A stretch of DNA of 64,000 nucleotides, taken from positions 1 to 64,000 of the IMG/VR virus record IMGVR_UViG_3300009108_000751. The stretch is one strand, 5' to 3'. Under the pieces are notes generated by a model. The model saw only the letters and a list, made by a program, of their open reading frames with translations, ran no database searches and had not been told where the DNA came from. Below, piece by piece: positions 1 to 64,000 of this stretch. Position 1 is the first letter of the stretch. Every line of letters starts with the position of its first letter. The position numbers and the translations under genes were made by a program.

Positions 1-655
1 GGTTAACGCTTCCGCCGAATACCAGGTGAACGAGATGGATCCGGCACTTCGTGACCGCTTCTTCATCGTAGATCTGGAACCCACCACCGAGGATTGGCTC
101 GAGTGGGCTAAGGATCGCTTGGACGGTGCACTCTGCGAGTTCATCCGACAGAACCCACAACACTTGGAATGCCGGGAGAATGTTGAGGCAGATCGCATCA
201 CTCCTTCCCGCCGCTCTTGGGAGCGCGTCAATCACGCACTGGTCAATGCCAATGTGACGGACAAGCCCGAGGATCCGCTCTTCTACCCGCTCTGCCTCGG
301 CTTGGTCGGTGCAGAAGCTTCGATCGCCTACACGGAGTTCGTCAAGAAGTTCGACCGCCAGATCTCGGCAGAGGATATTCTGGACAAGTGGGGTAACAAG
401 GTCAAAGCTAAGGTGAAGGCTGCTCCTCAAGAGCAACTCAACGGTGTCGTCGAAAAGGTGGTTGACCACGCGGAAAACGGTGACTGGACCCAGAAGCAAG
501 TTGACAACGCGTTCAAGTTCATGAAGTCTCTTCCTGGTGAGTTGGTTATCTCAATGTGGACCAAGATCACGGATCGCAACTTCAAGAACGCCCAGAAGCT
601 TCACAAGCAATGCTCTCAGCTCCTGCTCGAAGTGATCGGTGAAACGAACAACTAA
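1..655 (+). CDS. MoxR/AAA_5-type AAA+ ATPase, C-terminal part (5' end outside window)
   Basis: Frame is open to the window edge (VNASAEYQVNEMDPALRDRF = sensor/arginine-finger region), TPSRRSWERV motif, upstream of a DUF2201/vWA gene. Confidence 0.75.
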   Translation, partial: VNASAEYQVNEMDPALRDRFFIVDLEPTTEDWLEWAKDRLDGALCEFIRQNPQHLECRENVEADRITPSRRSWERVNHALVNANVTDKPEDPLFYPLCLGLVGAEASIAYTEFVKKFDRQISAEDILDKWGNKVKAKVKAAPQEQLNGVVEKVVDHAENGDWTQKQVDNAFKFMKSLPGELVISMWTKITDRNFKNAQKLHKQCSQLLLEVIGETNN

Positions 656-656
656 G

Positions 657-887
657 ATGAGTCACGTTGGAGAACCCGAGGGCGAGATTCCTCAGAACAT
701 TTCCTCCGAACCCTCGGGTTCTCCTTTCGTGCCCGGCGACTTAGTCCTTGTAAAGGATACGGCGCAGCAGGGCACGATCACACGTATTCCCTCCCAGTAC
801 TACTCGGAGGTTCACGTGAATGGCCGGAGGATGATGATGCCTAATGAGTGGCTCACGCGGTGTAACTCGGAAAGCCCAGGGTTATAA
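657..887 (+). CDS. small hypothetical protein, KOW/SH3-like
   Basis: FVPGDLVLVKD..QGTITRI pattern; ATG directly after the upstream stop. Confidence 0.5.
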   Translation: MSHVGEPEGEIPQNISSEPSGSPFVPGDLVLVKDTAQQGTITRIPSQYYSEVHVNGRRMMMPNEWLTRCNSESPGL

Positions 888-888
888 T
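860..888 (+). promoter_or_regulatory. GTGTAA-N17-TATAAT promoter
   Basis: GTGTAA 860-865, TATAAT 883-888, AGGAGG and ATG 908 downstream. Confidence 0.8.
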
Positions 889-907
889 ATAAGCGCAAGG
901 AGGAAAC

Positions 908-1219
908 ATGCAGATTGGCGATCTTATCAAGCCCAAGATGCACCTGGAAGCGCTTAGAGAACCGCATAGAGAGGATCACGGCTTACTTGAAGTGCACACA
1001 CGTTGGGAAGATCCTAAGAAGGAGTTTAAGATTCTCAATAGTCACTCAGGCGAGTTGCATGCGGTTGCGATGATTGTCGGCACGGAACGTGTCCGCAGGC
1101 GCGATCGGCGCAATAAGTCAGGTATCGCGATGATGGTACCCAAGATCAAGTTGCTCATCGGCGGTCAAGTTGCTTTGATCACCAAGGGCAAGTTGGAACA
1201 CCTGTTTGAACCGGTGTAA
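908..1219 (+). CDS. hypothetical protein (SH3-like N-terminus MQIGDLIK)
   Basis: Strong SD AGGAGG; its stop codon is the TAA of the next GTGTAA box. Confidence 0.7.
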   Translation: MQIGDLIKPKMHLEALREPHREDHGLLEVHTRWEDPKKEFKILNSHSGELHAVAMIVGTERVRRRDRRNKSGIAMMVPKIKLLIGGQVALITKGKLEHLFEPV

Positions 1220-1242
1220 CTCTAAAACAGTATAGATATAAT
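1214..1242 (+). promoter_or_regulatory. GTGTAA-N17-TATAAT promoter
   Basis: GTGTAA 1214-1219, TATAAT 1237-1242. Confidence 0.8.
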
Positions 1243-1260
1243 AAGGGCGAAGGAGGCTTC

Positions 1261-2583
1261 ATGGCCAAGAAAGAATCAACCGGCGATCTTCCTAAAGCAG
1301 TTCAGGACTACATGGACAAGCTTAAGGTTTCGGCGGAAGAATACGCTCAAAAGGTAGAGGACGCTAAGTCTTTTGACATTGATCCTCACTTGGTTAAGCT
1401 CATGTGGGACGAACCGTTTTATAGCGCTATTAGCCGCCGGATCAGCAAGTCAAGAAGCCTTGACCTCCCGACCGCCGGCGTCTGTGTGATCGATGGTTCA
1501 CCTAGTCTGCTCTGGAACCCGGTCTTCTTCAACGAGATGACTGAGAAAGAGGTGCGCGGTGTCCTGATCCACGAGTTCATGCACTTGATCTACGACCACG
1601 TGACGCTGAGGAAGCGGGATCCCCACATGCTGTGGAACCTGGCCACCGACTGCGCGATCAATAGCATGATCCCAGAAAGCAACCTACCCGTGGACTGTGT
1701 GTTCCCCGGCAAGATGAACCCCAAGGCGGATCCCACCGACCCGATCTGGAATGCGATCGCCTCCTTCCCGAAAGGCCAGAGCTCTGACTGGTACATGAGC
1801 CGGCTGATGGAAGACGAGGACGTCCAGCAGAAGATGGAGGATATCCAGAACGGTGAGGGTGACGCAGCGGAATACGGCTTCGATGACCACGAGGGTTGGG
1901 GCGACATGAGTGACGCTGAGAAGGAGCTGGTGAAAGGCAAGATCCGCGAGATCCTGCGGGACGCGGTGAAGGAAGCTGACGCCAAGAACGGCTGGGGTTC
2001 GGTTCCCTCCGACTGCCGCGAGCAACTGCGCTCAATGGTGAGTAATGAGGTGGACTGGAAAGCGATCCTCCGGCAAACCATTGGCATGGCGCACAGCTCC
2101 GAGCGTACCACCTCCCGCAAGCGGCGCAACCGGAAGTACCGGTTCATGCATCCCGGCGTGAAACGCAAACGGATGGCGCGCGTCCTCGTCGCGATCGATC
2201 AATCGGGCTCCGTGGGTAATGAAGCCCTCGAGCTCCTGTTCGGTGAGCTGGCGTCCCTCGCAAAGCGAGTTGACTTCGACATCGTGCACTTCGACACCTC
2301 CGTGGATGAGAAGAGCCTGACCACCTGGCGGCGCGGACAACGCATCGCGCCCCACCGCACGCGGATGGGTGGTACCGACTTCAACGCTCCCACCGAGTTC
2401 GTCAACAAGCACAAGGGCCAATACGACCTGATGGTGGTGCTCACTGACGGTGAAGCTCCGGAGCCCAAGCCGTGCCTCGTGCGTCGAGCCTGGATCCTCG
2501 TCCCTGGAACCTCGATGTACTTCGACACCCCTGAGACGGTGATCAAGATGAAAGCTGAGAAAGATAAAAAGAATGCTGCGTGA
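1261..2583 (+). CDS. DUF2201-type metallopeptidase fused to a vWA domain
   Basis: HExxH (LIHEFMH), NLATDCAIN, C-terminal MIDAS DQSGS...GGT...LTDG; partner AAA+ gene upstream. Confidence 0.85.
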   Translation: MAKKESTGDLPKAVQDYMDKLKVSAEEYAQKVEDAKSFDIDPHLVKLMWDEPFYSAISRRISKSRSLDLPTAGVCVIDGSPSLLWNPVFFNEMTEKEVRGVLIHEFMHLIYDHVTLRKRDPHMLWNLATDCAINSMIPESNLPVDCVFPGKMNPKADPTDPIWNAIASFPKGQSSDWYMSRLMEDEDVQQKMEDIQNGEGDAAEYGFDDHEGWGDMSDAEKELVKGKIREILRDAVKEADAKNGWGSVPSDCREQLRSMVSNEVDWKAILRQTIGMAHSSERTTSRKRRNRKYRFMHPGVKRKRMARVLVAIDQSGSVGNEALELLFGELASLAKRVDFDIVHFDTSVDEKSLTTWRRGQRIAPHRTRMGGTDFNAPTEFVNKHKGQYDLMVVLTDGEAPEPKPCLVRRAWILVPGTSMYFDTPETVIKMKAEKDKKNAA

Positions 2584-3398
2584 TCTGAGAGATTCTGTTT
2601 GGCACGCCGGCGTGGTGGTTGCCACCGTCAGCTTGAGTGCCGCTTTTCTGGGCGGGATCGGCCTGATCCTGGTTCGAGAAGCTTACCGTGACTGGAAGGG
2701 TGAGAAGATCAAGCCCATCAAAGTGTGGGAGGAGAAGAAGTGGCCCGACAGGGTGATGAAGACTCTTGCTGACGAGGATCCTAAGTCCGGATTGGATGTG
2801 CTATGATGTGGATTGCTGAGATTGCGATGTGGGTTCTGGCGACCCTGCTCATCACGGGCGGCTTCGCCGCGATCATCGCTAACGCGTTCTTTGGCTACCC
2901 TGACGGAGATTGACGTGCCCGTATGGCTCAACCACACCCTGATGGTTCTGGTCTGTGTCGCAGCATATGTCTTCTCCTTTCTAACACTTTACAAAACTTG
3001 ATGAGATTATGACCCTTTTAGAAACACTTGCTTTCTTGTTCGCAATTGCCTATCACGTCCTGATTGCCTGGTTCGGCATCACTACCCTGATCTGGATCTT
3101 TTGGGAACGTCGTACAGTCCGACCGCTGGAAGCCCGGATCAATCGGCTCGATTATGAGATCGAGGAGATCGAGGGGCACGACTTCATGCGAGGTGAGACC
3201 CCTGAAAGCCGAGCGCTACGCAAAGCACGAGACATCGATAAGCTGGCCATGAACGACGAGGAGGAGCGGATCGACAAGTTCCTGCGCAAGTGGGGCTTCT
3301 TTCGCGTGTTCTACCGCGACCCCTACTCCCGCTCAGCAACCCGTTACACCCGAGAACGCCAACGGCTACAAAAGAGCCTTGGCATTGTAGATTCCTGA
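2573..3398 (+). CDS. run of small membrane proteins (2573-2806, 2803-2913, 2915-3001, 3009-3398)
   Basis: Consecutive, overlapping short ORFs, each with one hydrophobic helix. Confidence 0.5.
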
Positions 3399-3408
3399 GA
3401 GACACAGT

Positions 3409-3720
3409 ATGATCACCAAAGGAGATCTGATGATCGAAGATAAAGAAGAGCCCCAGATCCGAGACCTGAAGGCGTTGATGGATAAGTGCGGAGACAGCCT
3501 TCCCACACCATGGGACCGCGATTGGGGTGCAGCCTCACCGAGTTACCCATGGCACGTATACGTGGTGTCTCAAGGTCAGAAACCGCACCGCATCTGGTCC
3601 TTCAAGGATCGCCAGAGCGCGCACGATCTGGCTAAGAAGAACCTGCCGACTTACCGCAAGTCCGGAGGCTTCGTGATGGTGCACAACTACCTCACTGGTA
3701 AGTCGATCACGCTCAAATGA
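3409..3720 (+). CDS. hypothetical protein
   Basis: 103-aa ORF, ATGA overlap with the next gene. Confidence 0.55.
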   Translation: MITKGDLMIEDKEEPQIRDLKALMDKCGDSLPTPWDRDWGAASPSYPWHVYVVSQGQKPHRIWSFKDRQSAHDLAKKNLPTYRKSGGFVMVHNYLTGKSITLK

Positions 3721-4328
3721 TCAAGCTGCTTAGTAAGCTTCCTTGGTCTTTCACGCTCGCCGTCTCCGGCGGGCCTGACTCTATGGCGGCACTCGACTTC
3801 TTCCATCGAGGCAAGAAGGACTTTAGGGTTGTCCACGTTAATCACGGCACAGTGCACGCATCCGAAGCTGAAGAACTGGTAAGGTCTGAGTGCGCACGTC
3901 TCCAGGTGAACTTGCGCGTAGAGAAGGTCATTCGAAAGCGAGACCTGCAGGAGAGCTGGGAAGAGTTCTGGCGCAACGAGCGCTACCGGATCTTCGACAC
4001 AGTCACAGGTCCTGTGCTCACCTGTCACAACCTTGACGACGCGGTCGAGTGGTGGGTTTACACAGCAATGCATGGCCGGCCGCGACTTATTCCCGAGCGC
4101 AACGGCTCCGTGATCCGACCTTTCCTGCTCACTCCCAAGAAGACGCTGAGGAAGTGGTGCAAGGATCACGACGTTGCCTTCTGCGACGATCCGGGCAATG
4201 TCAATGAACAATATATGAGATCCATCGTTCGCCACCAGATAGTGCCTCTGGGCAAGCGGGTCAATCCGGGCCTGGAAAAGGTCGTGAAGAAGATGCTGAT
4301 CGCGCAACACGGCGCGGTGGGCAAGTGA
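3717..4328 (+). CDS. tilS: tRNA(Ile)-lysidine synthetase-like protein, PP-loop catalytic domain only
   Basis: AVSGGPDS, HVNHG, TCHNLDDAVE, IRPFL, DDPGN, RSIVRH match TilS N-domain motifs; only 203 aa. Confidence 0.8.
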   Translation: MIKLLSKLPWSFTLAVSGGPDSMAALDFFHRGKKDFRVVHVNHGTVHASEAEELVRSECARLQVNLRVEKVIRKRDLQESWEEFWRNERYRIFDTVTGPVLTCHNLDDAVEWWVYTAMHGRPRLIPERNGSVIRPFLLTPKKTLRKWCKDHDVAFCDDPGNVNEQYMRSIVRHQIVPLGKRVNPGLEKVVKKMLIAQHGAVGK

Positions 4329-4609
4329 GCGAACTCCAAGAAGGGCGACCTGAGGTTGAGCCGGGTGACTTGATCGTGTTCGAGGACGGCACCGATCACC
4401 CGTCAAACTTTCTGGTATGTGAGATCTGCAGGGACAAGGGCGATAGACCAGTACTGCGGGGATTATGGAATAGCGACACCGGCCAGATGGGCGCAGTGCT
4501 TCGAGGTTACGCTGAAGTCATGACTGCCGACATGCTCAAGCAGCACTTTCTAACTCGGTCTACCGACAAGTGGATCCGGGAAGACAAGATCCTGAGGATC
4601 TGGGGATGA
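4325..4609 (+). CDS. hypothetical protein (SH3-like)
   Basis: GTGA overlap with tilS; VEPGDLIVF. Confidence 0.5.
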   Translation: MSELQEGRPEVEPGDLIVFEDGTDHPSNFLVCEICRDKGDRPVLRGLWNSDTGQMGAVLRGYAEVMTADMLKQHFLTRSTDKWIREDKILRIWG

Positions 4610-4866
4610 AAATTGAACCGCAAAGCAAGCTAATGCACGCTATCCTGAACGCTGACCGCGTCTTCAAGGGCATTATCGACGGTTCCTACACTCTTACCAC
4701 TGACGGAGGAGTATTTAGATTAGGGCACGGGGAAGACCACTGGCTGTGGAAGGGGCATAATCGAGTAGCCTTCGTAGTTAAACAAGGTGACGAATGGCAC
4801 GTTACAATGCTAGCACCAGAACATATTGACCTACTGGAGGGCCACGATGCTGGAACTACTCCTTAG
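4606..4866 (+). CDS. hypothetical protein
   Basis: ATGA overlap; probable start 4606. Confidence 0.5.
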   Translation: MKIEPQSKLMHAILNADRVFKGIIDGSYTLTTDGGVFRLGHGEDHWLWKGHNRVAFVVKQGDEWHVTMLAPEHIDLLEGHDAGTTP

Positions 4867-5152
4867 CCTTGCGTTGACGGCACCGCCGCAATACTATCAT
4901 AAACCCAAACAACCCAAGGCCACTTACCGAAAGGCCGTCCAAAAGCGCCAAGTAGACGGAGTTGTCAGGTATCTCCGCCGGCAAGATCCTGCAGTTATCC
5001 AGCAGGTGATGCGTCGTATGGGCTGGATGTTTCGCACCGAACCGCGGGATGCTTGCCGAAAGAAGAAGAAGTCGGATCTGGAAAAGATCAACGACTGGGA
5101 AATGAGAATGCTGTGTGAAATGGCAGGGCTTCCCTGTTACAAGAAAAGGTAA
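4847..5152 (+). CDS. hypothetical protein with signal-peptide-like N-terminus
   Basis: SD GGAGG; MLELLLSLALTAPP. Confidence 0.5.
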   Translation: MLELLLSLALTAPPQYYHKPKQPKATYRKAVQKRQVDGVVRYLRRQDPAVIQQVMRRMGWMFRTEPRDACRKKKKSDLEKINDWEMRMLCEMAGLPCYKKR

Positions 5153-5181
5153 GTGTAAATCTCCCTCGTGATCGTTATAAT
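5153..5181 (+). promoter_or_regulatory. GTGTAA-N17-TATAAT promoter driving the tRNA
   Basis: GTGTAA 5153-5158, TATAAT 5176-5181. Confidence 0.8.
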
Positions 5182-5197
5182 ATAATGTATGAGATAT

Positions 5198-5274
5198 GGG
5201 GGATTAGCTCAATTGGTCAGAGCACTCGACTCATAATCGATAGGTTCTGGGTTCAAGTCCCAGGTCCCCTACCA
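5198..5274 (+). tRNA. tRNA with CAT anticodon (Ile2 favoured; elongator Met possible)
   Basis: Cloverleaf: acceptor GGGGGAT/GTCCCCT, D arm GCTC/GAGC, anticodon arm TCGA-CTCATAA-TCGA, T arm CTGGG-TTCAAGT-CCCAG, encoded CCA; lacks initiator hallmarks. Confidence 0.92.
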
Positions 5275-5584
5275 ACCAGACCTGAGCACGTCGTCAAACT
5301 GCTCACACGGGAGTTACACAGTCATGGATGTTAGAGCACCCTGTCCTTTCGCCACTTCGATCGCAGCGTATCTCACGTTTCCTAACCCTGGCGCAAAGCC
5401 CAAGGTGTTCGTGACACGTGAGCAGTTGTGTGAGATGAAGTTAGTGGACGCTGAGAAACGCCCAGTGGAACGCAAAGGTTTAGGCGAGAACGTTGATACT
5501 TATGCTTGATGTACGACGAATCCCTTATAGGTGTTATGATGCTGGGCTTTATTGCTTTCGGGATCATGATATCGATGGCGTTTG

Positions 5585-5899
5585 ATGGCGATCTCTGAAG
5601 TACTTCGCCTAAGATACCTCAAGGAACCTGGAGAAGAAATGATGAATGGTGTGACCTACTACACTGTTAGTTATCACATGCAACCGATAGCACACTTCAA
5701 GGATTATAGTGCAGCCGTGAGATTCGCCTCTGAAGAACGTAAGCGTCGGCTTGAGGCAGTCAAAACCCTGGATCCGCCCATGCTAAAGGGTGAAATGCGA
5801 GGAGAAGTTGTCAGCATCAAGTACGGAGTTGCAGTTCAGCAAGTTGATATCGTCTTTGCAGACATGATAGACAGTAGCGAGGAAATCAAGTTTGGCTGA
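5585..5899 (+). CDS. hypothetical protein
   Basis: ~104-aa ORF in the co-directional run. Confidence 0.5.
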   Translation: MAISEVLRLRYLKEPGEEMMNGVTYYTVSYHMQPIAHFKDYSAAVRFASEERKRRLEAVKTLDPPMLKGEMRGEVVSIKYGVAVQQVDIVFADMIDSSEEIKFG

Positions 5900-6179
5900 C
5901 AACACGCGTGCTTTACTAATGCGGGTTTTGACTGGCAAGGGCACAGATCTAGACAAGCTCGACGCAGTTTCTAACTTAATCGCAGAAAAGATGGCGATGT
6001 CCGAAGCAATGTCTGACAAGATAACAGCAGGAAGCTTTGTCCAGGGACACAACGTTCTCAAGCACTTGCTTAGCTTAGATCGTGTTCTCGAGACAATGTC
6101 TCTGATGGAGACTACGGGAGATCACGATGTCCCAGAACTCTGTGTTGTCACTGACGGTGACTGCGTCGGGAAAAACTAA
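5892..6179 (+). CDS. hypothetical protein
   Basis: 95-aa ORF overlapping the previous stop. Confidence 0.5.
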   Translation: MADNTRALLMRVLTGKGTDLDKLDAVSNLIAEKMAMSEAMSDKITAGSFVQGHNVLKHLLSLDRVLETMSLMETTGDHDVPELCVVTDGDCVGKN

Positions 6180-6201
6180 CAAATCAGGCTCAATAGCTCT
6201 T

Positions 6202-6230
6202 GTGTAACATACTTACTAACGTGGTATGAT
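6202..6230 (+). promoter_or_regulatory. GTGTAA-N17-TATGAT promoter
   Basis: GTGTAA 6202-6207, TG-G-TATGAT 6225-6230. Confidence 0.7.
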
Positions 6231-6249
6231 GTACGCGGAGGAAAAAGGT

Positions 6250-6468
6250 ATGGCTTCCTTAAAGCGACAACGAAAAGTTATTAGTCCTCGACAGCGTCCC
6301 CGTCACACCCCACCCAAAGAACTCGTGCTGGAACTACCACTTCCACGTCACGAGAGTATACCCAGGGATCACGACGTTGAAGCGCAAGAAAGCTCGAAAG
6401 AGCAAGGCGAGGTTATCATCAACCTCAACGAAGAAGACGATCCCTGTGTCATCCGTGATGCGTTCTAA
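6250..6468 (+). CDS. small disordered protein (basic N-terminus, LELPLP motif, acidic tail)
   Basis: SD GGAGG; start 6250 because ATG 6226 overlaps the -10 box. Confidence 0.55.
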   Translation: MASLKRQRKVISPRQRPRHTPPKELVLELPLPRHESIPRDHDVEAQESSKEQGEVIINLNEEDDPCVIRDAF

Positions 6469-6637
6469 GTTCACCACCGCAGAGATCGAAGAAGTCACTT
6501 TTGAATACCAAAGGATGCTAGATGCCGCGATATCCGACGGCAACAAGAAGAGCATCAATGCCCTAGTCCAAATCATCGCCGACCTTCACGTTTGTGTAAA
6601 ACACGCATCTGATGGTTATAATAAGGATGAAGACTAG
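6458..6637 (+). CDS. hypothetical protein
   Basis: Overlaps the previous stop; probable ATG 6458. Confidence 0.45.
   Translation: MRSKFTTAEIEEVTFEYQRMLDAAISDGNKKSINALVQIIADLHVCVKHASDGYNKDED
6594..6622 (+). promoter_or_regulatory. GTGTAA-N17-TATAAT promoter
   Basis: GTGTAA 6594-6599, TATAAT 6617-6622. Confidence 0.8.
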
Positions 6638-6646
6638 GAGATAAAG

Positions 6647-6787
6647 ATGGACGCGATACTCGCTCTCGCTTTACTATTCGGGGTTCCACTACTATCAGCA
6701 CTTTTTATTGTACGTGAGGCGCGCCTTGCGCGCGAGAGGCACGTTGCAAAGCTCCAAGAGGAAAGGGAGAATGAACGATGGATCTGA
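6647..6787 (+). CDS. 46-aa membrane peptide
   Basis: SD AGGAG, MDAILALALLFGVPLLSALFIV (below the ORF-track cutoff). Confidence 0.55.
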   Translation: MDAILALALLFGVPLLSALFIVREARLARERHVAKLQEERENERWI

Positions 6788-6987
6788 TCCAAGAAGGTAA
6801 TCTGCTCATCCAGCAGGTGACTGACCTGCTCAACGAAGTGAGTCCTGAGAAATGTCCAAGCGGCCCTGAGTTCACTAACTTTCTTGTTGCGAACGCTGAT
6901 CGTCTTCCTACTGACGCGGGCACAATCGTGACGCTCGCTGCAGACCTTGAAGCTCAGTTACTGGAGCACGAAGGCACCGTTCACTGA
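6778..6987 (+). CDS. hypothetical protein
   Basis: SD GGGAG; ends just before the next promoter. Confidence 0.55.
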   Translation: MDLIQEGNLLIQQVTDLLNEVSPEKCPSGPEFTNFLVANADRLPTDAGTIVTLAADLEAQLLEHEGTVH

Positions 6988-6988
6988 T

Positions 6989-7017
6989 GTGTAAGTTCGA
7001 AGCGCTGAGTATATAAT
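6989..7017 (+). promoter_or_regulatory. GTGTAA-N17-TATAAT promoter
   Basis: GTGTAA 6989-6994, TATAAT 7012-7017. Confidence 0.8.
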
Positions 7018-7038
7018 ATCAGCGATTGGAGGCAAGGC

Positions 7039-7908
7039 ATGGCTAAGAATACTGATATTCAAAGGCAATTGAATGCAATACGCGACGAGATGCGTGCTCT
7101 TCACGACAGGCGGGACGAGCTGGTCGAAATTGCCAAGGCTCGCGGCATTCAGCGCTTTGAGGATGCGAACGGCTGCGAGAGGTGCCGAGGTCGTGGTTGG
7201 GTGGTAACCTGGGACACGATGGACATCCTCGACGGCTCGGCCGCCGATTACGGTGACTGCCCTGAAAAGTCCTGCACTCCGGAAACACGCAAAGCCTCGG
7301 GCCTCTATCCCGAGAATAATCGCTACGATCACAACCGCTACACGACCTGGGCACACTTTCACGATCTGGCTGAAGCTGAGCGTGACGAGTGGTTCGGGAT
7401 CGATCCGCAGCTGACCATCCTCAACGACAGGTATAACAACACTGAGATGGCGGCGCGCCCCACAAAGGGTAAGCTGGTCGAGGTGATCGCCAAGGCGAGG
7501 TCACGCAACTCCGCTGCAGCCGGTGTGGTAGGCAAGGTGTTCTGGTATGGCTGCAATGACTGGGGCACCATCAAGGTCGGCATACTGGATATCGATGGCA
7601 ACAAGCACTGGACAACTGAGAAGTCTGTCACTGTGCTCAAACAGAAAGCCGGGAAGGAATACGATCCGACATACGACGAGCAGTATCCCCTCCTGTGCAA
7701 GGTGGTGCGAAAATCCAACAAAGCGATCTGCGTCATGACGCCCGGGGCGAGTAAGTTCACCGGCGGTGAGTGGATCCCGTGGTCGCAGATCCTCAATGCT
7801 GATCAGGTTCGAGAACAGATCGGCAATAAGCTTCTGAAGGATGGTTGCCCGGCGACTGTGATGTTACCACCCTGGTTAGCCAAGAAGAAGGGTTACATTC
7901 GTGGCTGA
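7039..7908 (+). CDS. hypothetical protein: coiled coil, Cys zinc motif, SH3-like modules
   Basis: CERCRGRG...CPEKSC; SD GGAGG. Confidence 0.7.
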   Translation: MAKNTDIQRQLNAIRDEMRALHDRRDELVEIAKARGIQRFEDANGCERCRGRGWVVTWDTMDILDGSAADYGDCPEKSCTPETRKASGLYPENNRYDHNRYTTWAHFHDLAEAERDEWFGIDPQLTILNDRYNNTEMAARPTKGKLVEVIAKARSRNSAAAGVVGKVFWYGCNDWGTIKVGILDIDGNKHWTTEKSVTVLKQKAGKEYDPTYDEQYPLLCKVVRKSNKAICVMTPGASKFTGGEWIPWSQILNADQVREQIGNKLLKDGCPATVMLPPWLAKKKGYIRG

Positions 7909-8128
7909 GAAAACTCGGCACTATGAGAAGCAGGTTGCGGTGATCATGCCTCGCTGGTGCATCAACATGATTCTCGACCATCTCGATATGCAGTATGACT
8001 CGCTGCAGCAAGAGCAGGACTTCCACAACCGAGTGGGCGATACAAAGTCCCTTGCCAGTGCTCAGGACGAGCTCAAGCTTTACAGTGACGCGATCGACCA
8101 GATCGCAGGCCAACTGGACAATAGCTAA
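7901..8128 (+). CDS. hypothetical protein
   Basis: Overlaps the previous stop. Confidence 0.5.
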   Translation: MAEKTRHYEKQVAVIMPRWCINMILDHLDMQYDSLQQEQDFHNRVGDTKSLASAQDELKLYSDAIDQIAGQLDNS

Positions 8129-8159
8129 ACATTCTCACTTTTCGATTTACAATGACCTC

Positions 8160-8345
8160 ATGGGTAATGGCGTCAAGATAGATCTGAAGGTGGGTGACTG
8201 GATCCTCACGGGCAGATTCAAGAACAAACGAGAAATGGTAAAGACCATCGGCGTTGATCAGCTGGGACAACCCACTGTTAACGGGAAGCCGATGTTGAAG
8301 TTTCGTATTGCGAAGACAATACCCGAAGGGAAGAAGAAAAAGTGA
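8160..8345 (+). CDS. small phage protein (LKVGDWILTGRFKNK...GQPTVNG pattern)
   Basis: Resembles a short module I recognise from large phages; probable ATG 8160. Confidence 0.55.
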   Translation: MGNGVKIDLKVGDWILTGRFKNKREMVKTIGVDQLGQPTVNGKPMLKFRIAKTIPEGKKKK

Positions 8346-8725
8346 TTGCTACACTGGTGACGATTCTAGCAGCTGCGCCGTTTACTACTTACGTAGATTG
8401 CTCGAACATCGTGGGCTACGATGAGAAGAAGAACGCGTATCTTATGAAGTGCACGTTAGCAGTAGGAGGAGAAGACAAGTCTAAGGCGAATCTGATTCCA
8501 GTCTACTGCATCATGGACCTCAAGGAAAGCGCTTTCATGTGTAAGTTTGATCTAAAGCCTAAGAGCAACTCAGATAACGCTCCCCGCGGTCACACAGGAT
8601 GGTTACCACAACTCCCGCCGGGCGCCGTTTTGCGATCCATCGTTCAGCAGCAAGAACGTTTGCTCCAGCCGATATGCCCACCAGCAGTCCATTCTCCTGA
8701 GCTAAACGACGAGCTCTCTCAATAG
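8342..8725 (+). CDS. hypothetical secreted-type protein; 3' end overlaps cysK antisense
   Basis: MIATLVTILAAAP N-terminus; GTGA overlap. Confidence 0.4.
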   Translation: MIATLVTILAAAPFTTYVDCSNIVGYDEKKNAYLMKCTLAVGGEDKSKANLIPVYCIMDLKESAFMCKFDLKPKSNSDNAPRGHTGWLPQLPPGAVLRSIVQQQERLLQPICPPAVHSPELNDELSQ

Positions 8726-9434
8726 CATCTGCTGTCGACACCTTCATGACATCATCCATCTTGGCGGGGTCGAGCAAGAAGTCCTGACCGTCGTTGATTC
8801 CCTGAATGCCGTGATTCTGCGCATCTTCCTCTGGGACAACTAGCACGCATTTATACGTGAGGAACTTGGACTTTTCCTTGTGCTCCCACATCCCCATCAT
8901 TGTTCCCCCGGTACCTGCTCCACCCACGAAACCTGACCATGTCATGGTGGATTCTAGCTGAAGGTGAATCTCTGGGCCCGTGGTTTCCCGATGACACGCT
9001 ACGTTGTCGAGGTTCTCAAATTGCATCGGTGACCAGACATCTCCACCGGTGAGCATCATTTGGTCTCTCAAAGCGATTGCTGCCTCGAAGTCACTGTGTC
9101 CCACCTCGACCACTTCTGCACCAAAAGCACGCATCATCTGCTTGCGCTCCTCGCTCATGTTGCACGGCATGATGATCTTCACGGGATTGCCCAACGCTGC
9201 ACCTGCCGCGGCAAGCGCGATGCCCGTGTTGCCTGAGGTGGCTTCGATGAAAGTGGTGTTCTCGCCGAACTCATCGCGCTCCTGTGCACGTTTGACCACG
9301 TACGCGATCATCCGATCCTTGATGCTGCCAGTGGGGTTGTAAGTTTCCAGCTTGGCGTACAGCTGCTTGGAGATCTTGACTAGGGGTGTATTCCCAACAT
9401 TAGTGAAGTAACCGTTTTGCTTCATTCTCATCAT
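8559..9434 (-). CDS. cysK: PLP-dependent cysteine synthase (CysK/CysM family)
   Basis: GNTPLV, YAKLETYNPTGSIKDR (PLP lysine), EATSGNTGIALA, GAGTGGT, GISAGAN, DRGERYLS. Confidence 0.9.
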   Translation of the reverse strand: MMRMKQNGYFTNVGNTPLVKISKQLYAKLETYNPTGSIKDRMIAYVVKRAQERDEFGENTTFIEATSGNTGIALAAAGAALGNPVKIIMPCNMSEERKQMMRAFGAEVVEVGHSDFEAAIALRDQMMLTGGDVWSPMQFENLDNVACHRETTGPEIHLQLESTMTWSGFVGGAGTGGTMMGMWEHKEKSKFLTYKCVLVVPEEDAQNHGIQGINDGQDFLLDPAKMDDVMKVSTADAIERARRLAQENGLLVGISAGANVLAAERWIAKRRPAGVVVTILCDRGERYLSCS

Positions 9435-9492
9435 CCTTGAGAATAACTATACTCGCGAACTCAAAGGAGTATAATAGAGTAAAGGAGGCACA

Positions 9493-10197
9493 ATGTCATA
9501 CTTGGGATATGTAAAGCTCATGACAGCGCACTGCAAAGCGTTTGCAAACCCTACGATCTTAGAGGTCGGAGTCGACAGGGGTCAAACCGCGCTTCCCTTG
9601 ATATCCAACTTGCTCCGCTTATCGAGAGACTTCCGGTACGTTGGCGTCGACATAAGGCATGAACCGTGCTTCAGTGAGCAAATATCTCAGATGGAAGGCG
9701 TCAAGACATACCTGGGAGATAACAACCCGGACTTCAACGTCGCCTACACGATAGAAAACAGCCTGGATATTTTGCCCAACCTTGCAAAAGCAGGTAACAA
9801 GTTTGACCTAATCTTGATAGACGGAGATCATAACTACGGTACCGTCAAGCAAGAGCTATCCTACTTGAACGATCTTTCACACACTCACACAATGGTGATC
9901 TGTGACGACTATCGAGGGCGACACGAGAATAACGACAACTTCTACAAAGATTACGAGTCACACAAAAGTATCGATACCTTTATCGACGTTGAGATTCACC
10001 CGTCTAAAAAAGGCGCCAACCAGGCGATCGATGAGTGGCTAGAGGAACAAGAAGGAAAGTGGTGGGCATACAAGCCGCCTCAGTATGAGCCCATCTTTCT
10101 TTGTGGAAGCGGGATTCTACGTCTCCAGTCGGACGAGCACCCCCGCGGGTTTTCACAACAGGACTACGTGATCACTTACCGCGAACCAGAATCCTAA
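9493..10197 (+). CDS. class I SAM-dependent methyltransferase (Methyltransf_24-like)
   Basis: ILEVGVDRG, FDLILIDGDHNY, ICDDY; SD AGGAGG, TATAAT at 9470. Confidence 0.75.
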   Translation: MSYLGYVKLMTAHCKAFANPTILEVGVDRGQTALPLISNLLRLSRDFRYVGVDIRHEPCFSEQISQMEGVKTYLGDNNPDFNVAYTIENSLDILPNLAKAGNKFDLILIDGDHNYGTVKQELSYLNDLSHTHTMVICDDYRGRHENNDNFYKDYESHKSIDTFIDVEIHPSKKGANQAIDEWLEEQEGKWWAYKPPQYEPIFLCGSGILRLQSDEHPRGFSQQDYVITYREPES

Positions 10198-10246
10198 CGC
10201 TTATCTTGCCGGGAGCTCATAATAAAATCTTCTATACTACTAACAC

Positions 10247-10640
10247 CTATAGCGCATAGATAGACGCACGCTATAGCGCACACACCTCAGACCGGCCATG
10301 CGATCCCTGCGTTCTGTGTCATTTTAGCCAACGCGGGCACGTAAGCCGTTTTAGCGAACGCGCACGTCTACGTCATTTTAGCGAACGCGTACGCGCGGTT
10401 TAGGCGAGCGGTTTAGGCCAGCGACGCACAGCAGTGGACATTTGTAATCCCCTCCCATATAAGCGAAGGGCAGTGGTCATCGGGCTACCGTTTTAGCGAA
10501 AGTCTGCGCTGTCATTTTAGAGAGCGATTTTAGTCCCGTGACCACTGCTGCTCTACTTAGGCCCCGCGCGCGCCCTTGATGTCACGTTTTGTCTCTCATT
10601 GTCTCATTTTGTCTCTCGAAGACGCAGTCGGACCCACTGC
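10247..10640. repeat. non-coding repeat block (TTTTAGC[G/C]AACGCG iteron-like repeats, inverted GCAGTGG/CCACTGC, TGTCTC x3)
   Basis: Repeats at 10318-10335, 10346-10362, 10372-10389 (27-bp period); related copies at 10395, 10408, 10488, 10511, 10526. Confidence 0.8.
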
Positions 10641-10879
10641 TGCCAGTCACTCACTGCAAATAAAATGTATAAGCAGTTGTACATTATGTCCACTCACTTT
10701 CTCTCAAATAGAGATGAACATTCCCTATAGCGGGGGTACAATATGAACATAGGTTACCTGAGGGAGATCGAGTGATGGCCCTCGACGATCGCGCAGGCCA
10801 GCGTGTGACTCGTGCACTCGTCTCTCCCTCGCTATAGCGCAACCCATTCAAGCGAGCCACCGCCGGTTCGAGCGAGGTA

Positions 10880-11083
10880 GTGTTGATCAATCTAACTGAT
10901 GAAGAGCTCGACGAGATATCGACTTACACAGGTTTGGATATCGCAATGCAGTACCCGCTCGATGCCACGCCCATCATATTCTTCAGTCATGACGGTCAAG
11001 GCGCCGTCAAGTTCGTCACGGTTCTCAAAGATGCTCCGATCGGCTCAGAGTCGGTGTGTAAGTGGGAGGGGGATGGTTTATAA
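10880..11083 (+). CDS. hypothetical protein
   Basis: SD GAGG; stop lies inside the next TATAAT. Confidence 0.45.
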   Translation: MLINLTDEELDEISTYTGLDIAMQYPLDATPIIFFSHDGQGAVKFVTVLKDAPIGSESVCKWEGDGL

Positions 11084-11084
11084 T
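11056..11084 (+). promoter_or_regulatory. GTGTAA-N17-TATAAT promoter
   Basis: GTGTAA 11056-11061, TATAAT 11079-11084; CCTGGGGAGG leader. Confidence 0.8.
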
Positions 11085-11112
11085 AGCCGTGAATAAAGCC
11101 TGGGGAGGCACG

Positions 11113-11682
11113 ATGAAAGTAGAAGTTTACAAGAAGTATCGGCACGGCAAGACCTACGTCTCAGGCGAGCTCAAGGGAGCGGGTGTTTACGACTCTGATC
11201 CGGATCTCGAAGTTGATGGGATCGTGTATCCTCACCGTGATCGCGCCATGCTCATGCTCACTGAAGCTGGTGACAGGGGCGAACTGGTCCTCCAGCTCAT
11301 GCTCAGTGAAGCTCAAGTCGACCACCTGAGGGACGTGCTCTATGAGGTGAGTAAGCAGATGATGGTGGATCGGAACCGGCGAGAGCTGGAGGCAGGACAC
11401 GCCCGACAAAAGCGTGTAAGCGCGGAAGAGGCCGGTTATAATAGGGGTGAAGATAACGGAGACGACTTCATGAAGCCTAAACTCTACTCTTTCAAGTTTC
11501 ACCGCAACGAGTTCGGGGATGTTGGCTTCAACCAGATCATGGCCCCAAGCCTTGAGCACGCCATCGAGTTCGCTAAGGACGAGTTCGAAGGTGGAACCGC
11601 AAATCTCAAGGTTGACGTTGACACCTTCAAGGTGGTCGAAGACGTGAACGCTTACTACAACTCATTCCCGCTGATGGATTAG
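11113..11682 (+). CDS. hypothetical protein
   Basis: SD GGGGAGG, ATG 11113. Confidence 0.65.
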   Translation: MKVEVYKKYRHGKTYVSGELKGAGVYDSDPDLEVDGIVYPHRDRAMLMLTEAGDRGELVLQLMLSEAQVDHLRDVLYEVSKQMMVDRNRRELEAGHARQKRVSAEEAGYNRGEDNGDDFMKPKLYSFKFHRNEFGDVGFNQIMAPSLEHAIEFAKDEFEGGTANLKVDVDTFKVVEDVNAYYNSFPLMD

Positions 11683-11691
11683 GAGAAAGCC

Positions 11692-11922
11692 ATGCAGCTC
11701 GCACACGCTCAAGCGATCGTTGAAGAACTTACACAGACTTTAGGTGTTGAAGCCTCTGTTCGAGAGAACTACTCGGGTCGAGGCATGTATGGCCGTACGA
11801 CCGCGGCGGTCAGCACTCACTACTCGGAAGATGTCGTCGCCGCTGCGCGCGATCTCGGCCTTCCGCTCCGTCGCTCCAACCTCAACGTTGACAGCATGGG
11901 CTTGGGCAAGGTGGTTTACTAG
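11692..11922 (+). CDS. small phage protein with YSGRGMYG motif
   Basis: SD AGGAG; motif recognised from small phage proteins. Confidence 0.65.
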   Translation: MQLAHAQAIVEELTQTLGVEASVRENYSGRGMYGRTTAAVSTHYSEDVVAAARDLGLPLRRSNLNVDSMGLGKVVY

Positions 11923-11961
11923 TGGTGTAAGTCGTTCGACTCTCACGACGACCCAAGAGCT

Positions 11962-11990
11962 GTGTAAGTTCCGGGGCAGCCTGGTATAAT
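11962..11990 (+). promoter_or_regulatory. GTGTAA-N17-TATAAT promoter
   Basis: GTGTAA 11962-11967, TATAAT 11985-11990; an orphan GTGTAA at 11925 has no -10. Confidence 0.8.
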
Positions 11991-12024
11991 ATCCACGTAA
12001 AGAACAAAGCCTAAGGGGCGCAAC

Positions 12025-12354
12025 ATGGCAACCGGCATCTTCATTCCCAAGCGCGAGATCACCGAAGCTATTCAGCGACACTGTGACCGCATTCAAGAAG
12101 AGCTTAGCAACTCCTTCGATATCGGTGACCCAGTTCAGGCCAGGCACGGTCGGGCACTGTGGGACGCTCAGGTCGAGATTGCTCGAGACAGGCTGGAAGC
12201 CAGAATGGAACAAGCCTTGGGCACTGCGGTGGACGACATCATCGTGGAGCTCGACGACGGTGAGTTCTTCGCTCAAGCAGCGCAAGCAATTGACGAGGAG
12301 GAGACCATTCCCGGTGTCCAACAGCTGTCGGAGTTGTGTAAGCCGCAGCGCTGA
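12025..12354 (+). CDS. hypothetical acidic protein
   Basis: Follows the promoter leader; stop falls in the next promoter spacer. Confidence 0.6.
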   Translation: MATGIFIPKREITEAIQRHCDRIQEELSNSFDIGDPVQARHGRALWDAQVEIARDRLEARMEQALGTAVDDIIVELDDGEFFAQAAQAIDEEETIPGVQQLSELCKPQR

Positions 12355-12364
12355 GTGTTATAAT
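12336..12364 (+). promoter_or_regulatory. GTGTAA-N17-TATAAT promoter
   Basis: GTGTAA 12336-12341, TATAAT 12359-12364; leader shares 22 nt with that at 11991. Confidence 0.8.
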
Positions 12365-12397
12365 ATCCACGTAAAGAACAAAGCCTGGGGAGGCAAT

Positions 12398-12721
12398 ATG
12401 GTTTTAGAAGTTCAAACTCACAACGATGGTAACATCAACGTTAACGGCACGTGCCTCCAAGGCTACCTCAACGACACTCAGGGCCAGCAGCTGGTCGAGA
12501 AGTTCGGTGAACCCCTGCTCGGATATCCCGAGGACAAGGTCGAGTTCGAGTGGAACCTCCTGATCGAGGGCAAGCCGATCACGATCTACTCGTGGAAGAA
12601 CTACGGCCAGAAGTCGTTCGAGCAGATCCGGGTGTGGAACGTGGGTGGCAAGAACAAGCAAGTGCTCGACCTCCTCCGTCAGGTCGGGCTCAGGCCCAGT
12701 GAGTCACCCAGCTTTTGGTAG
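12398..12721 (+). CDS. small phage protein (GTCLQGY...FGEP...DKV..EW...TIYSWK...WNVGG pattern)
   Basis: SD GGGGAGG, ATG 12398; pattern recognised from aquatic phages. Confidence 0.7.
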   Translation: MVLEVQTHNDGNINVNGTCLQGYLNDTQGQQLVEKFGEPLLGYPEDKVEFEWNLLIEGKPITIYSWKNYGQKSFEQIRVWNVGGKNKQVLDLLRQVGLRPSESPSFW

Positions 12722-12722
12722 T

Positions 12723-12751
12723 GTGTAACTCCAAGGGCAGCTGGTTATAAT
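12723..12751 (+). promoter_or_regulatory. GTGTAA-N17-TATAAT promoter
   Basis: GTGTAA 12723-12728, TATAAT 12746-12751. Confidence 0.8.
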
Positions 12752-12790
12752 ATAAACGAAGAAAACGCAAACAACCTGGGGAGGTTCTAA

Positions 12791-13534
12791 ATGCGACTCA
12801 AAACTCAACATGCCGATATCGAACGCGGCGCAAACATTCTCTCGATCGATATTCCGGACCAGCTCAAGAAGCGCTGCAAGACCGGCATCAAGTTTATCGA
12901 TGACGCTTTCGGTGGCAAGGGCATGACCCCATCGGTCTGCACCCTCTTTACCGGTACGCCAGGTGCGGGTAAGACCACGCTCATGCTCCAGCTGGCTGAC
13001 AGCTTAACGCGTCAAGGCCATGTCTGCCTCTTTAACACGGCAGAGGAAAGCCTCTATCAGGTTCGTGGTGTGGTGGATCGGCTCAAGCTACGCAACGGCT
13101 TCGTCTGCGGCCAGGACAACCATGTCCCCACGCTGCTCAAGCACTGTGATGAGATTCGTGAAGCCAACCCTGGTAAGCAACTCTTCGTCATCATCGACTC
13201 GCTTCAAACGCTGGATGATGGGCACTTCAACTCCGGCCGCATTACGACGGCGACGGCTGAACGCTCACTCCAAGCCATCACGGACTACTGCAAAGAGCAT
13301 TACGCCTGCGCAATCGTGGTTGGCCAGGTGACCAAGTCTGGTAAGATGGCGGGTTCTAACAAGCTCAAGCACATGGTGGACGCTCATTGCCACCTGCGCA
13401 TCGAGGACAGCGAGAAGAGTGAGTTCTTCCAGTACCGCGTCTTCGAGGTTCCCAAGAACCGCTTCGGTGGCGCTGGCCACGGATACGTGCTGGACATGAC
13501 GGCACGCGGACTTCGGGAGTACGGCATTCTCTAG
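12791..13534 (+). CDS. radA: RadA/Sms-like RecA-fold ATPase (ATPase domain only)
   Basis: GTPGAGKT, AEES, IIDSLQ, GQVTKSGKMAGSNKLKHMVDA, KNRFG; no N-terminal Zn finger or Lon-like domain. Confidence 0.8.
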   Translation: MRLKTQHADIERGANILSIDIPDQLKKRCKTGIKFIDDAFGGKGMTPSVCTLFTGTPGAGKTTLMLQLADSLTRQGHVCLFNTAEESLYQVRGVVDRLKLRNGFVCGQDNHVPTLLKHCDEIREANPGKQLFVIIDSLQTLDDGHFNSGRITTATAERSLQAITDYCKEHYACAIVVGQVTKSGKMAGSNKLKHMVDAHCHLRIEDSEKSEFFQYRVFEVPKNRFGGAGHGYVLDMTARGLREYGIL

Positions 13535-13588
13535 GCACAACTCTCCCCAGGGGCGGGAGGTGAGGCAACTCCCTCCCGCCGTGCCTAG
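13531..13588 (+). terminator. GC-rich stem-loop after radA (terminator or processing/stabilising site)
   Basis: GGCGGGAGG-T-GAG-GCAA-CTC-CCTCCCGCC within outer CTAGGCAC/GTGCCTAG; no clear U tract. Confidence 0.5.
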
Positions 13589-13597
13589 GGGTCTTGT

Positions 13598-13626
13598 GTG
13601 TAAGATGAGAAGTCATAGGTTATAAT
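13598..13626 (+). promoter_or_regulatory. GTGTAA-N17-TATAAT promoter
   Basis: GTGTAA 13598-13603, TATAAT 13621-13626. Confidence 0.8.
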
Positions 13627-13653
13627 AGCCCTGAAGATAACAAGGAGCTCCTA

Positions 13654-13848
13654 ATGGATCCCAACAAAGTTCACGTCGTCAATGCTTATACTCGCAAAGT
13701 CTACGGTTCGTTTGACCTGGACATTGATGCACGTCAATACATGCGCAACATGCTCCTGAAGGAGTGCGACGGTCCTAATGATGACGACCGCGAGGTGCCA
13801 AAGATCTGGTGCTTCGATGCGCGTGGAGTTGAGACTACATCCTTCTAG
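13654..13848 (+). CDS. hypothetical protein
   Basis: SD AAGGAG; stop abuts the next promoter. Confidence 0.6.
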   Translation: MDPNKVHVVNAYTRKVYGSFDLDIDARQYMRNMLLKECDGPNDDDREVPKIWCFDARGVETTSF

Positions 13849-13876
13849 GTGTAAGTTTCAGAGAACCTGTTATAAT
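13849..13876 (+). promoter_or_regulatory. GTGTAA-N16-TATAAT promoter
   Basis: GTGTAA 13849-13854, TATAAT 13871-13876 (only 16-bp copy). Confidence 0.75.
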
Positions 13877-13907
13877 ATAAGCGAATCATATGCCTGGGGA
13901 GGCAACA

Positions 13908-14177
13908 ATGGCTGAGAATAAAGAATACATTTCTGGCGACTATGTCGCGATCATTGCATCGATGGACGATGTTGAGAGTGTGGATGAACTGGTTGAGATG
14001 GTGAAGGGTGGCCAACGCCCCGAGCATTCCAGCCTCTTCCGCTTTGAGCTGGACACTGACACACCGCAGCTGGTCAACCTGGTCGGTCGCGGTTACTTCT
14101 TCGAGAACGGTTGGAGCATGGACCACACGGTGTCGTGGATCGGTCCGGAAAGCGAGGTCCGCGATGCCCAAGCCTAA
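13908..14177 (+). CDS. hypothetical acidic protein
   Basis: SD GGGGAGG, ATG 13908. Confidence 0.6.
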   Translation: MAENKEYISGDYVAIIASMDDVESVDELVEMVKGGQRPEHSSLFRFELDTDTPQLVNLVGRGYFFENGWSMDHTVSWIGPESEVRDAQA

Positions 14178-14382
14178 CAAGTATCTCTACCTCTACGTCG
14201 TCCAAGGCAACTACGGTGGCTATGGATGGGAGGACCTTGCGGAGAGCGAATCCTACCAGGAAGCTCACTACAACCTCAAGGAGTACCGCATCTCAAGTGG
14301 CCCAGCTCCACATCGTATCATTCAGCGACGTGAGCCCAACCCGGCATACTTCAGCAAGCAAATGGCAGCTCCCGGTTTCTAG
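14164..14382 (+). CDS. small phage protein (YVVQGNYG..GWEDL...LKEYR pattern)
   Basis: SD GAGG, ATG 14164. Confidence 0.65.
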   Translation: MPKPNKYLYLYVVQGNYGGYGWEDLAESESYQEAHYNLKEYRISSGPAPHRIIQRREPNPAYFSKQMAAPGF

Positions 14383-14410
14383 TGTAACTTCCCGAGCTAG
14401 TAGTTATAAT
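14382..14410 (+). promoter_or_regulatory. GTGTAA-N17-TATAAT promoter
   Basis: GTGTAA 14382-14387, TATAAT 14405-14410. Confidence 0.8.
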
Positions 14411-14441
14411 GAAACGTAAAGGCGTTAAAGGGAAGAAGAAG

Positions 14442-14585
14442 ATGAAGAAGATTCCTAAGATTAGACAAAAGCACGTCAAGGAGATGCTGCTCAATCGCAA
14501 GGATGGTGCTCATCACAATCGTTCCAAGGACGTCAAGCGTGGAAGTTCACGCAAACCCAAGCACAAGGGGAAGCAGGAATGGTAG
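14442..14585 (+). CDS. 47-aa very basic peptide, possibly ArfA/BrfA-like
   Basis: MKKIPKIRQKHVKEMLLNRKDGAHHNRSKDVKRGSSRKPKHKGKQEW; first ORF after a promoter. Confidence 0.5.
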   Translation: MKKIPKIRQKHVKEMLLNRKDGAHHNRSKDVKRGSSRKPKHKGKQEW

Positions 14586-14809
14586 GCAAGAAGGTCAAGT
14601 TGACGGGTAAGAGCCGTCACGGTAAGAACCGGGTTCGTGAGCAAGGTGACGCCTGGGAAGTGGTGGGCGAGAGGGACAGCGTCCAGTTTCGCACCTCGGC
14701 TCCTGGGCCATTCCTCTTACTTCAGTCTGAAAGCACAGGACCTCACGGGCGCCACACTAGATGGGTCAGCTTACAACGTGATCCTGACTTCACCGTGGAG
14801 GTGCTATAA
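14579..14809 (+). CDS. hypothetical protein (SH3-like)
   Basis: MVGKKVKLTGKSRHGKNRVREQG..WEV. Confidence 0.6.
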   Translation: MVGKKVKLTGKSRHGKNRVREQGDAWEVVGERDSVQFRTSAPGPFLLLQSESTGPHGRHTRWVSLQRDPDFTVEVL

Positions 14810-14958
14810 TGTTTGACTTCCTGTTCTACCAAGAAGACATTCCCTCAAAGGGCTACCGAGCTGGTGACCTCAAGCCCGGATACGCAATCGCCGCATTGGC
14901 CCTATGCTTCCTGGCTGGCGCCTACCTGGAAGGACTAGAGCAAATGCAACCTTACTAG
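14809..14958 (+). CDS. 49-aa membrane peptide
   Basis: TAATG coupling, SD GGAGG, hydrophobic C-half. Confidence 0.5.
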   Translation: MFDFLFYQEDIPSKGYRAGDLKPGYAIAALALCFLAGAYLEGLEQMQPY

Positions 14959-14967
14959 CCTATTATA

Positions 14968-14996
14968 GTGTAACCCAAAAGTGGGTAGTGTACAAT
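14968..14996 (+). promoter_or_regulatory. GTGTAA-N17-TACAAT promoter
   Basis: GTGTAA 14968-14973, TACAAT 14991-14996. Confidence 0.75.
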
Positions 14997-15020
14997 AGCG
15001 GCGAATAGGAGGTGCTGGTT

Positions 15021-15477
15021 ATGGATGAATGCAGCATGGTATGTGAGAAGACAGGCGAGGTGCTCGCACGTGAGCCGTTTAGAGAGAACCTGTTGATCAC
15101 GGCTAAAGAGCAAGGCCTGCCAGTTATTAGTAAGCATAGTTTTGCCATTCATGAGAGCACCGTTTTGGTGGATTGTGGGTGTGGTGGAAACATGTATAAG
15201 TGCGGAGTGCAAGCATGAACGATAAGCAAGTAGCATTCTTATGCGGCATTGGCACAATCCTGCTCTTTCCCGCTCTTCCTATCATCGCCCTAGCCTTGGG
15301 TGTTGTTGGCTTCTTGTCACTCAAGCCTAAGGGAAGACGATAATGCAGATCGAACTCACACTCCCTCTCCCTCCTCCCGAGTGGATCGAGCGCATGGAAC
15401 GAGAGCAGCAGCCAGAGATCCAGAATGATCCCATGGTGGACTTCGACATCGACGACGGTGTAACCTTCGACCTATAG
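15021..15477 (+). CDS. three coupled small ORFs: 15021-15218 (Cys-rich), 15215-15343 (membrane), 15343-15477 (acidic, LTLPLPPP)
   Basis: SD AGGAGG; ATGA and TAATG overlaps. Confidence 0.5.
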
Positions 15478-15486
15478 AGATATAAT
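15458..15486 (+). promoter_or_regulatory. GTGTAA-N17-TATAAT promoter
   Basis: GTGTAA 15458-15463, TATAAT 15481-15486. Confidence 0.8.
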
Positions 15487-15509
15487 AGCCCTGAAGATAA
15501 GGAGCTACG

Positions 15510-15692
15510 ATGAGCAAGTCACTAACAGCCATCATCAATCGGTTCGGTGCCAAACGCCTCAAGGGCGATGGCTTCACCCAACGTATCCAGTTTAGCTCCT
15601 CCGGACAGGCACAACGTGCCGTGTGGGAGATCAGCAGCTCCACTGGACGGCAGTGCTGGAGCTCGGGTGACATCGTCGAGGTGCTCAAGTAG
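15510..15692 (+). CDS. hypothetical protein
   Basis: SD AAGGAG; single-gene cassette. Confidence 0.6.
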   Translation: MSKSLTAIINRFGAKRLKGDGFTQRIQFSSSGQAQRAVWEISSSTGRQCWSSGDIVEVLK

Positions 15693-15694
15693 CA

Positions 15695-15723
15695 GTGTAA
15701 GTCTCCAGGGCTAGTGTTATAAT
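15695..15723 (+). promoter_or_regulatory. GTGTAA-N17-TATAAT promoter
   Basis: GTGTAA 15695-15700, TATAAT 15718-15723. Confidence 0.8.
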
Positions 15724-15749
15724 AGTCCCGAAGATAAGGAGATACCGGC

Positions 15750-15920
15750 ATGGCACAGTGGGGAAACTTTACTGGCGGAGCGGCACCACTGGACGAAGCG
15801 CCAATGGACAGCGGCCCGATGTCTCCGGAGATGCAACGGCGCGTTTTCGATATTCTGGTTAGTACCGGTTCGGATCCCGCGGCACTCAAGGCTTCAGGTG
15901 AATACCCGAATGTTGTGTAA
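15750..15920 (+). CDS. 56-aa hypothetical protein
   Basis: SD AAGGAG; its stop is the TAA of the next GTGTAA. Confidence 0.55.
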   Translation: MAQWGNFTGGAAPLDEAPMDSGPMSPEMQRRVFDILVSTGSDPAALKASGEYPNVV

Positions 15921-15943
15921 CTCCCGTTGGTGGATGTTATAAT
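15915..15943 (+). promoter_or_regulatory. GTGTAA-N17-TATAAT promoter
   Basis: GTGTAA 15915-15920, TATAAT 15938-15943. Confidence 0.8.
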
Positions 15944-15964
15944 AAGGGCGAATAGGAGATGATC

Positions 15965-16260
15965 ATGGCAAGCTCACTCAAAACTTTCAAGGTTGGCTAC
16001 TCCAAGAACGTCGGCTATAAGAAGCACGGCAGTCGCACCGTAAAGGCTCGCAACGCCGAGGAAGCCAAGGTCCGAGTTCGGCACATTGTCGATGGCGCCT
16101 TTGGCCTCTACATTCAGGCTCCTCAAGTATGAGTTACGTCATCGAATATCAGGACAAGATGGGTCGACGTTTCCGAGCCGTGGTGGCCATGCTCCCGCAT
16201 TGCATCAAGGCTAAGAAAGCTGAGCTTCGTGCTCAAGGCTATAGCATTGTTGGTTACTAG
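15965..16260 (+). CDS. two coupled small basic ORFs (15965-16132, 16129-16260)
   Basis: SD AGGAG; ATGA overlap; second stop abuts the next promoter. Confidence 0.55.
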
Positions 16261-16289
16261 GTGTAACTCCCGCAAGGGCATGGTACAAT
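16261..16289 (+). promoter_or_regulatory. GTGTAA-N17-TACAAT promoter
   Basis: GTGTAA 16261-16266, TACAAT 16284-16289. Confidence 0.78.
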
Positions 16290-16313
16290 AGCCGTGAAGA
16301 TAAGGAGTTAGAG

Positions 16314-16589
16314 ATGGCCATCAAAACTGATAAGAGCGTAGGATATCATCCTGGACAGCTGGTCAAGTTCTTCAACCCCTTCAAGGAGCCGTATGAGGAG
16401 CAGATCGCCGAAGGCATCGTAACCTCAGTGGATCATTGGATGCAGACGTTGACCGTAGGTATCGGCAAGGCTCAAGCCCAGGAAGCTGAGTGGTTCGTCG
16501 GCGGACACCAGGTGGTGAAGATGAACAACCCTCACATCGAGGTCGTCCCCGACAAGGTGACTCAGATCTCCAACGTGAAAGATGTGTAA
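16314..16589 (+). CDS. hypothetical protein (SH3-like, HPGQLVKF)
   Basis: SD AAGGAG; its stop is the TAA of the next GTGTAA. Confidence 0.65.
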   Translation: MAIKTDKSVGYHPGQLVKFFNPFKEPYEEQIAEGIVTSVDHWMQTLTVGIGKAQAQEAEWFVGGHQVVKMNNPHIEVVPDKVTQISNVKDV

Positions 16590-16612
16590 CTTCGAGAGCT
16601 GTAAGTTATAAT
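16584..16612 (+). promoter_or_regulatory. GTGTAA-N17-TATAAT promoter
   Basis: GTGTAA 16584-16589, TATAAT 16607-16612. Confidence 0.8.
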
Positions 16613-16636
16613 AGTTCCGAAGATAAGGAGTTAGAG

Positions 16637-16942
16637 ATGACGTTGAATAACATTGACACCCAGTTCGCGGTAGCTCGATCAGAGATCCGTGCCCTGATGA
16701 AGCACGTCAACCCCAACACCACCGTAGGTGGCCAGGCCTGTGACGCCTTGCAAGGTATGATCGATGCGCTGGACTCCATCCAGAACGATAGCTATAAGAG
16801 CTCTGACAGCTTTCATCGCTACCCGCTAGATGTTAGAGATCGGCCTCTGCATGCGGATGACGAACCCACCAATCCTAACTTCCGGGCTTTCAAGGACCTG
16901 GAAGACGACGAGGAAATGCGGCAGACCGAAAGGTTGTGCTAG
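16637..16942 (+). CDS. hypothetical protein
   Basis: Leader ending AAGATAAGGAGTTAGAGATG, same as at 16314; ATG 16637. Confidence 0.65.
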   Translation: MTLNNIDTQFAVARSEIRALMKHVNPNTTVGGQACDALQGMIDALDSIQNDSYKSSDSFHRYPLDVRDRPLHADDEPTNPNFRAFKDLEDDEEMRQTERLC

Positions 16943-16947
16943 CACCG

Positions 16948-16976
16948 GTGTAACTCGGCGAGCTACCGGTTATAAT
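16948..16976 (+). promoter_or_regulatory. GTGTAA-N17-TATAAT promoter
   Basis: GTGTAA 16948-16953, TATAAT 16971-16976. Confidence 0.8.
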
Positions 16977-17020
16977 AAAGACGTAATAAGCCAAACAACA
17001 TACCTGGGGAGGTAACAAAC

Positions 17021-17437
17021 ATGGCAAACGCAGAACGCAAAACTTGGATCCACGGATTCTTCCAAAACACATTCAACGCTGAGACTGGCAACTGGCAGCT
17101 CCGTGATAGCCGTAACGAGGCTCTGATCGCAGAAGGTCCCAAGGCCGCTAAGATCGGCAAGCTCGGTGCAGCTATGACCAAGACTGAGAAGGCGTGGGAC
17201 AAGCTCCGCAACCTGGAACGTCAGATGGAACTGGCGCAGCGCGCTTACAGCAAAGCTCACCGCGTGATGTTGGACCTCCAGCTAGACATCGACATGGAAG
17301 AGGCATCTCGGGCTAGCGTGGAAGGACTTCGCGAAGAGACTCGCAAGAGCCTCCTCCGCATCGCTAAGCGACGCAACATCGTTGGCCGTCACAATCTTAC
17401 CAAGGAAGAACTGGTCAATGCGCTAAGTATCGACTAA
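17021..17437 (+). CDS. coiled-coil protein with C-terminal Rho-N/HeH-like motif
   Basis: LLRIAKRRNIVGRHNLTKEELVNAL resembles the Rho termination factor N-terminal HeH. Confidence 0.6.
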   Translation: MANAERKTWIHGFFQNTFNAETGNWQLRDSRNEALIAEGPKAAKIGKLGAAMTKTEKAWDKLRNLERQMELAQRAYSKAHRVMLDLQLDIDMEEASRASVEGLREETRKSLLRIAKRRNIVGRHNLTKEELVNALSID

Positions 17438-17443
17438 GACATC

Positions 17444-17709
17444 ATGGACAGACTAGAGGCAATACTCTTCGTCGTGCTAGGCATCACCGCTTCGGTGGTG
17501 CTTGGCATATTGGGCGAGGCGGTAGAAGAAAGAGTAAGAACCTGGTTGAGAGATCGGAAGTACGGAGATAAGAAGTGATGAGAAAGATCGCGGCGAAGAT
17601 CCTATTCCTACTAGCGAGAGTGTTCCTCAGTAGGGGGATGCTAGTGGGACAGTGGTGCCAGAACAAGGCCATACTCCTGCTCAGCGGTGTAAGTGCGCAT
17701 CGCGAGTGA
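17444..17709 (+). CDS. two small ORFs (17444-17578 membrane peptide; 17578-17709)
   Basis: TGATG coupling; hydrophobic segments. Confidence 0.4.
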
Positions 17710-17715
17710 TATAAT
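17687..17715 (+). promoter_or_regulatory. GTGTAA-N17-TATAAT promoter (last copy seen)
   Basis: GTGTAA 17687-17692, TATAAT 17710-17715. Confidence 0.8.
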
Positions 17716-17730
17716 GTCAGCGAATAGGAG

Positions 17731-17922
17731 ATGATCATGGAAGGCTTGTGGCTCTTAGCTGGATTCTTCGTGGTGTGGTTCGTGGTGGCGTTCTTACGGT
17801 CGTTCATCGTGTACGCGTGGAAGAACACGGTCAAGGTGTTCGGCGTGGTCGTGGGCATGTTCGGTGTCCTGGCCCTAGGTGTCGGTGTTGCCGCACTGGT
17901 CGCCGTACTGGTCTTAGCCTAG
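17731..17922 (+). CDS. two-helix membrane protein
   Basis: SD AGGAG; almost entirely hydrophobic. Confidence 0.6.
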   Translation: MIMEGLWLLAGFFVVWFVVAFLRSFIVYAWKNTVKVFGVVVGMFGVLALGVGVAALVAVLVLA

Positions 17923-17940
17923 TTCCTGCAGAGGGTACTA

Positions 17941-18150
17941 CGCAGGGGGCCTGGACGCAGGGCGCTAGGGGCGCCGGGCCCTTAGGGGGCTAGGCGCAGG
18001 GGGCCCCCGCAAACTGTGTAGGGGGTACCCGGGGTGGGCTTGGCCTAAGTCTAGACTCACTCTGCTCCAGAATTTTCCGGGAACTTTTTTCAATACTAAA
18101 AAGCCCATTTTCACAAAAATCTCTTCGAGAAAATTTTCGAAAACTTTTTC
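17941..18150. repeat. non-coding G-tract block followed by phased A/T tracts
   Basis: Nine G>=3 runs at 17945-18038 (CGCAGGGGGCC twice), then A/T tracts at 18071-18149. Confidence 0.75.
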
Positions 18151-18213
18151 ATGCCCGACATTCGCACGGTACAATTATTATAATTAAGCACATGTACTAG
18201 CAGGAGACATGTA

Positions 18214-18969
18214 ATGTACGATCTAAGAAAACCAGACGGTACCGGTCGGTTCACCTCAGTCGATGAAGCGATGCGTCACGCCCGGTGGGCGTTCCACTGC
18301 GCTAAGAAAGAACAAAGCAGCATCCCTCTCGATCCCACAAATGAAGCGATCCAGCTCTTGAGCCTTCACGGTATGTCAGGATACATGTACCGTCACTTGC
18401 TCAATAACTTGTGTTCTAGGCAGGGAATCACTTACGGGGAGGTAGGTACGTGGAACGGAAGCACCTGGCTCTCAGCGATCTACAATAATCCGCATATCAC
18501 AGCGTGGACATGCGATAACTGGAGTGAGTTCGGTGGGCCTCAGGCGCAGTTTATTGAGAACTACAAGGTAGTTGGCCGATGGAAAGGCCAGGCAGATATT
18601 TTCAAGAACTCAAATCACAACTCACATGAAGAAGATTTCAGAAAGCTAGATTTCGGCATACATGGCCCAATCGACATCTACTTCTTTGATGGGCCGCACA
18701 GCCGAGAAGACCAGAAGGATGGTATCGTCTTAGCGTGGGACGCTCTGGCGCCCATTTCTATCGTCTTAGTCGATGACTGGAACTTGCAGAAGGCGCGCGA
18801 CGGCACATATATGGCATTTGATCAGGTAGGCGCTAACATTCACATGCAAGTCGAGGTTCACACGCCCCCAGACGGGTGGGTCGCATGCGATTGGTCTAAA
18901 CAGACCAAGACAAGATTCGAAACGTCTGAATGGCACAACGGCGCAGCGCTGTTCGTAATCTCTAAGTAG
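18214..18969 (+). CDS. class I SAM-dependent methyltransferase (Methyltransf_24-like)
   Basis: YGEVGTWNGS, DIYFFDGPH, VLVDDWN; SD AGGAG. Confidence 0.7.
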   Translation: MYDLRKPDGTGRFTSVDEAMRHARWAFHCAKKEQSSIPLDPTNEAIQLLSLHGMSGYMYRHLLNNLCSRQGITYGEVGTWNGSTWLSAIYNNPHITAWTCDNWSEFGGPQAQFIENYKVVGRWKGQADIFKNSNHNSHEEDFRKLDFGIHGPIDIYFFDGPHSREDQKDGIVLAWDALAPISIVLVDDWNLQKARDGTYMAFDQVGANIHMQVEVHTPPDGWVACDWSKQTKTRFETSEWHNGAALFVISK

Positions 18970-19558
18970 CACACACCGCTAGACACGCGAGACACAGCCC
19001 GAACACCAGTGTATTCACTACCCTCTCCTCAGTGCGCCTTAAGGCTCGCTTAGTACGGCGCTTCCATCGCCTTCTGCTCTTCTTCGTCGTGATTCTAAAC
19101 ATCCATGAGAACAGCTGCCAGAGTCCCGAGGTTGCTGCGCATATGCAGCGCCAGACCCAATCCACTAAAACCATCATCCCTTGACCGAATGATTCTACGT
19201 GAGAAGGGTCTAACGCGCGCAAGTGTCGAGTGATCTCCGCGGGAGTCGTACGAAACCACTCTTTGCCGGGAACATCCGTTATATGCCTACTCTTCAGTCT
19301 GCTATGCAAGGAGCGCTCTAATAGGGAGGCGTGTTCGCATGAGATCTCCAATAGGAGGATGGGGGTTTCCGCGTTAGACGCCCCGAGCTGCTGCGCTATC
19401 CTACGCTCCGCACTGCCTGCGCGCGTCATGCCCACCTTGATCGGATAGGGACCGGCTGCGCGTTGATACGAGGAGAATGTGTAAGCGTACACCCGTTCGC
19501 TCCCGCGACCCATGCGCCTCGCGCCCTCTGTGATGACTCTGCGTTTCTTTTTTGCCAT
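18962..19558 (-). CDS. GIY-YIG family (T5orf172/MUG113-like) protein with hydrophobic C-terminus
   Basis: VYAY...IKVGMT...RRIAQ...LERSLHSRL...GKEWF. Confidence 0.7.
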   Translation of the reverse strand: MAKKKRRVITEGARRMGRGSERVYAYTFSSYQRAAGPYPIKVGMTRAGSAERRIAQQLGASNAETPILLLEISCEHASLLERSLHSRLKSRHITDVPGKEWFRTTPAEITRHLRALDPSHVESFGQGMMVLVDWVWRCICAATSGLWQLFSWMFRITTKKSRRRWKRRTKRALRRTEERVVNTLVFGLCLACLAVCAT

Positions 19559-19849
19559 GACTATATCTTACTGTGAGGGTGGACCGTTGTTTTAGCCTGA
19601 GAGGGGGTCTGAGAGGGTTGAGATTGGTTCGGGTTTGATTTAATGGGATGATTTGGGTGTATACGAAGCCCCTATAAAAAAATGTCTTTAAAAGTTACCG
19701 GGCGAGATCGGCATAAGATTTGACAAAATCTTTGAGATCTGACTGGTTTCCTCTCTCATCTAAAGATTGTATAATAATAGCAGCCTTTTTGCATATTTAA
19801 AATATGAAAACCTGCACTTTTCAAGTGCGCGTCGCCCAAGGGATTTAAA

Positions 19850-20833
19850 ATGAAGATAAATGAAGTAGGCCTCCGAGCTATTATTGAAGAAGAACTCAAA
19901 GCTTTCAAAGATCGAAAAAACGTCGCCAACTCGAAACATCCTTCGGATGTGGAACCTGTTGAAGATCCAAATGTTAATGGAATACTCTCAGATGATTTTG
20001 AGCATGTCCCGGAAGATGTCCCCGCAGATGTTGAAAAACCGCAGGCGCGCGTCCAAGACTTGACACCGATCGTTAAAGAGCGCCGATACAGCCTTCGTGC
20101 CTTATTGGAACAGGATCAAGGTGTTACCGCAGAAGATGATCTAGATGGGTGGGCCAAGCAGCCAAAAAATGCTAAAATAGTCCAGGCATGGGCGGATGTC
20201 TTTAAAACAGCAGGAACTACGAAATCAGGAACTGACGATCAGCGCCATGAAACACATAAAATCTTAGCTGCCGTAATGGGACATCCAAAAATAGGTAAAG
20301 ACGAGGATCTAACTACTGTTATGCACAAAATCCAACGGTGGTACCCAGGGCAAGAACGCGGTGAGGTTGAGATAGGTTATGACTTTGATGAGCTTATTGC
20401 CGGCATTCAGAATGCAGCTACATATGCTGGGTATGCTACGGGCGGTAGAGATTCTGCAGGTGAAGTTGATATCAATGAAGCACGTTTTGCAGGCGGGCTT
20501 GGCTTTTCTAACGGTGGCATTTCAGAAGCACATTGTGGATGTGGTGCACCAGATATGAGTATGTCTCACGTCCCATCAGACCACGTTGTAATGGATCTTG
20601 CGGCCGCGGCCAAAGAAGATGAAGAAGTTCGCGATCTAGATCATAGCGATGACGAAGGATCAATGGCTCGATCTCAGTTACGACGTTCTGCTAAATACTC
20701 CCAGAAACTCGAACACATGATTCGTGAATCCGATGACCTTCCTGAGTGGGTTGAGTCCAAGATTACTAAAGCCTCGGACTATCTCGGTTCTGTATATCAC
20801 TACTTGGATTATGAGATCAACGGGAAAAAATAA
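19850..20833 (+). CDS. acidic probable virion/head protein
   Basis: N-terminal MKINEVGLRAIIEEE; C-terminal EGSMARSQL...LPEWVESKITKASDY module recognised from large T4-like phages. Confidence 0.6.
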   Translation: MKINEVGLRAIIEEELKAFKDRKNVANSKHPSDVEPVEDPNVNGILSDDFEHVPEDVPADVEKPQARVQDLTPIVKERRYSLRALLEQDQGVTAEDDLDGWAKQPKNAKIVQAWADVFKTAGTTKSGTDDQRHETHKILAAVMGHPKIGKDEDLTTVMHKIQRWYPGQERGEVEIGYDFDELIAGIQNAATYAGYATGGRDSAGEVDINEARFAGGLGFSNGGISEAHCGCGAPDMSMSHVPSDHVVMDLAAAAKEDEEVRDLDHSDDEGSMARSQLRRSAKYSQKLEHMIRESDDLPEWVESKITKASDYLGSVYHYLDYEINGKK

Positions 20834-20835
20834 GC

Positions 20836-22575
20836 ATGAAGGTTTCTCTCTCCTCTCTTAATACCCTCCTCGAGCAGGTTGAGGAAAAAAACGATATCAT
20901 ACTTTCTGCAGACCGCGGAGATTTCCAGGATGTTATGAAGGGTGATCCCTTTGACTACGAGTATAGCCCGGAGAAAGATAATTTTACAGTTATCGGCCTT
21001 AATAGCAAGCGTGAAAGACTAAGTGATAAAAAAGTTGATCGCCTGGAGAAGGCTGTCGGGAAAAGCTTTGATTCTTCATCTAAAGCTTACCAGACTTTAT
21101 TTAAAAGGATGTCAAAAAAGAAGCCGTCAGGAGCAGTAAAATCATCTGCCGATAAAGATGAAAGAGCCAGAGCCCTTAGCAGACATACGTCTAAATCTGT
21201 AAATGACAGACTTAGATCTCTTAACAGCGAGACAGATCCTGACTTTTTAAAAGCAGAAGCTAAGCGCCTTATATCAGGTACAGGAGTAGAGACTGCGGTC
21301 AAAAAACTTTACTTAAATGCTCTCACATCAAAGGCATGGTTTAATGACTTTAAAAGTGAGTCTCAAAAGGGATTTGATTCGTATAAAGGTGAGCTCAGCT
21401 GGAAGTCGACCGTGATGAAAGTAAAGATAGGAATCGTCTTAACTTTGTGGTTTATAGTCATGGCCGGCGCCTTTGTCCTTAGTGGTGGTACGACTGCTAA
21501 GGCGATGCCGGCTGCAGCTGTTTGGCTGTTCGAGATTTTACTGACCGCTTCCGATATGATTGCCGTTGAGGAGGCTGAGTCTTTATTGCAATCTTGGGAT
21601 TCTGATGAATTTCAAGATTTCGGATTAGCACTATATCCTCTTTTTCTTCTTCCGGAAGTAAAAACTCGCAAAGATCTAAGAAGGCAAGTTGCGAACCTGA
21701 TTGGAGATGACATTCTCCAGCCTTTCGCTTATATTGAATCACCTAGTTTATTCGCAGCGTCGGGTACCGGTTCTTACGAGAAAGAATCAGATGCTACTAT
21801 TCTCTACGATGAGATGGATGGCTTTACCTCAAAGGGAGCTTGGGGAGTTGAAGGTTCTTCCGGAGAAGCTATTGTAGCAGATATCATAAAAAGACGTTCT
21901 GGAAAGCTAGGTGGAAAAAACGACTTGCACAAGCTCTATGACGAGTTCAGCAAGGCCGTAGAGAAGAGAGAAGGACCTCGGGTTCCTGAGCGCCGCGGGG
22001 ATACTATATACTATCACGATCTTATCGACTGGATAGAGGATGAGACTAAGGGTCTTTGGGGCGGTACTCAGTTTGGTGGTGAAGGAAAACTACAAAACGT
22101 TGCCGGGATGGTTCGAAAAGCCCTTAGAGATAATAAAAAAGAAAGATACTCGCCGGGAACGATTCCGGGAGAAACATCCGATGATGCTGCCACGCTTTAC
22201 ACAGCAATGGCAGGAGAAGATATACAGCTTATACCTGGATGGCTTGAAGCTTGGGGCACAGATGAAGATGCCATCGATGGAGTGCTAGATCGTCGAAAAA
22301 GTGATATTCCTGAGCTCTATGCAGAGTTTAATACTTACCTTGCCAGAAAGGGTGAAGCCGATGATGGCGACTTGATTGACTGGCTAAAAGGTGAAGGTGA
22401 GACAAGGTCTGCACAGATAGTTATTAAAGCTCTCAAAGACGAGGGCATGGAAAGATATAAACCTGGTGAACGCCGAAAGTCATCAAAGAGAGATTCTGAA
22501 CGCCGAAATGCATTGCGAACATTGACCCCTGCTGAATTAGATGACTTCAGGGACACCGGGGACGGAGATACATAA
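20836..22575 (+). CDS. probable internal virion protein with hydrophobic hairpin and two annexin-like repeats
   Basis: LYTAMAG...WGTDEDAIDGVL..R...DLIDWLKGE resembles the annexin repeat consensus. Confidence 0.55.
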   Translation: MKVSLSSLNTLLEQVEEKNDIILSADRGDFQDVMKGDPFDYEYSPEKDNFTVIGLNSKRERLSDKKVDRLEKAVGKSFDSSSKAYQTLFKRMSKKKPSGAVKSSADKDERARALSRHTSKSVNDRLRSLNSETDPDFLKAEAKRLISGTGVETAVKKLYLNALTSKAWFNDFKSESQKGFDSYKGELSWKSTVMKVKIGIVLTLWFIVMAGAFVLSGGTTAKAMPAAAVWLFEILLTASDMIAVEEAESLLQSWDSDEFQDFGLALYPLFLLPEVKTRKDLRRQVANLIGDDILQPFAYIESPSLFAASGTGSYEKESDATILYDEMDGFTSKGAWGVEGSSGEAIVADIIKRRSGKLGGKNDLHKLYDEFSKAVEKREGPRVPERRGDTIYYHDLIDWIEDETKGLWGGTQFGGEGKLQNVAGMVRKALRDNKKERYSPGTIPGETSDDAATLYTAMAGEDIQLIPGWLEAWGTDEDAIDGVLDRRKSDIPELYAEFNTYLARKGEADDGDLIDWLKGEGETRSAQIVIKALKDEGMERYKPGERRKSSKRDSERRNALRTLTPAELDDFRDTGDGDT

Positions 22576-24837
22576 ATGAAAATAAAACTAAATCTTAGCT
22601 CGCTGAATGAAGAACTAGAAACAAGCAAAGACCCACTTAACGAGGTACTAAGGCAATTAGGCAGCTTTTGGAAGCACCTCTCTACGGCTGGTAAATTAGT
22701 AAGACTTGACGACTTTGCAGACGTGGTTAGTAGATCAAGAAGAGTACTCGATAATCTTGAACTACCTAGAAAATTGGCCGCGGCAGGACTTGACAGTAAA
22801 GTCATTTTTAGAAATATTTTTGATTCTAACCCACAGCTTGAAAAACAAATGAATGAAGTTATTGCATCTGTTGTGGATCAACTAAGAAGAGGAGAAGCTG
22901 TCCCTCTCGGGGATGGAAGAACTTCTACAGGAGCTGCACGGATCTCTTTTGACGGAAGCGTAGATTTCCCGGAAGGCCTAATTGATGCTTCTGGAAAGCC
23001 TATTCCTAGCGGCCCTACCCCCATTAAAATTTACATGGCAATCGACAAAGACGGAGTTATTGAGGGATCTGCAGGTATCGGTGCAACAGGACGACGTCGT
23101 TCAATGAAGTCGTGGAAAGAAAGCGGAGGAAAAGCAAGTTCGGGTACCCGGGCGGCAACCCGAAGAGGTGCTGATGCTGCCGACCAGACCTCTTCCCTAC
23201 ACCCCGAGGATCTAAAGTGGTTGGAGGAGAATAACATCGATAATGCGTCTGCGAGAGAGTTCTATGAAAAGAAGGTGCTTAGTATCAGAACGACAATTGC
23301 ATCGGACCCGGCGGCCGCCGAGGTTTTGATTCCTTATTTGGAAGCAATTCAAACAATTGTTAAAAGAATACAAGATGGCAATGTGGTGGTTCTAAACGCA
23401 GATCAGACCAAGAAGATCTTCAACAAGATGGAAAACAAGATAGTTCAAGCAGCCGAAGATGCTGGCAAGATTAAGCCTGGTGAAGAATTATATCTTCCTC
23501 TAGTAGATGAGGCCGGAAGGGTAGTCATTAATCAAGATGGGCAAACGGCGATCATTGTCTTGGGAGAGGGTGAAACCGTTTATGCAACTGGTAGAGTAGC
23601 AGATATTAGATACACTAAGTCGGGACAGTCCAGGCTCTCAGGAGGAGGAGAGCTGAACGTGCTCAAGCTAGCTGACGAGCTCGGGGAGATGGTACAGGCT
23701 ATGGAAAACCTTAATAATGCTAACAGAACTTTTTATCAAGCGTGGAAAAGATTTCAAGAACGATGGGAAGCGGCCGGAGACGACAGGTGGCGTAAATTTG
23801 ATATTCTTCTTAAATGGAGGGAGGAGGCCTGGGAAGGGTATAAGAATATTTTTAATCAAGAGTTTAAATTATGGATGGTACCCTGGGCAGATGATGCAAT
23901 CAAGTTCAGTGATCTACCTGCCTGGAAGAAAGCTATGGCCGGTGTTGATTTCTTTGGCGGGTTTGGTGGGACAAAGATGTTCGCGGCTGGGTTGACCTCG
24001 ATCCTACGATCATCAGGAAAAGTGTCCAGATCTTATGGGTTAGGTGCATCAAGAAGTGCTGCAAAGCTATTTCTAGTGATACAGGGTAGCTACTACGCGA
24101 TGATGACTTTCTGGATTATAACGTACATCTTGTCAGACAGCCTCGAGGAAGAGAGAAAAAACTATGAATTTGTCATGAATCCTCCGGAGGGTGCTGATGC
24201 TCGAAAACTTCTAATTGAGTACCTCCATAGCCTAACGGATTTTTATAAAAAACATAATGAGGTCATGCCAAAATGGAATGTGGATATGTCTCTACAGCAA
24301 CTTCGATATGCTGTCAAAGAAACTCATAAAAATTATTTAAAGATTGTTGAGGATAAGTCCGGGGCTTCTCCAGCGGAAATATATTCCTTTCACCAAAATG
24401 TTGGTATTCCATTAATTCCTGATAGTGTCTGGGATTTGGTAGAGAATTATTATGGTGATGTTGAAAATATTGCTGATCTTTCTCCTGAAGATCGAAAGAT
24501 AGCTAATGATGAACATCGGGAAGCAGGAAGCGCTCTTGATAAAATCCAGCAAACTTCTGATGATGCTCTCGAAAAGGTTCGAGGGCTAGGGGTGGATTTC
24601 GGTGTAGGAAAAGAAAAGGCAAAGAGGGGTCAGAAACCTAGGCCTAAGATTGATCCTAAAGCTAAAACACCAACACAGGGAACACCAAGCGATCCGGGCA
24701 CACAGGATAGCTCTTTAGGAGATCTATCTGGGATTGATGATTCCCTTTTTGAAATCTTTAACACTGGAAAACCTATAAGTATTAAAGTTAAAAGCTCCTC
24801 GCCGCGGGTGAGAGTTAATATTACGGAGAAGAAGTAA
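22576..24837 (+). CDS. large hypothetical protein, probable virion/ejected protein
   Basis: 753 aa, MKIKLNLSSLNEE N-terminus, internal hydrophobic helices. Confidence 0.6.
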   Translation: MKIKLNLSSLNEELETSKDPLNEVLRQLGSFWKHLSTAGKLVRLDDFADVVSRSRRVLDNLELPRKLAAAGLDSKVIFRNIFDSNPQLEKQMNEVIASVVDQLRRGEAVPLGDGRTSTGAARISFDGSVDFPEGLIDASGKPIPSGPTPIKIYMAIDKDGVIEGSAGIGATGRRRSMKSWKESGGKASSGTRAATRRGADAADQTSSLHPEDLKWLEENNIDNASAREFYEKKVLSIRTTIASDPAAAEVLIPYLEAIQTIVKRIQDGNVVVLNADQTKKIFNKMENKIVQAAEDAGKIKPGEELYLPLVDEAGRVVINQDGQTAIIVLGEGETVYATGRVADIRYTKSGQSRLSGGGELNVLKLADELGEMVQAMENLNNANRTFYQAWKRFQERWEAAGDDRWRKFDILLKWREEAWEGYKNIFNQEFKLWMVPWADDAIKFSDLPAWKKAMAGVDFFGGFGGTKMFAAGLTSILRSSGKVSRSYGLGASRSAAKLFLVIQGSYYAMMTFWIITYILSDSLEEERKNYEFVMNPPEGADARKLLIEYLHSLTDFYKKHNEVMPKWNVDMSLQQLRYAVKETHKNYLKIVEDKSGASPAEIYSFHQNVGIPLIPDSVWDLVENYYGDVENIADLSPEDRKIANDEHREAGSALDKIQQTSDDALEKVRGLGVDFGVGKEKAKRGQKPRPKIDPKAKTPTQGTPSDPGTQDSSLGDLSGIDDSLFEIFNTGKPISIKVKSSSPRVRVNITEKK

Positions 24838-25196
24838 TGAAGATCAATGCGACACAACTGAGGAAGATTATCCTCCAAGAGATGTGCGATATGCACCGCC
24901 AACATGACACACATGATCAAGGTCATGAAGATTTAATGTCTGCAGTAATGGTCGCTGCTGGTGATTGCCCAATCAAGGCCAGAGCTCTTCTTCAAAGAAT
25001 GCTGCAGCATGTTGAACCCAGGGCTCATGAGAAAGAAGCGGGTATGCGTCAAGATATCCCTAATCCTGCAACTTCTGGTGAAATTCCTCGAGGTGAAAGA
25101 CTGATGGGTGACGATGCTTACATGGAGCAAAAGAAACCTACTGCAGTTGATGGACCAGGATTCTCTAAGGGCATATTTGGCCCTGGATTTAGATAA
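24837..25196 (+). CDS. probable internal head protein
   Basis: MKINATQLRKIILQE N-terminus; TAATG coupling. Confidence 0.55.
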   Translation: MKINATQLRKIILQEMCDMHRQHDTHDQGHEDLMSAVMVAAGDCPIKARALLQRMLQHVEPRAHEKEAGMRQDIPNPATSGEIPRGERLMGDDAYMEQKKPTAVDGPGFSKGIFGPGFR

Positions 25197-25251
25197 AAAA
25201 ATTATACGTTCTCTCTTTTCTCTGTAATTATAAAATAAGAGAGAATGAGCC

Positions 25252-25548
25252 TTGAGCAAGATACCATCTCACAAAAAACAATCTAAAGCTCTTAAGAAAA
25301 AGAGAAAAGATAAACAGAGATATCAGAGAATTAATAAGAAGAAAGAATCTGAGAAGATCTTTCAAAAAGAGATGTCTAGACAATTAGAAAAAGTAGAGAA
25401 TTTTATCTCTAACATGCCTAAATCTTGCACATCTTGTAGTAAGCAATTTGATCCTTCAAGCGATGACCATCTAGATGATTGGAATCTCACGATATCAGAG
25501 GGTGCAATGTCTTTAGTTTGCAAGGAATGCGGAGAAGGTAATGACTGA
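25252..25548 (+). CDS. basic protein with CxxC...CxxC zinc motif
   Basis: CTSC...CKEC. Confidence 0.55.
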   Translation: MSKIPSHKKQSKALKKKRKDKQRYQRINKKKESEKIFQKEMSRQLEKVENFISNMPKSCTSCSKQFDPSSDDHLDDWNLTISEGAMSLVCKECGEGND

Positions 25549-25783
25549 ACGTAGAAGATTCAATCCCCAAACTATGGCAAAAGAACTTGCCTACATTAAA
25601 CTTAAGATCAATGAGGTCTTAACTAACGATGATATGCCCGTCATGGGAAAAGATATCGATAAGATAAATAGAGAGATTGAATTTCTGCGTGAGAATCAAA
25701 AGTCCCTAAAGAAAAATACTTCTCTTCTAGTCTGGTGCGTACCTGTTCTACTTTTTATCGATATTTTACTAAGATTTTTTTAG
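25541..25783 (+). CDS. small protein with C-terminal TM helix
   Basis: SD GAAGG; LLVWCVPVLLFIDILL. Confidence 0.55.
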   Translation: MTERRRFNPQTMAKELAYIKLKINEVLTNDDMPVMGKDIDKINREIEFLRENQKSLKKNTSLLVWCVPVLLFIDILLRFF

Positions 25784-25896
25784 CTAAAAATTATAACTTC
25801 TCTTTTCCTGTAAGAAGTTTTTAAACCTAGTCTGTCACCTGGTTTAAGCATCACAAAGCACCAGCGGCTTATATTTACATTTGTGAGGAGAATAAA

Positions 25897-26352
25897 ATGC
25901 CAGAGCTACCCACAGCTATACTGAATAAGTTGTCTCAGATCGAGTCCCTGCTTAGTTCTTCACACGTTCTTAATGGTGGCTTTGAAAAACTGGTTCAAGA
26001 CGTTCAGCATACTAATGATCAGCTCGGCGAAGTCAAAGAATCCTTAGAAGCTATGAATAACACCATTAATGATCCGGAGAGTGGGGTTCGATCCCGTGTA
26101 AGAGACTTAGAGGCAGAATCTCAGAGGCGTTGGCTATTTGTCCAAGAAGCCCAGCATAAGATGGATGAATTTGACGATCTCCTCTCATGGAAAAGAGATG
26201 TTGAAGACAAGGTAAAAACTATTGATCTTCATAACTTAGAGCTAGATAGGCTCAAAATATGGCAGTCCAATCTTAGTAAATTGCAATGGCTTTTCGGTTC
26301 GACACTCGCCATCCTTATAATTCAAGCGCTTTTTGGGGTATTATTACCTTAA
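25897..26352 (+). CDS. coiled-coil protein with C-terminal TM helix
   Basis: SD GAGGAG; heptad repeats. Confidence 0.65.
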   Translation: MPELPTAILNKLSQIESLLSSSHVLNGGFEKLVQDVQHTNDQLGEVKESLEAMNNTINDPESGVRSRVRDLEAESQRRWLFVQEAQHKMDEFDDLLSWKRDVEDKVKTIDLHNLELDRLKIWQSNLSKLQWLFGSTLAILIIQALFGVLLP

Positions 26353-26358
26353 GCGACC

Positions 26359-27528
26359 ATGAGTACTTTTAGAAAACACAAATCTATAGCAGATCGATCA
26401 GCCACCGATCGATCGCGCCATAAGCAAAAAATTGAAAAAGCTTTAAAAGAAGGTATTCGAAATATCGTTGCCGAAGAGTCCATTATTGGCCAAGATGGTA
26501 AGAAAAAAGTTCGGATTCCTGTAAAGGGCATAAAAGAATACCAATTTATCTACGGTGACAACTCTAAAAAGGTTGGTTCCGCACCGGGCAAAGATATTCA
26601 CAGAGGTCAAAAGATTGCTGAGGATAAGGAAGGCAAGAAATCAGGTAACAAGCCTGGGGATAAACCAGGTGAGGAGTTCTACGACGTAGAGATTACATTA
26701 GAGGAGCTTGCAGAATACCTCTTTAGTGATCTTGAGCTTCCTGATCTAGATAAGAAGAAATTTAAGTTTCTGTCGTCCGACACTTTTAGAAGAAAAGGTG
26801 TTCGGCCTAAAGGTATTAGGCCGCGCCTCTCTAAGAAAGAGACTCTTAAACAGAAGATTCGTCGAAAGAAAATGTCTCAAAAAGCTGGGACCTTTAACGA
26901 AGAAGAAGATGAAAGATTTCCTTTTCATGAAGATGATCTTCGATACAAGCATTTCAAAGTAAAAGAAACAGAGATCTCATCTGCAGCAATATTTTTCATT
27001 ATGGATATCTCAGGTTCAATGAGTACTGAAAAGAAGTACATTGCCCGGAGCTTCTTCTTTCTTCTCTACCAGTTTTTGCGACACAAATATGATAATGTTG
27101 AAGTTGTATTTATTGCTCATACAACCACGGCAAAAGAAGTCAGTGAGAATGATTTCTTCAGTCTAGCACCATCCGGTGGAACATTTATCTCACCTGCACT
27201 TGATCTTACACTCGAGGTCGTTGAGAAAAGATATCACCCCAGCAATTGGAATATATACTCTTTTCATTGTTCAGATGGGGATAACTGGTCAGAAGATGAG
27301 GAAAAAGCTTTCAATGCTTCTAAGAAACTTAAGTCAATATCACAGCTTTACGCTTTTTGTGAAATAGATCCTAACGGTGAGTCATCACAGTGGCGCCAGA
27401 ATAATAATTCTAGAATGTGGGAAATTTATCAACCACTTGTAGACAAAGCTTTTAAGACTTTAAAGATGGTTAATGCTAAAGATATCTGGCCTTCATTTAA
27501 GAAGCTTTTTGGTGGGAGATCAGAATAA
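26359..27528 (+). CDS. yeaH: YeaH/YhbH (DUF444) vWA protein
   Basis: DRSRHKQKI, VRIPVKG, DDLRY, MDISGSM (MIDAS), SGGT, SDGDNW. Confidence 0.9.
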   Translation: MSTFRKHKSIADRSATDRSRHKQKIEKALKEGIRNIVAEESIIGQDGKKKVRIPVKGIKEYQFIYGDNSKKVGSAPGKDIHRGQKIAEDKEGKKSGNKPGDKPGEEFYDVEITLEELAEYLFSDLELPDLDKKKFKFLSSDTFRRKGVRPKGIRPRLSKKETLKQKIRRKKMSQKAGTFNEEEDERFPFHEDDLRYKHFKVKETEISSAAIFFIMDISGSMSTEKKYIARSFFFLLYQFLRHKYDNVEVVFIAHTTTAKEVSENDFFSLAPSGGTFISPALDLTLEVVEKRYHPSNWNIYSFHCSDGDNWSEDEEKAFNASKKLKSISQLYAFCEIDPNGESSQWRQNNNSRMWEIYQPLVDKAFKTLKMVNAKDIWPSFKKLFGGRSE

Positions 27529-28835
27529 TGGGATGGACATTTGAAGAACTCCATGCATGGGACGAAAAAATTGTTAAGCTAGCCAAGAAATATAACCTTG
27601 ACTGGTATCCAATTGACTACGAAGTTTGCGACTATCATGATATGATCGGTTACATGTCATACATTGGAATGCCCACTCACTACCAGCATTGGTCGTACGG
27701 CAAGTCCTTTGAACGAACACACACCATGTATAACCTCGGCATGGAGGGATTACCCTACGAGATGATCATCAATAGCGATCCCTCGATATCGTATTTGATG
27801 ACTGAGAACCCTCTTCCTTTGCAAGTTCTTATCATGGCACACTGCGTTGGTCACTCCGACTTCTTCAAAAATAATCGGATGTTTAAGCATACCGATGCAG
27901 CTAATGTGATATCAAGGTTTCGTAATTCTGCAAAGAGGATCAAGAAATATTCTGACAATCCTCACATCGGTGTTGAAGCTGTTGAAAAAGTAATAGATGC
28001 ATGTCATGCTTTAAAGTATCATAACTATCGCGAGTTTGGAATTAGTCGAAAATCTCATCAAGAAATAAAGCAAGCCTATGTTGATATTGCTAACTTTAAA
28101 CCTGAGAAACTCCCAGAAGATTTTGATATCAATAAGATCCCATTAGAGCCTGACTATGATATTCTTGGATTTATAGGAAAACATTCTAGAAATTTAGAGG
28201 ACTGGGAAAGAGATATTATTGATATTGTTCGTCAAGAATCAATGTACTTTATGCCGCAGGCAATGACAAAAATAATGAATGAAGGATGGGCATCATTTTG
28301 GCACTATAAAATAATGTCAGAGCTTGATCTCCCGCAAGAGTTTCACTTGTCTTTTCTTAAATTTCATAATCAGGTTCTCCGGCCAATGGTAGGAAGAATT
28401 AATCCCTATCATCTAGGATTCACAATTTTTAAATGGATTGAGAAAAATAAAGGGCTAGAGGAATGTTTTATAGCAAGGTCTTCTCATAATGACGAATCTT
28501 TTATCAGGTCATATCTCAACAAAGAAATATGTGAAGAACTTAATCTTTTCTCTTACTCTAAAAAGAAAAAAGAATGGACGATAGACGATATATCGGATCA
28601 AGATGGCTGGAAACAGATTAGATCCGATCTCATAAAAAATGTAGGCCTTAACTCTTTGCCAAATATTTATGTCAAGGAGCTTCAAAAGGATCAAACGCTG
28701 GTTTTAGAACACGAGCATGATGGTAGGGATCTAGATCTAGATTACGCACACAATGTATGTGATCATCTTTTAGACCTGTGGGGCGATGACTTTAAATTCT
28801 TTACTGTTATCGAAGATGAGCCTTTCGAGATTTAA
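27528..28835 (+). CDS. spoVR: SpoVR/YcgB family protein
   Basis: HWSYGK, YEMIINSDP, MAHCVGHSDFFKNN, TKIMNEGWASFWH, NPYHLG. Confidence 0.92.
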   Translation: MGWTFEELHAWDEKIVKLAKKYNLDWYPIDYEVCDYHDMIGYMSYIGMPTHYQHWSYGKSFERTHTMYNLGMEGLPYEMIINSDPSISYLMTENPLPLQVLIMAHCVGHSDFFKNNRMFKHTDAANVISRFRNSAKRIKKYSDNPHIGVEAVEKVIDACHALKYHNYREFGISRKSHQEIKQAYVDIANFKPEKLPEDFDINKIPLEPDYDILGFIGKHSRNLEDWERDIIDIVRQESMYFMPQAMTKIMNEGWASFWHYKIMSELDLPQEFHLSFLKFHNQVLRPMVGRINPYHLGFTIFKWIEKNKGLEECFIARSSHNDESFIRSYLNKEICEELNLFSYSKKKKEWTIDDISDQDGWKQIRSDLIKNVGLNSLPNIYVKELQKDQTLVLEHEHDGRDLDLDYAHNVCDHLLDLWGDDFKFFTVIEDEPFEI

Positions 28836-28881
28836 ACTCCTACATATTAGTGTGTATTATTGAAAGTGTGGAGCATCAAGA

Positions 28882-30813
28882 ATGACTAAATCTAAATTTG
28901 CTGATTTAATTAGCCAGCAGAGATCTGAAAAGAAGGATGTATCCTTTAAGGGTACTTTTCTAGAATATCTGGAAGTTGTTGAGAAAAATCCAAAGATTGC
29001 AGCCTTGGCTCATAGAAGACTTTTTGATGTTCTTGCAGAAGACGGTATTGAAGTACTAGATGAAACAGATGAGAGATGCCGCCGCCTATTTGATAGTGAA
29101 AAGACAAAGACTTACAACTATTTCCAACCGCATTTCTTCGGCATGGAAAGATCTCTAGCAAAAGTGATGAGATTCCTCAGTTCTGCTGCTATGAAGGGTG
29201 AGGAAAGTCGACAAGTACTTCTACTCCTAGGCCCGGTCGGCGCCGGAAAATCTGCCCTGATCGAACACATTAAAAGAGGCCTAGAAAGAGCAGAGCATAT
29301 CTATCATTTAGATGGCTGCCCAATCAGAGAAGAACCTCTACATCTCGTACCTCGCTCTCTCCGCAGCAAGTTTGAGGAAATGCTCGGCATTAAAATAGAA
29401 GGCGATCTTTGCCCTGTATGTCGACACCGACTTTTAGAAGAGTTTGGTGGGAAATATGAGAATTTTCCTGTAAAACAATCCTCTTTCTCAATTAGAGGTA
29501 GAAGAGGTGTAGGTGTTGTACCCCCTGTCGATGCCAACACTCAAGATACTTCAATTCTTATAGGCTCAGAGGACATCTCGAAGTTGGATCTGTATCCCGA
29601 GGATGATCCCAGAGTGCTTTCCTTGAACGGGGCCTTTAATGTTGGTAACAGAGGTATCGTTGAGTTCGTAGAGGTCTTTAAGAATGAGATTGAATTTCTA
29701 CACACAATGATCACGGCAACACAGGAGAAGGCAGTTCCCTCTCCTGGTAAAGGTGCCATGATTTACTTTGACGGTGTCATCCTTGCACACTGCAACGAAG
29801 CGGAATGGAACCGATTTAAATCCACACACACAAATGAAGCTATACTTGATCGAATCGTCAAGGTTAATGTCCCGTACTGCCTAGAACTTGACGAGGAGGT
29901 AAAGATTTACCAGAAGATGTTGAAGATGTCTGATTTCGATGCCCACATTGCACCACACACACTTGAGGTTGCATCGATGTTTGCAGTTATGTCTCGATTA
30001 AAACCTTCTGGTAAAGTTGATCCTTTGGTTAAGATGAAGATTTATAACGGGGAGGACATCATCGAAAAGGGAAGAGTCAAGAAGGTCGACATCAAAGATC
30101 TTCGTGAGGAATCCCGCGATGAAGGTATGACCGGTATCTCAACACGCTTCATCACCAAAGCGATCGATTCAGCGCTTTCTGATTCTGATAGAAATATGGT
30201 TACCCCAATTTCAGTTAGAGATTCCCTTATCAAGCAAGTCAAAGAACAGATTATCGATGAGGAAGCTAGAGAGCGCTATCTCCAATACCTTCAAAAAGAT
30301 CTTCATGAAGAATACTTAAGGATCTTGGAGAAGGAGATTACCAAGGCTTTTGTAAGTGCTTACGAAGAACAAGCAGAGGCCCTTTTTGATAACTACCTTG
30401 ATCATGCCGAGGCTTATGTTAATAAGTCAAGAGTAAAAGATAAGGTGACACGTGAAGAGATGGAGCCAGATGAAAACTTCATGAAATCCATCGAGGAAAA
30501 TATTGGCATTACAGGCTCTGCTAGAGACGGATTTAGATCTGATGTTACTACTTACATGTTTACTCTTCTTCGCGCTAAAAAGAAGATTGACTGGAAAGCT
30601 TATGGCCCTCTCAAGGAAGCCATTGAGAATAAACTGATGTCATCTGTAAAAGATATGTCCAGAATTGTTACAAAGTCAAAATCCCGCGATAATAAACAGC
30701 AAAAGAAATACGGTGATATGGTGTCTACGCTTATCGAAGACTACGGCTACAATGAAGATTCTGCAGAAGAAGTAATTAAATTTGCGGCCAATAATCTCTG
30801 GAGAGATGGTTAA
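28882..30813 (+). CDS. prkA: PrkA/YeaG AAA+ ATPase / serine kinase
   Basis: FFGMER, Walker A GPVGAGKS, CPIREEPL, NRGIVEFVEVFK, EAILDRI, EGMTGISTRF. Confidence 0.92.
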   Translation: MTKSKFADLISQQRSEKKDVSFKGTFLEYLEVVEKNPKIAALAHRRLFDVLAEDGIEVLDETDERCRRLFDSEKTKTYNYFQPHFFGMERSLAKVMRFLSSAAMKGEESRQVLLLLGPVGAGKSALIEHIKRGLERAEHIYHLDGCPIREEPLHLVPRSLRSKFEEMLGIKIEGDLCPVCRHRLLEEFGGKYENFPVKQSSFSIRGRRGVGVVPPVDANTQDTSILIGSEDISKLDLYPEDDPRVLSLNGAFNVGNRGIVEFVEVFKNEIEFLHTMITATQEKAVPSPGKGAMIYFDGVILAHCNEAEWNRFKSTHTNEAILDRIVKVNVPYCLELDEEVKIYQKMLKMSDFDAHIAPHTLEVASMFAVMSRLKPSGKVDPLVKMKIYNGEDIIEKGRVKKVDIKDLREESRDEGMTGISTRFITKAIDSALSDSDRNMVTPISVRDSLIKQVKEQIIDEEARERYLQYLQKDLHEEYLRILEKEITKAFVSAYEEQAEALFDNYLDHAEAYVNKSRVKDKVTREEMEPDENFMKSIEENIGITGSARDGFRSDVTTYMFTLLRAKKKIDWKAYGPLKEAIENKLMSSVKDMSRIVTKSKSRDNKQQKKYGDMVSTLIEDYGYNEDSAEEVIKFAANNLWRDG

Positions 30814-30827
30814 ACCCGCGTGGAAAA

Positions 30828-32153
30828 ATGAGATCCCGAGTAGAGAGAAAAAATCTAAAGAAGGAATCAAGACAGTTCTTAAAAAACCTTGAAGCTCTTA
30901 CTCGTATTCAAGAGCGCAACTCAAAGGTTGCATTTTTAATGTCTAATTCCCCAAGAACTTCTGGAAGCATTCTTCTTTCTTTGCTTTCTTATTCACCTGC
31001 AAACAGAACTGAAAATATTTTCAAGCAGATCGTGATTAATCACGTCTTAAAATGTGAAAAAACATCTGCAATGTCATCTTCTACTATGATTAAAATGCTT
31101 ATAGACCTAACCAGGAAATCTGATAATCTAAGCAGCATGGGTATCAAAGATAAAGAAAAATCTATAAGAAAAGATGTAGATGACATATTTGATGCCATTC
31201 AGGAAAAAATGTCTAGGCCAACTTTGAGAACCTTAGAGGATTACCTAAAAATAAATTTTGACAAAACAACATCTTCTCTTGTTTTGGAGTCTCTAAAATT
31301 ATCAGGAATGTCAGGAAAGTTATCTTTTGAGCATAGCAATATTCCTAATCCCATTATAGAATCTAATGCCAGCTATATCTTTGAAATAGAACCAGACCCT
31401 AACCTTCTTTTACAGTCAGACTTCATGTGGGCAAAAAAAGATGTTTCTGTCTTGTGCATAGAAGGCTTTATAGAAAAAGTTTCCGAAATAGATGTAATAC
31501 TTTCTTCATTAGCAGAAAGAAAAGGTAATGCAGTCATTATCTGTCTCGGATACTCTCCTGAAGTTGTCTCAACTATTATAGCGAACAACGCCCGCGGAAC
31601 ATTTAATGTAATGCTTTGTAAGCCCAGCCAAGAAGAAGAAGCCATAAATGATATTTTCGACATGTCAGCCGCATCAGGATCATGCTTCTACGGATTCCAG
31701 ACAGGTACAATATCTACTTCATTTTCTCCCGAGCACCTAGATAGCACAAATGAAGAGGTCGTAATAACTGAGAATAAGATAAGCATCAAAAGCTCTATAT
31801 CCAAGAATTCTGCTAACACAAGGGCAGAAAAGATAAGAGAGCAGCTCGGTGAGAGTGATTTAAAAGATGACTACCTTAAAAGAAGAATAACCTCGCTTAC
31901 ATCCAACCAGGTTAAAATAAATCTGCCTGAAAAAACGTCACAGGAAAAATTTAGTCAAATTGAGAAAATTGATACTGCACTTAGATGTGCCAATGCGATT
32001 ACTAGATTTGGGATAATCGATATTCCGGAATCAAGCATTATACCAGGTAGCGGACGACAGATAGCATCTTCAATTTACATTGGATGCAAATATGGATATG
32101 AATTATTTAAGCAGTTATCTTCTATCGACACTGCGATCGTTTTAGATGACTAA
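30828..32153 (+). CDS. groEL: divergent GroEL/chaperonin-60 homologue lacking ATPase motifs
   Basis: Apical and intermediate domains align by eye (VLCIEGFIEKVSEI..IL, VIICLGYSPEV..TIIAN..RG, KRRITSL, IDTALRCA..GII); no GDGTTT or GPKG. Confidence 0.7.
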   Translation: MRSRVERKNLKKESRQFLKNLEALTRIQERNSKVAFLMSNSPRTSGSILLSLLSYSPANRTENIFKQIVINHVLKCEKTSAMSSSTMIKMLIDLTRKSDNLSSMGIKDKEKSIRKDVDDIFDAIQEKMSRPTLRTLEDYLKINFDKTTSSLVLESLKLSGMSGKLSFEHSNIPNPIIESNASYIFEIEPDPNLLLQSDFMWAKKDVSVLCIEGFIEKVSEIDVILSSLAERKGNAVIICLGYSPEVVSTIIANNARGTFNVMLCKPSQEEEAINDIFDMSAASGSCFYGFQTGTISTSFSPEHLDSTNEEVVITENKISIKSSISKNSANTRAEKIREQLGESDLKDDYLKRRITSLTSNQVKINLPEKTSQEKFSQIEKIDTALRCANAITRFGIIDIPESSIIPGSGRQIASSIYIGCKYGYELFKQLSSIDTAIVLDD

Positions 32154-32164
32154 GGAGAGAAAAA

Positions 32165-32386
32165 ATGAGTTTGCAAAATGATGTAACTTACAGCGTAAAA
32201 GCAATTATCGAAGAGGTAAAAGCACAGATTGAAAGAAATTTCAATACAGCAATCAACAATAATATGCTGACTATCGACAAGGAAAAGCTTCCTGGAATTT
32301 GTAAGCTTGCTAATGATTCAGTAGATCAGGCTTTCATTGAGAAATCTGACTTGCTAATTAACGCTCTTAGACGCCATAGCAAGTAG
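32165..32386 (+). CDS. hypothetical protein
   Basis: SD AAGGAG. Confidence 0.6.
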   Translation: MSLQNDVTYSVKAIIEEVKAQIERNFNTAINNNMLTIDKEKLPGICKLANDSVDQAFIEKSDLLINALRRHSK

Positions 32387-32390
32387 TTTA

Positions 32391-32867
32391 ATGAAAAGTG
32401 CTGAGAAGCATTTAATTCAATGCCACTGTATTCTGCCCCAGTACAGAGGCAAGCCAGACCCTGTTTTTCATAAGTTTACAGTTTTTTCTATTCTTGAAAA
32501 CGATAAGGTAGTTGAAAAGCTGGCACAGTGTCCAAACTGCGGCGTCATTCACAAAGTTGTAGATGTTTGCAAAAGTGAGATTGCGTCAGGAAAAGATGAA
32601 ACAAAGTCTATCATTGAAATTAAAGACATTAAGTTCGGATTACCACCTCGCCTAGTTGAAATTCTAGAATCCTATAGCTGTGATCTTCCTGCATGGGAGC
32701 ATGCACAGTTTATATTAGATGAAAAAAGGTGGGGAGAAAAAGTAAGAGTTTCCTACGAGGAAAATGAGGATGATACTTTTGCAAAGTTTCTGGTATTTGT
32801 AGATGAAGACCAGTATAGGATATCTTCGTCATCAAGTCAAAGCTTTTTAGGAGATAGTGATGAGTGA
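32391..32867 (+). CDS. hypothetical Cys/His zinc-binding protein
   Basis: QCHC...QCPNCGVIHKV.D.C. Confidence 0.6.
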   Translation: MKSAEKHLIQCHCILPQYRGKPDPVFHKFTVFSILENDKVVEKLAQCPNCGVIHKVVDVCKSEIASGKDETKSIIEIKDIKFGLPPRLVEILESYSCDLPAWEHAQFILDEKRWGEKVRVSYEENEDDTFAKFLVFVDEDQYRISSSSSQSFLGDSDE

Positions 32868-33114
32868 AATAAAGAAATACGGTGAAAATGATACTGATAA
32901 ATGGGTAAAAGAAATGTCTATGTCTCGAGAGATAGTCCTAGAAATTCTTAGGCATGGCGTAAGTCAATCCCAGATAAATCAGATAATTGGCCTCCTGGCT
33001 CTTGAGCTTGAGAATAGAGAGCTTCTAACAGGATATAGAGGCATCTATAAGATGTCCCAAGGTGAAACAGTCGAGGGTGTTAAATCTACCTCAAAGATTA
33101 TTCTAGATAGCTAA
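32857..33114 (+). CDS. hypothetical protein
   Basis: SD AGGAG; overlaps the previous stop. Confidence 0.55.
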   Translation: MMSEIKKYGENDTDKWVKEMSMSREIVLEILRHGVSQSQINQIIGLLALELENRELLTGYRGIYKMSQGETVEGVKSTSKIILDS

Positions 33115-33157
33115 AATACATACATTTCAATATTTACTCTTCGATGAGGGCTCTCAA

Positions 33158-33868
33158 ATGACAAGAGTGAATAGATTGCTTAACAGGAATATCTGGGACA
33201 CGGTCTGCGATGATCCTTCGTGCGGTGAATTCAAAGTAGAACTCAAACCTGAGATAAGAAAAGCGCTTCTTAGAATCGCGTATGACTTTCTTGAGTCGAT
33301 TGATCCTAAGATGACATTTACTGATATCACGCTCACAGGATCTATGGCAAACTACAATTATACAGACCAAAGCGATCTGGATCTCCACATACTTTTTGAT
33401 TTCTCTTCAATGGGGGAAACCGGAGAACTCATTCAAGATCTTTTCAATGCTAAGCGTCGATTATGGAATGATGCACATGATATAAAGATTAAGGATCACG
33501 ACGTTGAACTCTACGCACAAGATTCTAAGGAGCCCCACCATTCTACAGGGGTTTTCTCTGTTTTAAGAAACAAGTGGCTTGTCGTCCCCCAGAGAACCAA
33601 TCCTGAGATCGACGAGGAGTATGTCCTTAAAAAATCACAAGATATTATGGATAGAATAGACCATGTAGTAGAATTAGAAGAAAAAAGAAAAGCCCTGGAT
33701 ATTGCCAAAGACAAGATTATGAAAATGAGAAAAGCAGGTCTTGAGAGAAAAGGCGAATTTGCTGAGGAAAATTTAATTTTTAAAACTCTGCGAAACACCG
33801 GGTACATTGGAAAGTTAAACGATGCCATACGTAATGAATATGATCGTTCTGTTTCATTAGATCAATAG
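33158..33868 (+). CDS. nucleotidyltransferase (pol-beta superfamily), T4-like phage type
   Basis: DITLTGSMANYNY...SDLDLHI, HDVELYAQD, ENLIFK.LR. Confidence 0.75.
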   Translation: MTRVNRLLNRNIWDTVCDDPSCGEFKVELKPEIRKALLRIAYDFLESIDPKMTFTDITLTGSMANYNYTDQSDLDLHILFDFSSMGETGELIQDLFNAKRRLWNDAHDIKIKDHDVELYAQDSKEPHHSTGVFSVLRNKWLVVPQRTNPEIDEEYVLKKSQDIMDRIDHVVELEEKRKALDIAKDKIMKMRKAGLERKGEFAEENLIFKTLRNTGYIGKLNDAIRNEYDRSVSLDQ

Positions 33869-33889
33869 CTACGCGAAAGGAAGTAGGAA

Positions 33890-34072
33890 ATGAGCAAAGT
33901 CATAGATAAGTGGGAAGAATTGAAAGTTCTGATAGAGAGCTTGGAGCTGGATATTCACAAGAATGCCCGAGGAAACAAAAGTGCAGGAACTCGTGCACGA
34001 AAAGGATTGCGTCTCTTGAAGAACGCAGCAGCAGACTTAGTCAAGACTTCGCTAGAAGAAGGCAAAGACTAA
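33890..34072 (+). CDS. histone H1-like Hc1 family protein
   Basis: KNARGNKSAGTRARK matches the Hc1 family GNKAAxxRxR motif. Confidence 0.7.
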   Translation: MSKVIDKWEELKVLIESLELDIHKNARGNKSAGTRARKGLRLLKNAAADLVKTSLEEGKD

Positions 34073-34086
34073 ATTTAAACTTTGAT

Positions 34087-34408
34087 GGGGCCGACACGGT
34101 ATCGACGTGGTCGGATGTTGAAGGTGATGCAAGTCCTGGAGGTGCCCGGCCAGGTAAAAAGGCACAAAATAATAATCGCAAACGACGATTTTGATATATA
34201 CGCAATCGCTGCTTAAAAACCAGTAGATGTGTGAGGCGGCAACAGCCAATAAACAGAAAGTTGCTTGAGATAAGGTTCGACTTACTCCTTTTAAAAGTAA
34301 GCATTTTTTTGAGATGAGCTTGCTGGAGCCAAAAACCAGCTAAACTTGTAAATGAATCCCTACAATTGATGGTTGCGGACGCGGGTTCGATTCCCGCCGG
34401 CTCCACCA
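34087..34408 (+). ncRNA. ssrA: tmRNA; tag ORF 34178-34216 encodes ANDDFDIYAIAA
   Basis: 5' GGGGCCG pairs with 3' CGGCTCC-A-CCA including the G3:U70 Ala determinant; T arm GCGGG-TTCGATT-CCCGC; resume codon after AATAATC; tag ends in AA-stop. Confidence 0.95.
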
Positions 34409-34440
34409 TTGTTTATCAAAATAAATAGAAAGAAAGATAC

Positions 34441-34683
34441 TTAATCAGGAAGGGAAGACTTAAGCTTGCCCAGAATACTTTTCTCTATTTGGCAGATTCT
34501 CATTCGTGTCAAGTCAAACACTTCCCCAATTTCCTGCAATGTCTTAGGACCTTCTTTGGCACTTATCAAAACACAATTAAAGTCTTTTTTGCAGTCGATC
34601 CAATTTTTACACTCTTTTTTGCGACATGGCATGTTTTTATCAGAGTGCGCATCAAAACATGTTTGCTTTAAAAAAATACTCAT
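34441..34683 (-). CDS. stand-alone sigma-70 region 4 HTH protein with Cys-rich N-terminus
   Basis: PKTLQEIGEVFDLTRMRICQIEK vs sigma70 TLEEVGKQFDVTRERIRQIEA. Confidence 0.75.
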   Translation of the reverse strand: MSIFLKQTCFDAHSDKNMPCRKKECKNWIDCKKDFNCVLISAKEGPKTLQEIGEVFDLTRMRICQIEKSILGKLKSSLPD

Positions 34684-34710
34684 AAATTTAACTCGAGAGA
34701 CGGAGACATT

Positions 34711-36024
34711 GTGAAAAAGACATTTATTCTTGATACTAACGTTCTTCTCTATGATGCAGAATGTCTGCTGTCCTTTGATGATAATAATATAATCATTCCT
34801 CTAATTGTTTTAGAAGAATTAGATGATCATAAGCGCAGACCTGACGAAGTAGGAAAAAATGCGCGAAAATCAGTTAGGCTTCTCGATAAGTTTAGAGAGA
34901 AAGGATCCTTAAGCGAAGGGATCGAGCTGGATAGCGGCGGAACGCTTACTATCCTGGGAAGCGAACAGATTACATGTCCTTTCCCAGCAGACTTAGATAA
35001 AAGCTCTGTAGATAACGTAATTCTTGCGATGACAAAATGCCTCCAAGATACTCGAGAAGAAAAAGTAATACTTGTAACAAAGGACATAAACGTAAGAGTG
35101 AAATGTGATGCCCTGGGAATCACATGTGAAGATTTCAATAAGCACAAGATAATCGACAAATCAGAAGGGCTTTACACAGGGGTAAGGAGGCTAAGTGCGC
35201 CGCAATCCTTGATTGACAAAGTCTATACAGATCGAGAGATACCTGTCCCTGAAGAAATCATTGGTGAAGAACTTTACGCAAACGAATTCATAGTAATGAA
35301 AGATGAAAGTACCGGTCAGGGCTCAGCAATCGTTCGACATATTAAGAAATCTAATACGCTCAGACTTATTCCAGAAATAAAAAGCTCCTGGGGCTTAATT
35401 CCTAGAAACAAGGAGCAGAAATTTTCATTTGATATACTTTTCGATGACAATATTAAGCTCATTACGTTGGTAGGAAAAGCCGGAACTGGGAAAACGTTGC
35501 TTGCAGCATCTGCAGCACTAGAGCAAGCATTCTCTAAAGACGGTAAGTATAAAAAGGTGGTTATCTCCCGCCCCGTCCAGGCTGTAGGCAAAGATATCGG
35601 ATATCTCCCGGGAGATATCTACGATAAGATGGCACCCTGGATTGCACCAATAAGGGACAATCTCCGGTATCTTTTCGGAGACGATAAAGACACGCTGGAC
35701 ATGTACATTGAAAGCGGAAAGATAGAGATTGAAGCCATAACTTACATCAGAGGAAGATCGATCTCCGACGCGATTATAATAATTGATGAAGCACAAAATC
35801 TAACAACTCATGAGCTTAAGACAATCATCACCCGGGTAGGTGAAAACACAAAGATAATATTGACAGGTGATGTTGATCAAATCGATAATACATACCTGGA
35901 TGCCACATCAAACGGCTTAAGTTACACGGTGGAAAAATTTAAAGAATATGATATTTCTGCACATGTAACGCTCTTAAAGGGTGAAAGATCAGAGCTGGCA
36001 AGCTTAGGCGCTGAAATCCTATAA
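34711..36024 (+). CDS. phoH: PIN-PhoH (PhoH2/YlaK-type) ATPase
   Basis: FILDTNVLL, VLEELD, TKDIN; GKAGTGKT, RGRS, IIDEAQN, GDVDQID. Confidence 0.92.
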   Translation: MKKTFILDTNVLLYDAECLLSFDDNNIIIPLIVLEELDDHKRRPDEVGKNARKSVRLLDKFREKGSLSEGIELDSGGTLTILGSEQITCPFPADLDKSSVDNVILAMTKCLQDTREEKVILVTKDINVRVKCDALGITCEDFNKHKIIDKSEGLYTGVRRLSAPQSLIDKVYTDREIPVPEEIIGEELYANEFIVMKDESTGQGSAIVRHIKKSNTLRLIPEIKSSWGLIPRNKEQKFSFDILFDDNIKLITLVGKAGTGKTLLAASAALEQAFSKDGKYKKVVISRPVQAVGKDIGYLPGDIYDKMAPWIAPIRDNLRYLFGDDKDTLDMYIESGKIEIEAITYIRGRSISDAIIIIDEAQNLTTHELKTIITRVGENTKIILTGDVDQIDNTYLDATSNGLSYTVEKFKEYDISAHVTLLKGERSELASLGAEIL

Positions 36025-36045
36025 TTTAATCTCCTGCACGTTATA

Positions 36046-37998
36046 ATGAATAAAACGACCAGGAGTGTACAGTCTGCTATGTTCAATACCAGCCTTTTTG
36101 ATACAAAACCCCAGATAAAAATCCCCGCTGAAGCTAAAGTAGTTTTTGTTTCAGATATGTTTGTTGAAGATTACGTTGGAGGTGCGGAACTTACTTCCGA
36201 AGCTTTAATCCAATCATCTCCCTTTACTGTCTATAAGCTTCACTCCAAAGACGTGAATTTGGATACTCTTTCCCAGGGTCACGACAAGTTCTGGATATTT
36301 GGTAACTTCTCGGCGATGGACTACAAGCTGATCCCGTCTATTGTTGCTAATATGAGATATGCGATCTTAGAATATGATTATAAGTTCTGCAGGTATCGAT
36401 CACCCGAAAAGCACCTGGAAATAGAAGGAAATAAATGCGACTGTCATGAGCACATTCATGGAAAAATAGTCTCTGCATTGTTTGAGGGTGCAAAATCTAT
36501 ATGGTGGATGTCTGAAAAGCAGATGGAAATCCAGCATTCTCGATTTCCCTTTCTGTCTAAGAAGCCAAACACAGTATTATCGTCAGTTTTTGATGAGGAT
36601 TTTTTCTTAACTGCAAAAGCCTTGCGCACTAAGCACAAAGATAAAAAAAGCAATAACTGGATTGTTATGGGATCTGCTTCTTGGATAAAAGGAGTAGATG
36701 ATGCAAAAAAATATTGTGAAGATAACAATTTAGAATATGAGGTTGTCTGGAACCTTCCTTATGAAGAGTGTTTAGATAAGTTAGCTAGCAGTAAAGGCCT
36801 GGTATTTCTCCCCAAGGGGGCTGATACATGTCCCCGACTTGTAATCGAGGCAAAGATTTTGGGTTGCGAACTAGTCTTGAATGACAATGTTCAACATAAA
36901 GATGAGGAATGGTTTTCAACTGATGATATGATCGATACTGAGTCATATCTTTACGCTGCAAGAGATAGATTCTGGAATGGGATTAAGAGCGATATGGAGT
37001 TTAAAACAACAATAAGCGGTTACACTACAACTAAGGATTGCATCGAGCAAAATTATCCCTGGAAAGAATGCATTACATCTATGTTGGGTTTTTGTAATGA
37101 AGTAGTAGTAGTTGATGGAGGATCCAAGGATGGGACTTGGGAAGAGCTGAAATCCTGGTCTGAAAAGGAAGAAAAGCTTGTAATTCATCAAGAAGTTAGA
37201 GATTGGAATCATGAGCGGTTCGCCGTATTTGACGGACTCCAGAAGGCTCTTGCAAGATCTCTTTGCACAGGCGAATACTGCTGGCAAATGGACTGTGATG
37301 AAGTTGTTCATGAAAATGATTATGAAAAGATAATCGGGTTATGTAGAAACTTTCCTCACAATATTGATCTTATAGCAATGCCTGTTATAGAGTTTTGGGG
37401 AGGTCCTGAGAAGGTCCGTGCCGATATTTTTCCCTGGAAGTGGAGAGTAAGTAGGAATAAACCTCACATTACTCACGGAATTCCAGCAAATTTAAGAAAG
37501 TTCGATGAGAACGGACATGTATATTCAGCACCAGGCTCGGACGGATGTGACTACATTAGGTCTGATAGTTTCCAGATTGTCCCGTGTGGAAATTTCTATA
37601 CACAGGATGTGGATAATGTTAGACAGCAAGTTAACGTAAACTACCAAGCAAAAGAAGCATACCAGAATTGGTTCAACCAGGTTCTCGATGCTTTCCCATG
37701 CGTTTACCACTTTTCATGGTGGGATCTTGAGCGAAAAATTAGAACATACCGAGATTACTGGGGGAAACACTGGAAGTCACTTTATAACGAGGGGAAAGAA
37801 GATACTTCTGAGAATAATATGATGTTTGACACCCCGTGGAGTGAAGTAACAGAAGAAATGATCGTGGAAAGAGCTGCCTTAATGAAAGAAAAGTTAGGTG
37901 GCTGGGTATGGCACACCAAGTGGAATGGTGAGGATGAAACTACGCACATTGAATGCAGCAAGGACCTTCCGGAAGTGATCAAAAAATGGATCAACTAA
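36046..37998 (+). CDS. fused GT-B (GT4-like) plus GT-A (GT2-like) glycosyltransferase
   Basis: KGADTCPRLVIEAK (GT-B); VVVDGGSKDG, WQMDCDE (GT-A). Confidence 0.75.
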   Translation: MNKTTRSVQSAMFNTSLFDTKPQIKIPAEAKVVFVSDMFVEDYVGGAELTSEALIQSSPFTVYKLHSKDVNLDTLSQGHDKFWIFGNFSAMDYKLIPSIVANMRYAILEYDYKFCRYRSPEKHLEIEGNKCDCHEHIHGKIVSALFEGAKSIWWMSEKQMEIQHSRFPFLSKKPNTVLSSVFDEDFFLTAKALRTKHKDKKSNNWIVMGSASWIKGVDDAKKYCEDNNLEYEVVWNLPYEECLDKLASSKGLVFLPKGADTCPRLVIEAKILGCELVLNDNVQHKDEEWFSTDDMIDTESYLYAARDRFWNGIKSDMEFKTTISGYTTTKDCIEQNYPWKECITSMLGFCNEVVVVDGGSKDGTWEELKSWSEKEEKLVIHQEVRDWNHERFAVFDGLQKALARSLCTGEYCWQMDCDEVVHENDYEKIIGLCRNFPHNIDLIAMPVIEFWGGPEKVRADIFPWKWRVSRNKPHITHGIPANLRKFDENGHVYSAPGSDGCDYIRSDSFQIVPCGNFYTQDVDNVRQQVNVNYQAKEAYQNWFNQVLDAFPCVYHFSWWDLERKIRTYRDYWGKHWKSLYNEGKEDTSENNMMFDTPWSEVTEEMIVERAALMKEKLGGWVWHTKWNGEDETTHIECSKDLPEVIKKWIN

Positions 37999-38705
37999 AA
38001 GTAGTATTTATTGTTCCTTCTTACAATATTTCTACTAATATTTCCAAGCTATTAGGATCTCTAACTGAGCAGGAAAATAAAAACTGGGAGTGCATCATAA
38101 TAGATGATATCTCAACAGATGATACTTGGGAAAGTCTAAAAAAACATACAAATAATGACGATAGAGTCTCAGTCATAAAAAACGAAGAGAAAAAATACGC
38201 TCTTCGAAATATTGTAGACCACGCCCGAAAACTACAATTTGATGAAAATATTATTATTGCTGTAGTTGATGGCGATGACTCTCTTTGTAACCCTAAAACA
38301 GTTGATATCCTTCTAAATGAGTACGAAAAAGGTAGTCAAGTAGTTTGGACAGCACATCGTTGGGACACAAACGGAATGAACATCTCAGGACCAATCCCGC
38401 ATCACATTAATCCCTACTTTTGGCCCTGGAGATCATCTCATTTAAGAACATTCAAGGCGTCGCTACTGAGCAAGATAAGTGATAGAAACTTTAAAAACAT
38501 AAGAGGTGAGTGGTTTAAGAGAGGATATGATCAAGCACTTATGCTACCCTTGATGTACGTAGCAGATTTGTTTACTTACGTTCCTGAAGTCTGCTACCTC
38601 TACAATATAGACTCTTCGTCAATTCCCTCGGAAGAACGTAATTGGTGTGAAAGAGACCAGATATCAACAATCAATTTTGTTCGGGCAAGAGGGTTTGTTA
38701 AATGA
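37986..38705 (+). CDS. GT2 family glycosyltransferase
   Basis: IVPSYN, IIDDISTD, VVDGDD, YDQAL. Confidence 0.8.
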   Translation: MDQLKVVFIVPSYNISTNISKLLGSLTEQENKNWECIIIDDISTDDTWESLKKHTNNDDRVSVIKNEEKKYALRNIVDHARKLQFDENIIIAVVDGDDSLCNPKTVDILLNEYEKGSQVVWTAHRWDTNGMNISGPIPHHINPYFWPWRSSHLRTFKASLLSKISDRNFKNIRGEWFKRGYDQALMLPLMYVADLFTYVPEVCYLYNIDSSSIPSEERNWCERDQISTINFVRARGFVK

Positions 38706-39595
38706 GATTTCTATTCGATAACATAGATTTCAATTCTAATTCTGGCCCAAATAGCTTTGGAAGAAAGCTAGCACTCTCGCTAATAAAAAGAGGGCACACC
38801 ATCAATAGTACAGATGAGGTAGACGTCCAGCTATCATTTATTCAGGCAACACAAAAAGTTGCACCACTAATCCAGAGATTGGACGGAATATACTTCAACT
38901 CCGACCAAGACTGGAAAAAACTAAATGATCCTATCAAGAAAACATACGATGCTGCTGATGGTGTAGTCTATCAATCTAATTTTAATAAGATGCTGACTGA
39001 GAAATATTTCGGACTAAAAGAAGTGAGCACAGTTATTCACAATGGTACAGATCTTAATGCTATAGAGGCGATAGAGCCGCTAAAAAATGCTACTATTGAT
39101 AATTTTGAGAATGTGTGGTGCTGCGCTTCTTCTTGGCGCCCTCATAAAAGATTAACTGAAAATATTAGATATTTTCGAGAGCATTCGTCTGAGAATGACT
39201 GTCTAGTAATAGCCGGAGATAATGCAGATCTTGAAATTAATCATGACAGGATTTTCTTTTGTGGAAATCTGCAATGGGACCAGCTTATCTCTCTCTATAA
39301 AAGATCAAGATACTTCCTTCACTTAGCACTAATGGATCACTGTCCAAATGTAGTTATTGATGCTCGAGCATCTGGGTGCCACATTATTTGTGCAAGTTCT
39401 GGGGGAACTAGTGAGATAGCAGGATTAGATTCCACGATAGTTCAAGACATGACGTGGGATTACTCACCATTTAAGCTTTACTCACCCCCTGCTTTGGATT
39501 TTACTAAAACCGTGACCGGAAACATAGAATCAAATTTAGATGTAAATTATTGTGCAGATCAATATATTCAATTTGCGGAGACTCTAGTTTTATGA
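38702..39595 (+). CDS. GT4 family glycosyltransferase
   Basis: SGPNSF, VIHNG, DHCPNVVIDARASG. Confidence 0.8.
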   Translation: MRFLFDNIDFNSNSGPNSFGRKLALSLIKRGHTINSTDEVDVQLSFIQATQKVAPLIQRLDGIYFNSDQDWKKLNDPIKKTYDAADGVVYQSNFNKMLTEKYFGLKEVSTVIHNGTDLNAIEAIEPLKNATIDNFENVWCCASSWRPHKRLTENIRYFREHSSENDCLVIAGDNADLEINHDRIFFCGNLQWDQLISLYKRSRYFLHLALMDHCPNVVIDARASGCHIICASSGGTSEIAGLDSTIVQDMTWDYSPFKLYSPPALDFTKTVTGNIESNLDVNYCADQYIQFAETLVL

Positions 39596-40509
39596 AGATT
39601 TTTGTATTGGCACCAAGAGAAAATTGGATTTGTGATCGAATAGCTGATGAGTGGAAGAGGAATACTAGAGATATTTCTACCGACAACATAGAAGAAGCAG
39701 ATGTTATCTGGTTGCTTGCAGGCTGGTGCTGGAACCACATACCTCAGCAATTGCTGGCTACCAAGAAGGTAGTTTTGACTGTGCACCACATCGTCCCTGA
39801 AAAATTTAGCGAGCAAAAACAGCAAGAATTCGCTTTTAGAGACCAGTTTATTGATGCTTATCATGTTCCTAATCGAAAGACAGCAGATCTGGTAAGTCAA
39901 ATGACGAGCAAACCTATTTTTATTGCTTGTTATTGGTATGATCCAGAATCCTGGAAAGAGATGCCTCGAGAAGAATGCAAGAAGTCTCTTGGTCTACCTG
40001 AGGAAAAGTTCATCGTAGGGTCTTTTCAACGGGATACTGAGGGTGGAACTCGGAGCCCTAAGCTGGAAAAAGGTCCTGATCTTTTCTGTGATTATTTATC
40101 CATTTTAAAAAATGAGAAAGATATTCATGTTCTCCTCGGAGGATGGAGAAGGGAATACGTTATTGATCGGTTAGAGGCAGAAAAAATACCCTATACTTTT
40201 ATTGAGAAAGCATCTTTAGAAATGCTAGGGACCATGTATAATGCATGTGATCTTTATGTTGTAGGGTCTCGCTATGAAGGAGGCCCCCAAGCTATTCTTG
40301 AAGCAGCGTCAACTAAAACCCCTATAATTTCACGAGATGTTGGAATTGCAATTGATGTTCTTGATCCCTACTGTATTGTGGATATTCCCTGCCAGTCTTG
40401 GATCCCCCACCAAGAAAGTGTTGAGAGAAATTATAAAAATGTTCAAAAATTCAATATTATGAATCACAAGAACAACTATCTGCAAATGTTTGAGAGAATT
40501 AATAAATGA
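39592..40509 (+). CDS. GT4 family glycosyltransferase
   Basis: KLEKGPD, SRYEGGPQAILEA, ISRDVG. Confidence 0.8.
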   Translation: MKIFVLAPRENWICDRIADEWKRNTRDISTDNIEEADVIWLLAGWCWNHIPQQLLATKKVVLTVHHIVPEKFSEQKQQEFAFRDQFIDAYHVPNRKTADLVSQMTSKPIFIACYWYDPESWKEMPREECKKSLGLPEEKFIVGSFQRDTEGGTRSPKLEKGPDLFCDYLSILKNEKDIHVLLGGWRREYVIDRLEAEKIPYTFIEKASLEMLGTMYNACDLYVVGSRYEGGPQAILEAASTKTPIISRDVGIAIDVLDPYCIVDIPCQSWIPHQESVERNYKNVQKFNIMNHKNNYLQMFERINK

Positions 40510-41477
40510 ACAAGCGCGCACTAATTACCGGAATTAACGGGATGGATGGAAGTCATTTAGCGGATCTTTTGCTCGATAAGGGTTATGAAGTTTTCGGCAT
40601 GGAGAGAAGGTCTTCATCTAAAAACAGGTCAAATACCCAGCATCTTGAAGGAAATATTTCCTTTGTAAACGGTGACCTGACTGATCAAAATTCCCTTATG
40701 AGGGTTTTAAAAGATTGCAAACCTAACGAAATCTATAACCTAGGAGCCCAGTCTTTTGTGGGTGAAAGCTGGAATACACCTGAGCATACATCAAATGTAA
40801 CAGGACTGGGTGTCCTACGAATGCTCGAGGCAATTAGGGAAACTGACAAGAATATTAAATTCTACCAGGCCAGCAGTTCAGAGATGTTCGGCAGAATGGT
40901 AGAGAATCCAGCGAGGGAAACTACGCCTTTTTATCCTCGAAGTCCTTACGGGGTTTCCAAGCTTTATGGACACTGGATCACTAAGAATTATCGAGAATCA
41001 TATGAGATGTTTGCATGCTCTGGCATTCTGTTCAACCACGAGTCAGAGCGCCGCGGCCATGAATTCGTAACTAGAAAGATATCAGATGGCGTTGCAAAGA
41101 TTCACCTAGGCCTAGCTGATCATATTTCTCTCGGTACTCTTGATTCTAAGCGTGACTGGGGATACGCTCCTGACTATGTAGCAGCAATGTGGTTAATGAT
41201 GCAGCAAGACAACCCAGAGGACTTTGTTATCTCCACTGGAGAGACCCACTCTATAAGAGAATTTTTAGATGTAGCATTTTCTTGTATCGGTATTACCGAC
41301 TGGAAAGATTATATTAAGCAGGATCCAAGGTTTATGCGACCTGCAGAAGTCGACGTGCTTAGAGGGGATTCTTCTCAGGCATTGAGTAAATTAGGGTGGA
41401 AGCCTAAAACAACATTTAAGGAGCTTGTGGAAAAAATGGTACGTCATGACATTAAGCTCTTAGGGGGTTCCTCATGA
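40506..41477 (+). CDS. gmd: GDP-mannose 4,6-dehydratase
   Basis: ALITGINGMDGSHLA, YNLGAQSFV, YQASSSEMFG, PRSPYGVSK, LFNHESERRG, RDWG. Confidence 0.95.
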   Translation: MNKRALITGINGMDGSHLADLLLDKGYEVFGMERRSSSKNRSNTQHLEGNISFVNGDLTDQNSLMRVLKDCKPNEIYNLGAQSFVGESWNTPEHTSNVTGLGVLRMLEAIRETDKNIKFYQASSSEMFGRMVENPARETTPFYPRSPYGVSKLYGHWITKNYRESYEMFACSGILFNHESERRGHEFVTRKISDGVAKIHLGLADHISLGTLDSKRDWGYAPDYVAAMWLMMQQDNPEDFVISTGETHSIREFLDVAFSCIGITDWKDYIKQDPRFMRPAEVDVLRGDSSQALSKLGWKPKTTFKELVEKMVRHDIKLLGGSS

Positions 41478-42256
41478 GCCAGAGCCATATCATAGACTTT
41501 TCTAAACTCACAACAGGGGCGCAAGAATTGACTATTCCAGAAAGAACTGGAAACATAAAAAAAGTGATGATTCATGAAAAACTTAAGTCTCTTGGATTGT
41601 CTGTAGAAGATTTAAGACTCGGAGATTTTGATCAGATAGGTGAATTGACTGCTAAGAAAAAGAGGGATCCAGGTTCTGAACTTTACAAATCAGTTGGAGC
41701 ATTTTTTAGACCTAACTATGAACGCGGGATTTTAATTTATTCTCTCATTAAGCACTACAATATCAAGTCTTTTCTGGAGATAGGTTTTGGAAGAGGATAT
41801 GGGACTATGTGTGCCGCCTTAGCCATGTCCGAAAACGGAGGAGGAAAGATAACATCTATCGACCCAAATTTTGACCAAGACTTTCTGAATCAATTATCGA
41901 ATGTCTTTCCCCAAGAGTGGTTCCAAATGATGCAGTTCATTCAGGGTAAATCACAAGATTATCTTCCTACTACTGAAGAAAAATTTGATTTCATCTATAT
42001 TGATGGAGACCACACTTATGCTGCAACAAAAAGAGACTGGGAGCTTTGCAAAGATCGATATAATAAGCTTCTCCTCTTTGATGACTACCATCTTCCTGGG
42101 AAAGTTCAAAAAGACATTGAGTGCTCAAATCTTATTGATCAAATTGAGGATGATTCTAAAGAGTTGATCATCCAGGATAGAAGAATATTCCTCGATGACA
42201 GGGGATATACAGATGATCAAATTGATTATGGGCAGGTTCTTTTAACTAAGACATAA
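41474..42256 (+). CDS. class I SAM methyltransferase (Methyltransf_24-like)
   Basis: FLEIGFGRG, FDFIYIDGDHTY, LFDDY. Confidence 0.8.
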   Translation: MSQSHIIDFSKLTTGAQELTIPERTGNIKKVMIHEKLKSLGLSVEDLRLGDFDQIGELTAKKKRDPGSELYKSVGAFFRPNYERGILIYSLIKHYNIKSFLEIGFGRGYGTMCAALAMSENGGGKITSIDPNFDQDFLNQLSNVFPQEWFQMMQFIQGKSQDYLPTTEEKFDFIYIDGDHTYAATKRDWELCKDRYNKLLLFDDYHLPGKVQKDIECSNLIDQIEDDSKELIIQDRRIFLDDRGYTDDQIDYGQVLLTKT

Positions 42257-42257
42257 G

Positions 42258-43154
42258 ATGAAGATACTGATCAATCGCAAACCAGTAATTGGACCGTGGG
42301 GAGGGGGCAACTTATTCGTATCCTCTTTTTGCGATTATATGAAAAGAAAAGGTCATTCAATCGTACACCAGCTTGATGAAGACATTGACATTATTTTCAT
42401 GCAAGATCCTCGTTATAGCGATCTAGGAATTTCAGTTAATGAAATATCTGCATTTAAGAATGACCACCCAGGTGTACGAGTAGTTCATCGAGTAAATGAG
42501 TGTGATGCCCGAAAGGGAACTAATGACATGGATCAAATTTTAAGGGCTTGTAGCACTATCACAGATCATACTATTTTTGTATCTAATTGGATGAAAGATT
42601 ACCATCAAGCAAAAGGCTGGAAATGCCCTAAAAACTCTGTGGTCTACAATGGTGTCAATACAGCACACTTTAGGCCTGTCGAAAAACTTAAGAACAACAA
42701 GATAAATTTAGTTACACACCACTGGTCTGATAACCCGCTTAAAGGTGCTGATATTTATGATGCAATCGATACATGGGTGGGCGAAAATGATGAATACACG
42801 TTCACGTACATTGGGAGATATTCTAGGCCTCTCAAGAATACCAAGCTAATTCCACCCTTGTCAGGAAAGGATCTGGGGGATGAGCTAGGAAGATATGATA
42901 TCTACATTAGTGGATCTAGGTTTGATCCTGGGCCAAACCATATCATTGAAAGTATTGCCGCAGGACTTCCTACAATTGTTCATGCCAGTGGTGGAGGAGC
43001 TGTGGAGTTCGCAGGTGAAGATTATTCCTTTTCTAGTTTTAGTGATATGATTAAGCTAATTCAGGCAGTTCCTAACAAAGATCACCCTTTAGTTCCTCAG
43101 GATTGGGATACATGCATGGAAAATGTCTTGAAAATTATAGAGGAGAAAACATGA
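42258..43154 (+). CDS. GT4 family glycosyltransferase
   Basis: GPWGGGNLF, VYNGV, SRFDPGPNHIIESIAAGLP. Confidence 0.8.
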   Translation: MKILINRKPVIGPWGGGNLFVSSFCDYMKRKGHSIVHQLDEDIDIIFMQDPRYSDLGISVNEISAFKNDHPGVRVVHRVNECDARKGTNDMDQILRACSTITDHTIFVSNWMKDYHQAKGWKCPKNSVVYNGVNTAHFRPVEKLKNNKINLVTHHWSDNPLKGADIYDAIDTWVGENDEYTFTYIGRYSRPLKNTKLIPPLSGKDLGDELGRYDIYISGSRFDPGPNHIIESIAAGLPTIVHASGGGAVEFAGEDYSFSSFSDMIKLIQAVPNKDHPLVPQDWDTCMENVLKIIEEKT

Positions 43155-43609
43155 TCCTTATTTCGCATCGAGGAAATCTTTTGGGGCCCGACGCTAATAC
43201 TGAAAATAATCCATCTCAAGTAAGTAAAGTATTAGACATGGGATTCGAAGCAGAGATTGATGTCTGGAATATCAATGGAAATTGGTTTCTGGGGCATGAT
43301 AATCCGCAGTATCCTATTGACCCTATTTTTCTTAGAAATACTGCTCTTTGGTGTCATGCCAAAAATCTTGAAGCCCTGGATTTAATGACCAGAATGGGTG
43401 TCCACTGTTTTTGGCATCAAACTGACGACTATACACTTACATCAAGCGGATTCCTTTGGACGTACCCAGGAAAGCCTTACACATCACGATCTATTGCAGT
43501 TAATCCTGAGAAAATCACAGATAATGTAAGGTTGTGCTATGGCGTTTGCAGTGATTGGGTATTGAAATTTAGAGAGGAGTTGCAGAATGATCAAATGCGT
43601 ATTGTTTGA
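43151..43609 (+). CDS. GDPD/PLC-like phosphodiesterase-fold protein
   Basis: ISHRGN, ENN, EIDVW, LGHD, WCHAKN, FWHQ.D. Confidence 0.7.
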   Translation: MILISHRGNLLGPDANTENNPSQVSKVLDMGFEAEIDVWNINGNWFLGHDNPQYPIDPIFLRNTALWCHAKNLEALDLMTRMGVHCFWHQTDDYTLTSSGFLWTYPGKPYTSRSIAVNPEKITDNVRLCYGVCSDWVLKFREELQNDQMRIV

Positions 43610-44219
43610 TTTAGATGGCGTTCTAGTAGACGCTTGCGAGTGGCACTACGAAGCCTTGAATTTAGCTCTTCAAGAAGTTGCAGGCATAGAGATAGGAAGA
43701 GATGAGCACGAGTCTACCTTTAATGGTCTTCCTACTAGGACCAAGCTTAACATGCTAACAGAGCAAGGAAGGTTAAGCTCTAGTGATCACGATGCAGTGT
43801 GGAATAAAAAGCAAGATGTCACAGAAGATGTCATTAAGGGAAAATCTCTTGAAAGGGGTGGCCCAGACGAATCTAAAGTGGAGCTTATTTCGATGCTCAA
43901 GGCAGAAAATATAAAAATGGGATGTGTTACAAATAGCATCAAGAGGTCAGCTATTCTTATGCTGGACTCAACAGGGCAACTTGGCACCGGTCTTGAAATA
44001 ATAGTGACTAATGAGGATGTAGAAAATCCCAAACCTGACCCCGAGGGATATCTCAAGGCAATGACTCATTTTGGCTTTGAGGCTGAAGAATTTCTAATCG
44101 TAGAAGATTCAGATAAAGGTTATCAGGCTGCCTCGGCATCGGGCGCCCATATCATGAGAGTTGCAAATGCAACAGAAGTAACTTTTGAAGCAGTCAAAGC
44201 CCACATAGAAAGCTTATAA
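43587..44219 (+). CDS. HAD-superfamily phosphatase
   Basis: FDLDGVL, VTNS, KPDPEGY, IVEDS. Confidence 0.88.
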   Translation: MIKCVLFDLDGVLVDACEWHYEALNLALQEVAGIEIGRDEHESTFNGLPTRTKLNMLTEQGRLSSSDHDAVWNKKQDVTEDVIKGKSLERGGPDESKVELISMLKAENIKMGCVTNSIKRSAILMLDSTGQLGTGLEIIVTNEDVENPKPDPEGYLKAMTHFGFEAEEFLIVEDSDKGYQAASASGAHIMRVANATEVTFEAVKAHIESL

Positions 44220-44220
44220 A

Positions 44221-44937
44221 ATGAAGATATTGATTCCAATGGCGGGAGAGGGATCTCGCTTTAAAAAAGAGGGATATACGTTTCCCAAACCCTTGATTGA
44301 TGTCAATGGCAAGCCGATGATTCAGTGCGTCGTAGAAAACCTAGACTTTGATGCAGAATACATTTTCCTGGTTAGAAAAGAGCACCTTGAAAAGTATGAG
44401 ATAGCTTCTTTGCTGGATGTCATTACAAATGGAAGAAGCACTGTTGTCATAGTAGATGAGCTTACAGAAGGTGCCGCCTGCACTGCGCTGTTAGCTGAGA
44501 AGTACATTGATAGTGATGAGGAGCTCTTAATAGCCAACTCTGATCAAGTGATTGAGTATAGCAAAGAAAACTTCAACACACTTAGAAGATTCGCATCTAT
44601 ACACGCGATGGTTTATACTTTCAATGCAGTCCATCCAAAGTGGAGTTTTGTCAAGGTCAATTCAAGAGGAGTTGCTACAGAAGTTGCTGAGAAGAATCCT
44701 ATTTCCGACATCGCAACATGTGGCATCTACTACTACAAGAAAGGTTCTGACTTTGTTCGCTATGCCAAACAAATGATTGAGAAGGATATTCGTGTCAACA
44801 ATGAATTCTACATATGCCCAGTATACAACGAACTCATTCAGGATAACAAGACTTTAATCCCTTACTTTGTCCATAAGATGCACGGGCTAGGGACGCCCGA
44901 AGACCTTAATAAGTACTTGTCCGGAAATGGAACCTAA
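44221..44937 (+). CDS. sugar-phosphate nucleotidyltransferase (NTP_transferase)
   Basis: IPMAGEGSRF...PKPLI, GAACT, IANSDQ, EFYICPVYN, GTPEDL. Confidence 0.85.
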   Translation: MKILIPMAGEGSRFKKEGYTFPKPLIDVNGKPMIQCVVENLDFDAEYIFLVRKEHLEKYEIASLLDVITNGRSTVVIVDELTEGAACTALLAEKYIDSDEELLIANSDQVIEYSKENFNTLRRFASIHAMVYTFNAVHPKWSFVKVNSRGVATEVAEKNPISDIATCGIYYYKKGSDFVRYAKQMIEKDIRVNNEFYICPVYNELIQDNKTLIPYFVHKMHGLGTPEDLNKYLSGNGT

Positions 44938-45772
44938 GATTATGAAAAAGTCTTGTACGATCTTACTCCAGAGAAACTTACCTGAAGTCACAAACAAGTT
45001 CGCTGAAAATCTCATGAAATACAATTCAGATCTAACAGACTTCTACGTTGTAGAAAGCGGCTCTGACGATGATAAACTAACTAGTCATAAGACATTTCAT
45101 GCCAATTGGGAAGATGCAAGGATCAATGGCTTGAGGACAGGACGAGGTTTTAACTATGCCTTGAAAGAGCTTTTAGATCGAGGCCTAAATTATGACTATG
45201 TGATGATGGCAACAGGCGATGCTGAAATAGCCGAAGAGCCCGTGATCGATATCTTGATAAAAGAATTCGAAGAAAATCCAAGATTAGGCATCCTGTCTCC
45301 GATAACATGGAACTGGGGTGAAAGAGTTACTAAATTTAAAAACCAAAAAGCGACCAAAGCAATGAGCATTCCCATACCTCACATATGCTGGATGTTTCGG
45401 AGAGAGTGCATCGAAGACCTAATAGATGGAAGAGAGCCCTCTGTATACGAGGAGTTTCTGTACGATGGCACCAACTTCAGGTGTTATGCTGCAGATACAG
45501 AGCTCAAGATGCGTGCCTACGCTAAAGACTGGGCTTTTGGAATTACATCAAAAACTTCTCACAAAGAAGACTATGATCTTACAGACCAAAACTATGTTGC
45601 CATGAAAACTGACTCCCACAATAAGCACAGAGAGCTAATGTGGAAGGAAGGCTTGGAGTGGATGAAGAGAAAGTATGGATTTGATGATAAGTACGGGCTC
45701 ATGAATTTGCTTCGCAAAGAATACGATGGTTTTTTTAATAGAAATCCTGACATGTTAAAATTGAAATATTGA
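44927..45772 (+). CDS. GT-A fold glycosyltransferase-like protein
   Basis: VVESGSD, GFNYAL, MATGDAE, GILSP. Confidence 0.55.
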   Translation: MEPKIMKKSCTILLQRNLPEVTNKFAENLMKYNSDLTDFYVVESGSDDDKLTSHKTFHANWEDARINGLRTGRGFNYALKELLDRGLNYDYVMMATGDAEIAEEPVIDILIKEFEENPRLGILSPITWNWGERVTKFKNQKATKAMSIPIPHICWMFRRECIEDLIDGREPSVYEEFLYDGTNFRCYAADTELKMRAYAKDWAFGITSKTSHKEDYDLTDQNYVAMKTDSHNKHRELMWKEGLEWMKRKYGFDDKYGLMNLLRKEYDGFFNRNPDMLKLKY

Positions 45773-45788
45773 ATAAAGAGGAAGAAAT

Positions 45789-47498
45789 ATGTTGATACTA
45801 GGATTGCCTTCATTCCATCATAGTGGATGGGGTCTTGTGAAAGACGGGGTACCCCTTCGAGCCGTCCAGGAGGAGCGCCTGAACAGAATTAAGCATTATC
45901 CTTACTATACAGATTTAATAAAGCACCCTATGTCTTTAGGGGTAGAATACCTGTTTAGAGGATTTGATTTCTCTGTTGCTGACTGTGACGCCGCGACGAT
46001 ACCAATGCTTCCTAGGGATAATAGTCTAAAGCATCTTGAAATGTATGTTGTTGACAGTGTGGACGAAGTTATAAATAGAAATCTTAAGGCGGACTATAAC
46101 CAGGTTCTTAAGTTTATCAAGTCTCAAGGCTTTAATGGAAAGATAGTTTTTGTAAATCACCAGCTTTCACATGCTGCATATGCATATAATCTTTCTGGTT
46201 ATGAGTCATGTGATATTCTTTCATATGATGGTGCAGGATGCGGCGATCCTCCAGAAGTGGTAGTAGCCTATCATGTTGATAATCACGAATATAAAAGAGT
46301 TTTTTCCTATCGGGTTCCTCACAGCTTAGGACATGTTTACAGTAATACCACTAATCGTATTTTTGGAGAGAGATCTGATGGATGTGAAGGTAAGGTGATG
46401 GGATTAGCACCGTATGGATCACCACGTCCAGAGCTAAAAATGCTCACGCACAATCCTGATGAAAACATGTACGTGTCAACGTATCAGAATACAACAAAAA
46501 TGCAGTATTCAGGTGTAGAGCCCCACGCGTCCATCTTTGGCCTGAGGCAGTCAAACATACCTCAGCGAGAAAGTAGGAAAAAATGGGATTTTGAAGATGC
46601 TGAAGATAATTTTTATGCAGACCTTGCAGCATCCGCACAGAACTCTGTCGAAGAAGCAGGGATTCATTATGTTAAAAGACTTAATTCCGAAACAGGGGAA
46701 GAAAATCTATGCCTCACAGGAGGGGTAGCTCTTAATAGCTGTCTAAACGGGCTTATAAGAAGAAACAATATATACTCTTCAACATTTGCTCCTCCAGCTT
46801 GTCATGACGGAGGTCATGGTCTTGGTGCCCCACTTTTCTACAGTAATTTTGTTTCACCCATAAAGTCTGAGCGCGTAAAAAGCGATTTCTTTGGTTATCC
46901 CTACACGACAGATGACTGTGTGGAAGCAGCAAATGAACTTGGCGCTTCTTTTGAGAGGTTTGATAATCTCGACAAGCTCGGTGAAGATATTGCACGAACA
47001 GTTGCAGATCAAAAAATTATTGCCATCTTTAATGAAGGATCGGAGTTCGGTCCAAGAGCGCTAGGACATCGAAGTATTGTTGTGGATCCTCGTACAGCAG
47101 AAATGAAAGATGTGCTCAATGCAAGAGTTAAGTTTAGAGAAGCTTATCGACCTTTTGCACCAATAGTTTTAAAAGATCATGCATTGGAATTTTTTGAATT
47201 CGATGAGTCTGACTTTATGCTTTTTGTAGCGAAGGGCACTGATCGAGCCAAGAAAGAAGTTCCTGCTGTTATTCACGTAGACGGAACAGCAAGAATGCAA
47301 ACTGTAACAGAGGAGAATCAGCCATTTCACAGTATGCTTTCTCACTTTAATAAGCTTACAGGAACTCCAGTTCTTCTAAATACTAGTTTCAATATTGCGG
47401 GCGAACCTATTGTTGAAACACCCCAGGATGCAATTAGGTGCTTCATGGGAACCTCTATTGATGTGCTTTACTTAAACTTGTTGAAAATAACCAAATAG
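45789..47498 (+). CDS. carbamoyltransferase (NodU/CmcH family)
   Basis: QEERLNRIKH, HQLSHAA, GKVMGLAPYG, GGVALN, DGG..LGA, EFGPRALGHRS, VHVDGTAR.Q, LNTSFN. Confidence 0.92.
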   Translation: MLILGLPSFHHSGWGLVKDGVPLRAVQEERLNRIKHYPYYTDLIKHPMSLGVEYLFRGFDFSVADCDAATIPMLPRDNSLKHLEMYVVDSVDEVINRNLKADYNQVLKFIKSQGFNGKIVFVNHQLSHAAYAYNLSGYESCDILSYDGAGCGDPPEVVVAYHVDNHEYKRVFSYRVPHSLGHVYSNTTNRIFGERSDGCEGKVMGLAPYGSPRPELKMLTHNPDENMYVSTYQNTTKMQYSGVEPHASIFGLRQSNIPQRESRKKWDFEDAEDNFYADLAASAQNSVEEAGIHYVKRLNSETGEENLCLTGGVALNSCLNGLIRRNNIYSSTFAPPACHDGGHGLGAPLFYSNFVSPIKSERVKSDFFGYPYTTDDCVEAANELGASFERFDNLDKLGEDIARTVADQKIIAIFNEGSEFGPRALGHRSIVVDPRTAEMKDVLNARVKFREAYRPFAPIVLKDHALEFFEFDESDFMLFVAKGTDRAKKEVPAVIHVDGTARMQTVTEENQPFHSMLSHFNKLTGTPVLLNTSFNIAGEPIVETPQDAIRCFMGTSIDVLYLNLLKITK

Positions 47499-47524
47499 GC
47501 ATTTGTAAAAGTGCTTCCCGTGCA

Positions 47525-48358
47525 ATGTTCAACATAGAAGGAAATTCAGGATGTGAGATCAGGGTTTTTAACAAAGCAGATCAGGCTTTTGTAAGAAAAA
47601 AATCGGCCGGCCCAGGCTACGACCAGCGCCTGCTGGCCCAAGCTGAAAAGCAGAAGAAGTTTAAAAAGTATTTGACTTCTTTAGAAAATATATGTGTACC
47701 TGATGTTGTCGAAGTCGGAGATGACAGCTTTGTCATGAGCTTCTTTCACGGGGATGACGCAGTAACCTTCCTGGATAATTGCAGTGTCCAGCAACTTGAT
47801 TCCCTTGTAGGCACGCTAACTAAATTTATCGAACACGAAATCAGCGCCTCTTCGGAATCTCTTTTCGATAAAGATATCTTTCTCGATAAGTTCCTGACGG
47901 TTGAAAAGAAAATCAACCATTCAGAATTAGATTTCGATAAGATCAGGTCTTACTTTGAGTCTCTTCCAGTTAAACCTATTCCAGCAGGAACTTGCCACGG
48001 AGACTTAACATTTTCAAATATCTTGTTTAGCAAGAGCGACAAAATATGTCTGATCGACTTTCTTGATACGTTTTATGAGACACCTTTGCAAGACATGGTA
48101 AAAATTCGACAAGATACGGTGTATAATTGGACTAAGCTAATGTGTAGCCAAAATCATGATGATACAAGGTATGGTATGGTAATGAGTTATTTAGACAGTA
48201 AACTTCATGCTTTTTTCAAGCAGTATGACTTTTATGATGTGTATTACAAGCCTTTCCAGATCATGAACCACTTGAGGATTCTTCCTTATGCCAAAAACCA
48301 GATAGTTAAAAATCATGTGACGACAAAATTGAAAGAAATGGTGGCAGCATGGACCTAA
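47525..48358 (+). CDS. APH/choline-kinase-like phosphotransferase
   Basis: CHGDLTFSNILF, CLIDFLD. Confidence 0.75.
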   Translation: MFNIEGNSGCEIRVFNKADQAFVRKKSAGPGYDQRLLAQAEKQKKFKKYLTSLENICVPDVVEVGDDSFVMSFFHGDDAVTFLDNCSVQQLDSLVGTLTKFIEHEISASSESLFDKDIFLDKFLTVEKKINHSELDFDKIRSYFESLPVKPIPAGTCHGDLTFSNILFSKSDKICLIDFLDTFYETPLQDMVKIRQDTVYNWTKLMCSQNHDDTRYGMVMSYLDSKLHAFFKQYDFYDVYYKPFQIMNHLRILPYAKNQIVKNHVTTKLKEMVAAWT

Positions 48359-49410
48359 TCATACCAGCAGCAGGAAAGTCTAGCAGATTTCCCAATATGA
48401 GGCCAAAGTGGCTGCTCACCCAGCCAGATGGTAAGCTAATGGTAATATCAGCAATTAGCGGCCTGGAATTAGATAAGTTTGCTAACATCTACTTGATTGT
48501 CTTGAAAGAGCATCTTGAGAAATATAATTGCGAAGCCGGAATTAAAAAGGCATTTGAAGAAGAGGGGCTGATTGAAAAGCTTAATCTAGTAGTTCTAGAA
48601 GAACCAACTTCCAGCCAGCCAGAAACAGTTTATCAAGCTCTAAAATCTGAAAACATAGAAGGCTCATTTTTCATTAAAGATTCTGACAATTATTTTCATA
48701 CTCCCATTGTTGATCAAAATTCTGTCTGCACTTTTAATTTACATGACATGGATAGCGTAAACCCAGGAAACAAAAGCTACATTTCAAAAAATGAAAAAGG
48801 CTTTGTAACAAATATTGTAGAAAAACAGATCATATCTTCGGAGTTTTGCTGCGGAGGTTATACCTTTAAAGATCCCAAAGATTTCATCGCAGCTTATGAA
48901 ATCTTAAAAGACAGTAAAAATCTCTATCTCTCCCATTTAATCTTTTACCTAATTCTAGAAGGCAGAGTATTTGTTAGCACATCGGCTAGAAATTATGTAG
49001 ACTGGGGTACCCTTAGGGAATGGAACGCATATAAAACAAGATTTGCAACGATTTTTCTTGACATAGATGGAGTGCTTGTAAAAAACTCAGGCAAATATTT
49101 TGAACCTCGATGGGGAGAGACAGAACCAATCACCCCTAATAAGAGTATTATTAATGAGCTTTACGATTCTGGGAATGTTGAAATAATTTTAACTACTTCA
49201 AGAGGTTATGAATTTGAAGATGCAACCAGGCACCAACTTGACCAAAATGGAATAAAATATCATCGATTAATAATGGGGCTTATGCACTGTAGAAGAATAA
49301 TAGTAAATGACTTTGCAGATTCAAATCCTTATCCGTCTTGTAGTGCAGTCAATATTAAAAGAAATGACAAAGATCATCTTCGAAAAATGATCGAGTCTAT
49401 TATGAATTAA
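48349..49410 (+). CDS. nucleotidyltransferase-HAD fusion
   Basis: IIPAAGKSSRF, KDSDN, DWGT; then IFLDIDGVL, LTTSR, MGL. Confidence 0.8.
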   Translation: MDLIIPAAGKSSRFPNMRPKWLLTQPDGKLMVISAISGLELDKFANIYLIVLKEHLEKYNCEAGIKKAFEEEGLIEKLNLVVLEEPTSSQPETVYQALKSENIEGSFFIKDSDNYFHTPIVDQNSVCTFNLHDMDSVNPGNKSYISKNEKGFVTNIVEKQIISSEFCCGGYTFKDPKDFIAAYEILKDSKNLYLSHLIFYLILEGRVFVSTSARNYVDWGTLREWNAYKTRFATIFLDIDGVLVKNSGKYFEPRWGETEPITPNKSIINELYDSGNVEIILTTSRGYEFEDATRHQLDQNGIKYHRLIMGLMHCRRIIVNDFADSNPYPSCSAVNIKRNDKDHLRKMIESIMN

Positions 49411-49421
49411 GAGAGGTGTGC

Positions 49422-50213
49422 ATGAGTGTGAAACTCGGAGTCGCAATATCAGTTTATAATAAGGGCGCATTTGTTGCCACTAATCTCAATGTATTTGAGA
49501 ATGTCTGGAAAGATGTGAATCCTTATGTGGCAGTATCTTGCAATGATCCTGAAACTTTTCAAAAACTTTCTAGCTTAAAAATTGACAAACTCGTAGAAGG
49601 TCTAGATATACCTGTAAGAGGCAAGAATGATCTAAGGCTAAGGCAGTATGATACGATCAAAAAATCAGTTTCGGCTGCCGCCGAAAATTCTGACTATTTG
49701 ATTCATTGGCACGGAGATGCATTCGCGCTCGATCCTGCCCCCATACTAGAGATAGTCAGACACATGCAGGAAAACAACTTGCTTTTTTCTGGCAGGGGAT
49801 TTTGGAAGGATTGCACTAATCCGAAAATTCCTGACGGGGATATCGATGATCATTTCTTTATTTTGAATTCAGAGCACGTGAGAGAGTCCGGGCTATATAA
49901 TGACGATGACCAGATAGAATATGTTTCTAGGCTAACAATGCAAGGACTGTGCTCAGAGGGAATACTTTCGCACTTAATTCAAAAAGCTGTTCCCAAAGAC
50001 AAAGTATTCATATATTCGGATATGAGCGAGTGTGAAGTTTTACCATCTAAAAGAAGAGATTCGAGATACAAAGATAATATTGCTCACCGAACCTTACCCC
50101 CTGTCAATCTGGACCCCAATCGTAAATTTTTACACTGTGATGATATGAATCATCTAGAGAGAATATTTTCTGAGCTAGGAATAGACACAGATCTTATCGT
50201 GAAACAATTTTAG
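49422..50213 (+). CDS. GT-A-like hypothetical protein
   Basis: VAISVYNK, IHWHGDA. Confidence 0.5.
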   Translation: MSVKLGVAISVYNKGAFVATNLNVFENVWKDVNPYVAVSCNDPETFQKLSSLKIDKLVEGLDIPVRGKNDLRLRQYDTIKKSVSAAAENSDYLIHWHGDAFALDPAPILEIVRHMQENNLLFSGRGFWKDCTNPKIPDGDIDDHFFILNSEHVRESGLYNDDDQIEYVSRLTMQGLCSEGILSHLIQKAVPKDKVFIYSDMSECEVLPSKRRDSRYKDNIAHRTLPPVNLDPNRKFLHCDDMNHLERIFSELGIDTDLIVKQF

Positions 50214-50242
50214 AAAAAACAAATCGAAAGAGAGAAATTTAA

Positions 50243-50923
50243 ATGTTCAACCAGCAACTAGCATATCAAATGTACGGGGTTACGAATGAAACTGATCTTC
50301 GGATGAAGCTCTACGGAACCAGAACAGACTTGTCACAGGGTGAAGTTGATGCCATCACAGAGTGCTTAGGAGAGTTTGATTCTCCTCGCTACTGTGAGAT
50401 AGGAGTTTATTTCGGAGGAAACTTCAAGATAATCAATGAGTGGCTGAGAGAAAATAAAGATGAATTCCACATGTACGGTGTCGACTTATTCGAAGATCTC
50501 CAAAGTGAAATCCAGCAAGGGCAGACACATGATCTTTATAATAAGTGGAATATTCTCAATGTAGCATTTTGCAAAGAGCTTGAAAATGCTCTCCAGAATC
50601 TAGGGTGCAAAGATTTCACGCTTCACAAAGGAAGATCTGAGAATGAAACCAAAGTTCTTCCTGAAAAATGTGATGTTTTTTTCATCGATGGAAATCACAC
50701 TTATGCACAAACGCTAGCCGACGCAGAAGCATGCCTTGAGAATTGCAAAGAAGGATCTTACCTGATTTTTCATAATGCATCTGACAATATTCAACCAGAC
50801 CCACAGTATGTTGCAATCGATGGGGGTCCATGGGCAGTATGCGAGCTTTTAAAATCTAGAGAAAATTTAACATACAAGAAAATTATTGATCGTTGTGCAA
50901 TTATAAGGGTAGAAAATGTCTAG
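50243..50923 (+). CDS. class I SAM methyltransferase (Methyltransf_24-like)
   Basis: YCEIGVYFGG, DVFFIDGNHTY. Confidence 0.78.
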   Translation: MFNQQLAYQMYGVTNETDLRMKLYGTRTDLSQGEVDAITECLGEFDSPRYCEIGVYFGGNFKIINEWLRENKDEFHMYGVDLFEDLQSEIQQGQTHDLYNKWNILNVAFCKELENALQNLGCKDFTLHKGRSENETKVLPEKCDVFFIDGNHTYAQTLADAEACLENCKEGSYLIFHNASDNIQPDPQYVAIDGGPWAVCELLKSRENLTYKKIIDRCAIIRVENV

Positions 50924-51692
50924 CATAGAGGTTACTTTACATGTAACATCTTACAATAGGCCTCACCGACTAAAGTCCTGCATTGATTCATTTTTTAAAT
51001 CATCCACTTATGACATGTCTAAACTGGAAATGATCATAGTGGACAATGGGTCTACAGACAAAAATGTCATAGAATACATTAAGAATCTAGACCCGCCGTG
51101 CCAAAAATACTCTTATGTACTGAACCCTAAAAATGACTACCCAAGCTGCCTAAGGTATGCCAAGATCCAGGCTAGAGAGATAGCTCTTGGAAATATTTTT
51201 ATAGATTGCCCTGATGATCACCTGTTTGTTGTTCGATCTAACTGGCTTGAGACCTGCATTGATCACCTGGAAAAAGATAAGACAGCTGGATGCACTGTTC
51301 ATTTTGCGCAACCTGGCTATCGATTTTTAAAACAAAACAATAAGATGACAAAAAACGAAAAGAGCGAAAAATTCTTCAGGTCGCACTTAAAAGGGTATGC
51401 AGACTACCACGTTATGAAAAAAGATGTTTATGAGAAGCTAGGGCCCTACGCCCATACTCTTGGTAGAAAAGCTGAAGATGAATACATGGTAAGAGCCCTG
51501 GAAAACGGGTATTTTAGAAATCTCATAAAATTCCCAGTAGCAATAGTAAATGATGACCTTTATGAAAGCGTTGATGTCGTAGATCAAAAAGATTATGAGG
51601 AAATTTTCAAGGACCTAGAGATACCTGTTTCAAATGAGCAGCTAACAGAGCTGGGTCTTCGCCTAGGCGCAATTCAAGGGATGAAAAAATGA
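50916..51692 (+). CDS. GT2 family glycosyltransferase
   Basis: VTSYNRP, IIVDNGSTD, DCPDD. Confidence 0.75.
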   Translation: MSSIEVTLHVTSYNRPHRLKSCIDSFFKSSTYDMSKLEMIIVDNGSTDKNVIEYIKNLDPPCQKYSYVLNPKNDYPSCLRYAKIQAREIALGNIFIDCPDDHLFVVRSNWLETCIDHLEKDKTAGCTVHFAQPGYRFLKQNNKMTKNEKSEKFFRSHLKGYADYHVMKKDVYEKLGPYAHTLGRKAEDEYMVRALENGYFRNLIKFPVAIVNDDLYESVDVVDQKDYEEIFKDLEIPVSNEQLTELGLRLGAIQGMKK

Positions 51693-52801
51693 AACTAGCT
51701 TTCATTATCGATAAGACGCAAACATTCCAAGCAGTTGCAGGCGCCTTATATGAAGCCCTCGCCCGTGGCCACGAATGCTCTTTGTTTTGTAATTTCTCTG
51801 TAAGCGATTTAGGTGTGATTTTAAATGCCACCCCTAAGATAACTGATTTTCCAAACCTTAAGTGGATCCAGCACCCTGATAAAGACTGGCTTATCCAAAA
51901 TCTTGCATCTGGAAGAAAAGAATATGACGCTGTCATTGGAATAAATCTTTTCAACAAAGGCTGGAAAAGATTATATGAAAATGACCAGATGAAAAACTAT
52001 AGCCTTGAGTATTGCTGGAATGAAATCTACAACCAGGTAAATCCCTTCAATAGCAAAACAGTCTTGCTATGCAATACTGATACCTCTAAACAGATAATTG
52101 AAGATCTGTCATCTTATTCTTTCTTGGAATCTAATGGAAGCCCGTGGCTAGAGTTTCTGTCCAGGTTTTCCCAGGATGGCTCGGAGAATAGAAGAATAAC
52201 TTTCCTAGCCCCCCACAACAGTCTATACATTAGACATGACAGACTAGGGAAAAGCGTAGAGTCAATCTTATCTAGGCTGAGATCATGGTGTGATGAAAAT
52301 AGATTTGAGCTAATATTGAAATCAAGGGCAAAATATAGTCACAACTTCAAGAATTCGGTTAGATTTGACCGTGTTGTAAGTGACAGTGATGCATCAAGTC
52401 ACATCGCCTTGTACTCTAGCTCGAGCGCCGCGATACATTTTTGCTCGTCAGCGATTAATGAGCTTTCTTTTCTAGAGACGCCTTATTTGGCGCTTGCGCC
52501 CGATTTCCAAAAGCAGCTTCATCCCGACAGGATCCATCACCCCGGCATACAGAGAATTCATCAGGCTTACTATAGCGGGGACATATTCGATGGAATTCAC
52601 TGCGATGGTTTAAGTTCTAATGAGATGGATTCTGAGTTAATCACTAAAAAGCTTGAGAAATTACTCCACTCTAAAAAAGACTGGAAAAGCTTTCAGCAGT
52701 CTCACTTCCCAGGAAAACACCAGGGTGCATCAAGCCGAATAATGGATCGAATAGAGGAAGACCATGTCAAACTTAAGCAGTCTTCAAGTAACAACAAATA
52801 A
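51689..52801 (+). CDS. GT-B-like hypothetical protein
   Basis: Two Rossmann-like halves; LILKSR, HFCSSAINE..F..TP, GASSRI. Confidence 0.45.
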   Translation: MKLAFIIDKTQTFQAVAGALYEALARGHECSLFCNFSVSDLGVILNATPKITDFPNLKWIQHPDKDWLIQNLASGRKEYDAVIGINLFNKGWKRLYENDQMKNYSLEYCWNEIYNQVNPFNSKTVLLCNTDTSKQIIEDLSSYSFLESNGSPWLEFLSRFSQDGSENRRITFLAPHNSLYIRHDRLGKSVESILSRLRSWCDENRFELILKSRAKYSHNFKNSVRFDRVVSDSDASSHIALYSSSSAAIHFCSSAINELSFLETPYLALAPDFQKQLHPDRIHHPGIQRIHQAYYSGDIFDGIHCDGLSSNEMDSELITKKLEKLLHSKKDWKSFQQSHFPGKHQGASSRIMDRIEEDHVKLKQSSSNNK

Positions 52802-53753
52802 TCTTTTAAACTGGGTTTTTCAAGACAAAGATGGCGTCATTAAGGATAAGCCTGGCTTTGTATTTGATATGTTCGCTGATCACTTGGAGTCGACGTATGA
52901 AGCGTGGGATATCGCGGGTCCAACTCGAGTAATCGAATTATGCGAACTTGATCAAAAAGATTATTCAGATCCTGACATAGATTTCATTTTGCAAATACAG
53001 GCTGAGATAGCTAAGAGCGAAATCTTTGCAGCCTTTCTGGTCCACGGAAGCTGTGCCGACCTCAGGATGATCCCTGGGTGGAGTGATTTTGACTCTATTG
53101 GAATCCTGAAGCATGAGTCTCTTTCAAGGCCTAGCAGAGTAAAGACATTCAATACTTGTCAAAAGATTGATCACATGATGAGGTCTCTGGATCCGTACCA
53201 GCACCACGGAATTCATTTCATACATGAAAAAGAGCTAAGGTCATTTCCTGATCTTTATCTTCCGGTTGAATTACTTAAAGATTCAAAATGCCTACTAGGA
53301 AACAAATCTATTAGCATAGAAAAAGCGGTCTCAAGATCCCAGGAGATAGCTAGATTTCTAGGAATAGTAAAGACGCTGTCTTCTGCTGCAACATCTGGGA
53401 TCTTAAAACATCACGCCAAAAATGGAAGATATCTCTTAGAGAACTATAAAGATCCGGAGACAATGTACCAGCTCAAGTACCTCATGTGTGTTGTCATGCT
53501 TTTACCCACACTGTGGCTAAACCTTCGAGGAAACTATTGCCGAAAGTCAGAATCTTATGAGTTAATAAGGCGGCACTTCACAGAAGAAGATCTTGAGTTT
53601 TTGGAGGCTTGTTCTTCCGTAAGATTCGGGTGGAAGAAAAGCTATCACATCGGCAATGTTATACCCGAACAGATAAAGAAAGCTCTAGGAATTAACTACC
53701 TCACAAGAGCTGCCAAATTTGCTAAGCTTCTGGAGAGCAGCCTTGACACTTGA
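52764..53753 (+). CDS. nucleotidyltransferase-fold protein
   Basis: VHGSCAD...PGWSDFDSI, HHG. Confidence 0.55.
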   Translation: MSNLSSLQVTTNNLLNWVFQDKDGVIKDKPGFVFDMFADHLESTYEAWDIAGPTRVIELCELDQKDYSDPDIDFILQIQAEIAKSEIFAAFLVHGSCADLRMIPGWSDFDSIGILKHESLSRPSRVKTFNTCQKIDHMMRSLDPYQHHGIHFIHEKELRSFPDLYLPVELLKDSKCLLGNKSISIEKAVSRSQEIARFLGIVKTLSSAATSGILKHHAKNGRYLLENYKDPETMYQLKYLMCVVMLLPTLWLNLRGNYCRKSESYELIRRHFTEEDLEFLEACSSVRFGWKKSYHIGNVIPEQIKKALGINYLTRAAKFAKLLESSLDT

Positions 53754-54609
53754 GGGAAAAACATATGAAGATTACCAGGATGTAATTCGAAAATTCTGTA
53801 GTGATAATCCTGAGCTTACTATCTACTTGGCGGGTGAGATAAGTCATCCCGGAATATCTGATCTTGACTTCGTGGTAGTGGATGATTTTCCTGTTGTTTC
53901 TTCTGATGTAGAAGAGTTTCTAATGGGCGGTAATGTGATTGTCATGCCTAAAGATTGCATGTCTAGAATTACTATGATTGAGAACTTCAATTTAAACCTT
54001 GTTCAAGGGGAAAAAACTGATCTTGTTAGAAGTAATAGCGATCACTTTAAGATTGTAGAAATTCTGGAATGGCTTCCTGAAAGAATATTGCTTTTGGAAA
54101 GCCTCGATATTGAATCACTTTCTCCTCACCAAATACTTCTTTATTTAAAGTCTGCAGACAGATCCATTAAAAACGTAGAATCAATAACGGGAAAAGAATT
54201 TGTTCGTGTTTCGACAGATAATCTACGAAGCAATTTCAAAGTTATTAATCTGCAGCAAGTACTAAAATCTTACTTAGCAGCCTGTGAAGCTGCATGGGAA
54301 GAATTTTCTTCTTTTTGCAAGGTGCTTGAATCCTCAATCATTGGAAATGCAAAGATCTCAAGCTATTATAAGTTTGATCACAATCGTTTTCCAATACTCT
54401 TAAGCTATCTAAATCAACTAGCCGCGGAAGAATCAAAGCTAGCAGTAAAACTCAGAGAAAGAATGTCGATCGATAAGTTTGAATGTAAATTTGATCAAGA
54501 TTTTTTACAATTCATAAGAAAGAGATTTTCTTTGATTGGCGAAGTGTATGACTTCCATGTTTCTAAAGGAAGTAAAAGCGGGATGATAAAGTATGGCTGG
54601 CTCCTCTGA
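53743..54609 (+). CDS. nucleotidyltransferase-fold protein
   Basis: YLAGEISHPGISDLDFVVV; probable TTG start 53743. Confidence 0.55.
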   Translation: MTLEGKTYEDYQDVIRKFCSDNPELTIYLAGEISHPGISDLDFVVVDDFPVVSSDVEEFLMGGNVIVMPKDCMSRITMIENFNLNLVQGEKTDLVRSNSDHFKIVEILEWLPERILLLESLDIESLSPHQILLYLKSADRSIKNVESITGKEFVRVSTDNLRSNFKVINLQQVLKSYLAACEAAWEEFSSFCKVLESSIIGNAKISSYYKFDHNRFPILLSYLNQLAAEESKLAVKLRERMSIDKFECKFDQDFLQFIRKRFSLIGEVYDFHVSKGSKSGMIKYGWLL

Positions 54610-55753
54610 ATCAGGAAAAGTATTAGTCGTTCACTGTATTGATACTGAGGGTCCAATCGGTGGTGATGTTAGGCGTCGACCTGACGGATCTAAAGAGTTT
54701 ATGGATAACTGGGGCGACATTAAGTCGTCTCTCCGAGAGATAACATGCCCAGAGTTTAGAGAAAAGCACATTGACTCAGAGGGAAATCCATACGTTTATA
54801 ACTGGTTCATCATGGACTTTATGGGCTTTAAGACTAATCCAAAGAACAGGGTTCAAGAATTTCATGACACATATGATAACATAAAGTTGCTAAATACTTC
54901 ACATGATTTTTTCCATTGGCACTACCATCAACCTCCAAAAACAGGGATCGGTGACCAGTGGAGTCCTGACTGGGATGAGTCTGATATCCACTATGAGATT
55001 CTCGGGCGCAGAGCTTTAGAGAGGAATGACTTTCCTGAGGTTTATCGCGCCGGAGGAACGATCGAAGACAACAAGTGCTCTCATTGGCTTGAAGATCACT
55101 TTATGCTTGACTATTCCAATCGTGTGTCACATAGGTCTACTCCTACTACGAACATCTTTGACTTTAACTGGTTCGGCGCCCCGTCGCACTGGGGATACTA
55201 TCACCCAAGTGAAGATGATCTAACTCAGCCTGGAAAGATGAAGAGAATGATTGCTCGATCTGTGGATCTTGAGTCTAGGTTGCACCGACTAGAGCAGTGG
55301 CAGGTGGATGAAGCATTTTCTTATGCAAAGCAGTTCGACCAGCCAGTACTTCTCTCGTATTTCAGTCACGACCATCGAGACATGAGACCTGAGACTTATC
55401 GGGCGATTCAAATGATCGAGAAAGCTGCTGCTAAGTTTAATGTGCCTTTCTCATATTGTGATGCCAAAGCTGCCTTGCAGCATATCGCAAAGATCCAGCC
55501 TGAGAAAGTAGAGGTCAATATCAGACAATACCCAGAAGAAATAGCTTTTTCTTTCTCTTCCCGACCCTACCAGAAAAAGGCTTTTATTTTCGCTCTCACA
55601 TCGTCGAATAAGTTCGAGCATATTGAGGGGGCGGTACACAAAGAAGGAAACTCTTGGTCTTGTTCGGTTCCCCTGAAGCCAGATTACAAATCCATCGCCA
55701 CCGCCGGTCACTCGCGGTCTGGTGATAAGTTTGTGAAAGTGGTAGAGCTTTGA
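54593..55753 (+). CDS. possible polysaccharide deacetylase-like (NodB fold) protein
   Basis: HCIDTEG, WHYH, YRAGG, SHDH; assignment tentative. Confidence 0.45.
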   Translation: MAGSSESGKVLVVHCIDTEGPIGGDVRRRPDGSKEFMDNWGDIKSSLREITCPEFREKHIDSEGNPYVYNWFIMDFMGFKTNPKNRVQEFHDTYDNIKLLNTSHDFFHWHYHQPPKTGIGDQWSPDWDESDIHYEILGRRALERNDFPEVYRAGGTIEDNKCSHWLEDHFMLDYSNRVSHRSTPTTNIFDFNWFGAPSHWGYYHPSEDDLTQPGKMKRMIARSVDLESRLHRLEQWQVDEAFSYAKQFDQPVLLSYFSHDHRDMRPETYRAIQMIEKAAAKFNVPFSYCDAKAALQHIAKIQPEKVEVNIRQYPEEIAFSFSSRPYQKKAFIFALTSSNKFEHIEGAVHKEGNSWSCSVPLKPDYKSIATAGHSRSGDKFVKVVEL

Positions 55754-56325
55754 GAATATTGACTGTCATTCCAGCTCGAGGAGGAAGCAAGCGCCTTCAT
55801 AGAAAGAACATCTATCCTATTCTCGGACGGCCCCTCATGAGCTATGCGATCGAAGCTTGCAAAGGAAGTCAGTACCTGGATGATCAAAACATATACGTCT
55901 CGACTGAGGATGAAGAAATTGCAGGAGTTGCTATTCAATATGGTGCAAAAGTAATCGATCGACCTGACGAGCTATCCGAAGATCACGTCTGGACACAAGA
56001 TGTACTCTCACACGCCCTAGAATGGTCCGAGAGACAAACGGGAGATGAGTTTGATGTGTTGGTAAGAGTGCAAGCAAACTCTCCCCAGATAACATCTGAG
56101 AAGATCGATGAGTGCATAAAAAAGCTACAAGATCATGATCTTTGGGAAGTTTTCACTGTTGATGAGGAAGGAATCGAGGACGCCGCAGTACATGTCATGC
56201 TAAGAAGATGCGTAAATCAAAAAGCACTGTCAGTGTATAAAGGTGTAGTTATAACTGATTACATAGATGTTCACACAATAGATGACGTAAGGGTCATTGA
56301 GGATAAGATGATGAGAAAGCTATAA
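55750..56325 (+). CDS. neuA: acylneuraminate cytidylyltransferase (CMP-NulO synthetase)
   Basis: VIPARGGSKRL..KNI, VSTED, IDRP.EL, IDVHT.DD. Confidence 0.88.
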   Translation: MRILTVIPARGGSKRLHRKNIYPILGRPLMSYAIEACKGSQYLDDQNIYVSTEDEEIAGVAIQYGAKVIDRPDELSEDHVWTQDVLSHALEWSERQTGDEFDVLVRVQANSPQITSEKIDECIKKLQDHDLWEVFTVDEEGIEDAAVHVMLRRCVNQKALSVYKGVVITDYIDVHTIDDVRVIEDKMMRKL

Positions 56326-56326
56326 G

Positions 56327-57016
56327 ATGGAAAAAAAGCCGGGCATCCTCGTCAGTGTAATCATTACTTGCTATAACCTCGAAAAATACATTAGCCGGGC
56401 AATCAATAGCTGTATCAACCAGACGCTACCAGAAAAACAATATGAGGTTATTGTTGTGGATGATTGCTCCACGGATAGTTCATGGGAAGTAATCTCACAA
56501 TTCCAGGGCCTCGTAACGGCTATCAAGTCTGAAAAGAATGGCGGTGTATCTGCGGCATCTAACAAGGGGATATCTGCTAGCAGTGGAAAGTATGTGGTCC
56601 GGGTTGATGGCGATGATTTTATTAATAAGAATTTTCTTCACACAATGTCAGAAGTTTTAGAGTGGAACGATGATATCGGTTTTGTCTATTGTGATCAGAT
56701 TGTTGTTGAGAAAGACTTGAGTCGCAAGCAAGAAATTAATACGCTTGATAAACTTCTTGATCACGGCGCTGGAGTGATGTTTAGGCGAAGGTACCTAGAC
56801 GCCGTTGGTTTTTACGATGAGACGCTCCGAAACAGAGAAGACTATGATCTCATTCTACGCTATATTAAAAACTTTGACGGTCACCGATTAAGATTACCTT
56901 ATTACAGGTATTGTAAGCGACAAGGTTCCCTTTCATCCCATGCAGAGCAACGCCAATTGCTAAAGAATGAAATCGATAAAAAGCTTAAGTCCCAGGAAGA
57001 GTTAAAAGATGAGTGA
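56327..57016 (+). CDS. GT2 family glycosyltransferase
   Basis: SVIITCYN, VVDDCSTD, RVDGDD, EDYD. Confidence 0.9.
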   Translation: MEKKPGILVSVIITCYNLEKYISRAINSCINQTLPEKQYEVIVVDDCSTDSSWEVISQFQGLVTAIKSEKNGGVSAASNKGISASSGKYVVRVDGDDFINKNFLHTMSEVLEWNDDIGFVYCDQIVVEKDLSRKQEINTLDKLLDHGAGVMFRRRYLDAVGFYDETLRNREDYDLILRYIKNFDGHRLRLPYYRYCKRQGSLSSHAEQRQLLKNEIDKKLKSQEELKDE

Positions 57017-57878
57017 ATTAGAAGATCTCCCGGATCACGGGCTATCAAGAAAAGAAATTCTGAACATCCAGGCTCAAATGAATGCTTTTATAGACAAGCA
57101 TGAGCACCGCTCTGTAAATTACCGGCTCGGTATGCATCAAATTAGAGACCTGGAGATTGAAAGTCATTTTCTTTTTAACCGCTGGTCAATGACCAAAGAT
57201 TTAGAAAAAAGATGGCAGTCAGTGTGGGAGAGTTCAAAAAGATTGAGAGAGATGCTTATCGAAAGCAAAGCCGGAAAAAAAGATATTAGAGTTCTTGATA
57301 TCGGGTGTGGTCACTGTGCGTACTGGCCTATTCTAAGCAAATATAATGTCACAAAATTCACAGGAATAGATTTGTTTGACCTAACTACTATAGCCAGAGT
57401 CCAGGAATCATTAGGAGGCCTGTTCGAGCCTAAGGTGGCGCAACCAGTGTTAGGGACCGTATTGAGTAGCGAGAATATCGGCCTATTTGAGGTAGGCAAA
57501 GTCTTCGATAAAAATCTTCTAATTCCTGAAAGCGCCGAAGTATCAAACTATTTTGCTGCAATGCTGATGGTATGCGCAACATCCGTCGGCGCCTTAAGCG
57601 CATTAAACAACTTAGATCTTACTCACAAGCTGATCAAAAATATGTTACCTGATGCTAGCACTCGTCTTTTAATGTCGAAGGCTGAGAATTTTGAGGCTAT
57701 GCTAGGAGAAGATGAAAAATTTGATATCATCATGTGCGCCGGCGCCCATCCAGGGAAACCAATTCCCGGTGAAGGTGGAGGTGGCAAAAACATAGGAGTG
57801 CCGCCAGATCTTCTTGATAAAATAGCAGCAAAGCACTTAGCCTCCGGAGGTGCAGTAGCACATGTGCATAATGTTTAG
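57009..57878 (+). CDS. class I SAM methyltransferase
   Basis: VLDIGCG, GIDL, FDIIMC. Confidence 0.65.
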   Translation: MSELEDLPDHGLSRKEILNIQAQMNAFIDKHEHRSVNYRLGMHQIRDLEIESHFLFNRWSMTKDLEKRWQSVWESSKRLREMLIESKAGKKDIRVLDIGCGHCAYWPILSKYNVTKFTGIDLFDLTTIARVQESLGGLFEPKVAQPVLGTVLSSENIGLFEVGKVFDKNLLIPESAEVSNYFAAMLMVCATSVGALSALNNLDLTHKLIKNMLPDASTRLLMSKAENFEAMLGEDEKFDIIMCAGAHPGKPIPGEGGGGKNIGVPPDLLDKIAAKHLASGGAVAHVHNV

Positions 57879-57887
57879 GATACATCA

Positions 57888-58961
57888 ATGAATGAATTAG
57901 ATTTTCTGTGGGAAAAAATAAGATCAGGGAAACCTTTTTTCATCGCAGAGGCAGGGGTAAATCACTTAGGGTCTCTTGATCTCGGTGAGCGCCTTATTAA
58001 GGAAGCCGCAATGGCAGGAGCTCACGCAATAAAGTTCCAGTCATATAAGGCAGCAAATCTCTGTACGAAAGATGCGCCTAGATTCTGGGACTGGGAAGGC
58101 GAGCTCGAAGAGGATGGATCACAATTTGATTCTTACTCTCATTTAGATTCTTTCGGGGAAGCTGAGCATGCTGAACTAAAGAGAATGTGCGATGAGTATG
58201 ACATTGAGTTTATGTCTACTCCGTTTGATGATGAAGCTACAGACTACTTAGATAGAGTCGGCATCAATGCTTATAAGATTGCATCATGTGATGTTACCAA
58301 TCACCCCCTTTTAAAGCATGTGGGATCGAAGAAAAAGATTGTAATGCTATCCACGGGAGCGGCTAGCTTACAGGACATAGAAGAAGCAGTTGAAGTTCTA
58401 GAAGAAGCAGGAACAGACAAGATTGTTATTATGCACTGCAATCTAAAGTATCCTACTGATCCTGATCAAATAAACCTGTCAATGATCAAGTCAATTCAGG
58501 AAAAGTTCGGGGAAAAATATGCATACGGACTTTCAGATCATACTATGACTGTTGAGACGCCTGCATTCAGCCTTATGCTCGGTGCAAACGTAGTCGAAAA
58601 ACACTACACTGTAGACAAGACGCTCGATAAAAGCGCCGACCATTGGCTTTCTGTGGATCCAGCCCAAGTTAAAGAAATTGTTCGTCTTATGGACCTGTCA
58701 CATGTAATGATGGGTACATCTGAAGTTAAAGAATGTACTGAAAGTGAAGAGCGCGCCAAAATGTATGCTCGAAGAAGCGTCGTATCTCTAAAGCCCATTA
58801 AGGCCGGAGAAGTTTTCACATCTGATAATATTGGGTGCAAGCGACCGGGCACTGGGATATCACCAAAGATGTTTGATAAGATTTTAGGTACTACTGCAGC
58901 GCAAGACATTAAAGATGACACTCTTTTGACAACTGACGATTTGACAGAGCTAGGAAAATAA
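57888..58961 (+). CDS. neuB: N-acetylneuraminate (nonulosonic acid) synthase with C-terminal SAF domain
   Basis: IAEAGVNHLG, AIKFQ, STPFD, KIAS, LSTG, HC..KYP, GLSDH, EKHYT, KRPGTG. Confidence 0.92.
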   Translation: MNELDFLWEKIRSGKPFFIAEAGVNHLGSLDLGERLIKEAAMAGAHAIKFQSYKAANLCTKDAPRFWDWEGELEEDGSQFDSYSHLDSFGEAEHAELKRMCDEYDIEFMSTPFDDEATDYLDRVGINAYKIASCDVTNHPLLKHVGSKKKIVMLSTGAASLQDIEEAVEVLEEAGTDKIVIMHCNLKYPTDPDQINLSMIKSIQEKFGEKYAYGLSDHTMTVETPAFSLMLGANVVEKHYTVDKTLDKSADHWLSVDPAQVKEIVRLMDLSHVMMGTSEVKECTESEERAKMYARRSVVSLKPIKAGEVFTSDNIGCKRPGTGISPKMFDKILGTTAAQDIKDDTLLTTDDLTELGK

Positions 58962-58962
58962 T

Positions 58963-59820
58963 ATGAAGATTGGTATTTGCGGCCAAGGTTTTGTAGGAAC
59001 TGCTGTTCGAGAGGGCATGAGAGATTTTTTTGATCTTGCCACTTATGACAAGTTTAAAGCGGAGGACTTTGCAGTCGAGAGCCTTGCAGTGCTTGCTCGA
59101 GACTGTGAGGTTATTTTTGTTTGCTTGCCAACACCGATGAGAAAGTCAGGTGAGTGCGACACAAGAATAGTCGAAGGTGTTGTAAAAGAGATCGATGAGA
59201 TTTGTGGAGCAAATAATCTTGAAAATCGCGTAGCTGTGATCAAGTCAACTATTCCGCCAGGCACTACAGCAGGTCTCAACAAAGTAGTAAAAAACATCCA
59301 GGTTGTTTTTAATCCAGAGTTTTTGACAGAAGCCAATGCAATCAACGATTACAAGAATCAGACCAGAATTATTTTAGGTGGCCCAAGACCTGGAACTTCG
59401 AAAATGAAGACAATATTTGCGAAGGCTTTTCCTAACGCATCGATCATTAAGACGGGATCCAATACTGCCGAGATGGTTAAATACTTTACTAACTGCTTTC
59501 TTGCCACCAAAGTTAGCTTTTCTAATGAGCTACGTCAGATTTGCGAGAAGTCTAAAGTTGATTATGACAAGGTCGTAGAATACGGTCTTTACGACCCGAG
59601 AATAGGGAAGTCTCACTTTTCATCTCCTGGCCCAGATGGCTCATACGGTTTCGGAGGTCACTGCTTTCCAAAAGATATCAATGCCTTAATGTTTCTTGCA
59701 AGAGAAAAAGGCATCGATCCCAGTGTATTGCAAGCTGTCTGGGCTAAAAATCTTGAGGTAAGATCCCCTGAGCATCGTGATTGGGAAGCAATGTCTGGTA
59801 GAGCGGTGTCGGAGGATTAA
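58963..59820 (+). CDS. ugd: UDP-glucose/GDP-mannose 6-dehydrogenase (short form)
   Basis: GQGFVG, CLPTP, IKSTIPPG, NPEFL, AEMVKY..N.FLA, FGGHCFPKD. Confidence 0.88.
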   Translation: MKIGICGQGFVGTAVREGMRDFFDLATYDKFKAEDFAVESLAVLARDCEVIFVCLPTPMRKSGECDTRIVEGVVKEIDEICGANNLENRVAVIKSTIPPGTTAGLNKVVKNIQVVFNPEFLTEANAINDYKNQTRIILGGPRPGTSKMKTIFAKAFPNASIIKTGSNTAEMVKYFTNCFLATKVSFSNELRQICEKSKVDYDKVVEYGLYDPRIGKSHFSSPGPDGSYGFGGHCFPKDINALMFLAREKGIDPSVLQAVWAKNLEVRSPEHRDWEAMSGRAVSED

Positions 59821-60701
59821 TGAAAGCTCTGGTTACCGGCGGGTGCGGATTTATCGGTTCTCACATAGTCGAAGAACTCCTGTCCATGGGCAATAGGGTT
59901 ATCGTGATTGATGATGAGTCTGCTAACGAGAATCATAATTTCTATAAGTTCGATGGCGCAGAATATCATAAGCTTGATATCTGTGATGATACCACGTCAA
60001 GTCTTTACGAAGGAGTGGATGTCGTGTTTCATCTTGCAGCAAGATCAAGGATTCAGCCGACCATCGACGATCCTTCAGGAGCATTTGATGTTAATGTTCT
60101 CGGAACATCTCGGGTTCTTAATCATGCTAAAAATGCAGGCGTTAAAAAGGTAATCTACTCTAGTAGCTCTTCTTGCTATGGTCACAAGAATAAGCCTCCG
60201 CACCACGAGGAGATGACACCTGACTGTCTTACACCTTACTCTCTTTCAAAGAAGCAGGGTGAAGAGCTCTGCAAGATGTTCTCAGACCTATACGGTTTAA
60301 GCACAATAACATTACGCTATTTTAATGTGTATGGTCCAAGGGAGCCGTTGAAAGGCCAATACGCCCCTGTTGTAGGCCTTTTCAAGCGCATGAAAGAAAC
60401 AGGTGAGAAGCTAACCATTGTAGGAGATGGTGAACAGCGAAGAGATTTTACGTACATTAAAGATGTCGTTCGAGCTAACATCATGTCTGCAGACTCCAAA
60501 GTTCATCATGGTCTCTTCAATATTGGTACAGGTAGAAACTACTCCATTAATCAGGTAGCAGATCTTGTCGGAGGAGAGAAGTCTTACATTCCTTCTCGAT
60601 CTGGTGAAGCCCGCGAGACTATGGCTGATATCTCCAAGGCCACGCAAATCCTAGGGTGGTCACCTAGCCACCGATTAGAAGATACTGTACTTTCTTATTA
60701 G
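59820..60701 (+). CDS. NAD-dependent nucleotide-sugar epimerase/dehydratase
   Basis: TGGCGFIGSH, FHLAA, PYSLSK, RYFNVYGP, RDFTY. Confidence 0.9.
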   Translation: MKALVTGGCGFIGSHIVEELLSMGNRVIVIDDESANENHNFYKFDGAEYHKLDICDDTTSSLYEGVDVVFHLAARSRIQPTIDDPSGAFDVNVLGTSRVLNHAKNAGVKKVIYSSSSSCYGHKNKPPHHEEMTPDCLTPYSLSKKQGEELCKMFSDLYGLSTITLRYFNVYGPREPLKGQYAPVVGLFKRMKETGEKLTIVGDGEQRRDFTYIKDVVRANIMSADSKVHHGLFNIGTGRNYSINQVADLVGGEKSYIPSRSGEARETMADISKATQILGWSPSHRLEDTVLSY

Positions 60702-60719
60702 TTGGTATACTATTAGAAT

Positions 60720-61544
60720 ATGATATTCCCTACCGGTAAACCCCATATCTCATTTTCTGAGCTCTTTGCTTGGAAAGAATGCCCGTATCGGCATAAACTT
60801 TTACATATTGACAAGCTCGGTTCTTTTGAGCCCTCACCCTATCTTGGTTTTGGAACCGGTGTTCATGCTTCTTGCGAAGAGTATATCGAATCTAGAGAGA
60901 TGAATAAGGAGTTAGCTTTCAAGGAGATCGACGATTACTGGGATGAGAATCAAGAGGGGATCACAGCCTATATTAAGGCCAACGGTTTTTGTAAGTATTC
61001 ACCTGAGCGTGAGCAGTGGAAGCAGATAGCCTCTGACATTCTCGACGATGTCCCTGGTTTCTTAGACGAGACTTTTCCTGGGTGGAAAGGTGTTCAAGCT
61101 GAGGAAGACCTCTACGAATCAATCCAGAATGATGAGATGCAGTTCAAGGGTTTCATCGATGCAGTTATCATCAATAAGAATAAGAAGGGACAGCCAAAGA
61201 TATGGCTCCTTGACTGGAAAACTGCCGGCTGGGGATGGAGACCTCAAAAGAAGCAGGATTTTAATTACCAAATGCAGCTTCTTCTTTACAAGCACTTTTG
61301 GTCTGAGAAACACAATGTCAATCCCAAAGATGTAAAGATAGGCTTTGTCCTCCTCAAGAGAGACGGGAAGAACGGAAAGCGCTGCGAGCTGGTTGAAGTT
61401 TCTGGTTCTGAGGCTAAGCTAGAGAAGGCAACCAAGGTTGTAAGATCCATGCTCGCTGCAGTGCGCAAGGGCTTCTTTCCAAAAAATTACAGTGCATGCC
61501 GATGGTGTGAGTTTAAAGGTACGGAGCACTGTAGCGGTTCTTGA
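60720..61544 (+). CDS. PD-(D/E)XK nuclease (RecB/AddB/Cas4-like)
   Basis: ECP...GTGVH, GFIDAV, DWKT, QLLLY, CRWC.F...C. Confidence 0.82.
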   Translation: MIFPTGKPHISFSELFAWKECPYRHKLLHIDKLGSFEPSPYLGFGTGVHASCEEYIESREMNKELAFKEIDDYWDENQEGITAYIKANGFCKYSPEREQWKQIASDILDDVPGFLDETFPGWKGVQAEEDLYESIQNDEMQFKGFIDAVIINKNKKGQPKIWLLDWKTAGWGWRPQKKQDFNYQMQLLLYKHFWSEKHNVNPKDVKIGFVLLKRDGKNGKRCELVEVSGSEAKLEKATKVVRSMLAAVRKGFFPKNYSACRWCEFKGTEHCSGS

Positions 61545-61598
61545 TTTTTTATAAAAATTAATAGTGTGTGTATGATAATACGCAACCCTGAGGACTAG

Positions 61599-62864
61599 AT
61601 GAAAAAGAAGAAAATTCTATTGTTGAGCGATCACTTATTAAGCACGTCAGGTGTTGGGTGTCAATCTAGGTTTTTATCGCTTGGGCTAGCCCAAAAGGGT
61701 GATTGGACAATCAGGCAACTCGGTGCTGCCATTAAGCACGAAAGTTATGACATGGCACAACCCCACCCGGATATCTTAATTAAGCCCGTCGACGGTTTCG
61801 GCAACAGAGACATGATTCGACAGCTTTTGGCAGTTGAAAAGCCAGATGTGCTTCTGCTTTTCACAGATCCGCGATTTTTTGTCTGGATTTGGCAGATGGA
61901 AGATGAGATACATCAGGTTTGTCCCATCGCATATTGGCATGTGTGGGATAACGATCCATATCCGGAGTTTAATAATGTGTTCTACCAGTCAACAGATCTT
62001 ATTAACTGCCACTCCTACAAGACTTATGAGCTTGTTAGTCAGAGACACCCGACAAAAACTAATTTTATACCTCATGCTCTTCCGGAAGACATTTACTTTC
62101 CTATGAAACCCGAGGAGGTTAAGTCAAATAAAAAGCTTCTTTTAGGTGAAGATAGACTAGATCACTTTACTGGAATCTGGATTAATCGAAACGCTAAGCG
62201 CAAAAGACCGAATGATGTCTTGATGTCTTGGAAGATGTTTTTAGATGACCTGGAAAAAAAGCACGGTCATAGAAATGCAACTTTGATCATGCACACTGAC
62301 CCTTTTGATCAAGAGGGCCCAAATCTACAGAGCACAATGGAGCTACTTGGTATTGTAGATAACGTCTCTATATCAGCGCAGAGGATAGACTTTAATCAAA
62401 TGAATGTCCTTCATAACATATCTGATTTCTGTGTCAATATTGCTCTGAATGAAGGATTTGGGTTAACCACCCTAGAATCAATGCAGTGTGGAAAACCGAT
62501 AATCGCACTTAAGACAGGAGGCCTAACAAGGCAGGTAGTAGATCATAGAGATGGATCTGAGAACGGAATAGCGCTAGATCCTGATGTTAGATCTCTTGTG
62601 GGGAGTCAAATGGTCCCCTATATTTACGAAGACTACTGCAAAAATGAAAGTACTTCTGAGGCTTTTATGAAGATGTATGAGCTCGGACCAGAAGGTAGAA
62701 AGAAACTAGGGCAAAAAGCTAGAGAATATGTGCTGTCAGAATTCAAGCTTGAAAAGACTGTTGATTTGTGGGATGAGAGCTTAACAAAGCTCATCGAAGA
62801 CTGGAAAAATGACAGGGAAAAAATCTATAAACCCTGGAGAATGAAAGAGATGTCAGGAAAATGA
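61599..62864 (+). CDS. GT4 family glycosyltransferase
   Basis: TSGVG, NRNAKRK, NEGFGLTTLESMQCGKP. Confidence 0.85.
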   Translation: MKKKKILLLSDHLLSTSGVGCQSRFLSLGLAQKGDWTIRQLGAAIKHESYDMAQPHPDILIKPVDGFGNRDMIRQLLAVEKPDVLLLFTDPRFFVWIWQMEDEIHQVCPIAYWHVWDNDPYPEFNNVFYQSTDLINCHSYKTYELVSQRHPTKTNFIPHALPEDIYFPMKPEEVKSNKKLLLGEDRLDHFTGIWINRNAKRKRPNDVLMSWKMFLDDLEKKHGHRNATLIMHTDPFDQEGPNLQSTMELLGIVDNVSISAQRIDFNQMNVLHNISDFCVNIALNEGFGLTTLESMQCGKPIIALKTGGLTRQVVDHRDGSENGIALDPDVRSLVGSQMVPYIYEDYCKNESTSEAFMKMYELGPEGRKKLGQKAREYVLSEFKLEKTVDLWDESLTKLIEDWKNDREKIYKPWRMKEMSGK

Positions 62865-64000
62865 GAAAAGTTGTTTTAAGAGCACCTGTTCTTACACAAA
62901 GTGGATACGGAGTTCACAGCAGGCAAGTGGCACGCTGGCTCATCGGCTTAGCAGAAACTAACCAGATCAACTTGACAATTCAATGCGTGCCCTGGGGTGA
63001 TACTACGTGGTTTACTAATGGCGATGCACTTGAGGGATTAATTAATAAGATTTTCAAATATTCGGGAGGAGAGGTTCAAGATGCCGACGTTTCCTTCCAA
63101 GTGATTCTTCCAAATGAGTGGCAAAATATTGCCAAGTATAATGTGGGAATAACTGCAGGAATAGAGACAGATAGGTGCCATCCCAGCTGGATAAACGCAG
63201 TAAACTCTATGCACGCTGTAGTAGTACCGTCAGAGCATGCCAAGAAATGCTTTACAAATACGGGAAGAATAAACAAGGATATTATTGTTATTCCTGAGTC
63301 TTTCCCGGATGTTCTCACCCAAGAACCAGATCTTGAAAAATTTGACTTTAACACCGACTTCAATTTTCTTGTTTTCGGGCAGCTTACAGCCATGAATTTT
63401 CAAGATGATAGAAAAAATATTTTCAACACGCTTAAGGTTCTGGTCAATACTTTCAAAGATAAGGAAGATGTCGGGATTATTCTAAAGTCTAATGTAGGTC
63501 GATCTACAATCATGGATTTTAAGCAAATTCAGGGAGTTTTGACTGCACTCTTAAAATCTATAGGGCACAAAGGAAGTCCAAAAGTTTATCTCTTGCATGG
63601 AAATATGTCTGATGACGATCTACGTGATCTTTATAAGCACCCGAAAGTTAAAGCCCTTGTAACGATGACAAGAGGAGAAGGCTTTGGCCTACCGATCTTA
63701 GAATCAGCTGCATGCGGAGTTCCTGTCGCCGCCACACGCTGGTCAGCCCATACTGATTACATGAAAAGAGATTCTTATTTGAATATCAAATACGATCTTG
63801 TAGAGGTTAGCGATTCCAGAGTTGACGGTAATCTGTTTATCAAGGGAATGAAGTGGGCAGAAGCAAGTGAAAAATCTGCATCTGAGGAGTTAGAAAAGCT
63901 TTATAAGTATTATTCTGTTTATGATAAAAGAGCTCGTGCACACCAGGAGGTAATCCTTGAAAGTCACAGCTTTGATTCGATTCAGGGCAAATACCAAGAG
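62861..64000 (+). CDS. GT4 family glycosyltransferase (runs off the window; absent from the ORF track)
   Basis: MRKVVLRAPVLTQSGYGVHSR, DRKN, TRGEGFGLPILESAACG. Confidence 0.85.
   Translation, partial: MRKVVLRAPVLTQSGYGVHSRQVARWLIGLAETNQINLTIQCVPWGDTTWFTNGDALEGLINKIFKYSGGEVQDADVSFQVILPNEWQNIAKYNVGITAGIETDRCHPSWINAVNSMHAVVVPSEHAKKCFTNTGRINKDIIVIPESFPDVLTQEPDLEKFDFNTDFNFLVFGQLTAMNFQDDRKNIFNTLKVLVNTFKDKEDVGIILKSNVGRSTIMDFKQIQGVLTALLKSIGHKGSPKVYLLHGNMSDDDLRDLYKHPKVKALVTMTRGEGFGLPILESAACGVPVAATRWSAHTDYMKRDSYLNIKYDLVEVSDSRVDGNLFIKGMKWAEASEKSASEELEKLYKYYSVYDKRARAHQEVILESHSFDSIQGKYQE

What the first reader, a model, noticed from the sequence alone, without database searches (positions are those of the whole stretch)
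21790..22434. Annexin-like repeats in a probable phage virion protein
Seen: repeat 2 reads DAATLYTAMAG-(insert)-WGTDEDAIDGVLDRRKSDIPELYAEF...DLIDWLKGE; repeat 1 reads DATILYDEMDG...WG...EAIVADIIKRR...LHKLYDEF...DLIDWIEDE. The same protein has a long hydrophobic hairpin upstream. Known: the annexin repeat consensus is DA..L..AMKG.GTDE..II.IL..R.....DL...LKSE, with GxGT and a distal acidic residue binding Ca2+ and anionic phospholipid. Annexins are mainly eukaryotic with scattered bacterial members. Inference: Ca2+-triggered membrane docking of an ejected protein during genome entry.
Basis: partly seen in the sequence, partly recalled or inferred. Interest (0 to 1): 0.66.

Follow-up and report, generated by a model that had tools for sequence, protein, structure and literature searches.

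The report
Annexin-type repeats in a marine phage
A gene of an uncultured marine T4-like jumbo phage encodes a membrane-hairpin protein ending in two divergent but genuine annexin-type repeats. It also carries an N-terminal tag that looks like a T4 capsid-targeting peptide, and this appears to be the first annexin-family domain described in a virus.

Summary
ORF 20836-22575 (+, 579 aa) carries two related about 95-125-aa repeats (aa 317-441 and 449-544) downstream of a hydrophobic helical hairpin (aa 196-246).

In this protein both Ca2+-binding (AB) loops carry Trp-containing insertions, so canonical Ca2+ binding is uncertain.

The genome is a marine T4-like jumbo phage with a gp21-type prohead protease and a gp23-type capsid protein. 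The protein and its three operon neighbours begin with a tag, MK[IV]..L..[IL][IL].E. Ten ORFs of the genome share it, as do dozens of small metagenomic single-annexin-repeat proteins. It ends in the gp21 cleavage motif [LI]-x-E at Glu 13/14.

The ejected virion-protein idea is therefore plausible but only inferred. I found no cultured phage with a homologue and no paper describing viral annexins.

The parts
19850..20833 (+). Gene A (327 aa), first gene of a four-gene same-strand cassette. It begins MKINEVGLRAIIEEEL (tag with I-I-E at 11-13).
   Evidence: Homologues lie directly upstream of the target's homologues in L005, L006 and L007.
20836..22575 (+). Gene B, the target ORF (579 aa, P0001): tag, alpha/beta N-domain, helical linker, hydrophobic hairpin, two annexin-type repeats and a charged tail.
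20836..20874 (+). N-terminal tag MKVSLSSLNTLLE (aa 1-13), ending in L-L-E, a candidate gp21-type cleavage site. Putative capsid-targeting propeptide.
   Evidence: T4 precedent in PMC9026906.
20893..21120 (+). Conserved alpha/beta N-domain (aa 20-95, pLDDT 82-92). It also occurs behind the same tag in proteins with unrelated C-termini (P0014, P0015, P0017, P0018, P0033) and at the C-terminus of P0022.
21421..21573 (+). Hydrophobic helical hairpin (aa 196-246), conserved across the wider family (P0011, P0035, P0095, P0038, P0021).
21784..22158 (+). Annexin-type repeat 1 (aa 317-441), degenerate. The AB loop is expanded and the GT is lost. There is a beta-hairpin insert between helices C and D. 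The distal acidic residue E403 is kept.
21823..21861 (+). AB-loop expansion of repeat 1 (FTSKGAWGVEGSS, aa 330-342), Trp-containing and low pLDDT.
22180..22467 (+). Annexin-type repeat 2 (aa 449-544): five helices, with the DAxxLYxAMxG...GTDE..I..VL.RR...LY.EF...DLIDWL.GE motif set.
22216..22251 (+). 12-aa insert EDIQLIPGWLEA (aa 461-472) inside the Ca2+-binding AB loop of repeat 2. It is absent from orthologue P0004 and from all other family members aligned, and present in P0002, P0003 and P0005.
   Evidence: There is no DNA-level trace of a tandem duplication.
22576..24837 (+). Gene C (753 aa). Its start abuts the stop of gene B. It begins MKIKLNLSSLNEELE and has one moderately hydrophobic segment around aa 507.
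24837..25196 (+). Gene D (119 aa). Its start overlaps the stop of gene C. It begins MKINATQLRKIILQEM (tag).

Best explanation
Gene B encodes a modular membrane protein of a marine T4-like jumbo phage. Its C-terminal half consists of two divergent repeats of the annexin superfamily (shown). It is the two-repeat, hairpin-bearing member of a large, so far undescribed phage branch of annexin-like repeats.

Most likely mechanism (inferred):
1. The N-terminal 13-residue tag acts like the T4 capsid-targeting sequence. It brings the protein into the prohead core, and the gp21-type protease removes it after L-L-E13.
2. The protein travels in the head, in seawater-level Ca2+, and leaves with the DNA at infection.
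3. In the host envelope the hydrophobic hairpin inserts into a membrane. The two annexin repeats lie on the bilayer surface through their AB loops, which here carry Trp-rich insertions, possibly helped by Ca2+ bridging to anionic lipid via the conserved acidic residues E403 and E520.
4. With the co-transcribed tagged neighbours A, C and D, it would stabilise, seal or organise the membrane at the genome-entry site.
For: Annexin homology:
- Orthologue P0004 hits Pfam Annexin at E 1.8e-4 (22 bits).
- P0004 matches solved annexins A5, XII, VI and A4 at E 5e-8 to 1e-5.
- The C-terminal profile hits annexin A4 at E 0.001.
- The family profile finds 238 proteins at E<=1e-3. Of the top 62, 34 are Pfam Annexin.
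- 17 of 25 phage-type repeats hit Pfam Annexin, best 1.4e-8.

Fold:
- The AF2 model (pLDDT 73) has two five-helix units.
- In an exhaustive search of 48,161 chains, the top six are annexins, giardins or the astrotactin-2 chain.

Phage and T4-type head:
- The record is a 235,681-base virus record.
- It has Peptidase_S77 at 88 bits and Gp23 at 211 bits.

Tag:
- 10 ORFs of the genome start with it and none carries it internally.
- One tagged ORF lies between the protease and the capsid gene. This is conserved in relatives G002 and G003.
- 40 of 47 tagged metagenomic relatives have [LI]-x-E with Glu at position 13 or 14, against 5.6% background.
- T4 CTS and L/I-X-E cleavage precedent: PMC9026906.

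Membrane:
- Hairpin Kyte-Doolittle peaks are 2.39 and 1.74.
- The architecture of hairpin plus annexin repeat is conserved down to about 25-30% identity.

Operon and habitat:
- The A-B-C-D order is conserved in three other contigs.
- The gene is found in marine and seawater metagenomes.
Against: - Pfam's Annexin model does not detect this protein itself, even at E<=10.
- Both AB loops are disrupted, so Ca2+ binding may be lost.
- There is no virion proteome, no cleavage data and no homologue in 50,697 GenBank phage records.
- No PHROG structural family hits it.
- The T4 late-promoter motif TATAAATA is not enriched in the genome, and none was seen in the intergenic sequence upstream of the cassette.
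- A protein with a transmembrane hairpin must stay soluble inside a prohead, which is unproven here.
- The cassette lies about 95 kb from the head module, next to non-structural genes.
Confidence: 0.5

Rival explanations
1. The protein is a non-virion, intracellularly made inner-membrane protein. It is expressed during infection and anchored by its hairpin. Its annexin repeats shape, patch or protect the host membrane, for example against lysis from without, superinfection or membrane-targeting abortive-infection systems. The shared N-terminal helix serves something other than capsid targeting, such as oligomerisation, membrane targeting or translation efficiency.
For: - The cassette sits among non-structural genes: methyltransferase and T5orf172 upstream, and DUF444, SpoVR, PrkA, PhoH and glycan genes downstream. 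It is far from the head module at 113-125 kb.
- No structural PHROG hits it.
- No T4-type late promoter was found.
- Annexins are classically membrane-repair and membrane-organising proteins, and bacterial annexins can carry TM segments (PMC3894181).
Against: - It does not explain why the tag is strictly N-terminal, ends in [LI]-x-E at a fixed position, is shared by many unrelated small proteins, and resembles the N-terminus of the ORF next to the prohead protease.
- Cytoplasmic free Ca2+ is far too low for classical annexin docking (established knowledge). The repeats would need to face the periplasm.
Confidence: 0.3
2. The protein is a packaged internal head protein whose annexin-like repeats do not bind lipid. 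Instead they act as a cation-binding or DNA-phosphate-bridging filler, or as a decoy inside the capsid or the host cytoplasm, like the diverse T4 internal proteins. The hydrophobic segment is a buried core or an oligomerisation element.
For: - The evidence for the tag and the gp21-type protease is the same as in the main explanation.
- Most tagged relatives are small (median 213 aa), have a single repeat and mostly lack a hydrophobic segment, like T4 IPs.
- One tagged ORF of the same genome has an EF-hand-like loop, hinting at a Ca2+ theme among the cargo.
Against: - The hairpin has clear transmembrane-grade hydrophobicity (2.39).
- The hairpin is conserved together with the repeat across distant relatives.
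- The AB-loop insertions add Trp, Leu and Ile, which is typical of interfacial membrane loops.
Confidence: 0.12
3. The annexin resemblance is convergent. In this view the repeats are a generic helical repeat with a chance DA..L..A..G.GTDE motif.
For: - Pfam Annexin misses P0001.
- The Atlas shape search returned TPR and ankyrin repeats.
Against: - Profile searches connect the family to canonical multi-repeat annexins at E down to 1e-33, and Pfam confirms these.
- 17 of 25 phage repeats hit Pfam Annexin directly.
- P0004 matches all four repeats of annexin A5.
- Annexin-fold chains fill the top ranks out of 48,161 representatives.
Confidence: 0.05

Closest known systems
Annexin repeat (Pfam PF00191); eukaryotic annexins A4, A5, A2 and XII, and giardins
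   Same: - It has an about 70-residue five-helix unit.
- It has the motif set DA..L..AM.G.GTDE..I..IL..R, ...Y.., DL...L..E.G and a fifth amphipathic helix.
- An acidic residue sits at the position of the bidentate Ca2+ ligand, with DLIDWLKGE aligning with annexin A5's DLLDDLKSE.
- Repeat 2 is 29% identical to annexin V repeat IV in the structural alignment.
   Different: - It has two repeats rather than a four-repeat core.
- The inter-repeat arrangement does not superpose on annexin repeats I-II (rmsd 7.6 A).
- Both AB loops carry insertions, so the G-x-G-T Ca2+ loop is broken.
- Repeat 1 has a beta-hairpin between helices C and D.
- The repeats are fused to a TM hairpin, an alpha/beta N-domain and an N-terminal tag.
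- It is encoded by a phage.
Bacterial annexins (Kodavali et al. 2014, PMC3894181)
   Same: The number of repeats varies, including single-domain proteins. The repeats are fused to unrelated domains and, in some, to predicted transmembrane regions. The sequences are divergent.
   Different: That survey reported no annexins in archaea or viruses. The phage branch has its own signature (DL[IV]xWLxDDGM) and the N-terminal tag.
T4 internal proteins IPI, IPII, IPIII and Alt, and their capsid-targeting sequence (PMC9026906, PMC3012670)
   Same: - A short N-terminal peptide starting MK is shared by otherwise unrelated proteins of one phage.
- The peptide ends in L/I-x-E, the gp21 cleavage motif.
- The genome encodes a gp21-type protease and a gp23-type capsid protein.
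   Different: - The tag is 13-16 residues with a different sequence (MKIT..LR.II.EE against MKTYQEFIAE).
- No experimental evidence of packaging or cleavage exists.
- The cargo here includes a large hairpin-bearing protein, unlike the small soluble T4 IPs.
Membrane-active ejection proteins of other tailed phages (T7 gp14/15/16, P22 gp7/16/20, T5 Pb2)
   Same: These are virion-carried proteins that enter the host envelope at infection and contain membrane-inserting segments. This rests on my own knowledge and was not tested here.
   Different: No sequence or fold relation was detected. BFVD hits to tape-measure and internal virion proteins had probability of 0.18 or less. None of these proteins has annexin repeats.

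Membership tests
Annexin superfamily (PF00191) | Significant match to the family's sequence model | tested here: inconclusive
   P0001 has no hit at E<=10. Orthologue P0004 scores 22.0 bits against a cutoff of 25, E 1.8e-4. 17 of 25 phage-type repeats hit at E<=0.01, best 1.4e-8. The reverse profile search retrieves canonical annexins. Homology is established transitively, not directly.
Annexin superfamily (PF00191) | About 70-residue right-handed five-helix repeat (helices A-E) | tested here: met
Annexin superfamily (PF00191) | Type II Ca2+ site: (M/L)-K-G-x-G-T in the AB loop plus an acidic residue about 38 residues downstream | tested here: not met
   Repeat 2 reads AMAG-[12-aa insert]-WGTDED, so the first Gly is displaced. 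Repeat 1 reads MDG-FTSKGAWGVEGSS-GE, with no GT. The distal acidic residues E403 and E520 are kept. Orthologues P0004 (KGLGTDEE) and P0011 (AGLGT, EGMGT) have the complete loop.
Annexin superfamily (PF00191) | Ca2+-dependent binding to anionic phospholipid | not testable with these tools
   This needs liposome co-sedimentation or flotation with and without Ca2+.
Annexin superfamily (PF00191) | Four-repeat core (eukaryotic annexins) | tested here: not met
   Only two repeats are present. This feature is not required for bacterial annexins (PMC3894181).
T4-type capsid-targeted internal (ejected) proteins | Genome encodes a gp21-type prohead protease and a gp23-type capsid | tested here: met
   Peptidase_S77 scores 87.8 bits at G000 118362-118781. 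Gp23 scores 211 bits at 122835-124484.
T4-type capsid-targeted internal (ejected) proteins | Short N-terminal propeptide shared among unrelated proteins and ending in L/I-x-E | tested here: met
   10 ORFs in the genome carry it, and it is strictly N-terminal. P0001 has L11-L12-E13. 40 of 47 tagged relatives have [LI]xE with Glu at 13 or 14, against 5.6% background. The tag sequence itself differs from T4's MKTYQEFIAE.
T4-type capsid-targeted internal (ejected) proteins | Presence in the mature head, N-terminal cleavage, and ejection into the host | not testable with these tools
   No cultured relative and no proteome exist. There is no homologue in 50,697 GenBank phage records.

The most novel reading that the evidence does not exclude
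Marine T4-like jumbo phages may have a cargo system of their own. In this reading, a 13-16-residue N-terminal tag (MKIT..LR.II.EE, cut at [LI]-x-E) loads a diverse set of proteins into the capsid. A phage-specific branch of annexin repeats would be one of its commonest payloads. Gene B, together with the tagged genes A, C and D, would be ejected and would assemble a Ca2+-assisted, hairpin-anchored annexin patch or conduit in the host envelope at genome entry. These would be the first viral annexins and a new class of ejection protein.
Probability: 0.3. Interest if true: 0.8.

Novelty: new variant of a known kind. Interest (0 to 1): 0.62.

Why it matters
Annexins are regarded as essentially eukaryotic, with scattered bacterial members. 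The one systematic survey I could read found none in viruses (PMC3894181). I found no paper linking annexins to phage genomes.

A sizeable phage branch bears on two things:
- It bears on the open question of where annexins came from and how they moved between domains of life.
- It offers minimal one- and two-repeat annexin units for biophysics.

The recurrent N-terminal tag, if it is a capsid-targeting and cleavage signal, would let one read the packaged and ejected proteome of an uncultured group of ocean phages directly from sequence. It would also give a testable handle on how large myoviruses deal with the host membrane at entry.

Tried and rejected
- Pfam and PHROGs on P0001 gave nothing.
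- phmmer of P0001 against the PDB gave only a chance hit to a baseplate wedge protein over the hydrophobic region, E 0.72.
- tblastn of P0001, P0017, P0020, P0023 and P0140 against GenBank phages gave no match.
- Foldseek with the full-length model against the PDB and BFVD gave nothing significant. The tape-measure and internal-virion rows had probability of 0.18 or less, and I do not use them.
- The ESM Atlas searches (by features on aa 1-300, by shape on the Atlas's own whole-protein model and on my C-terminal model) were uninformative.
- I tested whether genes B and C are paralogues. BLASTP shows no similarity.
- I tested whether P0021, a 1237-aa protein, is a B-C fusion. Its N-half is homologous to B (E 4e-20). 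Its C-half has no detectable similarity to gene C (E 0.45). I therefore make no Rosetta-stone claim.
- I tested whether the 12-aa insert arose by tandem duplication of helix A. Only 9 of 36 nucleotides are identical, so there is no support. HMMER does offer an alternative register in which the insert plays helix A.
- I tested for T4 late promoters. TATAAATA occurs 2 and 4 times against about 8 expected per strand, and none was seen in the intergenic sequence upstream of the cassette. The sigma-70 and terminator scan was at background.
- PHROGs and Pfam on the other tagged ORFs and on head-module ORFs gave no families apart from a sub-threshold EF-hand.
- A literature string search for the tag sequence returned 0 papers.
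- Complex prediction and read laying were not used, because no claim here needs them.

Full report
**What is there**

The finding lies in one ORF, window 20836-22575 on the + strand, 579 aa (P0001). Their coordinates (aa 319-533) cover two related units.

The two units align to each other at 28% identity over 102 columns, BLASTP E 0.001. An HMM built from other phage repeats, excluding this protein and its close orthologue, scores aa 311-402 at 32 bits and aa 418-552 at 88 bits. With the fifth helix included, the units are aa 317-441 and aa 449-544.

Upstream is a hydrophobic hairpin at aa 196-246, with Kyte-Doolittle peaks of 2.39 and 1.74.

**Whose gene it is**

- The window is the first 64 kb of a 235,681-base IMG/VR virus record, estimated about 70% complete.
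- The record encodes a T4 gp21-type prohead protease (Peptidase_S77, 88 bits) and a gp23-type major capsid protein (211 bits).
- These sit in a head module ordered terminase, portal, protease, small ORFs, scaffold-like ORF, capsid.
- The capsid protein is nearest to an uncultured 484-kb phage (50%), Flavobacterium phage immuto (45%) and Microcystis phage Mel-JY01. This is a distant T4-like jumbo phage.
- The gene is held by marine and seawater metagenomes.

**Is it annexin?**

Directly, Pfam says no. P0001 has no hit even at E<=10, and phmmer against the PDB finds nothing.

Relatives close the gap:
- The word search gave seven homologues. P0004 (58% identical, 536 aa) lacks the 12-residue insert and reads DAATLYAAIKGLGTDEEAIEAVLSRRKS.
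- P0004 hits Pfam Annexin at E 1.8e-4, 22 bits, just under the 25-bit cutoff.
- P0004 matches solved annexins A5, XII, VI, A8 and A4 at E 5e-8 to 1e-5, with matches to several annexin repeats.
- A profile of the C-terminal halves hits annexin A4 at E 0.001.
- The family profile searched against 1.84 billion representatives found 238 proteins at E<=1e-3. Of the top 62, 34 are Pfam Annexin members.
- Of 25 phage-type repeats scanned one by one, 17 hit Pfam Annexin at E<=0.01, best 1.4e-8.

Structure agrees:
- An AlphaFold2 model of aa 300-560 (pLDDT 73, pTM 0.69) has two five-helix units.
- Foldseek ranks annexin A4 first, but at E 0.028 and TM 0.30.

**How it departs from annexins**

- There are two repeats, not four. 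They do not superpose on annexin repeats I-II as a pair (rmsd 7.6 A).
- The Ca2+-binding AB loop is altered in both repeats.
  - Repeat 2 has EDIQLIPGWLEA inserted between AMAG and WGTDED.
  - Repeat 1 reads MDG-FTSKGAWGVEGSS-GE and has lost the GT.
  - In the models these loops have pLDDT below 50.
- The distal acidic residue is kept in both (DLIDWIEDE, DLIDWLKGE). By my count from the annexin A5 sequence, it aligns with the Ca2+-ligating Glu in DLLDDLKSE.
- Orthologues P0004 and P0011 keep intact G-x-G-T loops in one or both repeats.
- The insertions add Trp, Leu, Ile and Pro on what is the membrane-facing side in annexins. This suits interfacial insertion (inference).

**A phage branch of annexin repeats**

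Aligning repeats from the hits shows a shared signature: sxDAxxLYxAMxGxGTDExxIxxVxxKRxxDLxxLYxEF...DLIxWLxDDGMDxEAxxVxxAL. G, GT, L and WL are invariant.

Among the 146 non-self representatives, sorted by my own sequence patterns:
- about 50 look like canonical multi-repeat annexins;
- 53 begin with a tag of the type MKITRRQLRRIIxE, and 36 of these carry one or two G-x-G-T repeats;
- the tagged proteins are short, with a median length of 213 aa.

A conserved architecture of tag, linker, hydrophobic hairpin, a W..E.F..F..A.YPL element and annexin repeat(s) persists to about 25-30% identity in P0011, P0035, P0095 and the N-half of P0021.

Two of three IMG/VR contigs with such repeats carry Peptidase_S77. 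The third is a 36% fragment. The target is the only annexin-like ORF in the 235 kb of its own genome. No GenBank phage record holds a homologue.

**The tag and the virion question**

Ten ORFs of the genome start with MK[ILV]..x.L..[IL][IL].E, and none carries the motif internally. They are:
- genes A, B, C and D of the cassette at 19850-25196;
- an ORF between the protease and the scaffold-like ORF (119349-119765);
- one ORF at 180110;
- four ORFs at 221-228 kb.

In relatives, the ORF after the protease has the same kind of N-terminus.

I then defined the tag without any acidic residue. With that definition, 40 of 47 tagged relatives place [LI]-x-E at its end, with Glu at position 13 or 14. 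The background is 5.6% for hydrophobic pairs elsewhere in the same proteins.

In T4, the first 10 residues of IPIII are a capsid-targeting sequence. gp21 removes it after L/I-X-E. The review notes that the CTS may be a general way for T4-like phages to load varied proteins (PMC9026906; PMC3012670). In P0001 the site would be L11-L12-E13.

There is no proteome and no structural PHROG hit. No T4 late promoter was found. The cassette lies far from the head module, among methyltransferase, T5orf172, DUF444, SpoVR, PrkA and glycan genes.

**The cassette**

Genes A-D are contiguous. The start of gene B is two bases after the stop of gene A. The start of gene C abuts the stop of gene B. The start of gene D overlaps the stop of gene C. 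Their order is conserved in three other contigs, including a distant one. Gene C has one moderately hydrophobic segment. I found no sequence relation between B and C.

**Most likely mechanism and rivals**

- Best reading (0.5): a tag-targeted, protease-trimmed head cargo that leaves with the DNA. It anchors by its hairpin and lays its two annexin repeats on the host membrane, with Ca2+ possibly assisting. Seawater holds about 10 mM Ca2+ and a Gram-negative periplasm should be similar (established knowledge). The cytoplasm has far too little Ca2+ for classical annexin docking. This favours action from the periplasmic side.
- Rival 1 (0.3): the same membrane role, but for a protein made and inserted inside the infected cell and not packaged.
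- Rival 2 (0.12): packaged, but not lipid-binding.
- Rival 3 (0.05): the annexin resemblance is convergent.

Separately, I put the annexin-superfamily assignment itself at about 0.9.

**Novelty**

Kodavali et al. 2014 found no annexins in archaea or viruses. My literature searches found nothing on phage annexins or on the tag. I rate this a new variant of a known kind: an annexin-superfamily domain in a new host (phage), a new architecture and a new presumed role.

**Limits**

- All structures are predictions from shallow alignments of 5 and 25 sequences.
- The representative library carries no names or taxonomy, so the 'canonical annexin' label rests on Pfam scans of 62 proteins and, for the remainder, on my own count of G-x-G-T motifs.
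- Counts of tagged proteins depend on my regular expressions.

Noticed in passing
window 26359-30813 (+): A complete triad of DUF444 (YeaH-like), SpoVR (YcgB-like) and PrkA (YeaG-like) lies in this phage genome (E 1e-112, 2e-127 and 2e-148). DUF444 and SpoVR lie at the same place in relatives L005 and L006, and PrkA follows them in L006 (L005 ends inside that gene). It is a bacterial stress or sporulation-type kinase module carried as a phage gene set.
   Followed up: partly
G000 19850, 20836, 22576, 24837, 119349, 180110, 221038, 226335, 226788, 227330 (the first four are window coordinates): Ten ORFs share the strictly N-terminal tag MK[ILV]..L..[IL][IL].E. One lies between the prohead protease and the scaffold-like ORF. 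Three small ones are in tandem at 226335-227725. This is a candidate capsid-targeting and cleavage signal for a whole group of marine T4-like phages.
   Followed up: partly
G000 226788-227321 (outside the window; L010 5888-6418): A tagged 177-aa ORF has an EF-hand-like loop, DSDGDGSLDADEL, directly after the tag. It scores below Pfam's cutoff (EF-hand_1 E 5.8e-4, 19.7 bits against 25.4). It is a second possible Ca2+-binding cargo.
   Followed up: no
window 1-19000 versus 24000-64000: G+C drops from 0.49-0.56 to 0.37-0.44. The target lies in the transition zone at about 0.45. The high-GC part holds a DUF2201 peptidase/VWA protein, a PP-loop ATPase, a PLP enzyme, two Methyltransf_24 genes and a KaiC-like ATPase. 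The KaiC-like ATPase and one methyltransferase are syntenic in relative L005, so a chimeric assembly is unlikely.
   Followed up: partly
window 34711-62000 (+): A PIN-PhoH fusion is followed by a long same-strand glycan-biosynthesis cluster. It includes GT2, GT1 and GT4 glycosyltransferases, GDP-mannose 4,6-dehydratase, a nucleotidyltransferase, a carbamoyltransferase and NeuB sialic-acid synthase. This is an unusually large sugar-pathway block for a phage.
   Followed up: partly
window 30828-32153 (+): A 441-aa ORF matches the PHROG 'chaperonin groEL' family (E 1e-13) but has no Pfam hit. It may be a divergent phage chaperonin.
   Followed up: no
window 18962-19558 (-): A T5orf172/MUG113 (GIY-YIG-like) protein with a basic, hydrophobic C-terminal tail is the only minus-strand gene here. 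It lies divergent from the cassette, and this position is conserved in L005 and L006.
   Followed up: no
alignment A3 (hits): Ten of 62 profile hits match Pfam Myb_DNA-bind_7 (best E 7e-7). I did not check which proteins these are or whether the match covers the annexin-like repeat.
   Followed up: no
L011 1555-3252 and 4388-5140 (IMGVR_UViG_3300020470_006081): Two annexin-repeat proteins lie about 1.1 kb apart on one viral contig. One is 565 aa with a hydrophobic segment and a C-terminal repeat. The other is 250 aa, tagged, with a Pro-rich linker and a C-terminal repeat.
   Followed up: no
G000 122598-124514 (L003 421-2337): The gp23-type capsid protein is 638 aa, and the Pfam Gp23 model matches it in two separated pieces. 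This suggests a large insertion domain.
   Followed up: no

What the first reader, a model, noticed from the sequence alone, without database searches (positions are those of the whole stretch)
26359..30813. Complete YeaH-SpoVR-PrkA triad in a phage, in permuted order
Seen: three full-length genes with intact motifs, ordered yeaH-spoVR-prkA, between virion-type genes and a chaperonin. Known: bacteria usually carry prkA(yeaG)-yeaH(-spoVR/ycgB), linked to nitrogen starvation and stationary phase in E. coli and to sporulation in Bacillus; the mechanism is poorly understood. Inference: the phage may reprogramme host dormancy or protein quality control. The SpoVR motifs HxxGH and NEGWA look metallopeptidase-like, so the triad would parallel the AAA+/vWA/HExxH module at 1-2583, giving two such machines in one window.
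Basis: partly seen in the sequence, partly recalled or inferred. Interest (0 to 1): 0.72.

Follow-up and report, generated by a model that had tools for sequence, protein, structure and literature searches.

The report
Phage copy of bacterial starvation-proteolysis trio
A large marine T4-like phage carries a complete, strongly conserved copy of the bacterial PrkA/YeaG-YeaH-SpoVR starvation module, with the ATPase gene moved to the end. It most likely helps the phage break down or remodel host proteins, but such trios were already annotated in other phages.

Summary
The contig is a 236-kb IMG/VR virus record with a T4-type capsid, portal and terminase.

The trio is not unique. At least 146 marine viral contigs carry it at 65-100% identity, and every complete locus among the 80 examined has the same yeaH-spoVR-prkA order. 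Thermus phages (phiYS40/TMA, Lalka, MN1, phiLo) share that order. RsoM2USA and several huge phages keep the bacterial order, prkA-yeaH-spoVR.

The nearest cellular homologues are 58-63% identical, mostly Bacillota, and have the bacterial order in 73 of 80 loci. All three genes are under strong purifying selection (dN/dS 0.02-0.05).

New leads:
- SpoVR residues 1-340 fold like a zincin metallopeptidase. All 50 best structural matches are zincin-type. The motif is HxxxH, without the catalytic Glu.
- YeaH's N-terminal 88 residues are predicted to bind SpoVR (ipSAE 0.81, best control 0.00).

Best reading: an ATP-driven protein-turnover machine that recycles host protein, by analogy with YeaG-dependent starvation proteolysis in E. 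coli. This is inferred, not shown.

Verdict: new member of a known kind.

The parts
26359..27528 (+). YeaH / DUF444 gene (389 aa). Its stop codon overlaps the spoVR start by 1 nt (TAATG).
   Evidence: Pfam DUF444 E 1.2e-111. 30% identical to E. coli YeaH. The stop/start overlap is seen in 67 of 77 viral loci.
26359..26622 (+). YeaH N-terminal segment (aa 1-88), predicted to bind SpoVR.
   Evidence: complex prediction interface residues 1-7, 12-24, 42, 53-88; ipSAE 0.81 against a best control of 0.00. Invariant R13, D17, R20, H21, E40, G44, P54, E60.
27004..27018 (+). YeaH vWA MIDAS motif, D216-I-S-G-S220. T275 and D306 complete the motif.
   Evidence: Invariant in an alignment of 86 sequences; sequence read.
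27528..28835 (+). SpoVR / YcgB gene (435 aa).
   Evidence: Pfam SpoVR E 2.2e-126 plus SpoVR_C. AlphaFold2 model pLDDT 93.5.
27528..28547 (+). SpoVR zincin-like domain (aa 1-340).
   Evidence: VIA-align against 48,161 PDB chains: all 50 best matches of the domain-only model are zincin-type (peptidase families M1, M2, M3, M4, M9, M30, M32, M36, M49 and M61, plus DUF885, the zincin carboxypeptidase MATCAP, TAF2 and YbeY). Z 12.0 to 6.4. The full-length model gives the same picture.
27840..27854 (+). SpoVR H105-C-V-G-H109 on helix 96-115. This is an HxxxH motif with no Glu after the first His.
   Evidence: H105 and H109 are invariant in 88 sequences. Helix assignment.
28278..28292 (+). SpoVR N251-E-G-W-A255 on helix 248-265. 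E252 is the candidate third metal ligand.
   Evidence: N251, E252, G253, A255 and H259 are invariant. Inteins in some SpoVR homologues split the protein at about this point.
28882..30813 (+). PrkA / YeaG-family AAA+ protein gene (643 aa).
   Evidence: Pfam AAA_PrkA E 1.6e-147 and PrkA C-domain E 1.3e-81. Solved homologue 9xip, E 5e-101. 33% identical to E. coli YeaG.
29230..29253 (+). PrkA Walker A motif, GPVGAGKS (aa 117-124).
   Evidence: G117, P118, G120, K123 and S124 are invariant.
30828..32153 (+). Divergent, shortened GroEL-like protein (441 aa). It follows prkA in about a quarter of related viral loci.
   Evidence: PDB GroEL E 1.5e-7 over GroEL residues about 110-411. PHROG GroEL E 1e-13. 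No Pfam hit. Its nearest ESM Atlas clusters are viral ones, the 9th-ranked carrying Cpn60_TCP1. Synteny.
32391..32867 (+). Small conserved protein (158 aa) that often accompanies the trio. Function unknown.
   Evidence: Present downstream of prkA in about 35 of 80 viral loci. No family match.
34711..36024 (+). PIN-PhoH protein, a frequent downstream neighbour of the trio.
   Evidence: Pfam PIN_4 E 1.5e-30 and PhoH E 2.1e-50. Synteny.
2..655 (+). C-terminal part of a phage ATPase, cut by the contig end. It is the first half of the second ATPase/vWA/metallopeptidase module.
   Evidence: phrog_1297 'ATPase' E 2.2e-24, profile positions 149-344 of 356.
1261..2583 (+). DUF2201 protein: a putative zincin metallopeptidase domain fused to a vWA-like domain.
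   Evidence: Pfam DUF2201_N E 1.2e-16, DUF2201 E 2.7e-10, SprT-like E 4.8e-5.

Best explanation
This is a phage-borne, functional copy of the conserved bacterial PrkA(YeaG)-YeaH-SpoVR(YcgB) module. It is fixed as a unit in a large clade of marine T4-like jumbo phages. The order is a cyclic permutation that keeps the yeaH-spoVR junction and puts prkA last.

Proposed mechanism (inferred). YeaH and SpoVR are made in coupled translation and form a heterodimer. The conserved YeaH N-terminus lies against the zincin-like domain of SpoVR. The YeaH vWA/MIDAS domain is left free, perhaps to dock on the PrkA AAA+ ring as vWA partners do in other AAA+/vWA pairs. PrkA supplies ATP-driven unfolding or remodelling.

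During infection the machine turns over host cytoplasmic protein. This releases amino acids and energy for virion synthesis in nutrient-poor hosts. The model is YeaG-dependent starvation-induced proteolysis in E. coli.

Shown here: gene content, intact motifs, phage context, clade-wide conservation and purifying selection. Predicted here: the zincin-like fold and YeaH-SpoVR binding. Inferred only: proteolytic activity, substrates, any PrkA-YeaH contact and the benefit to the phage.
For: Identity and completeness.

Phage context.

Conservation:
- 146 IMG/VR stretches encode relatives. The 80 kept loci are 65-100% identical, and every complete one has yeaH-spoVR-prkA.
- More than 120 protein clusters at 72% identity or higher come from marine metagenomes, on contigs up to 373 kb.
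- The DNA itself is found in seawater runs from many studies.

Selection: dN/dS 0.02-0.05 for each gene.

Unit inheritance: the viral clade is one side of a branch in the PrkA, YeaH and SpoVR trees, SH-aLRT 100, 98 and 99.

Coupling: the yeaH stop overlaps the spoVR start in 67 of 77 viral loci.

Predicted complex: ipSAE 0.81, best of 3 controls 0.00. That mark was reached by 58 of 80 solved complexes and 2 of 110 mismatched pairs. Neither protein has a sequence relative in the PDB, so the pass is unlikely to come from memory.

Fold: zincin-type matches only.

Literature:
- yeaG, yeaH and ycgB have conserved cofitness in six bacteria (10.1101/072470).
- YeaG is required for global starvation-induced cytoplasmic proteolysis (PMC13684143).
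- B. subtilis PrkA shows slow ATP-dependent caseinolysis and no kinase activity (PMC9512850).
- B. anthracis PrkA alone has negligible protease or kinase activity (PMC13001217). This fits a need for partner proteins.
Against: - No activity was measured for any phage protein.
- SpoVR lacks the catalytic Glu of HExxH (HCVGH here, HVYGH in the consensus).
- Foldseek found no significant PDB match, and hhalign against E. coli PepN found nothing.
- The Z scores (12 or less) lie in a range that helical proteins can reach by chance. The fold call therefore rests on the uniformity of the hits.
- I could not read model coordinates, so the closeness of H105, H109 and E252 is unverified. The zinc included in the complex job was not scored.
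- The complex calibration holds only roughly, because I used my own unpaired alignments.
- E. coli YeaG, on which the proteolysis analogy rests, is only 33% identical. Roles for YeaH and YcgB in that proteolysis have not been published.
- B. subtilis SpoVR crosslinks to RNA in vivo (PMC12456014), which points elsewhere.
- The host is unknown, and no RNA run holds this sequence.
Confidence: 0.4

Rival explanations
1. A signalling or dormancy-control module. The trio acts as a regulatory pathway (kinase or pseudokinase plus partners) that shifts the infected cell into, or holds it out of, a stationary-phase-like state. It does not degrade protein in bulk.
For: YeaG was first described as a kinase. 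Price et al. interpreted the conserved cofitness of the three genes as a signalling pathway (10.1101/072470). YeaG is under RpoS and NtrC control (PMC2686479, PMC13684143). A starvation-type PIN-PhoH gene lies next to the trio.
Against: No kinase activity was found for B. subtilis or B. anthracis PrkA (PMC9512850, PMC13001217). The E. coli yeaG deletion phenotype is a loss of bulk proteolysis (PMC13684143). A zincin-like SpoVR and a vWA partner fit a machine better than a signalling cascade.
Confidence: 0.15
2. A machine directed at RNA or ribonucleoprotein. SpoVR binds RNA and may be a YbeY-like metallo-nuclease. Together with PrkA, YeaH and the neighbouring PIN-PhoH protein it remodels or degrades host RNA-protein complexes such as ribosomes.
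For: B. subtilis SpoVR crosslinks to RNA in vivo (PMC12456014). YbeY and AQ_1354 metallo-endoribonucleases are among the structural matches, Z 7.3-7.4. HxxxH without Glu resembles the His-only motif of YbeY (that comparison is from my own knowledge). PIN-PhoH is a conserved neighbour.
Against: The best structural matches are peptidases, Z 10-12. The YbeY matches cover only about 105-120 residues. A phage needs host ribosomes. RNA binding was shown for one distant homologue only.
Confidence: 0.15
3. Selective counter-defence or takeover protease. The machine removes particular host proteins, such as defence factors, regulators or host proteases, rather than bulk protein.
For: AAA+/vWA/peptidase architectures recur in conflict systems (my own knowledge). 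A second ATPase plus vWA-metallopeptidase pair lies in the same window.
Against: No PADLOC family matches any of the three proteins. The module is a near-universal bacterial housekeeping and stress system, not an accessory conflict gene. No target is known.
Confidence: 0.12
4. A phage-internal role in virion assembly or maturation, as a head-associated ATPase and protease.
For: In Thermus phage Lalka8 the trio lies between the portal and minor-head genes and TerL. In TMA it lies near TerL.
Against: In this genome the trio is about 85 kb from the terminase, portal and capsid block. It sits among non-structural genes. The proteins are orthologues of a cellular stress module.
Confidence: 0.05
5. 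An inert passenger or an assembly artefact, that is, host DNA joined to a phage contig.
For: GC content shifts from 50-55% (1-20 kb) to 38-43% (25-70 kb) within the contig.
Against: Eighty independent viral contigs share the trio and its flanks. One identical contig spans the GC shift from about 20.8 kb onward. Purifying selection is strong. The viral clade is monophyletic and at most 63% identical to any cellular PrkA.
Confidence: 0.02

Closest known systems
[quoted passage not shown]
   Same: The same three Pfam families at full length, with Walker A, MIDAS and SpoVR motifs intact. Identity to the nearest Bacillota-type homologues is 58-63% for PrkA and about 45% for YeaH and SpoVR.
   Different: It is encoded by a lytic-type T4-like phage. 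The order is yeaH-spoVR-prkA, not prkA-yeaH-spoVR (0 of 80 nearest cellular loci have the phage order). It forms its own clade. It is only 30-33% identical to the E. coli proteins that have been studied.
Thermus phage trios (phiYS40, TMA, YS40_Isch, Lalka8/27a/27b, MN1, phiLo)
   Same: A phage-encoded YeaH-SpoVR-PrkA set in the same permuted order.
   Different: Only 34%, 27-32% and 23% identical for PrkA, YeaH and SpoVR. They sit on a separate long branch. TMA has an extra gene between spoVR and prkA. They lie next to packaging and head genes. The hosts are thermophiles.
Ralstonia phage RsoM2USA and huge uncultured phages (LR745206, LR756504, LR756511; LR756502 shows PrkA-YeaH only)
   Same: Jumbo phages that carry the module. 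PrkA and SpoVR are noted in the RsoM2USA paper (PMC8504454).
   Different: They keep the bacterial order. RsoM2USA PrkA groups with E. coli YeaG, which suggests a separate acquisition.
ATPase plus vWA-metallopeptidase (DUF2201) pairs, as at window 2-2583
   Same: An ATPase, a vWA domain and a zincin-type domain together. The predicted YeaH-SpoVR heterodimer would be a split version of the fused DUF2201 protein.
   Different: Different families. DUF2201_N matches SprT-like HExxH peptidases, whereas SpoVR has HxxxH. A functional equivalence is inferred, not tested.
Gluzincin metallopeptidases (M1 aminopeptidases/LTA4H, M3, M32, thermolysin M4, DUF885)
   Same: The fold of SpoVR residues 1-340: strands, then a helix carrying two His, then a later helix carrying an invariant Glu. 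Z is 8-12 over 160-190 residues.
   Different: No Glu follows the first His. About 140 residues separate the His helix from the Glu helix. No sequence-level similarity was found. Metal binding is untested.
Lon and FtsH AAA+ proteases
   Same: The proposed logic of ATP-dependent protein degradation. PrkA has weak similarity to the Lon ATPase region (E 0.026; PMC9512850).
   Different: No Lon Ser-Lys protease domain and no FtsH-type fused HExxH domain. Any peptidase function would sit on a separate subunit.

Membership tests
PrkA/YeaG family | N-terminal AAA_PrkA domain (PF08298) above the gathering score | tested here: met
   491.7 bits against a cut-off of 25; profile 2-358 of 358.
PrkA/YeaG family | C-terminal PrkA domain (PF06798) | tested here: met
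   274.5 bits; profile 3-255 of 255.
PrkA/YeaG family | Walker A P-loop with the Lys that B. subtilis PrkA needs for activity (K108 there) | tested here: met
   GPVGAGKS at residues 117-124; G117, P118, G120, K123, S124 are invariant. The requirement for the Lys comes from PMC9512850.
PrkA/YeaG family | ATP hydrolysis and ATP-dependent proteolysis | not testable with these tools
   Needs biochemistry.
YeaH / DUF444 | DUF444 (PF04285) above the gathering score | tested here: met
   374.2 bits against a cut-off of 27.
YeaH / DUF444 | vWA-type MIDAS motif, DxSxS...T...D | tested here: met
   D216, S218, S220, T275 and D306 are invariant in 86 sequences.
SpoVR / YcgB | SpoVR (PF04293) and SpoVR_C (PF24755) domains | tested here: met
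   422.4 and 32.8 bits. The model matches ESM Atlas and AlphaFold DB SpoVR clusters at TM 0.8-0.97.
PrkA-YeaH-SpoVR operon (the system) | All three genes adjacent and on one strand | tested here: met
   Gaps of -1 nt and 46 nt.
PrkA-YeaH-SpoVR operon (the system) | Canonical order with prkA first | tested here: not met
   The order here is yeaH-spoVR-prkA. The 80 nearest cellular loci have prkA first (73 with all three genes).
PrkA-YeaH-SpoVR operon (the system) | The three proteins act in one pathway or complex | tested here: inconclusive
   Only YeaH-SpoVR was modelled: ipSAE 0.81 against a control of 0.00. PrkA contacts were not tested. Cofitness data exist for bacteria only (10.1101/072470).
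Zincin (gluzincin) metallopeptidases, for SpoVR | Zincin catalytic-domain fold | tested here: met
   All 50 best VIA-align matches are zincin-type, Z 12.0-6.4. The full-length model agrees. Foldseek was not significant, so the support is moderate.
Zincin (gluzincin) metallopeptidases, for SpoVR | HExxH motif with a catalytic Glu | tested here: not met
   The motif is H105-C-V-G-H109, consensus HVYGH; there is no Glu.
Zincin (gluzincin) metallopeptidases, for SpoVR | Third metal ligand (Glu) on a following helix, close to the two His | tested here: inconclusive
   E252 in NEGWA is invariant and lies on helix 248-265. Coordinates could not be read, so residue equivalence and distances are unknown.
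Zincin (gluzincin) metallopeptidases, for SpoVR | Bound zinc and peptidase activity | not testable with these tools
   Zinc was included in the complex job but not scored.
Group I chaperonin (GroEL), for 30828-32153 | Cpn60_TCP1 domain over its full length, including both halves of the equatorial ATPase domain | tested here: not met
   No Pfam hit even at E 1. The match to GroEL covers only GroEL residues about 110-411. At 441 aa it is much shorter than the solved GroEL/Hsp60 chains it matches (about 520-550 residues). It is GroEL-like only.
T4-like (Gp23-type) tailed phage, for the contig | T4-type major capsid protein, portal and large terminase | tested here: met
   Gp23 E 1.1e-63, Portal_T4 E 2.7e-77, Terminase_6N E 3.1e-16. 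The nearest capsid proteins belong to Flavobacterium phage immuto (45%) and LR756508 (50%).
Known anti-phage defence systems | Match to a PADLOC model | tested here: not met
   No hit for YeaH, SpoVR or PrkA.

The most novel reading that the evidence does not exclude
PrkA-YeaH-SpoVR is a previously unrecognised three-subunit ATP-dependent protease. SpoVR would be an atypical zincin whose active site is completed or gated by the N-terminal arm of YeaH. PrkA would be the unfoldase, docked through the YeaH vWA domain. A cosmopolitan clade of marine jumbo phages, and independently the Thermus phages, would carry their own copy to liquidate host proteome into amino acids and ATP for virion production in starved cells. 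This would be the protein counterpart of phage-driven host-DNA recycling.
Probability: 0.2. Interest if true: 0.8.

Novelty: new member of a known kind. Interest (0 to 1): 0.5.

Why it matters
The YeaG/PrkA-YeaH-YcgB/SpoVR trio is one of the most widespread bacterial stress modules, and its biochemistry is still unresolved. In October 2026 YeaG was shown to be required for global starvation proteolysis in E. coli (PMC13684143). The roles of YeaH and YcgB remain unknown.

Many marine jumbo phages keep the whole trio under strong selection. That suggests the three proteins are sufficient as a unit and useful during infection.

The two computational leads found here apply to the whole family. They turn an open question into bench experiments:
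- a zincin-like SpoVR with conserved His, His and Glu;
- a confidently predicted YeaH-SpoVR complex.

For marine virology, it suggests that spoVR hits counted as 'sporulation' auxiliary genes in viromes are misnamed. They would belong to a protein-turnover module.

Tried and rejected
- Megablast of the trio against 50,697 phage records: no match. Only protein-level relatives exist there.
- Foldseek of the SpoVR model against the PDB: best E 0.2, not significant. ESM Atlas and AlphaFold DB searches returned only the SpoVR family itself, plus one marginal DA1 peptidase fragment.
- hhalign of the SpoVR profile against E. coli PepN: no similarity.
- PDB sequence search for SpoVR and YeaH: nothing.
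- PADLOC: no defence family for the trio.
- Promoter and terminator scans of 19-36.5 kb: counts no higher than in shuffled sequence, so no operon boundaries could be drawn.
- Upstream genes 19850-26352: no Pfam or PHROG family even at relaxed thresholds, so 'virion-type' could be neither confirmed nor refuted.
- Terminase_6C gave no hit, but Terminase_6N did.
- RNA evidence:
  - No RNA run holds this DNA.
  - Four marine metatranscriptomes hold short contigs 80-95% similar to all three genes.
  - These come from relatives, and DNA carry-over cannot be excluded, so expression is not shown.
- Literature: no paper in the searchable library treats PrkA as a viral auxiliary gene. My search for SpoVR together with zincin or metallopeptidase terms listed no SpoVR paper among the top results.
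- The zinc ion added to the complex job was not scored, so the metal site remains untested.
- Sporulation control as the function: set aside. The clade comes from seawater metagenomes, and the module is common in non-sporulating bacteria (10.1101/072470).

Full report
**1. What is there**

The window is the first 64 kb of a 235,681-bp linear IMG/VR virus record that CheckV estimates to be about 70% complete.

| ORF | Length | Pfam result |
|---|---|---|
| 26359-27528 | 389 aa | DUF444/YeaH, E 1.2e-111 |
| 27528-28835 | 435 aa | SpoVR, E 2.2e-126, plus SpoVR_C |
| 28882-30813 | 643 aa | AAA_PrkA, E 1.6e-147, plus PrkA C-domain, E 1.3e-81 |

All profiles are covered almost end to end.
- PrkA Walker A, GPVGAGKS (117-124).
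- YeaH MIDAS, D216xS218xS220 with T275 and D306.
- SpoVR H105-C-V-G-H109 and N251-E-G-W-A255.

These residues are invariant in alignments that combine phage and bacterial homologues. The yeaH stop codon overlaps the spoVR start by one base (TAATG). spoVR and prkA are 46 nt apart.

**2. Is it a phage?**

Yes. The same contig encodes a T4-type major capsid protein at 122.8-124.5 kb (E 1e-63). It also encodes a T4-type portal at 115.7-116.9 kb (E 3e-77) and a large-terminase N-domain at 114.1-114.7 kb (E 3e-16). The closest capsid proteins belong to the huge uncultured phage LR756508 (50%), Flavobacterium phage immuto (45%) and Microcystis phage Mel-JY01 (44%).

Two flank labels are weaker than stated:
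- The genes at 19850-26352 match no family.
- The 'chaperonin' at 30828-32153 is a shortened, divergent GroEL-like protein whose nearest ESM Atlas clusters are viral.

**3. Distribution and gene order**

A scan of IMG/VR with the PrkA protein found 146 confirmed stretches. The 80 best loci are 65-100% identical. Every one that is not cut by a contig end has yeaH-spoVR-prkA on one strand. A GroEL-like gene, a 158-aa gene and a PIN-PhoH gene often follow.

A protein search returned more than 120 clusters at 72% identity or higher, from ENA, JGI and Tara metagenomes, on contigs up to 373 kb. The DNA itself is present in marine and seawater runs from many studies. This is therefore a widespread clade of marine jumbo phages.

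In one genome per prokaryotic species, the 80 nearest PrkA genes are 58-63% identical and mostly from Bacillota, with some Binatia and deltaproteobacterial MAGs. Of these loci, 73 of 80 have prkA-yeaH-spoVR. None has the phage order.

The permutation is cyclic. It preserves the yeaH-spoVR junction.

Among deposited phage genomes, 17 records hold a PrkA relative.

| Phages | Order |
|---|---|
| Thermus phages: TMA, Lalka8, MN1, phiLo (loci examined) | yeaH-spoVR-prkA (TMA has one extra gene before prkA) |
| RsoM2USA, LR745206, LR756504, LR756511 | prkA-yeaH-spoVR (bacterial order) |
| LR756502 | prkA-yeaH in the stretch fetched |
| Enterobacter phage LAU1 | yeaG-yeaH at the very end of the record |

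phiYS40, YS40_Isch and Lalka27a/27b also hold PrkA relatives. Their gene order was not checked here.

**4. Evolution**

In trees of PrkA, YeaH and SpoVR the marine viral sequences form one side of a branch, with SH-aLRT 100, 98 and 99. They lie beside the Bacillota-type bacterial sequences. RsoM2USA PrkA groups with E. coli YeaG. The Thermus phages form a separate long branch.

The simplest reading is at least three phage lineages of the module, with the trio inherited as a unit inside the marine clade. The bacterial sample was chosen as the best matches to the query, so the exact sister group is not established.

Between the window and relatives at 84-94% amino-acid identity, dN/dS is 0.02-0.05 for each gene. 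dS is near saturation, but pN is far below pS. The genes are functional in the phage.

**5. What is known about the module**

- The three genes have strongly conserved cofitness in six bacteria, r above 0.7 (10.1101/072470). They were linked earlier by genome context (PMC2686479).
- B. subtilis PrkA is an ATPase with slow ATP-dependent caseinolytic activity and no kinase activity (PMC9512850).
- B. anthracis PrkA alone has negligible protease and kinase activity (PMC13001217).
- E. coli YeaG (renamed SpdA) is required for largely non-specific, starvation-induced degradation of cytoplasmic proteins, which supplies amino acids and ATP (PMC13684143).
- A PrkA homologue has been solved (9xip, 9xiq, 9xir; E 5e-101). 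YeaH and SpoVR have no sequence relative in the PDB.
- B. subtilis SpoVR crosslinks to RNA in vivo (PMC12456014).
- spoVR has been counted as the most abundant 'sporulation' auxiliary gene in viromes from a marine oxygen minimum zone (PMC8940887).

**6. New structural leads**

*SpoVR fold.* An AlphaFold2 model of phage SpoVR, built from 88 aligned homologues, has mean pLDDT 93.5.
- Foldseek finds nothing significant in the PDB.
- Exhaustive alignment with VIA-align gives zincin metallopeptidase catalytic domains almost exclusively:
  - the top matches are DUF885, M3, M1/LTA4H, M32 and thermolysin;
  - others include M30, M36, M61, ACE, collagenase, MATCAP, the M1-like TAF2 and the metallo-RNase YbeY;
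  - Z runs from 11.7 down to 6.2.
- A separate model of residues 1-345 reproduces this. All 50 best matches are zincin-type, Z 12.0-6.4, with 160-190 residues aligned.
- The secondary structure fits the zincin plan. Strands 29-34 and 86-91 come first, then helix 96-115 carrying H105 and H109, and later helix 248-265 carrying E252 and H259.
- The Glu of HExxH is absent, and about 140 residues separate the two helices.
- Inteins in some SpoVR homologues split the protein at about residues 254-258, inside NEGWAS. Inteins typically sit in functionally critical motifs (my own knowledge).

I could not read coordinates, so the geometry of the putative metal site is not verified.

*YeaH-SpoVR binding.* A complex prediction of SpoVR, zinc and YeaH gave ipSAE 0.81, against 0.00 for the best of three controls.
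- That mark was reached by 58 of 80 solved complexes and 2 of 110 mismatched pairs.
- The counts hold only roughly, because I supplied my own alignments and a zinc ion rode along.
- The interface uses YeaH residues 1-88, not the vWA domain.
- On SpoVR it uses strand 28-34, the invariant H54-K59 loop, residues 85-103 and 286-296, and the C-terminal domain.
- The yeaH stop overlaps the spoVR start in 67 of 77 viral loci, and the junction survives the permutation. Both facts fit a stoichiometric pair.

**7. Interpretation**

The best-supported mechanism is an ATP-driven protein-turnover or remodelling machine. PrkA would be the motor. A YeaH-SpoVR heterodimer would be the partner that provides or gates a metal-dependent activity. 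The free vWA/MIDAS domain of YeaH is a plausible dock for the AAA+ ring.

The phage would use the machine to convert host protein into amino acids and energy in nutrient-poor cells. Every step beyond gene content, conservation, predicted fold and predicted YeaH-SpoVR binding is inference. I give it 0.4.

Rivals:
- a signalling or dormancy role (0.15);
- an RNA or ribonucleoprotein-directed role suggested by SpoVR-RNA crosslinking, the YbeY-like matches and the PIN-PhoH neighbour (0.15);
- selective proteolysis for takeover or counter-defence (0.12);
- a role in virion assembly (0.05);
- passenger or artefact (0.02).

**8. The second module**

Window 2-655 is the C-terminal part of a phage ATPase family (phrog_1297, E 2e-24). 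Window 1261-2583 is a DUF2201_N putative metallopeptidase fused to a vWA-like domain. The predicted YeaH-SpoVR dimer would be a split version of the DUF2201 fusion. Functional equivalence is not shown.

**9. Novelty and score**

Phage-encoded PrkA/YeaH/SpoVR, including the permuted order, is already present in annotated Thermus phage genomes and in PHROGs. Viral spoVR has been noted in marine viromes. This finding is therefore a new member of a known kind: a large marine clade that I could not find described as carrying the trio.

The value lies in two things:
- the scale of conservation in phages;
- two testable leads on a long-unresolved bacterial module, made timely by the 2026 YeaG proteolysis result.

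Interest is 0.5.

Noticed in passing
window 36046-64000: An unbroken + strand run of about 28 ORFs forms a large glycan-biosynthesis island inside the phage. It includes several GT2 and GT1/GT4 glycosyltransferases, GDP-mannose 4,6-dehydratase (E 1e-130), methyltransferases, a carbamoyltransferase and a NeuB nonulosonic-acid synthase (E 5e-73).
   Followed up: partly
window 1-25000 compared with 25000-64000; whole contig G000: GC content is 50-55% in the first 20 kb. It drops to 38-43% from about 25 to 70 kb, which covers the trio and the glycan island. It is 43-50% in the rest of the genome. An identical independent contig (L005) covers the junction from about 20.8 kb. The cause is unexplained.
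   Followed up: partly
window 2-655 and 1261-2583: A second ATPase plus vWA/metallopeptidase pair: a phrog_1297 ATPase, cut by the contig end, and a DUF2201_N + DUF2201 protein. PHROGs labels the latter family (phrog_1314) 'HNH endonuclease', which looks like a misannotation.
   Followed up: partly
window 30828-32153: A 441-aa GroEL-like protein whose nearest ESM Atlas clusters are viral. It matches GroEL only over about residues 110-411, so it appears to lack the C-terminal half of the equatorial ATPase domain. I saw no clear GDGTT-type nucleotide motif by eye. It follows prkA in about a quarter of related loci.
   Followed up: partly
window 34711-36024: A PIN-PhoH fusion protein (PhoH2-like, by my own knowledge). 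It is a conserved downstream neighbour of the trio in many viral loci. It has weak PADLOC hits to helicase-type defence proteins (Nhi, AbiO) through its P-loop region only.
   Followed up: no
SpoVR homologues in AlphaFold DB and ESM Atlas (not in the window): Some SpoVR proteins, commonest in Chloroflexota, carry LAGLIDADG/DOD inteins. The split maps to about residues 254-258 of the phage protein, inside the invariant NEGWAS motif (row 2; rows 12 and 18).
   Followed up: no
window 29317-29427 (PrkA residues about 146-182): A Cys-rich pair of motifs, GCPIREEPLH and CPVCRH. It is shared with the solved homologue 9xip and with Thermus phage PrkA, but is absent from E. coli YeaG and RsoM2USA PrkA. 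It may be a small zinc-binding insert in the AAA+ domain of this subfamily.
   Followed up: no
window 25897-26352: A 151-aa protein immediately upstream of yeaH. It looks like a coiled coil, with only weak hits to tropomyosin and SNARE-type profiles, and ends in a hydrophobic segment. It is conserved upstream of the trio only in the closest relatives.
   Followed up: no
L004 (Thermus phage Lalka8) 869-10352: In Lalka8 the trio lies between the portal and minor-head genes and TerL. That is inside the packaging and head block, unlike in the marine clade.
   Followed up: no
L175 (Enterobacter phage LAU1) 1-3308: yeaG-yeaH sit at the extreme end of a 30.8-kb lambdoid phage record, next to tail-fibre genes. 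This looks like host flank included in a prophage-derived record rather than a phage-borne module.
   Followed up: no

What the first reader, a model, noticed from the sequence alone, without database searches (positions are those of the whole stretch)
30828..32153. Apparently ATPase-dead GroEL homologue
Seen: a clear GroEL-like intermediate/apical region. The GDGTTT loop aligns to SAMSSS, GPKG is absent, the catalytic D398 position (EDAL) reads DTAL, and the C-terminal equatorial part is much shortened (441 aa). No groES is nearby. Known: characterised phage chaperonins (EL, OBP, AR9) retain ATPase activity. Inference: an ATP-independent holdase, a dominant modifier of host GroEL rings, or a repurposed scaffold.
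Basis: partly seen in the sequence, partly recalled or inferred. Interest (0 to 1): 0.6.

Follow-up and report, generated by a model that had tools for sequence, protein, structure and literature searches.

The report
Phage GroEL look-alike without ATP site
A large uncultured marine phage that already has a normal GroEL chaperonin also carries a second, conserved GroEL-shaped protein that has lost every ATP-binding element, and this protein belongs to a big unnamed virus-only family whose job is still unknown.

Summary
Window 30828-32153 (+) encodes a 441-aa protein with the full three-domain GroEL fold: VIA-align Z 26, rmsd 4.1 Å over 438 residues; hhalign probability 98.5%. It is too diverged for Pfam to detect.

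Every nucleotide-contacting element of GroEL is replaced or deleted. This covers TLGPKG, D52, GDGTTT, D398, GGG414-416 and the N479/A480/D495 region. About 80 residues of the C-terminal equatorial domain, including the inter-ring contacts, are missing as an internal deletion.

The gene is not decaying. dN/dS is about 0.11 in three close pairs, and all relatives are intact.

It is one member of a large unnamed family. A profile search gave 706 clusters at E ≤ 1e-30, and none of 144 aligned representatives has GDG[TS][TS] or G[PA]KG. Relatives turned up only in metagenomes and viral contigs. Conservation sits in the apical domain rather than the equatorial domain.

The same 235-kb phage record also encodes a canonical GroEL and no GroES.

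Function is inferred, not shown. The protein most likely works without ATP as a binding or scaffold module, possibly alongside the phage's own GroEL. It is a new variant of a known kind, and interest is moderately high.

The parts
30828..32153 (+). GroEL-fold 'pseudo-chaperonin' ORF, 441 aa (P0001)
   Evidence: ORF list and translation. GroEL homology. Fold match Z 26.2. dN/dS about 0.11.
30828..31202 (+). N-terminal equatorial part (aa 1-125). Helices A-E, strand 3-6 and the hairpin 34-45 are kept. The GPKG, D52 and GDGTTT equivalents are lost.
   Evidence: Secondary structure of the model. Alignment to E. coli GroEL. Least conserved part of the family.
31203..31367 (+). N-terminal intermediate segment (aa 126-180)
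   Evidence: Model and alignment.
31368..31904 (+). Apical domain (aa 181-359), the most conserved part. It carries the family motif IEGFIEKVSEID. E245, T249, N253 and R256 match GroEL E257, T261, N265 and R268. GroEL L234 is replaced by invariant D222.
   Evidence: The apical domain alone superposes on solved GroEL apical domains at Z 23, rmsd 1.9 Å. Conservation: 24 of 179 columns are at least 80% one residue, against 1 of 171 in the equatorial parts. Residue mapping.
31905..32012 (+). C-terminal intermediate segment (aa 360-395). It is the helix M equivalent, with DTAL in place of EDAL, and keeps the hinge glycine G395 (GroEL G410).
32013..32150 (+). Remnant of the C-terminal equatorial part (aa 396-441). 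GroEL about 417-496 is missing. The last helix (413-431) and strand (436-439) are kept.
   Evidence: The region between the G410 and P496 equivalents has a median of 34 aa in the family, 85 in E. coli, and fewer still in this clade.
32165..33114 (+). Three small ORFs (73, 158 and 85 aa) directly downstream. They diverge together with the GroEL-like gene. The 158-aa ORF is a conserved Cys/His zinc-ribbon-type protein.
   Evidence: Identity to L003 is 44, 62 and 60%, while flanking genes are 91-97% identical. Alignments A4 and A5. Homologues of the 158-aa ORF lie near the GroEL-like gene in distant phage contigs.
26359..30813 (+). Upstream neighbours DUF444 (YeaH-like), SpoVR (YcgB-like) and PrkA (YeaG-like). 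This is context, and the linkage is specific to one lineage.
   Evidence: Pfam. The same order is seen in L003, L021-23, L029/30, L034-36 and L057. PrkA is absent from G001 and G002, which still carry the GroEL-like gene.
34711..36024 (+). PIN-PhoH (PhoH2-like) gene, the most persistent neighbour of the family. This is context.
   Evidence: Pfam. It lies within about 1-3 kb of the GroEL-like gene in the window, L050-L053, L055, L056, L057 and the P0040 contig, in two orientations.

Best explanation
The ORF encodes a catalytically dead paralogue of the group I chaperonin GroEL, which I call a 'pseudo-chaperonin'. It belongs to a large, unnamed family found so far only in uncultured large phages.

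**Shown**
- It keeps the complete three-domain GroEL fold. This includes hinge 1 and the N-terminal strand, C-terminal strand and hairpin that build the intra-ring sheet in GroEL.
- All residues that bind ATP/Mg in GroEL are replaced or deleted.
- About 80 residues of the equatorial domain are gone. In GroEL these form half of the nucleotide pocket and both inter-ring contacts.
- The gene is under purifying selection.
- Within the family, conservation is concentrated in the apical domain. The helix H/I groove is partly changed from hydrophobic to charged: L234 becomes D/H and V263 is often K.
- The same phage has a canonical GroEL and no GroES.

**Inferred**
- The protein cannot run an ATP-driven folding cycle.
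- It works as a nucleotide-independent binding or scaffold module that recognises one or a few specific partners through its remodelled apical domain.
- It is probably held permanently in the 'open' domain arrangement that GroEL reaches only with ATP and GroES.
- It probably serves phage protein assembly or handling next to the phage's own GroEL.
For: **Fold**
- P0001 model: pLDDT 84.8. Foldseek E 1e-23 to GroEL/Hsp60. VIA Z 26.2, rmsd 4.1 Å over 438 aa. Apical domain alone Z 23, rmsd 1.9 Å.
- Family medoid P0033: pLDDT 96.2, pTM 0.87. Z 28.4, rmsd 3.2 Å to GroES-bound GroEL, against about 11 Å to apo GroEL.

**Loss of the ATP site**
- Shown by alignment and across 144 representatives.

**Selection**
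- dN/dS is 0.107, 0.106 and 0.109 in three pairs with usable dS.
- All relatives are intact at 420-510 aa.

**Where conservation lies**
- 24 of 179 apical columns are conserved, against 1 of 171 equatorial columns. The same trend holds inside the clade.

**Family size and range**
- 706 clusters at E ≤ 1e-30.
- No member in 50,697 GenBank phage records with three diverse queries.
- None in 185,579 species genomes by pattern scan.
- Contigs reach up to 252-461 kb.

**Canonical GroEL in the same records**
- A canonical GroEL is present in G000, G001 and G002.
- No Cpn10 is found in any of them.
Against: - There is no biochemical, expression or proteomic evidence. Only DNA runs hold the locus.
- The oligomeric state is unknown; the one complex job gave no verdict.
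- A non-canonical nucleotide site cannot be excluded from sequence alone.
- The 'open' conformation is an AlphaFold prediction and may be biased.
- Co-occurrence with a canonical GroEL is seen in three related, incomplete records (45-70% complete). It may reflect shared ancestry rather than cooperation.
- The partner or client is not identified.
- The fast divergence relative to neighbours (43% identity against 97% for PrkA) is not explained by a simple housekeeping role.
Confidence: 0.55

Rival explanations
1. It is a dedicated partner of the phage's own canonical GroEL. It could be a non-hydrolysing subunit of mixed rings, as ATP use differs among subunits of hetero-oligomeric chaperonins. 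Or it could be a co-factor or adaptor that stands in for the missing GroES or delivers clients.
For: - Canonical GroEL and the GroEL-like gene co-occur in all three large records examined (G000, G001, G002).
- None of them has a Cpn10.
- The strands and hairpin that make the intra-ring sheet in GroEL are kept.
- The equivalents of GroEL E257, T261, N265 and R268 are invariant.
Against: - The three records are kin and incomplete, so this may be a single evolutionary event.
- The two genes lie 22-170 kb apart.
- Characterised phage GroELs need no co-chaperonin (Kurochkina 2012, as cited in PMC5649160).
- A subunit lacking about 80 equatorial residues would leave a gap in a mixed ring.
- No interaction test was possible.
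Confidence: 0.2
2. It is an accessory of a neighbouring module: the PIN-PhoH RNA helicase/nuclease with its small-gene block, or the PrkA-SpoVR-DUF444 stress module. It would act as a scaffold or specificity factor for that ATPase rather than as a general chaperone.
For: - PIN-PhoH lies within about 1-3 kb of the gene in at least eight distinct lineages, in two orientations.
- In this lineage the gene follows PrkA by 14 nt, and it overlaps PrkA in L003.
- The downstream small ORFs co-vary with it.
Against: - Conserved gene order among related phages is weak evidence of function.
- PrkA was not found in G001 or G002.
- PrkA-bearing Thermus and Ralstonia phages have no GroEL-like neighbour.
- PrkA and PIN-PhoH are far more conserved than the GroEL-like gene.
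Confidence: 0.12
3. It targets the host chaperonin system, either by poisoning host GroEL rings or by sequestering host GroES.
For: It has the same fold as GroEL, and the ring-forming strands are retained.
Against: - Host GroEL and GroES are highly conserved, whereas this protein diverges to 43% identity where PrkA stays at 97%.
- The GroES-binding groove residues are changed: L234 to D, and Y199 and Y203 are not kept.
- The phage brings its own GroEL.
Confidence: 0.05
4. It is still an ATPase that uses a non-canonical site.
For: An Asp (D382) is conserved one residue before the D398 position, in 129 of 144 members.
Against: - All phosphate-, Mg- and adenine-contacting elements are lost.
- Half of the pocket is deleted.
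- The equatorial domain is the least conserved part.
Confidence: 0.05
5. It is a decaying relic of a duplicated groEL.
For: It diverges quickly relative to its neighbours.
Against: - dN/dS is about 0.11.
- Hundreds of intact relatives have conserved length.
- Models are confident.
- Family-specific invariant residues exist.
Confidence: 0.02

Closest known systems
GroEL / Cpn60, group I chaperonin (Pfam PF00118, TIGR02348)
   Same: - The three-domain fold is the same over the whole length (Z 26-28).
- Hinge glycine G410 is kept.
- The apical residues E257, T261, N265 and R268 are kept.
- The terminal strands and stem hairpin are kept.
   Different: - It falls below every curated HMM threshold.
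- No ATP-binding motif remains.
- GroEL about 417-496, which includes the inter-ring contacts, is deleted.
- The substrate/GroES groove is partly charged.
- Conservation is highest in the apical domain rather than the equatorial domain.
Phage-encoded chaperonins (Pseudomonas phage EL gp146, OBP gp246, Bacillus phage AR9)
   Same: - They are encoded by large phages.
- They have the GroEL fold: EL gp146 chains match at Z 22-23 and AR9 GroEL is found in BFVD.
- No phage GroES is present.
   Different: - Those proteins are full length (about 545-560 aa), were solved with ATP analogues (PDB 6tmt and 6tmx titles), and are ATP-dependent.
- This protein has no nucleotide site.
- The window's phage has such a canonical chaperonin as a separate gene.
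GroEL apical-domain 'minichaperones' (e.g. PDB 1kid, 1fy9)
   Same: The apical domain superposes at rmsd 2.4-2.5 Å. From the literature as I know it, they show that a GroEL apical domain can bind non-native proteins without ATP.
   Different: They are engineered fragments with the native hydrophobic groove. Here the whole three-domain protein is kept and the groove is remodelled.
Eukaryotic chaperonin-like proteins BBS6/MKKS, BBS10 and BBS12 (my own knowledge, not tested here)
   Same: They are chaperonin-fold paralogues with degenerate ATP-site motifs, and they act as assembly factors alongside a canonical chaperonin (CCT).
   Different: They derive from group II chaperonins and are eukaryotic. 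There is no sequence relationship beyond the superfamily. This is an analogy only.
Mycobacterial Cpn60.1 (GroEL1)
   Same: It is a second, non-essential GroEL paralogue with impaired oligomerisation and a specialised role (abstract of PMC13673040).
   Different: Cpn60.1 keeps the ATP-binding motifs and the full length.

Membership tests
Group I chaperonin GroEL/Cpn60 | Three-domain (equatorial-intermediate-apical) fold | tested here: met
   - Foldseek E 1e-23.
- VIA Z 26.2, rmsd 4.1 Å over 438 aa.
- Family medoid Z 28.4, rmsd 3.2 Å over 457 aa.
Group I chaperonin GroEL/Cpn60 | Scores above the curated thresholds of the family models (PF00118, TIGR02348) | tested here: not met
   - Pfam gives no hit at E 10.
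- 0 of 17 diverse relatives hit any Pfam family.
- TIGR02348 scores 32 bits against a cut-off of 582.
Group I chaperonin GroEL/Cpn60 | Nucleotide-binding elements: T30-G35 (TLGPKG), D52, G86-T91 (GDGTTT), D398, G414-G416, N479/A480, I493/D495 | tested here: not met
   All are replaced or deleted in P0001 and 16 relatives. None of 144 family representatives has GDG[TS][TS] or G[PA]KG.
Group I chaperonin GroEL/Cpn60 | Hydrophobic substrate/GroES groove on helices H and I (Y199, Y203, F204, L234, L237, L259, V263, V264) | tested here: not met
   - L234 becomes invariant D222 (D/H/E/N across the family).
- Y199 and Y203 are not kept.
- V263 is often K.
- L237, L259 and F204 stay hydrophobic.
Group I chaperonin GroEL/Cpn60 | Assembly into heptameric rings, double or single | tested here: inconclusive
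   The elements of the intra-ring sheet are kept in the models. Both inter-ring contact sites are deleted. The complex job gave no verdict.
Group I chaperonin GroEL/Cpn60 | ATP hydrolysis-driven folding cycle | not testable with these tools
   This needs a purified protein. Sequence predicts that it is absent.
Phage chaperonins of the EL gp146 / OBP / AR9 type | Full-length, ATP-dependent GroEL homologue that works without GroES | tested here: not met
   Length is 441 aa against about 530-560, and no ATP site remains. The genome's other gene, P0028 (531 aa, 673 bits to TIGR02348), fits this family instead.
New family proposed here: phage pseudo-chaperonins | Length of about 420-510 aa and a GroEL fold. 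Markers: G at GroEL K225, E at S228, D/H at L234, G at D253, T261 and N265 kept, D at E397. The 411-496 region is shortened and there are no ATP motifs. | tested here: met
   P0001 carries G213, E216, D222, G241, T249, N253 and D382. Frequencies in 144 representatives are 142, 122, 123 (D or H), 124, 143, 144 and 129.

The most novel reading that the evidence does not exclude
The family is a nucleotide-free chaperonin-fold machine part. It would form a ring, or a cap, permanently fixed in the 'open' GroES-bound-like conformation. It would act as the dedicated co-factor of the phage's GroES-less GroEL, or as a passive assembly cage for one phage protein. That would be a mode of chaperonin action without an ATP cycle, not described for group I chaperonins.
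Probability: 0.15. Interest if true: 0.85.

Novelty: new variant of a known kind. Interest (0 to 1): 0.66.

Why it matters
Chaperonins are textbook ATP-driven machines, and their ATP site is the most conserved part of the protein. Every characterised phage GroEL keeps it.

Here a family reverses that pattern. It is large and diverse, with hundreds of clusters at 50% identity, and it is under purifying selection. The fold and the apical domain are kept, while the ATP pocket and the inter-ring surface are discarded.

If the protein is active, it shows what a GroEL body can do without an ATP cycle. It also gives a natural system for asking which chaperonin functions (binding, encapsulation, assembly) depend on nucleotide.

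The family also marks an uncultured clade of large marine phages. Curated family models currently miss it.

Tried and rejected
- **Complex prediction** with two copies of P0001 (alignment A1): no answer, score 0.00, controls not run. This is not evidence either way.
- **Promoter and terminator scan** of 25.0-36.2 kb: counts at chance level, so no operon boundaries could be drawn.
- **General PrkA link?** Thermus phage TMA and Ralstonia phage RsoM2USA carry DUF444-SpoVR-PrkA. Their extra neighbours are unrelated: TMA_057 gives hhalign probability 0.15%, and RsoM2USA_26 is an amidoligase.
- **tblastn against GenBank phages** with P0001, P0033 and P0157: only weak hits to canonical GroELs.
- **Pattern scan of 185,579 species genomes**: no relative. 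The first attempt failed on the server.
- **Sequencing runs**: marine and seawater DNA runs only, with no RNA run, so there is no expression evidence.
- **The 73-aa downstream ORF as a hidden GroES**: no Cpn10 match anywhere in the genome. Its fold was not predicted.
- **Literature searches**: no description of an ATP-site-less phage GroEL. The marine viral chaperonin survey kept only GroEL sequences spanning E. coli residues 8-514 (PMC5649160), so it would have missed this family.
- **Phylogeny of origin** (duplication of the phage GroEL or separate capture): not attempted, because about 16% identity to GroEL would give a long-branch artefact.
- **Recombination as the cause of the variable cassette**: could not be judged, because synonymous sites are saturated in the informative pairs.
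Full report
**1. What is at the coordinates**

Window 30828-32153 (+) is an intact ATG-started ORF of 441 codons. It starts 14 nt after the stop of a PrkA gene. The window is the first 64 kb of a 235,681-bp IMG/VR virus record, which is linear and about 70% complete by CheckV. The locus is held by marine and seawater metagenome runs from at least two studies.

**2. Is it a GroEL homologue?**

Yes, but a remote one.
- Pfam finds nothing even at E 10.
- NCBIfam GroEL models reach E 2e-12, but only 46 bits against a cut-off of 352.
- PHROG 5725 'chaperonin groEL' gives E 1e-13.
- phmmer against PDB gives E 1.5e-7, collinear from query 107-397 to GroEL 113-411.
- A 22-sequence family profile aligns to GroEL with hhalign probability 98.5% (E 1.5e-15, 370 columns).
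- An AlphaFold2 model built from that alignment has pLDDT 84.8. Its top 50 PDB matches are all GroEL/Hsp60 (Foldseek E 1e-23).
- VIA-align gives Z 26.2, rmsd 4.1 Å over 438 of 441 residues. The apical domain alone gives Z 23, rmsd 1.9 Å.
- BFVD returns phage GroELs, including AR9.

**3. The ATP site**

I aligned the protein and 16 relatives with E. coli GroEL (taken from a RefSeq genome), the phage's own GroEL and a bacterial GroEL.

| GroEL element | In this protein |
|---|---|
| T30-G35 (TLGPKG) | QERNSK; deleted in distant relatives |
| K51/D52 | G/S |
| G86-T91 (GDGTTT) | S80-S85 loop (SAMSSS) between the helix C and D equivalents; no Asp in any register |
| E397-D398 (EDAL) | D382-T383 (DTAL); the D398 column is T/I/A/V/S/Y/L/R/K |
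| G414-G416 | I-P-E |
| N479, A480, I493, D495 | fall in a deletion |

The secondary structure of the model shows what is kept. All N-terminal equatorial helices remain. So do strand 3-6, the hairpin 34-45, the helix M equivalent (371-394), the final helix (413-431) and the final strand (436-439).

The equivalents of GroEL helices N-Q and the 476-485 hairpin (about 417-496) are absent. That segment also carries both inter-ring contact sites: E434, R452, E461, S463 and V464.

**4. Not a decaying gene**

The word-index search found 24 relatives of 422-469 aa at 41-90% identity. All were intact and all came from metagenomes.

Nei-Gojobori dN/dS for the three pairs with unsaturated dS:

| Pair | dN/dS | dS |
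|---|---|---|
| Window - L034 | 0.107 | 0.53 |
| Window - L035 | 0.106 | 1.31 |
| L036 - L021 | 0.109 | 0.55 |

PrkA gives 0.014-0.034 in the same pairs. The other accessory genes give 0.05-0.14. Selection is therefore purifying, but looser than on the neighbours.

**5. A large hidden family**

My novelty claim rests on the extent and nature of relatives, so I ran the exhaustive profile search.
- It returned 6,112 hits at E ≤ 1e-3 and 706 at E ≤ 1e-30.
- The best 150 are almost all 418-509 aa and cover the whole profile; five are shorter fragments (233-378 aa).
- Aligned with E. coli GroEL, 144 representatives show mean pairwise identity of 26% and a median of 16.5% to GroEL.
- None contains GDG[TS][TS] or G[PA]KG.
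- The D398 column is I/V/L/T/N.
- The stretch between the G410 and P496 equivalents has a median of 34 residues, against 85 in E. coli.

Family-specific markers are nearly invariant:

| GroEL position | Residue in the family | Count out of 144 |
|---|---|---|
| K225 | G | 142 |
| S228 | E | 122 |
| L234 | D or H | 123 |
| D253 | G | 124 |
| T261 | T | 143 |
| N265 | N | 144 |
| G410 | G | 140 |

Conservation is inverted relative to what is established for GroEL. 24 of 179 apical columns are at least 80% one residue, against 1 of 171 equatorial columns. The same gradient holds inside the close clade.

The family medoid P0033 (468 aa) was folded with 146 sequences. It gives pLDDT 96.2 and pTM 0.87, and matches GroEL at Z 28.4. 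It keeps two short C-terminal equatorial helices that the window's clade has also lost.

Both models superpose far better on GroES-bound or ATP-state subunits (rmsd 3.2-4.8 Å) than on apo GroEL (about 11 Å). This is a prediction. It suggests a fixed 'open' domain arrangement. The hinge-2 glycine G375 is lost throughout the family.

**6. Where the family occurs**

They sit on contigs of up to 252 kb.
- IMG/VR holds ten other contigs, including ones of 461, 245 and 207 kb.
- tblastn with three diverse members finds no member in 50,697 GenBank phage records.
- A pattern scan finds none in 185,579 species genomes.
- None of 17 diverse members hits any Pfam family.
- The ESM Atlas fold search returns a viral 'hypothetical protein' cluster.

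**7. Genomic context**

In the window's lineage the gene order is: DUF444, SpoVR, PrkA, GroEL-like, ORFs of 73, 158 and 85 aa, a nucleotidyltransferase-like gene, Hc1, tmRNA, a sigma70_r4 ORF on the minus strand, PIN-PhoH, and then a long glycosyltransferase cluster.

Against L003 the flanks are highly conserved in protein sequence: PrkA 97%, DUF444 94%, SpoVR 91%, nucleotidyltransferase 91% and Hc1 95%. The GroEL-like gene is only 43% identical, and the three small ORFs are 44, 62 and 60%. These four genes form a fast-evolving cassette. Synonymous sites are too saturated to tell recombination from rate.

In more distant lineages PrkA is not nearby, and it is not found at all in G001 and G002. 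PIN-PhoH stays within about 1-3 kb in every contig examined, in divergent or co-directional orientation. A homologue of the 158-aa zinc-ribbon ORF is often close.

Other PrkA-bearing phages (Thermus TMA, Ralstonia RsoM2USA) have no GroEL-like neighbour.

**8. A canonical GroEL in the same genome**

The record encodes a 531-aa GroEL about 170 kb away. It scores 673 bits to TIGR02348. TLGPKG, GDGTTT and GGG are intact, and the catalytic D398 equivalent is kept within DDAL.

The two other large related records also have both genes. No Cpn10 is found in any of them. All of these records are incomplete and related to each other, so this counts as one observation, not three.

**9. Interpretation**

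What is shown:
- The GroEL fold is present.
- The ATP site is lost across the whole family.
- The inter-ring surface is deleted.
- Selection is purifying and centred on a remodelled apical domain.
- A canonical GroEL is present in the same genome.

What is inferred:
- The protein cannot cycle with ATP.
- It acts as a nucleotide-independent binding or scaffold module for specific partners.

The ranked alternatives are these:
- a partner of the phage GroEL;
- an accessory of the PIN-PhoH or PrkA modules;
- interference with the host chaperonin;
- a cryptic ATPase;
- a relic.

No tool available here could test binding. The single complex job returned no verdict.

**10. Comparison with known systems and novelty**

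The protein has the fold of group I chaperonins. It fails the family's defining functional features and its curated models, so I do not file it as a GroEL.

Functionally, the nearest analogies are two. One is the ATP-independent GroEL apical 'minichaperones'. The other, from my own knowledge, is the eukaryotic BBS6/10/12 chaperonin-like assembly factors.

I found no paper describing such a phage family. The main survey of marine viral chaperonins kept only GroEL sequences spanning E. coli residues 8-514 (PMC5649160).

Verdict: a real feature and a new variant of a known kind. The function is open. Interest is 0.66.

Noticed in passing
window 34087-34408 (+): A phage-encoded tmRNA lies between the Hc1-like ORF and PIN-PhoH. 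ARAGORN gives the tag ANDDFDIYAIAA. Rfam RF00023 scores 137.8 bits against a gathering score of 47, over the full-length model.
   Followed up: partly
G000:C1 about 201,938-203,533 (L002:814-2409), outside the window: The same phage record has a canonical 531-aa GroEL (673 bits to TIGR02348) with TLGPKG, GDGTTT and GGG intact and the catalytic Asp (D398 equivalent) kept. No Cpn10/GroES is found in the 235-kb record.
   Followed up: yes
window 26359-30813 (+): A complete DUF444 (YeaH) - SpoVR (YcgB) - PrkA (YeaG) module sits in a phage. It is very highly conserved among relatives: PrkA is 94-98% identical, with dN/dS 0.01-0.03. Only 17 GenBank phage records carry a PrkA, at no more than 34% identity.
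   Followed up: partly
window 30828-33114 versus its flanks: The GroEL-like gene and the three small ORFs after it form a fast-diverging cassette, 43-62% identical to L003. The genes on both sides are 91-97% identical. Recombination and rate could not be separated.
   Followed up: partly
window 32391-32867 (+): A 158-aa protein has invariant H-x3-C-x-C and C-x2-C-G-x2-H motifs, so it is probably zinc-binding. It is conserved at about 40% identity in distant large-phage contigs, often near the GroEL-like gene. It has no Pfam family. Atlas clusters are viral hypotheticals.
   Followed up: partly
window 1-20000 versus 24000-64000: There is a sharp composition shift inside one viral record: about 50-56% GC in the first 20 kb against 37-44% afterwards. 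The GC-rich part holds a DUF2201 metallopeptidase/VWA gene, a PLP-dependent enzyme, two Methyltransf_24 genes, a KaiC/RecA-like ATPase and tRNA-Met (5198-5274). A chimeric assembly or a recent acquisition was not examined.
   Followed up: no
window 33890-34072 (+) and 34441-34683 (-): There is a 60-aa Hc1 (chlamydial histone H1-like) ORF, 87-95% identical across relatives within the window's close clade (61% in the more distant L012 and L029/L030). There is also an 80-aa ORF matching sigma-70 region 4 in syntenic relatives.
   Followed up: no
window 36046-64000 (+): A long co-directional run of about 25 genes begins with a 650-aa GT2 protein. By synteny with L003, L006 and L008 it includes GT1 and GT2 glycosyltransferases, methyltransferases, an epimerase and a UDP-glucose dehydrogenase-type gene. 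This looks like a large phage-borne glycan synthesis cluster.
   Followed up: no
G002:C1:152556-154409 (L038, L042, L044): The canonical GroEL of a related 245-kb phage record lies in a 635-aa open frame. The TIGR02348 match is split into three pieces, which suggests insertions in its C-terminal equatorial part.
   Followed up: no
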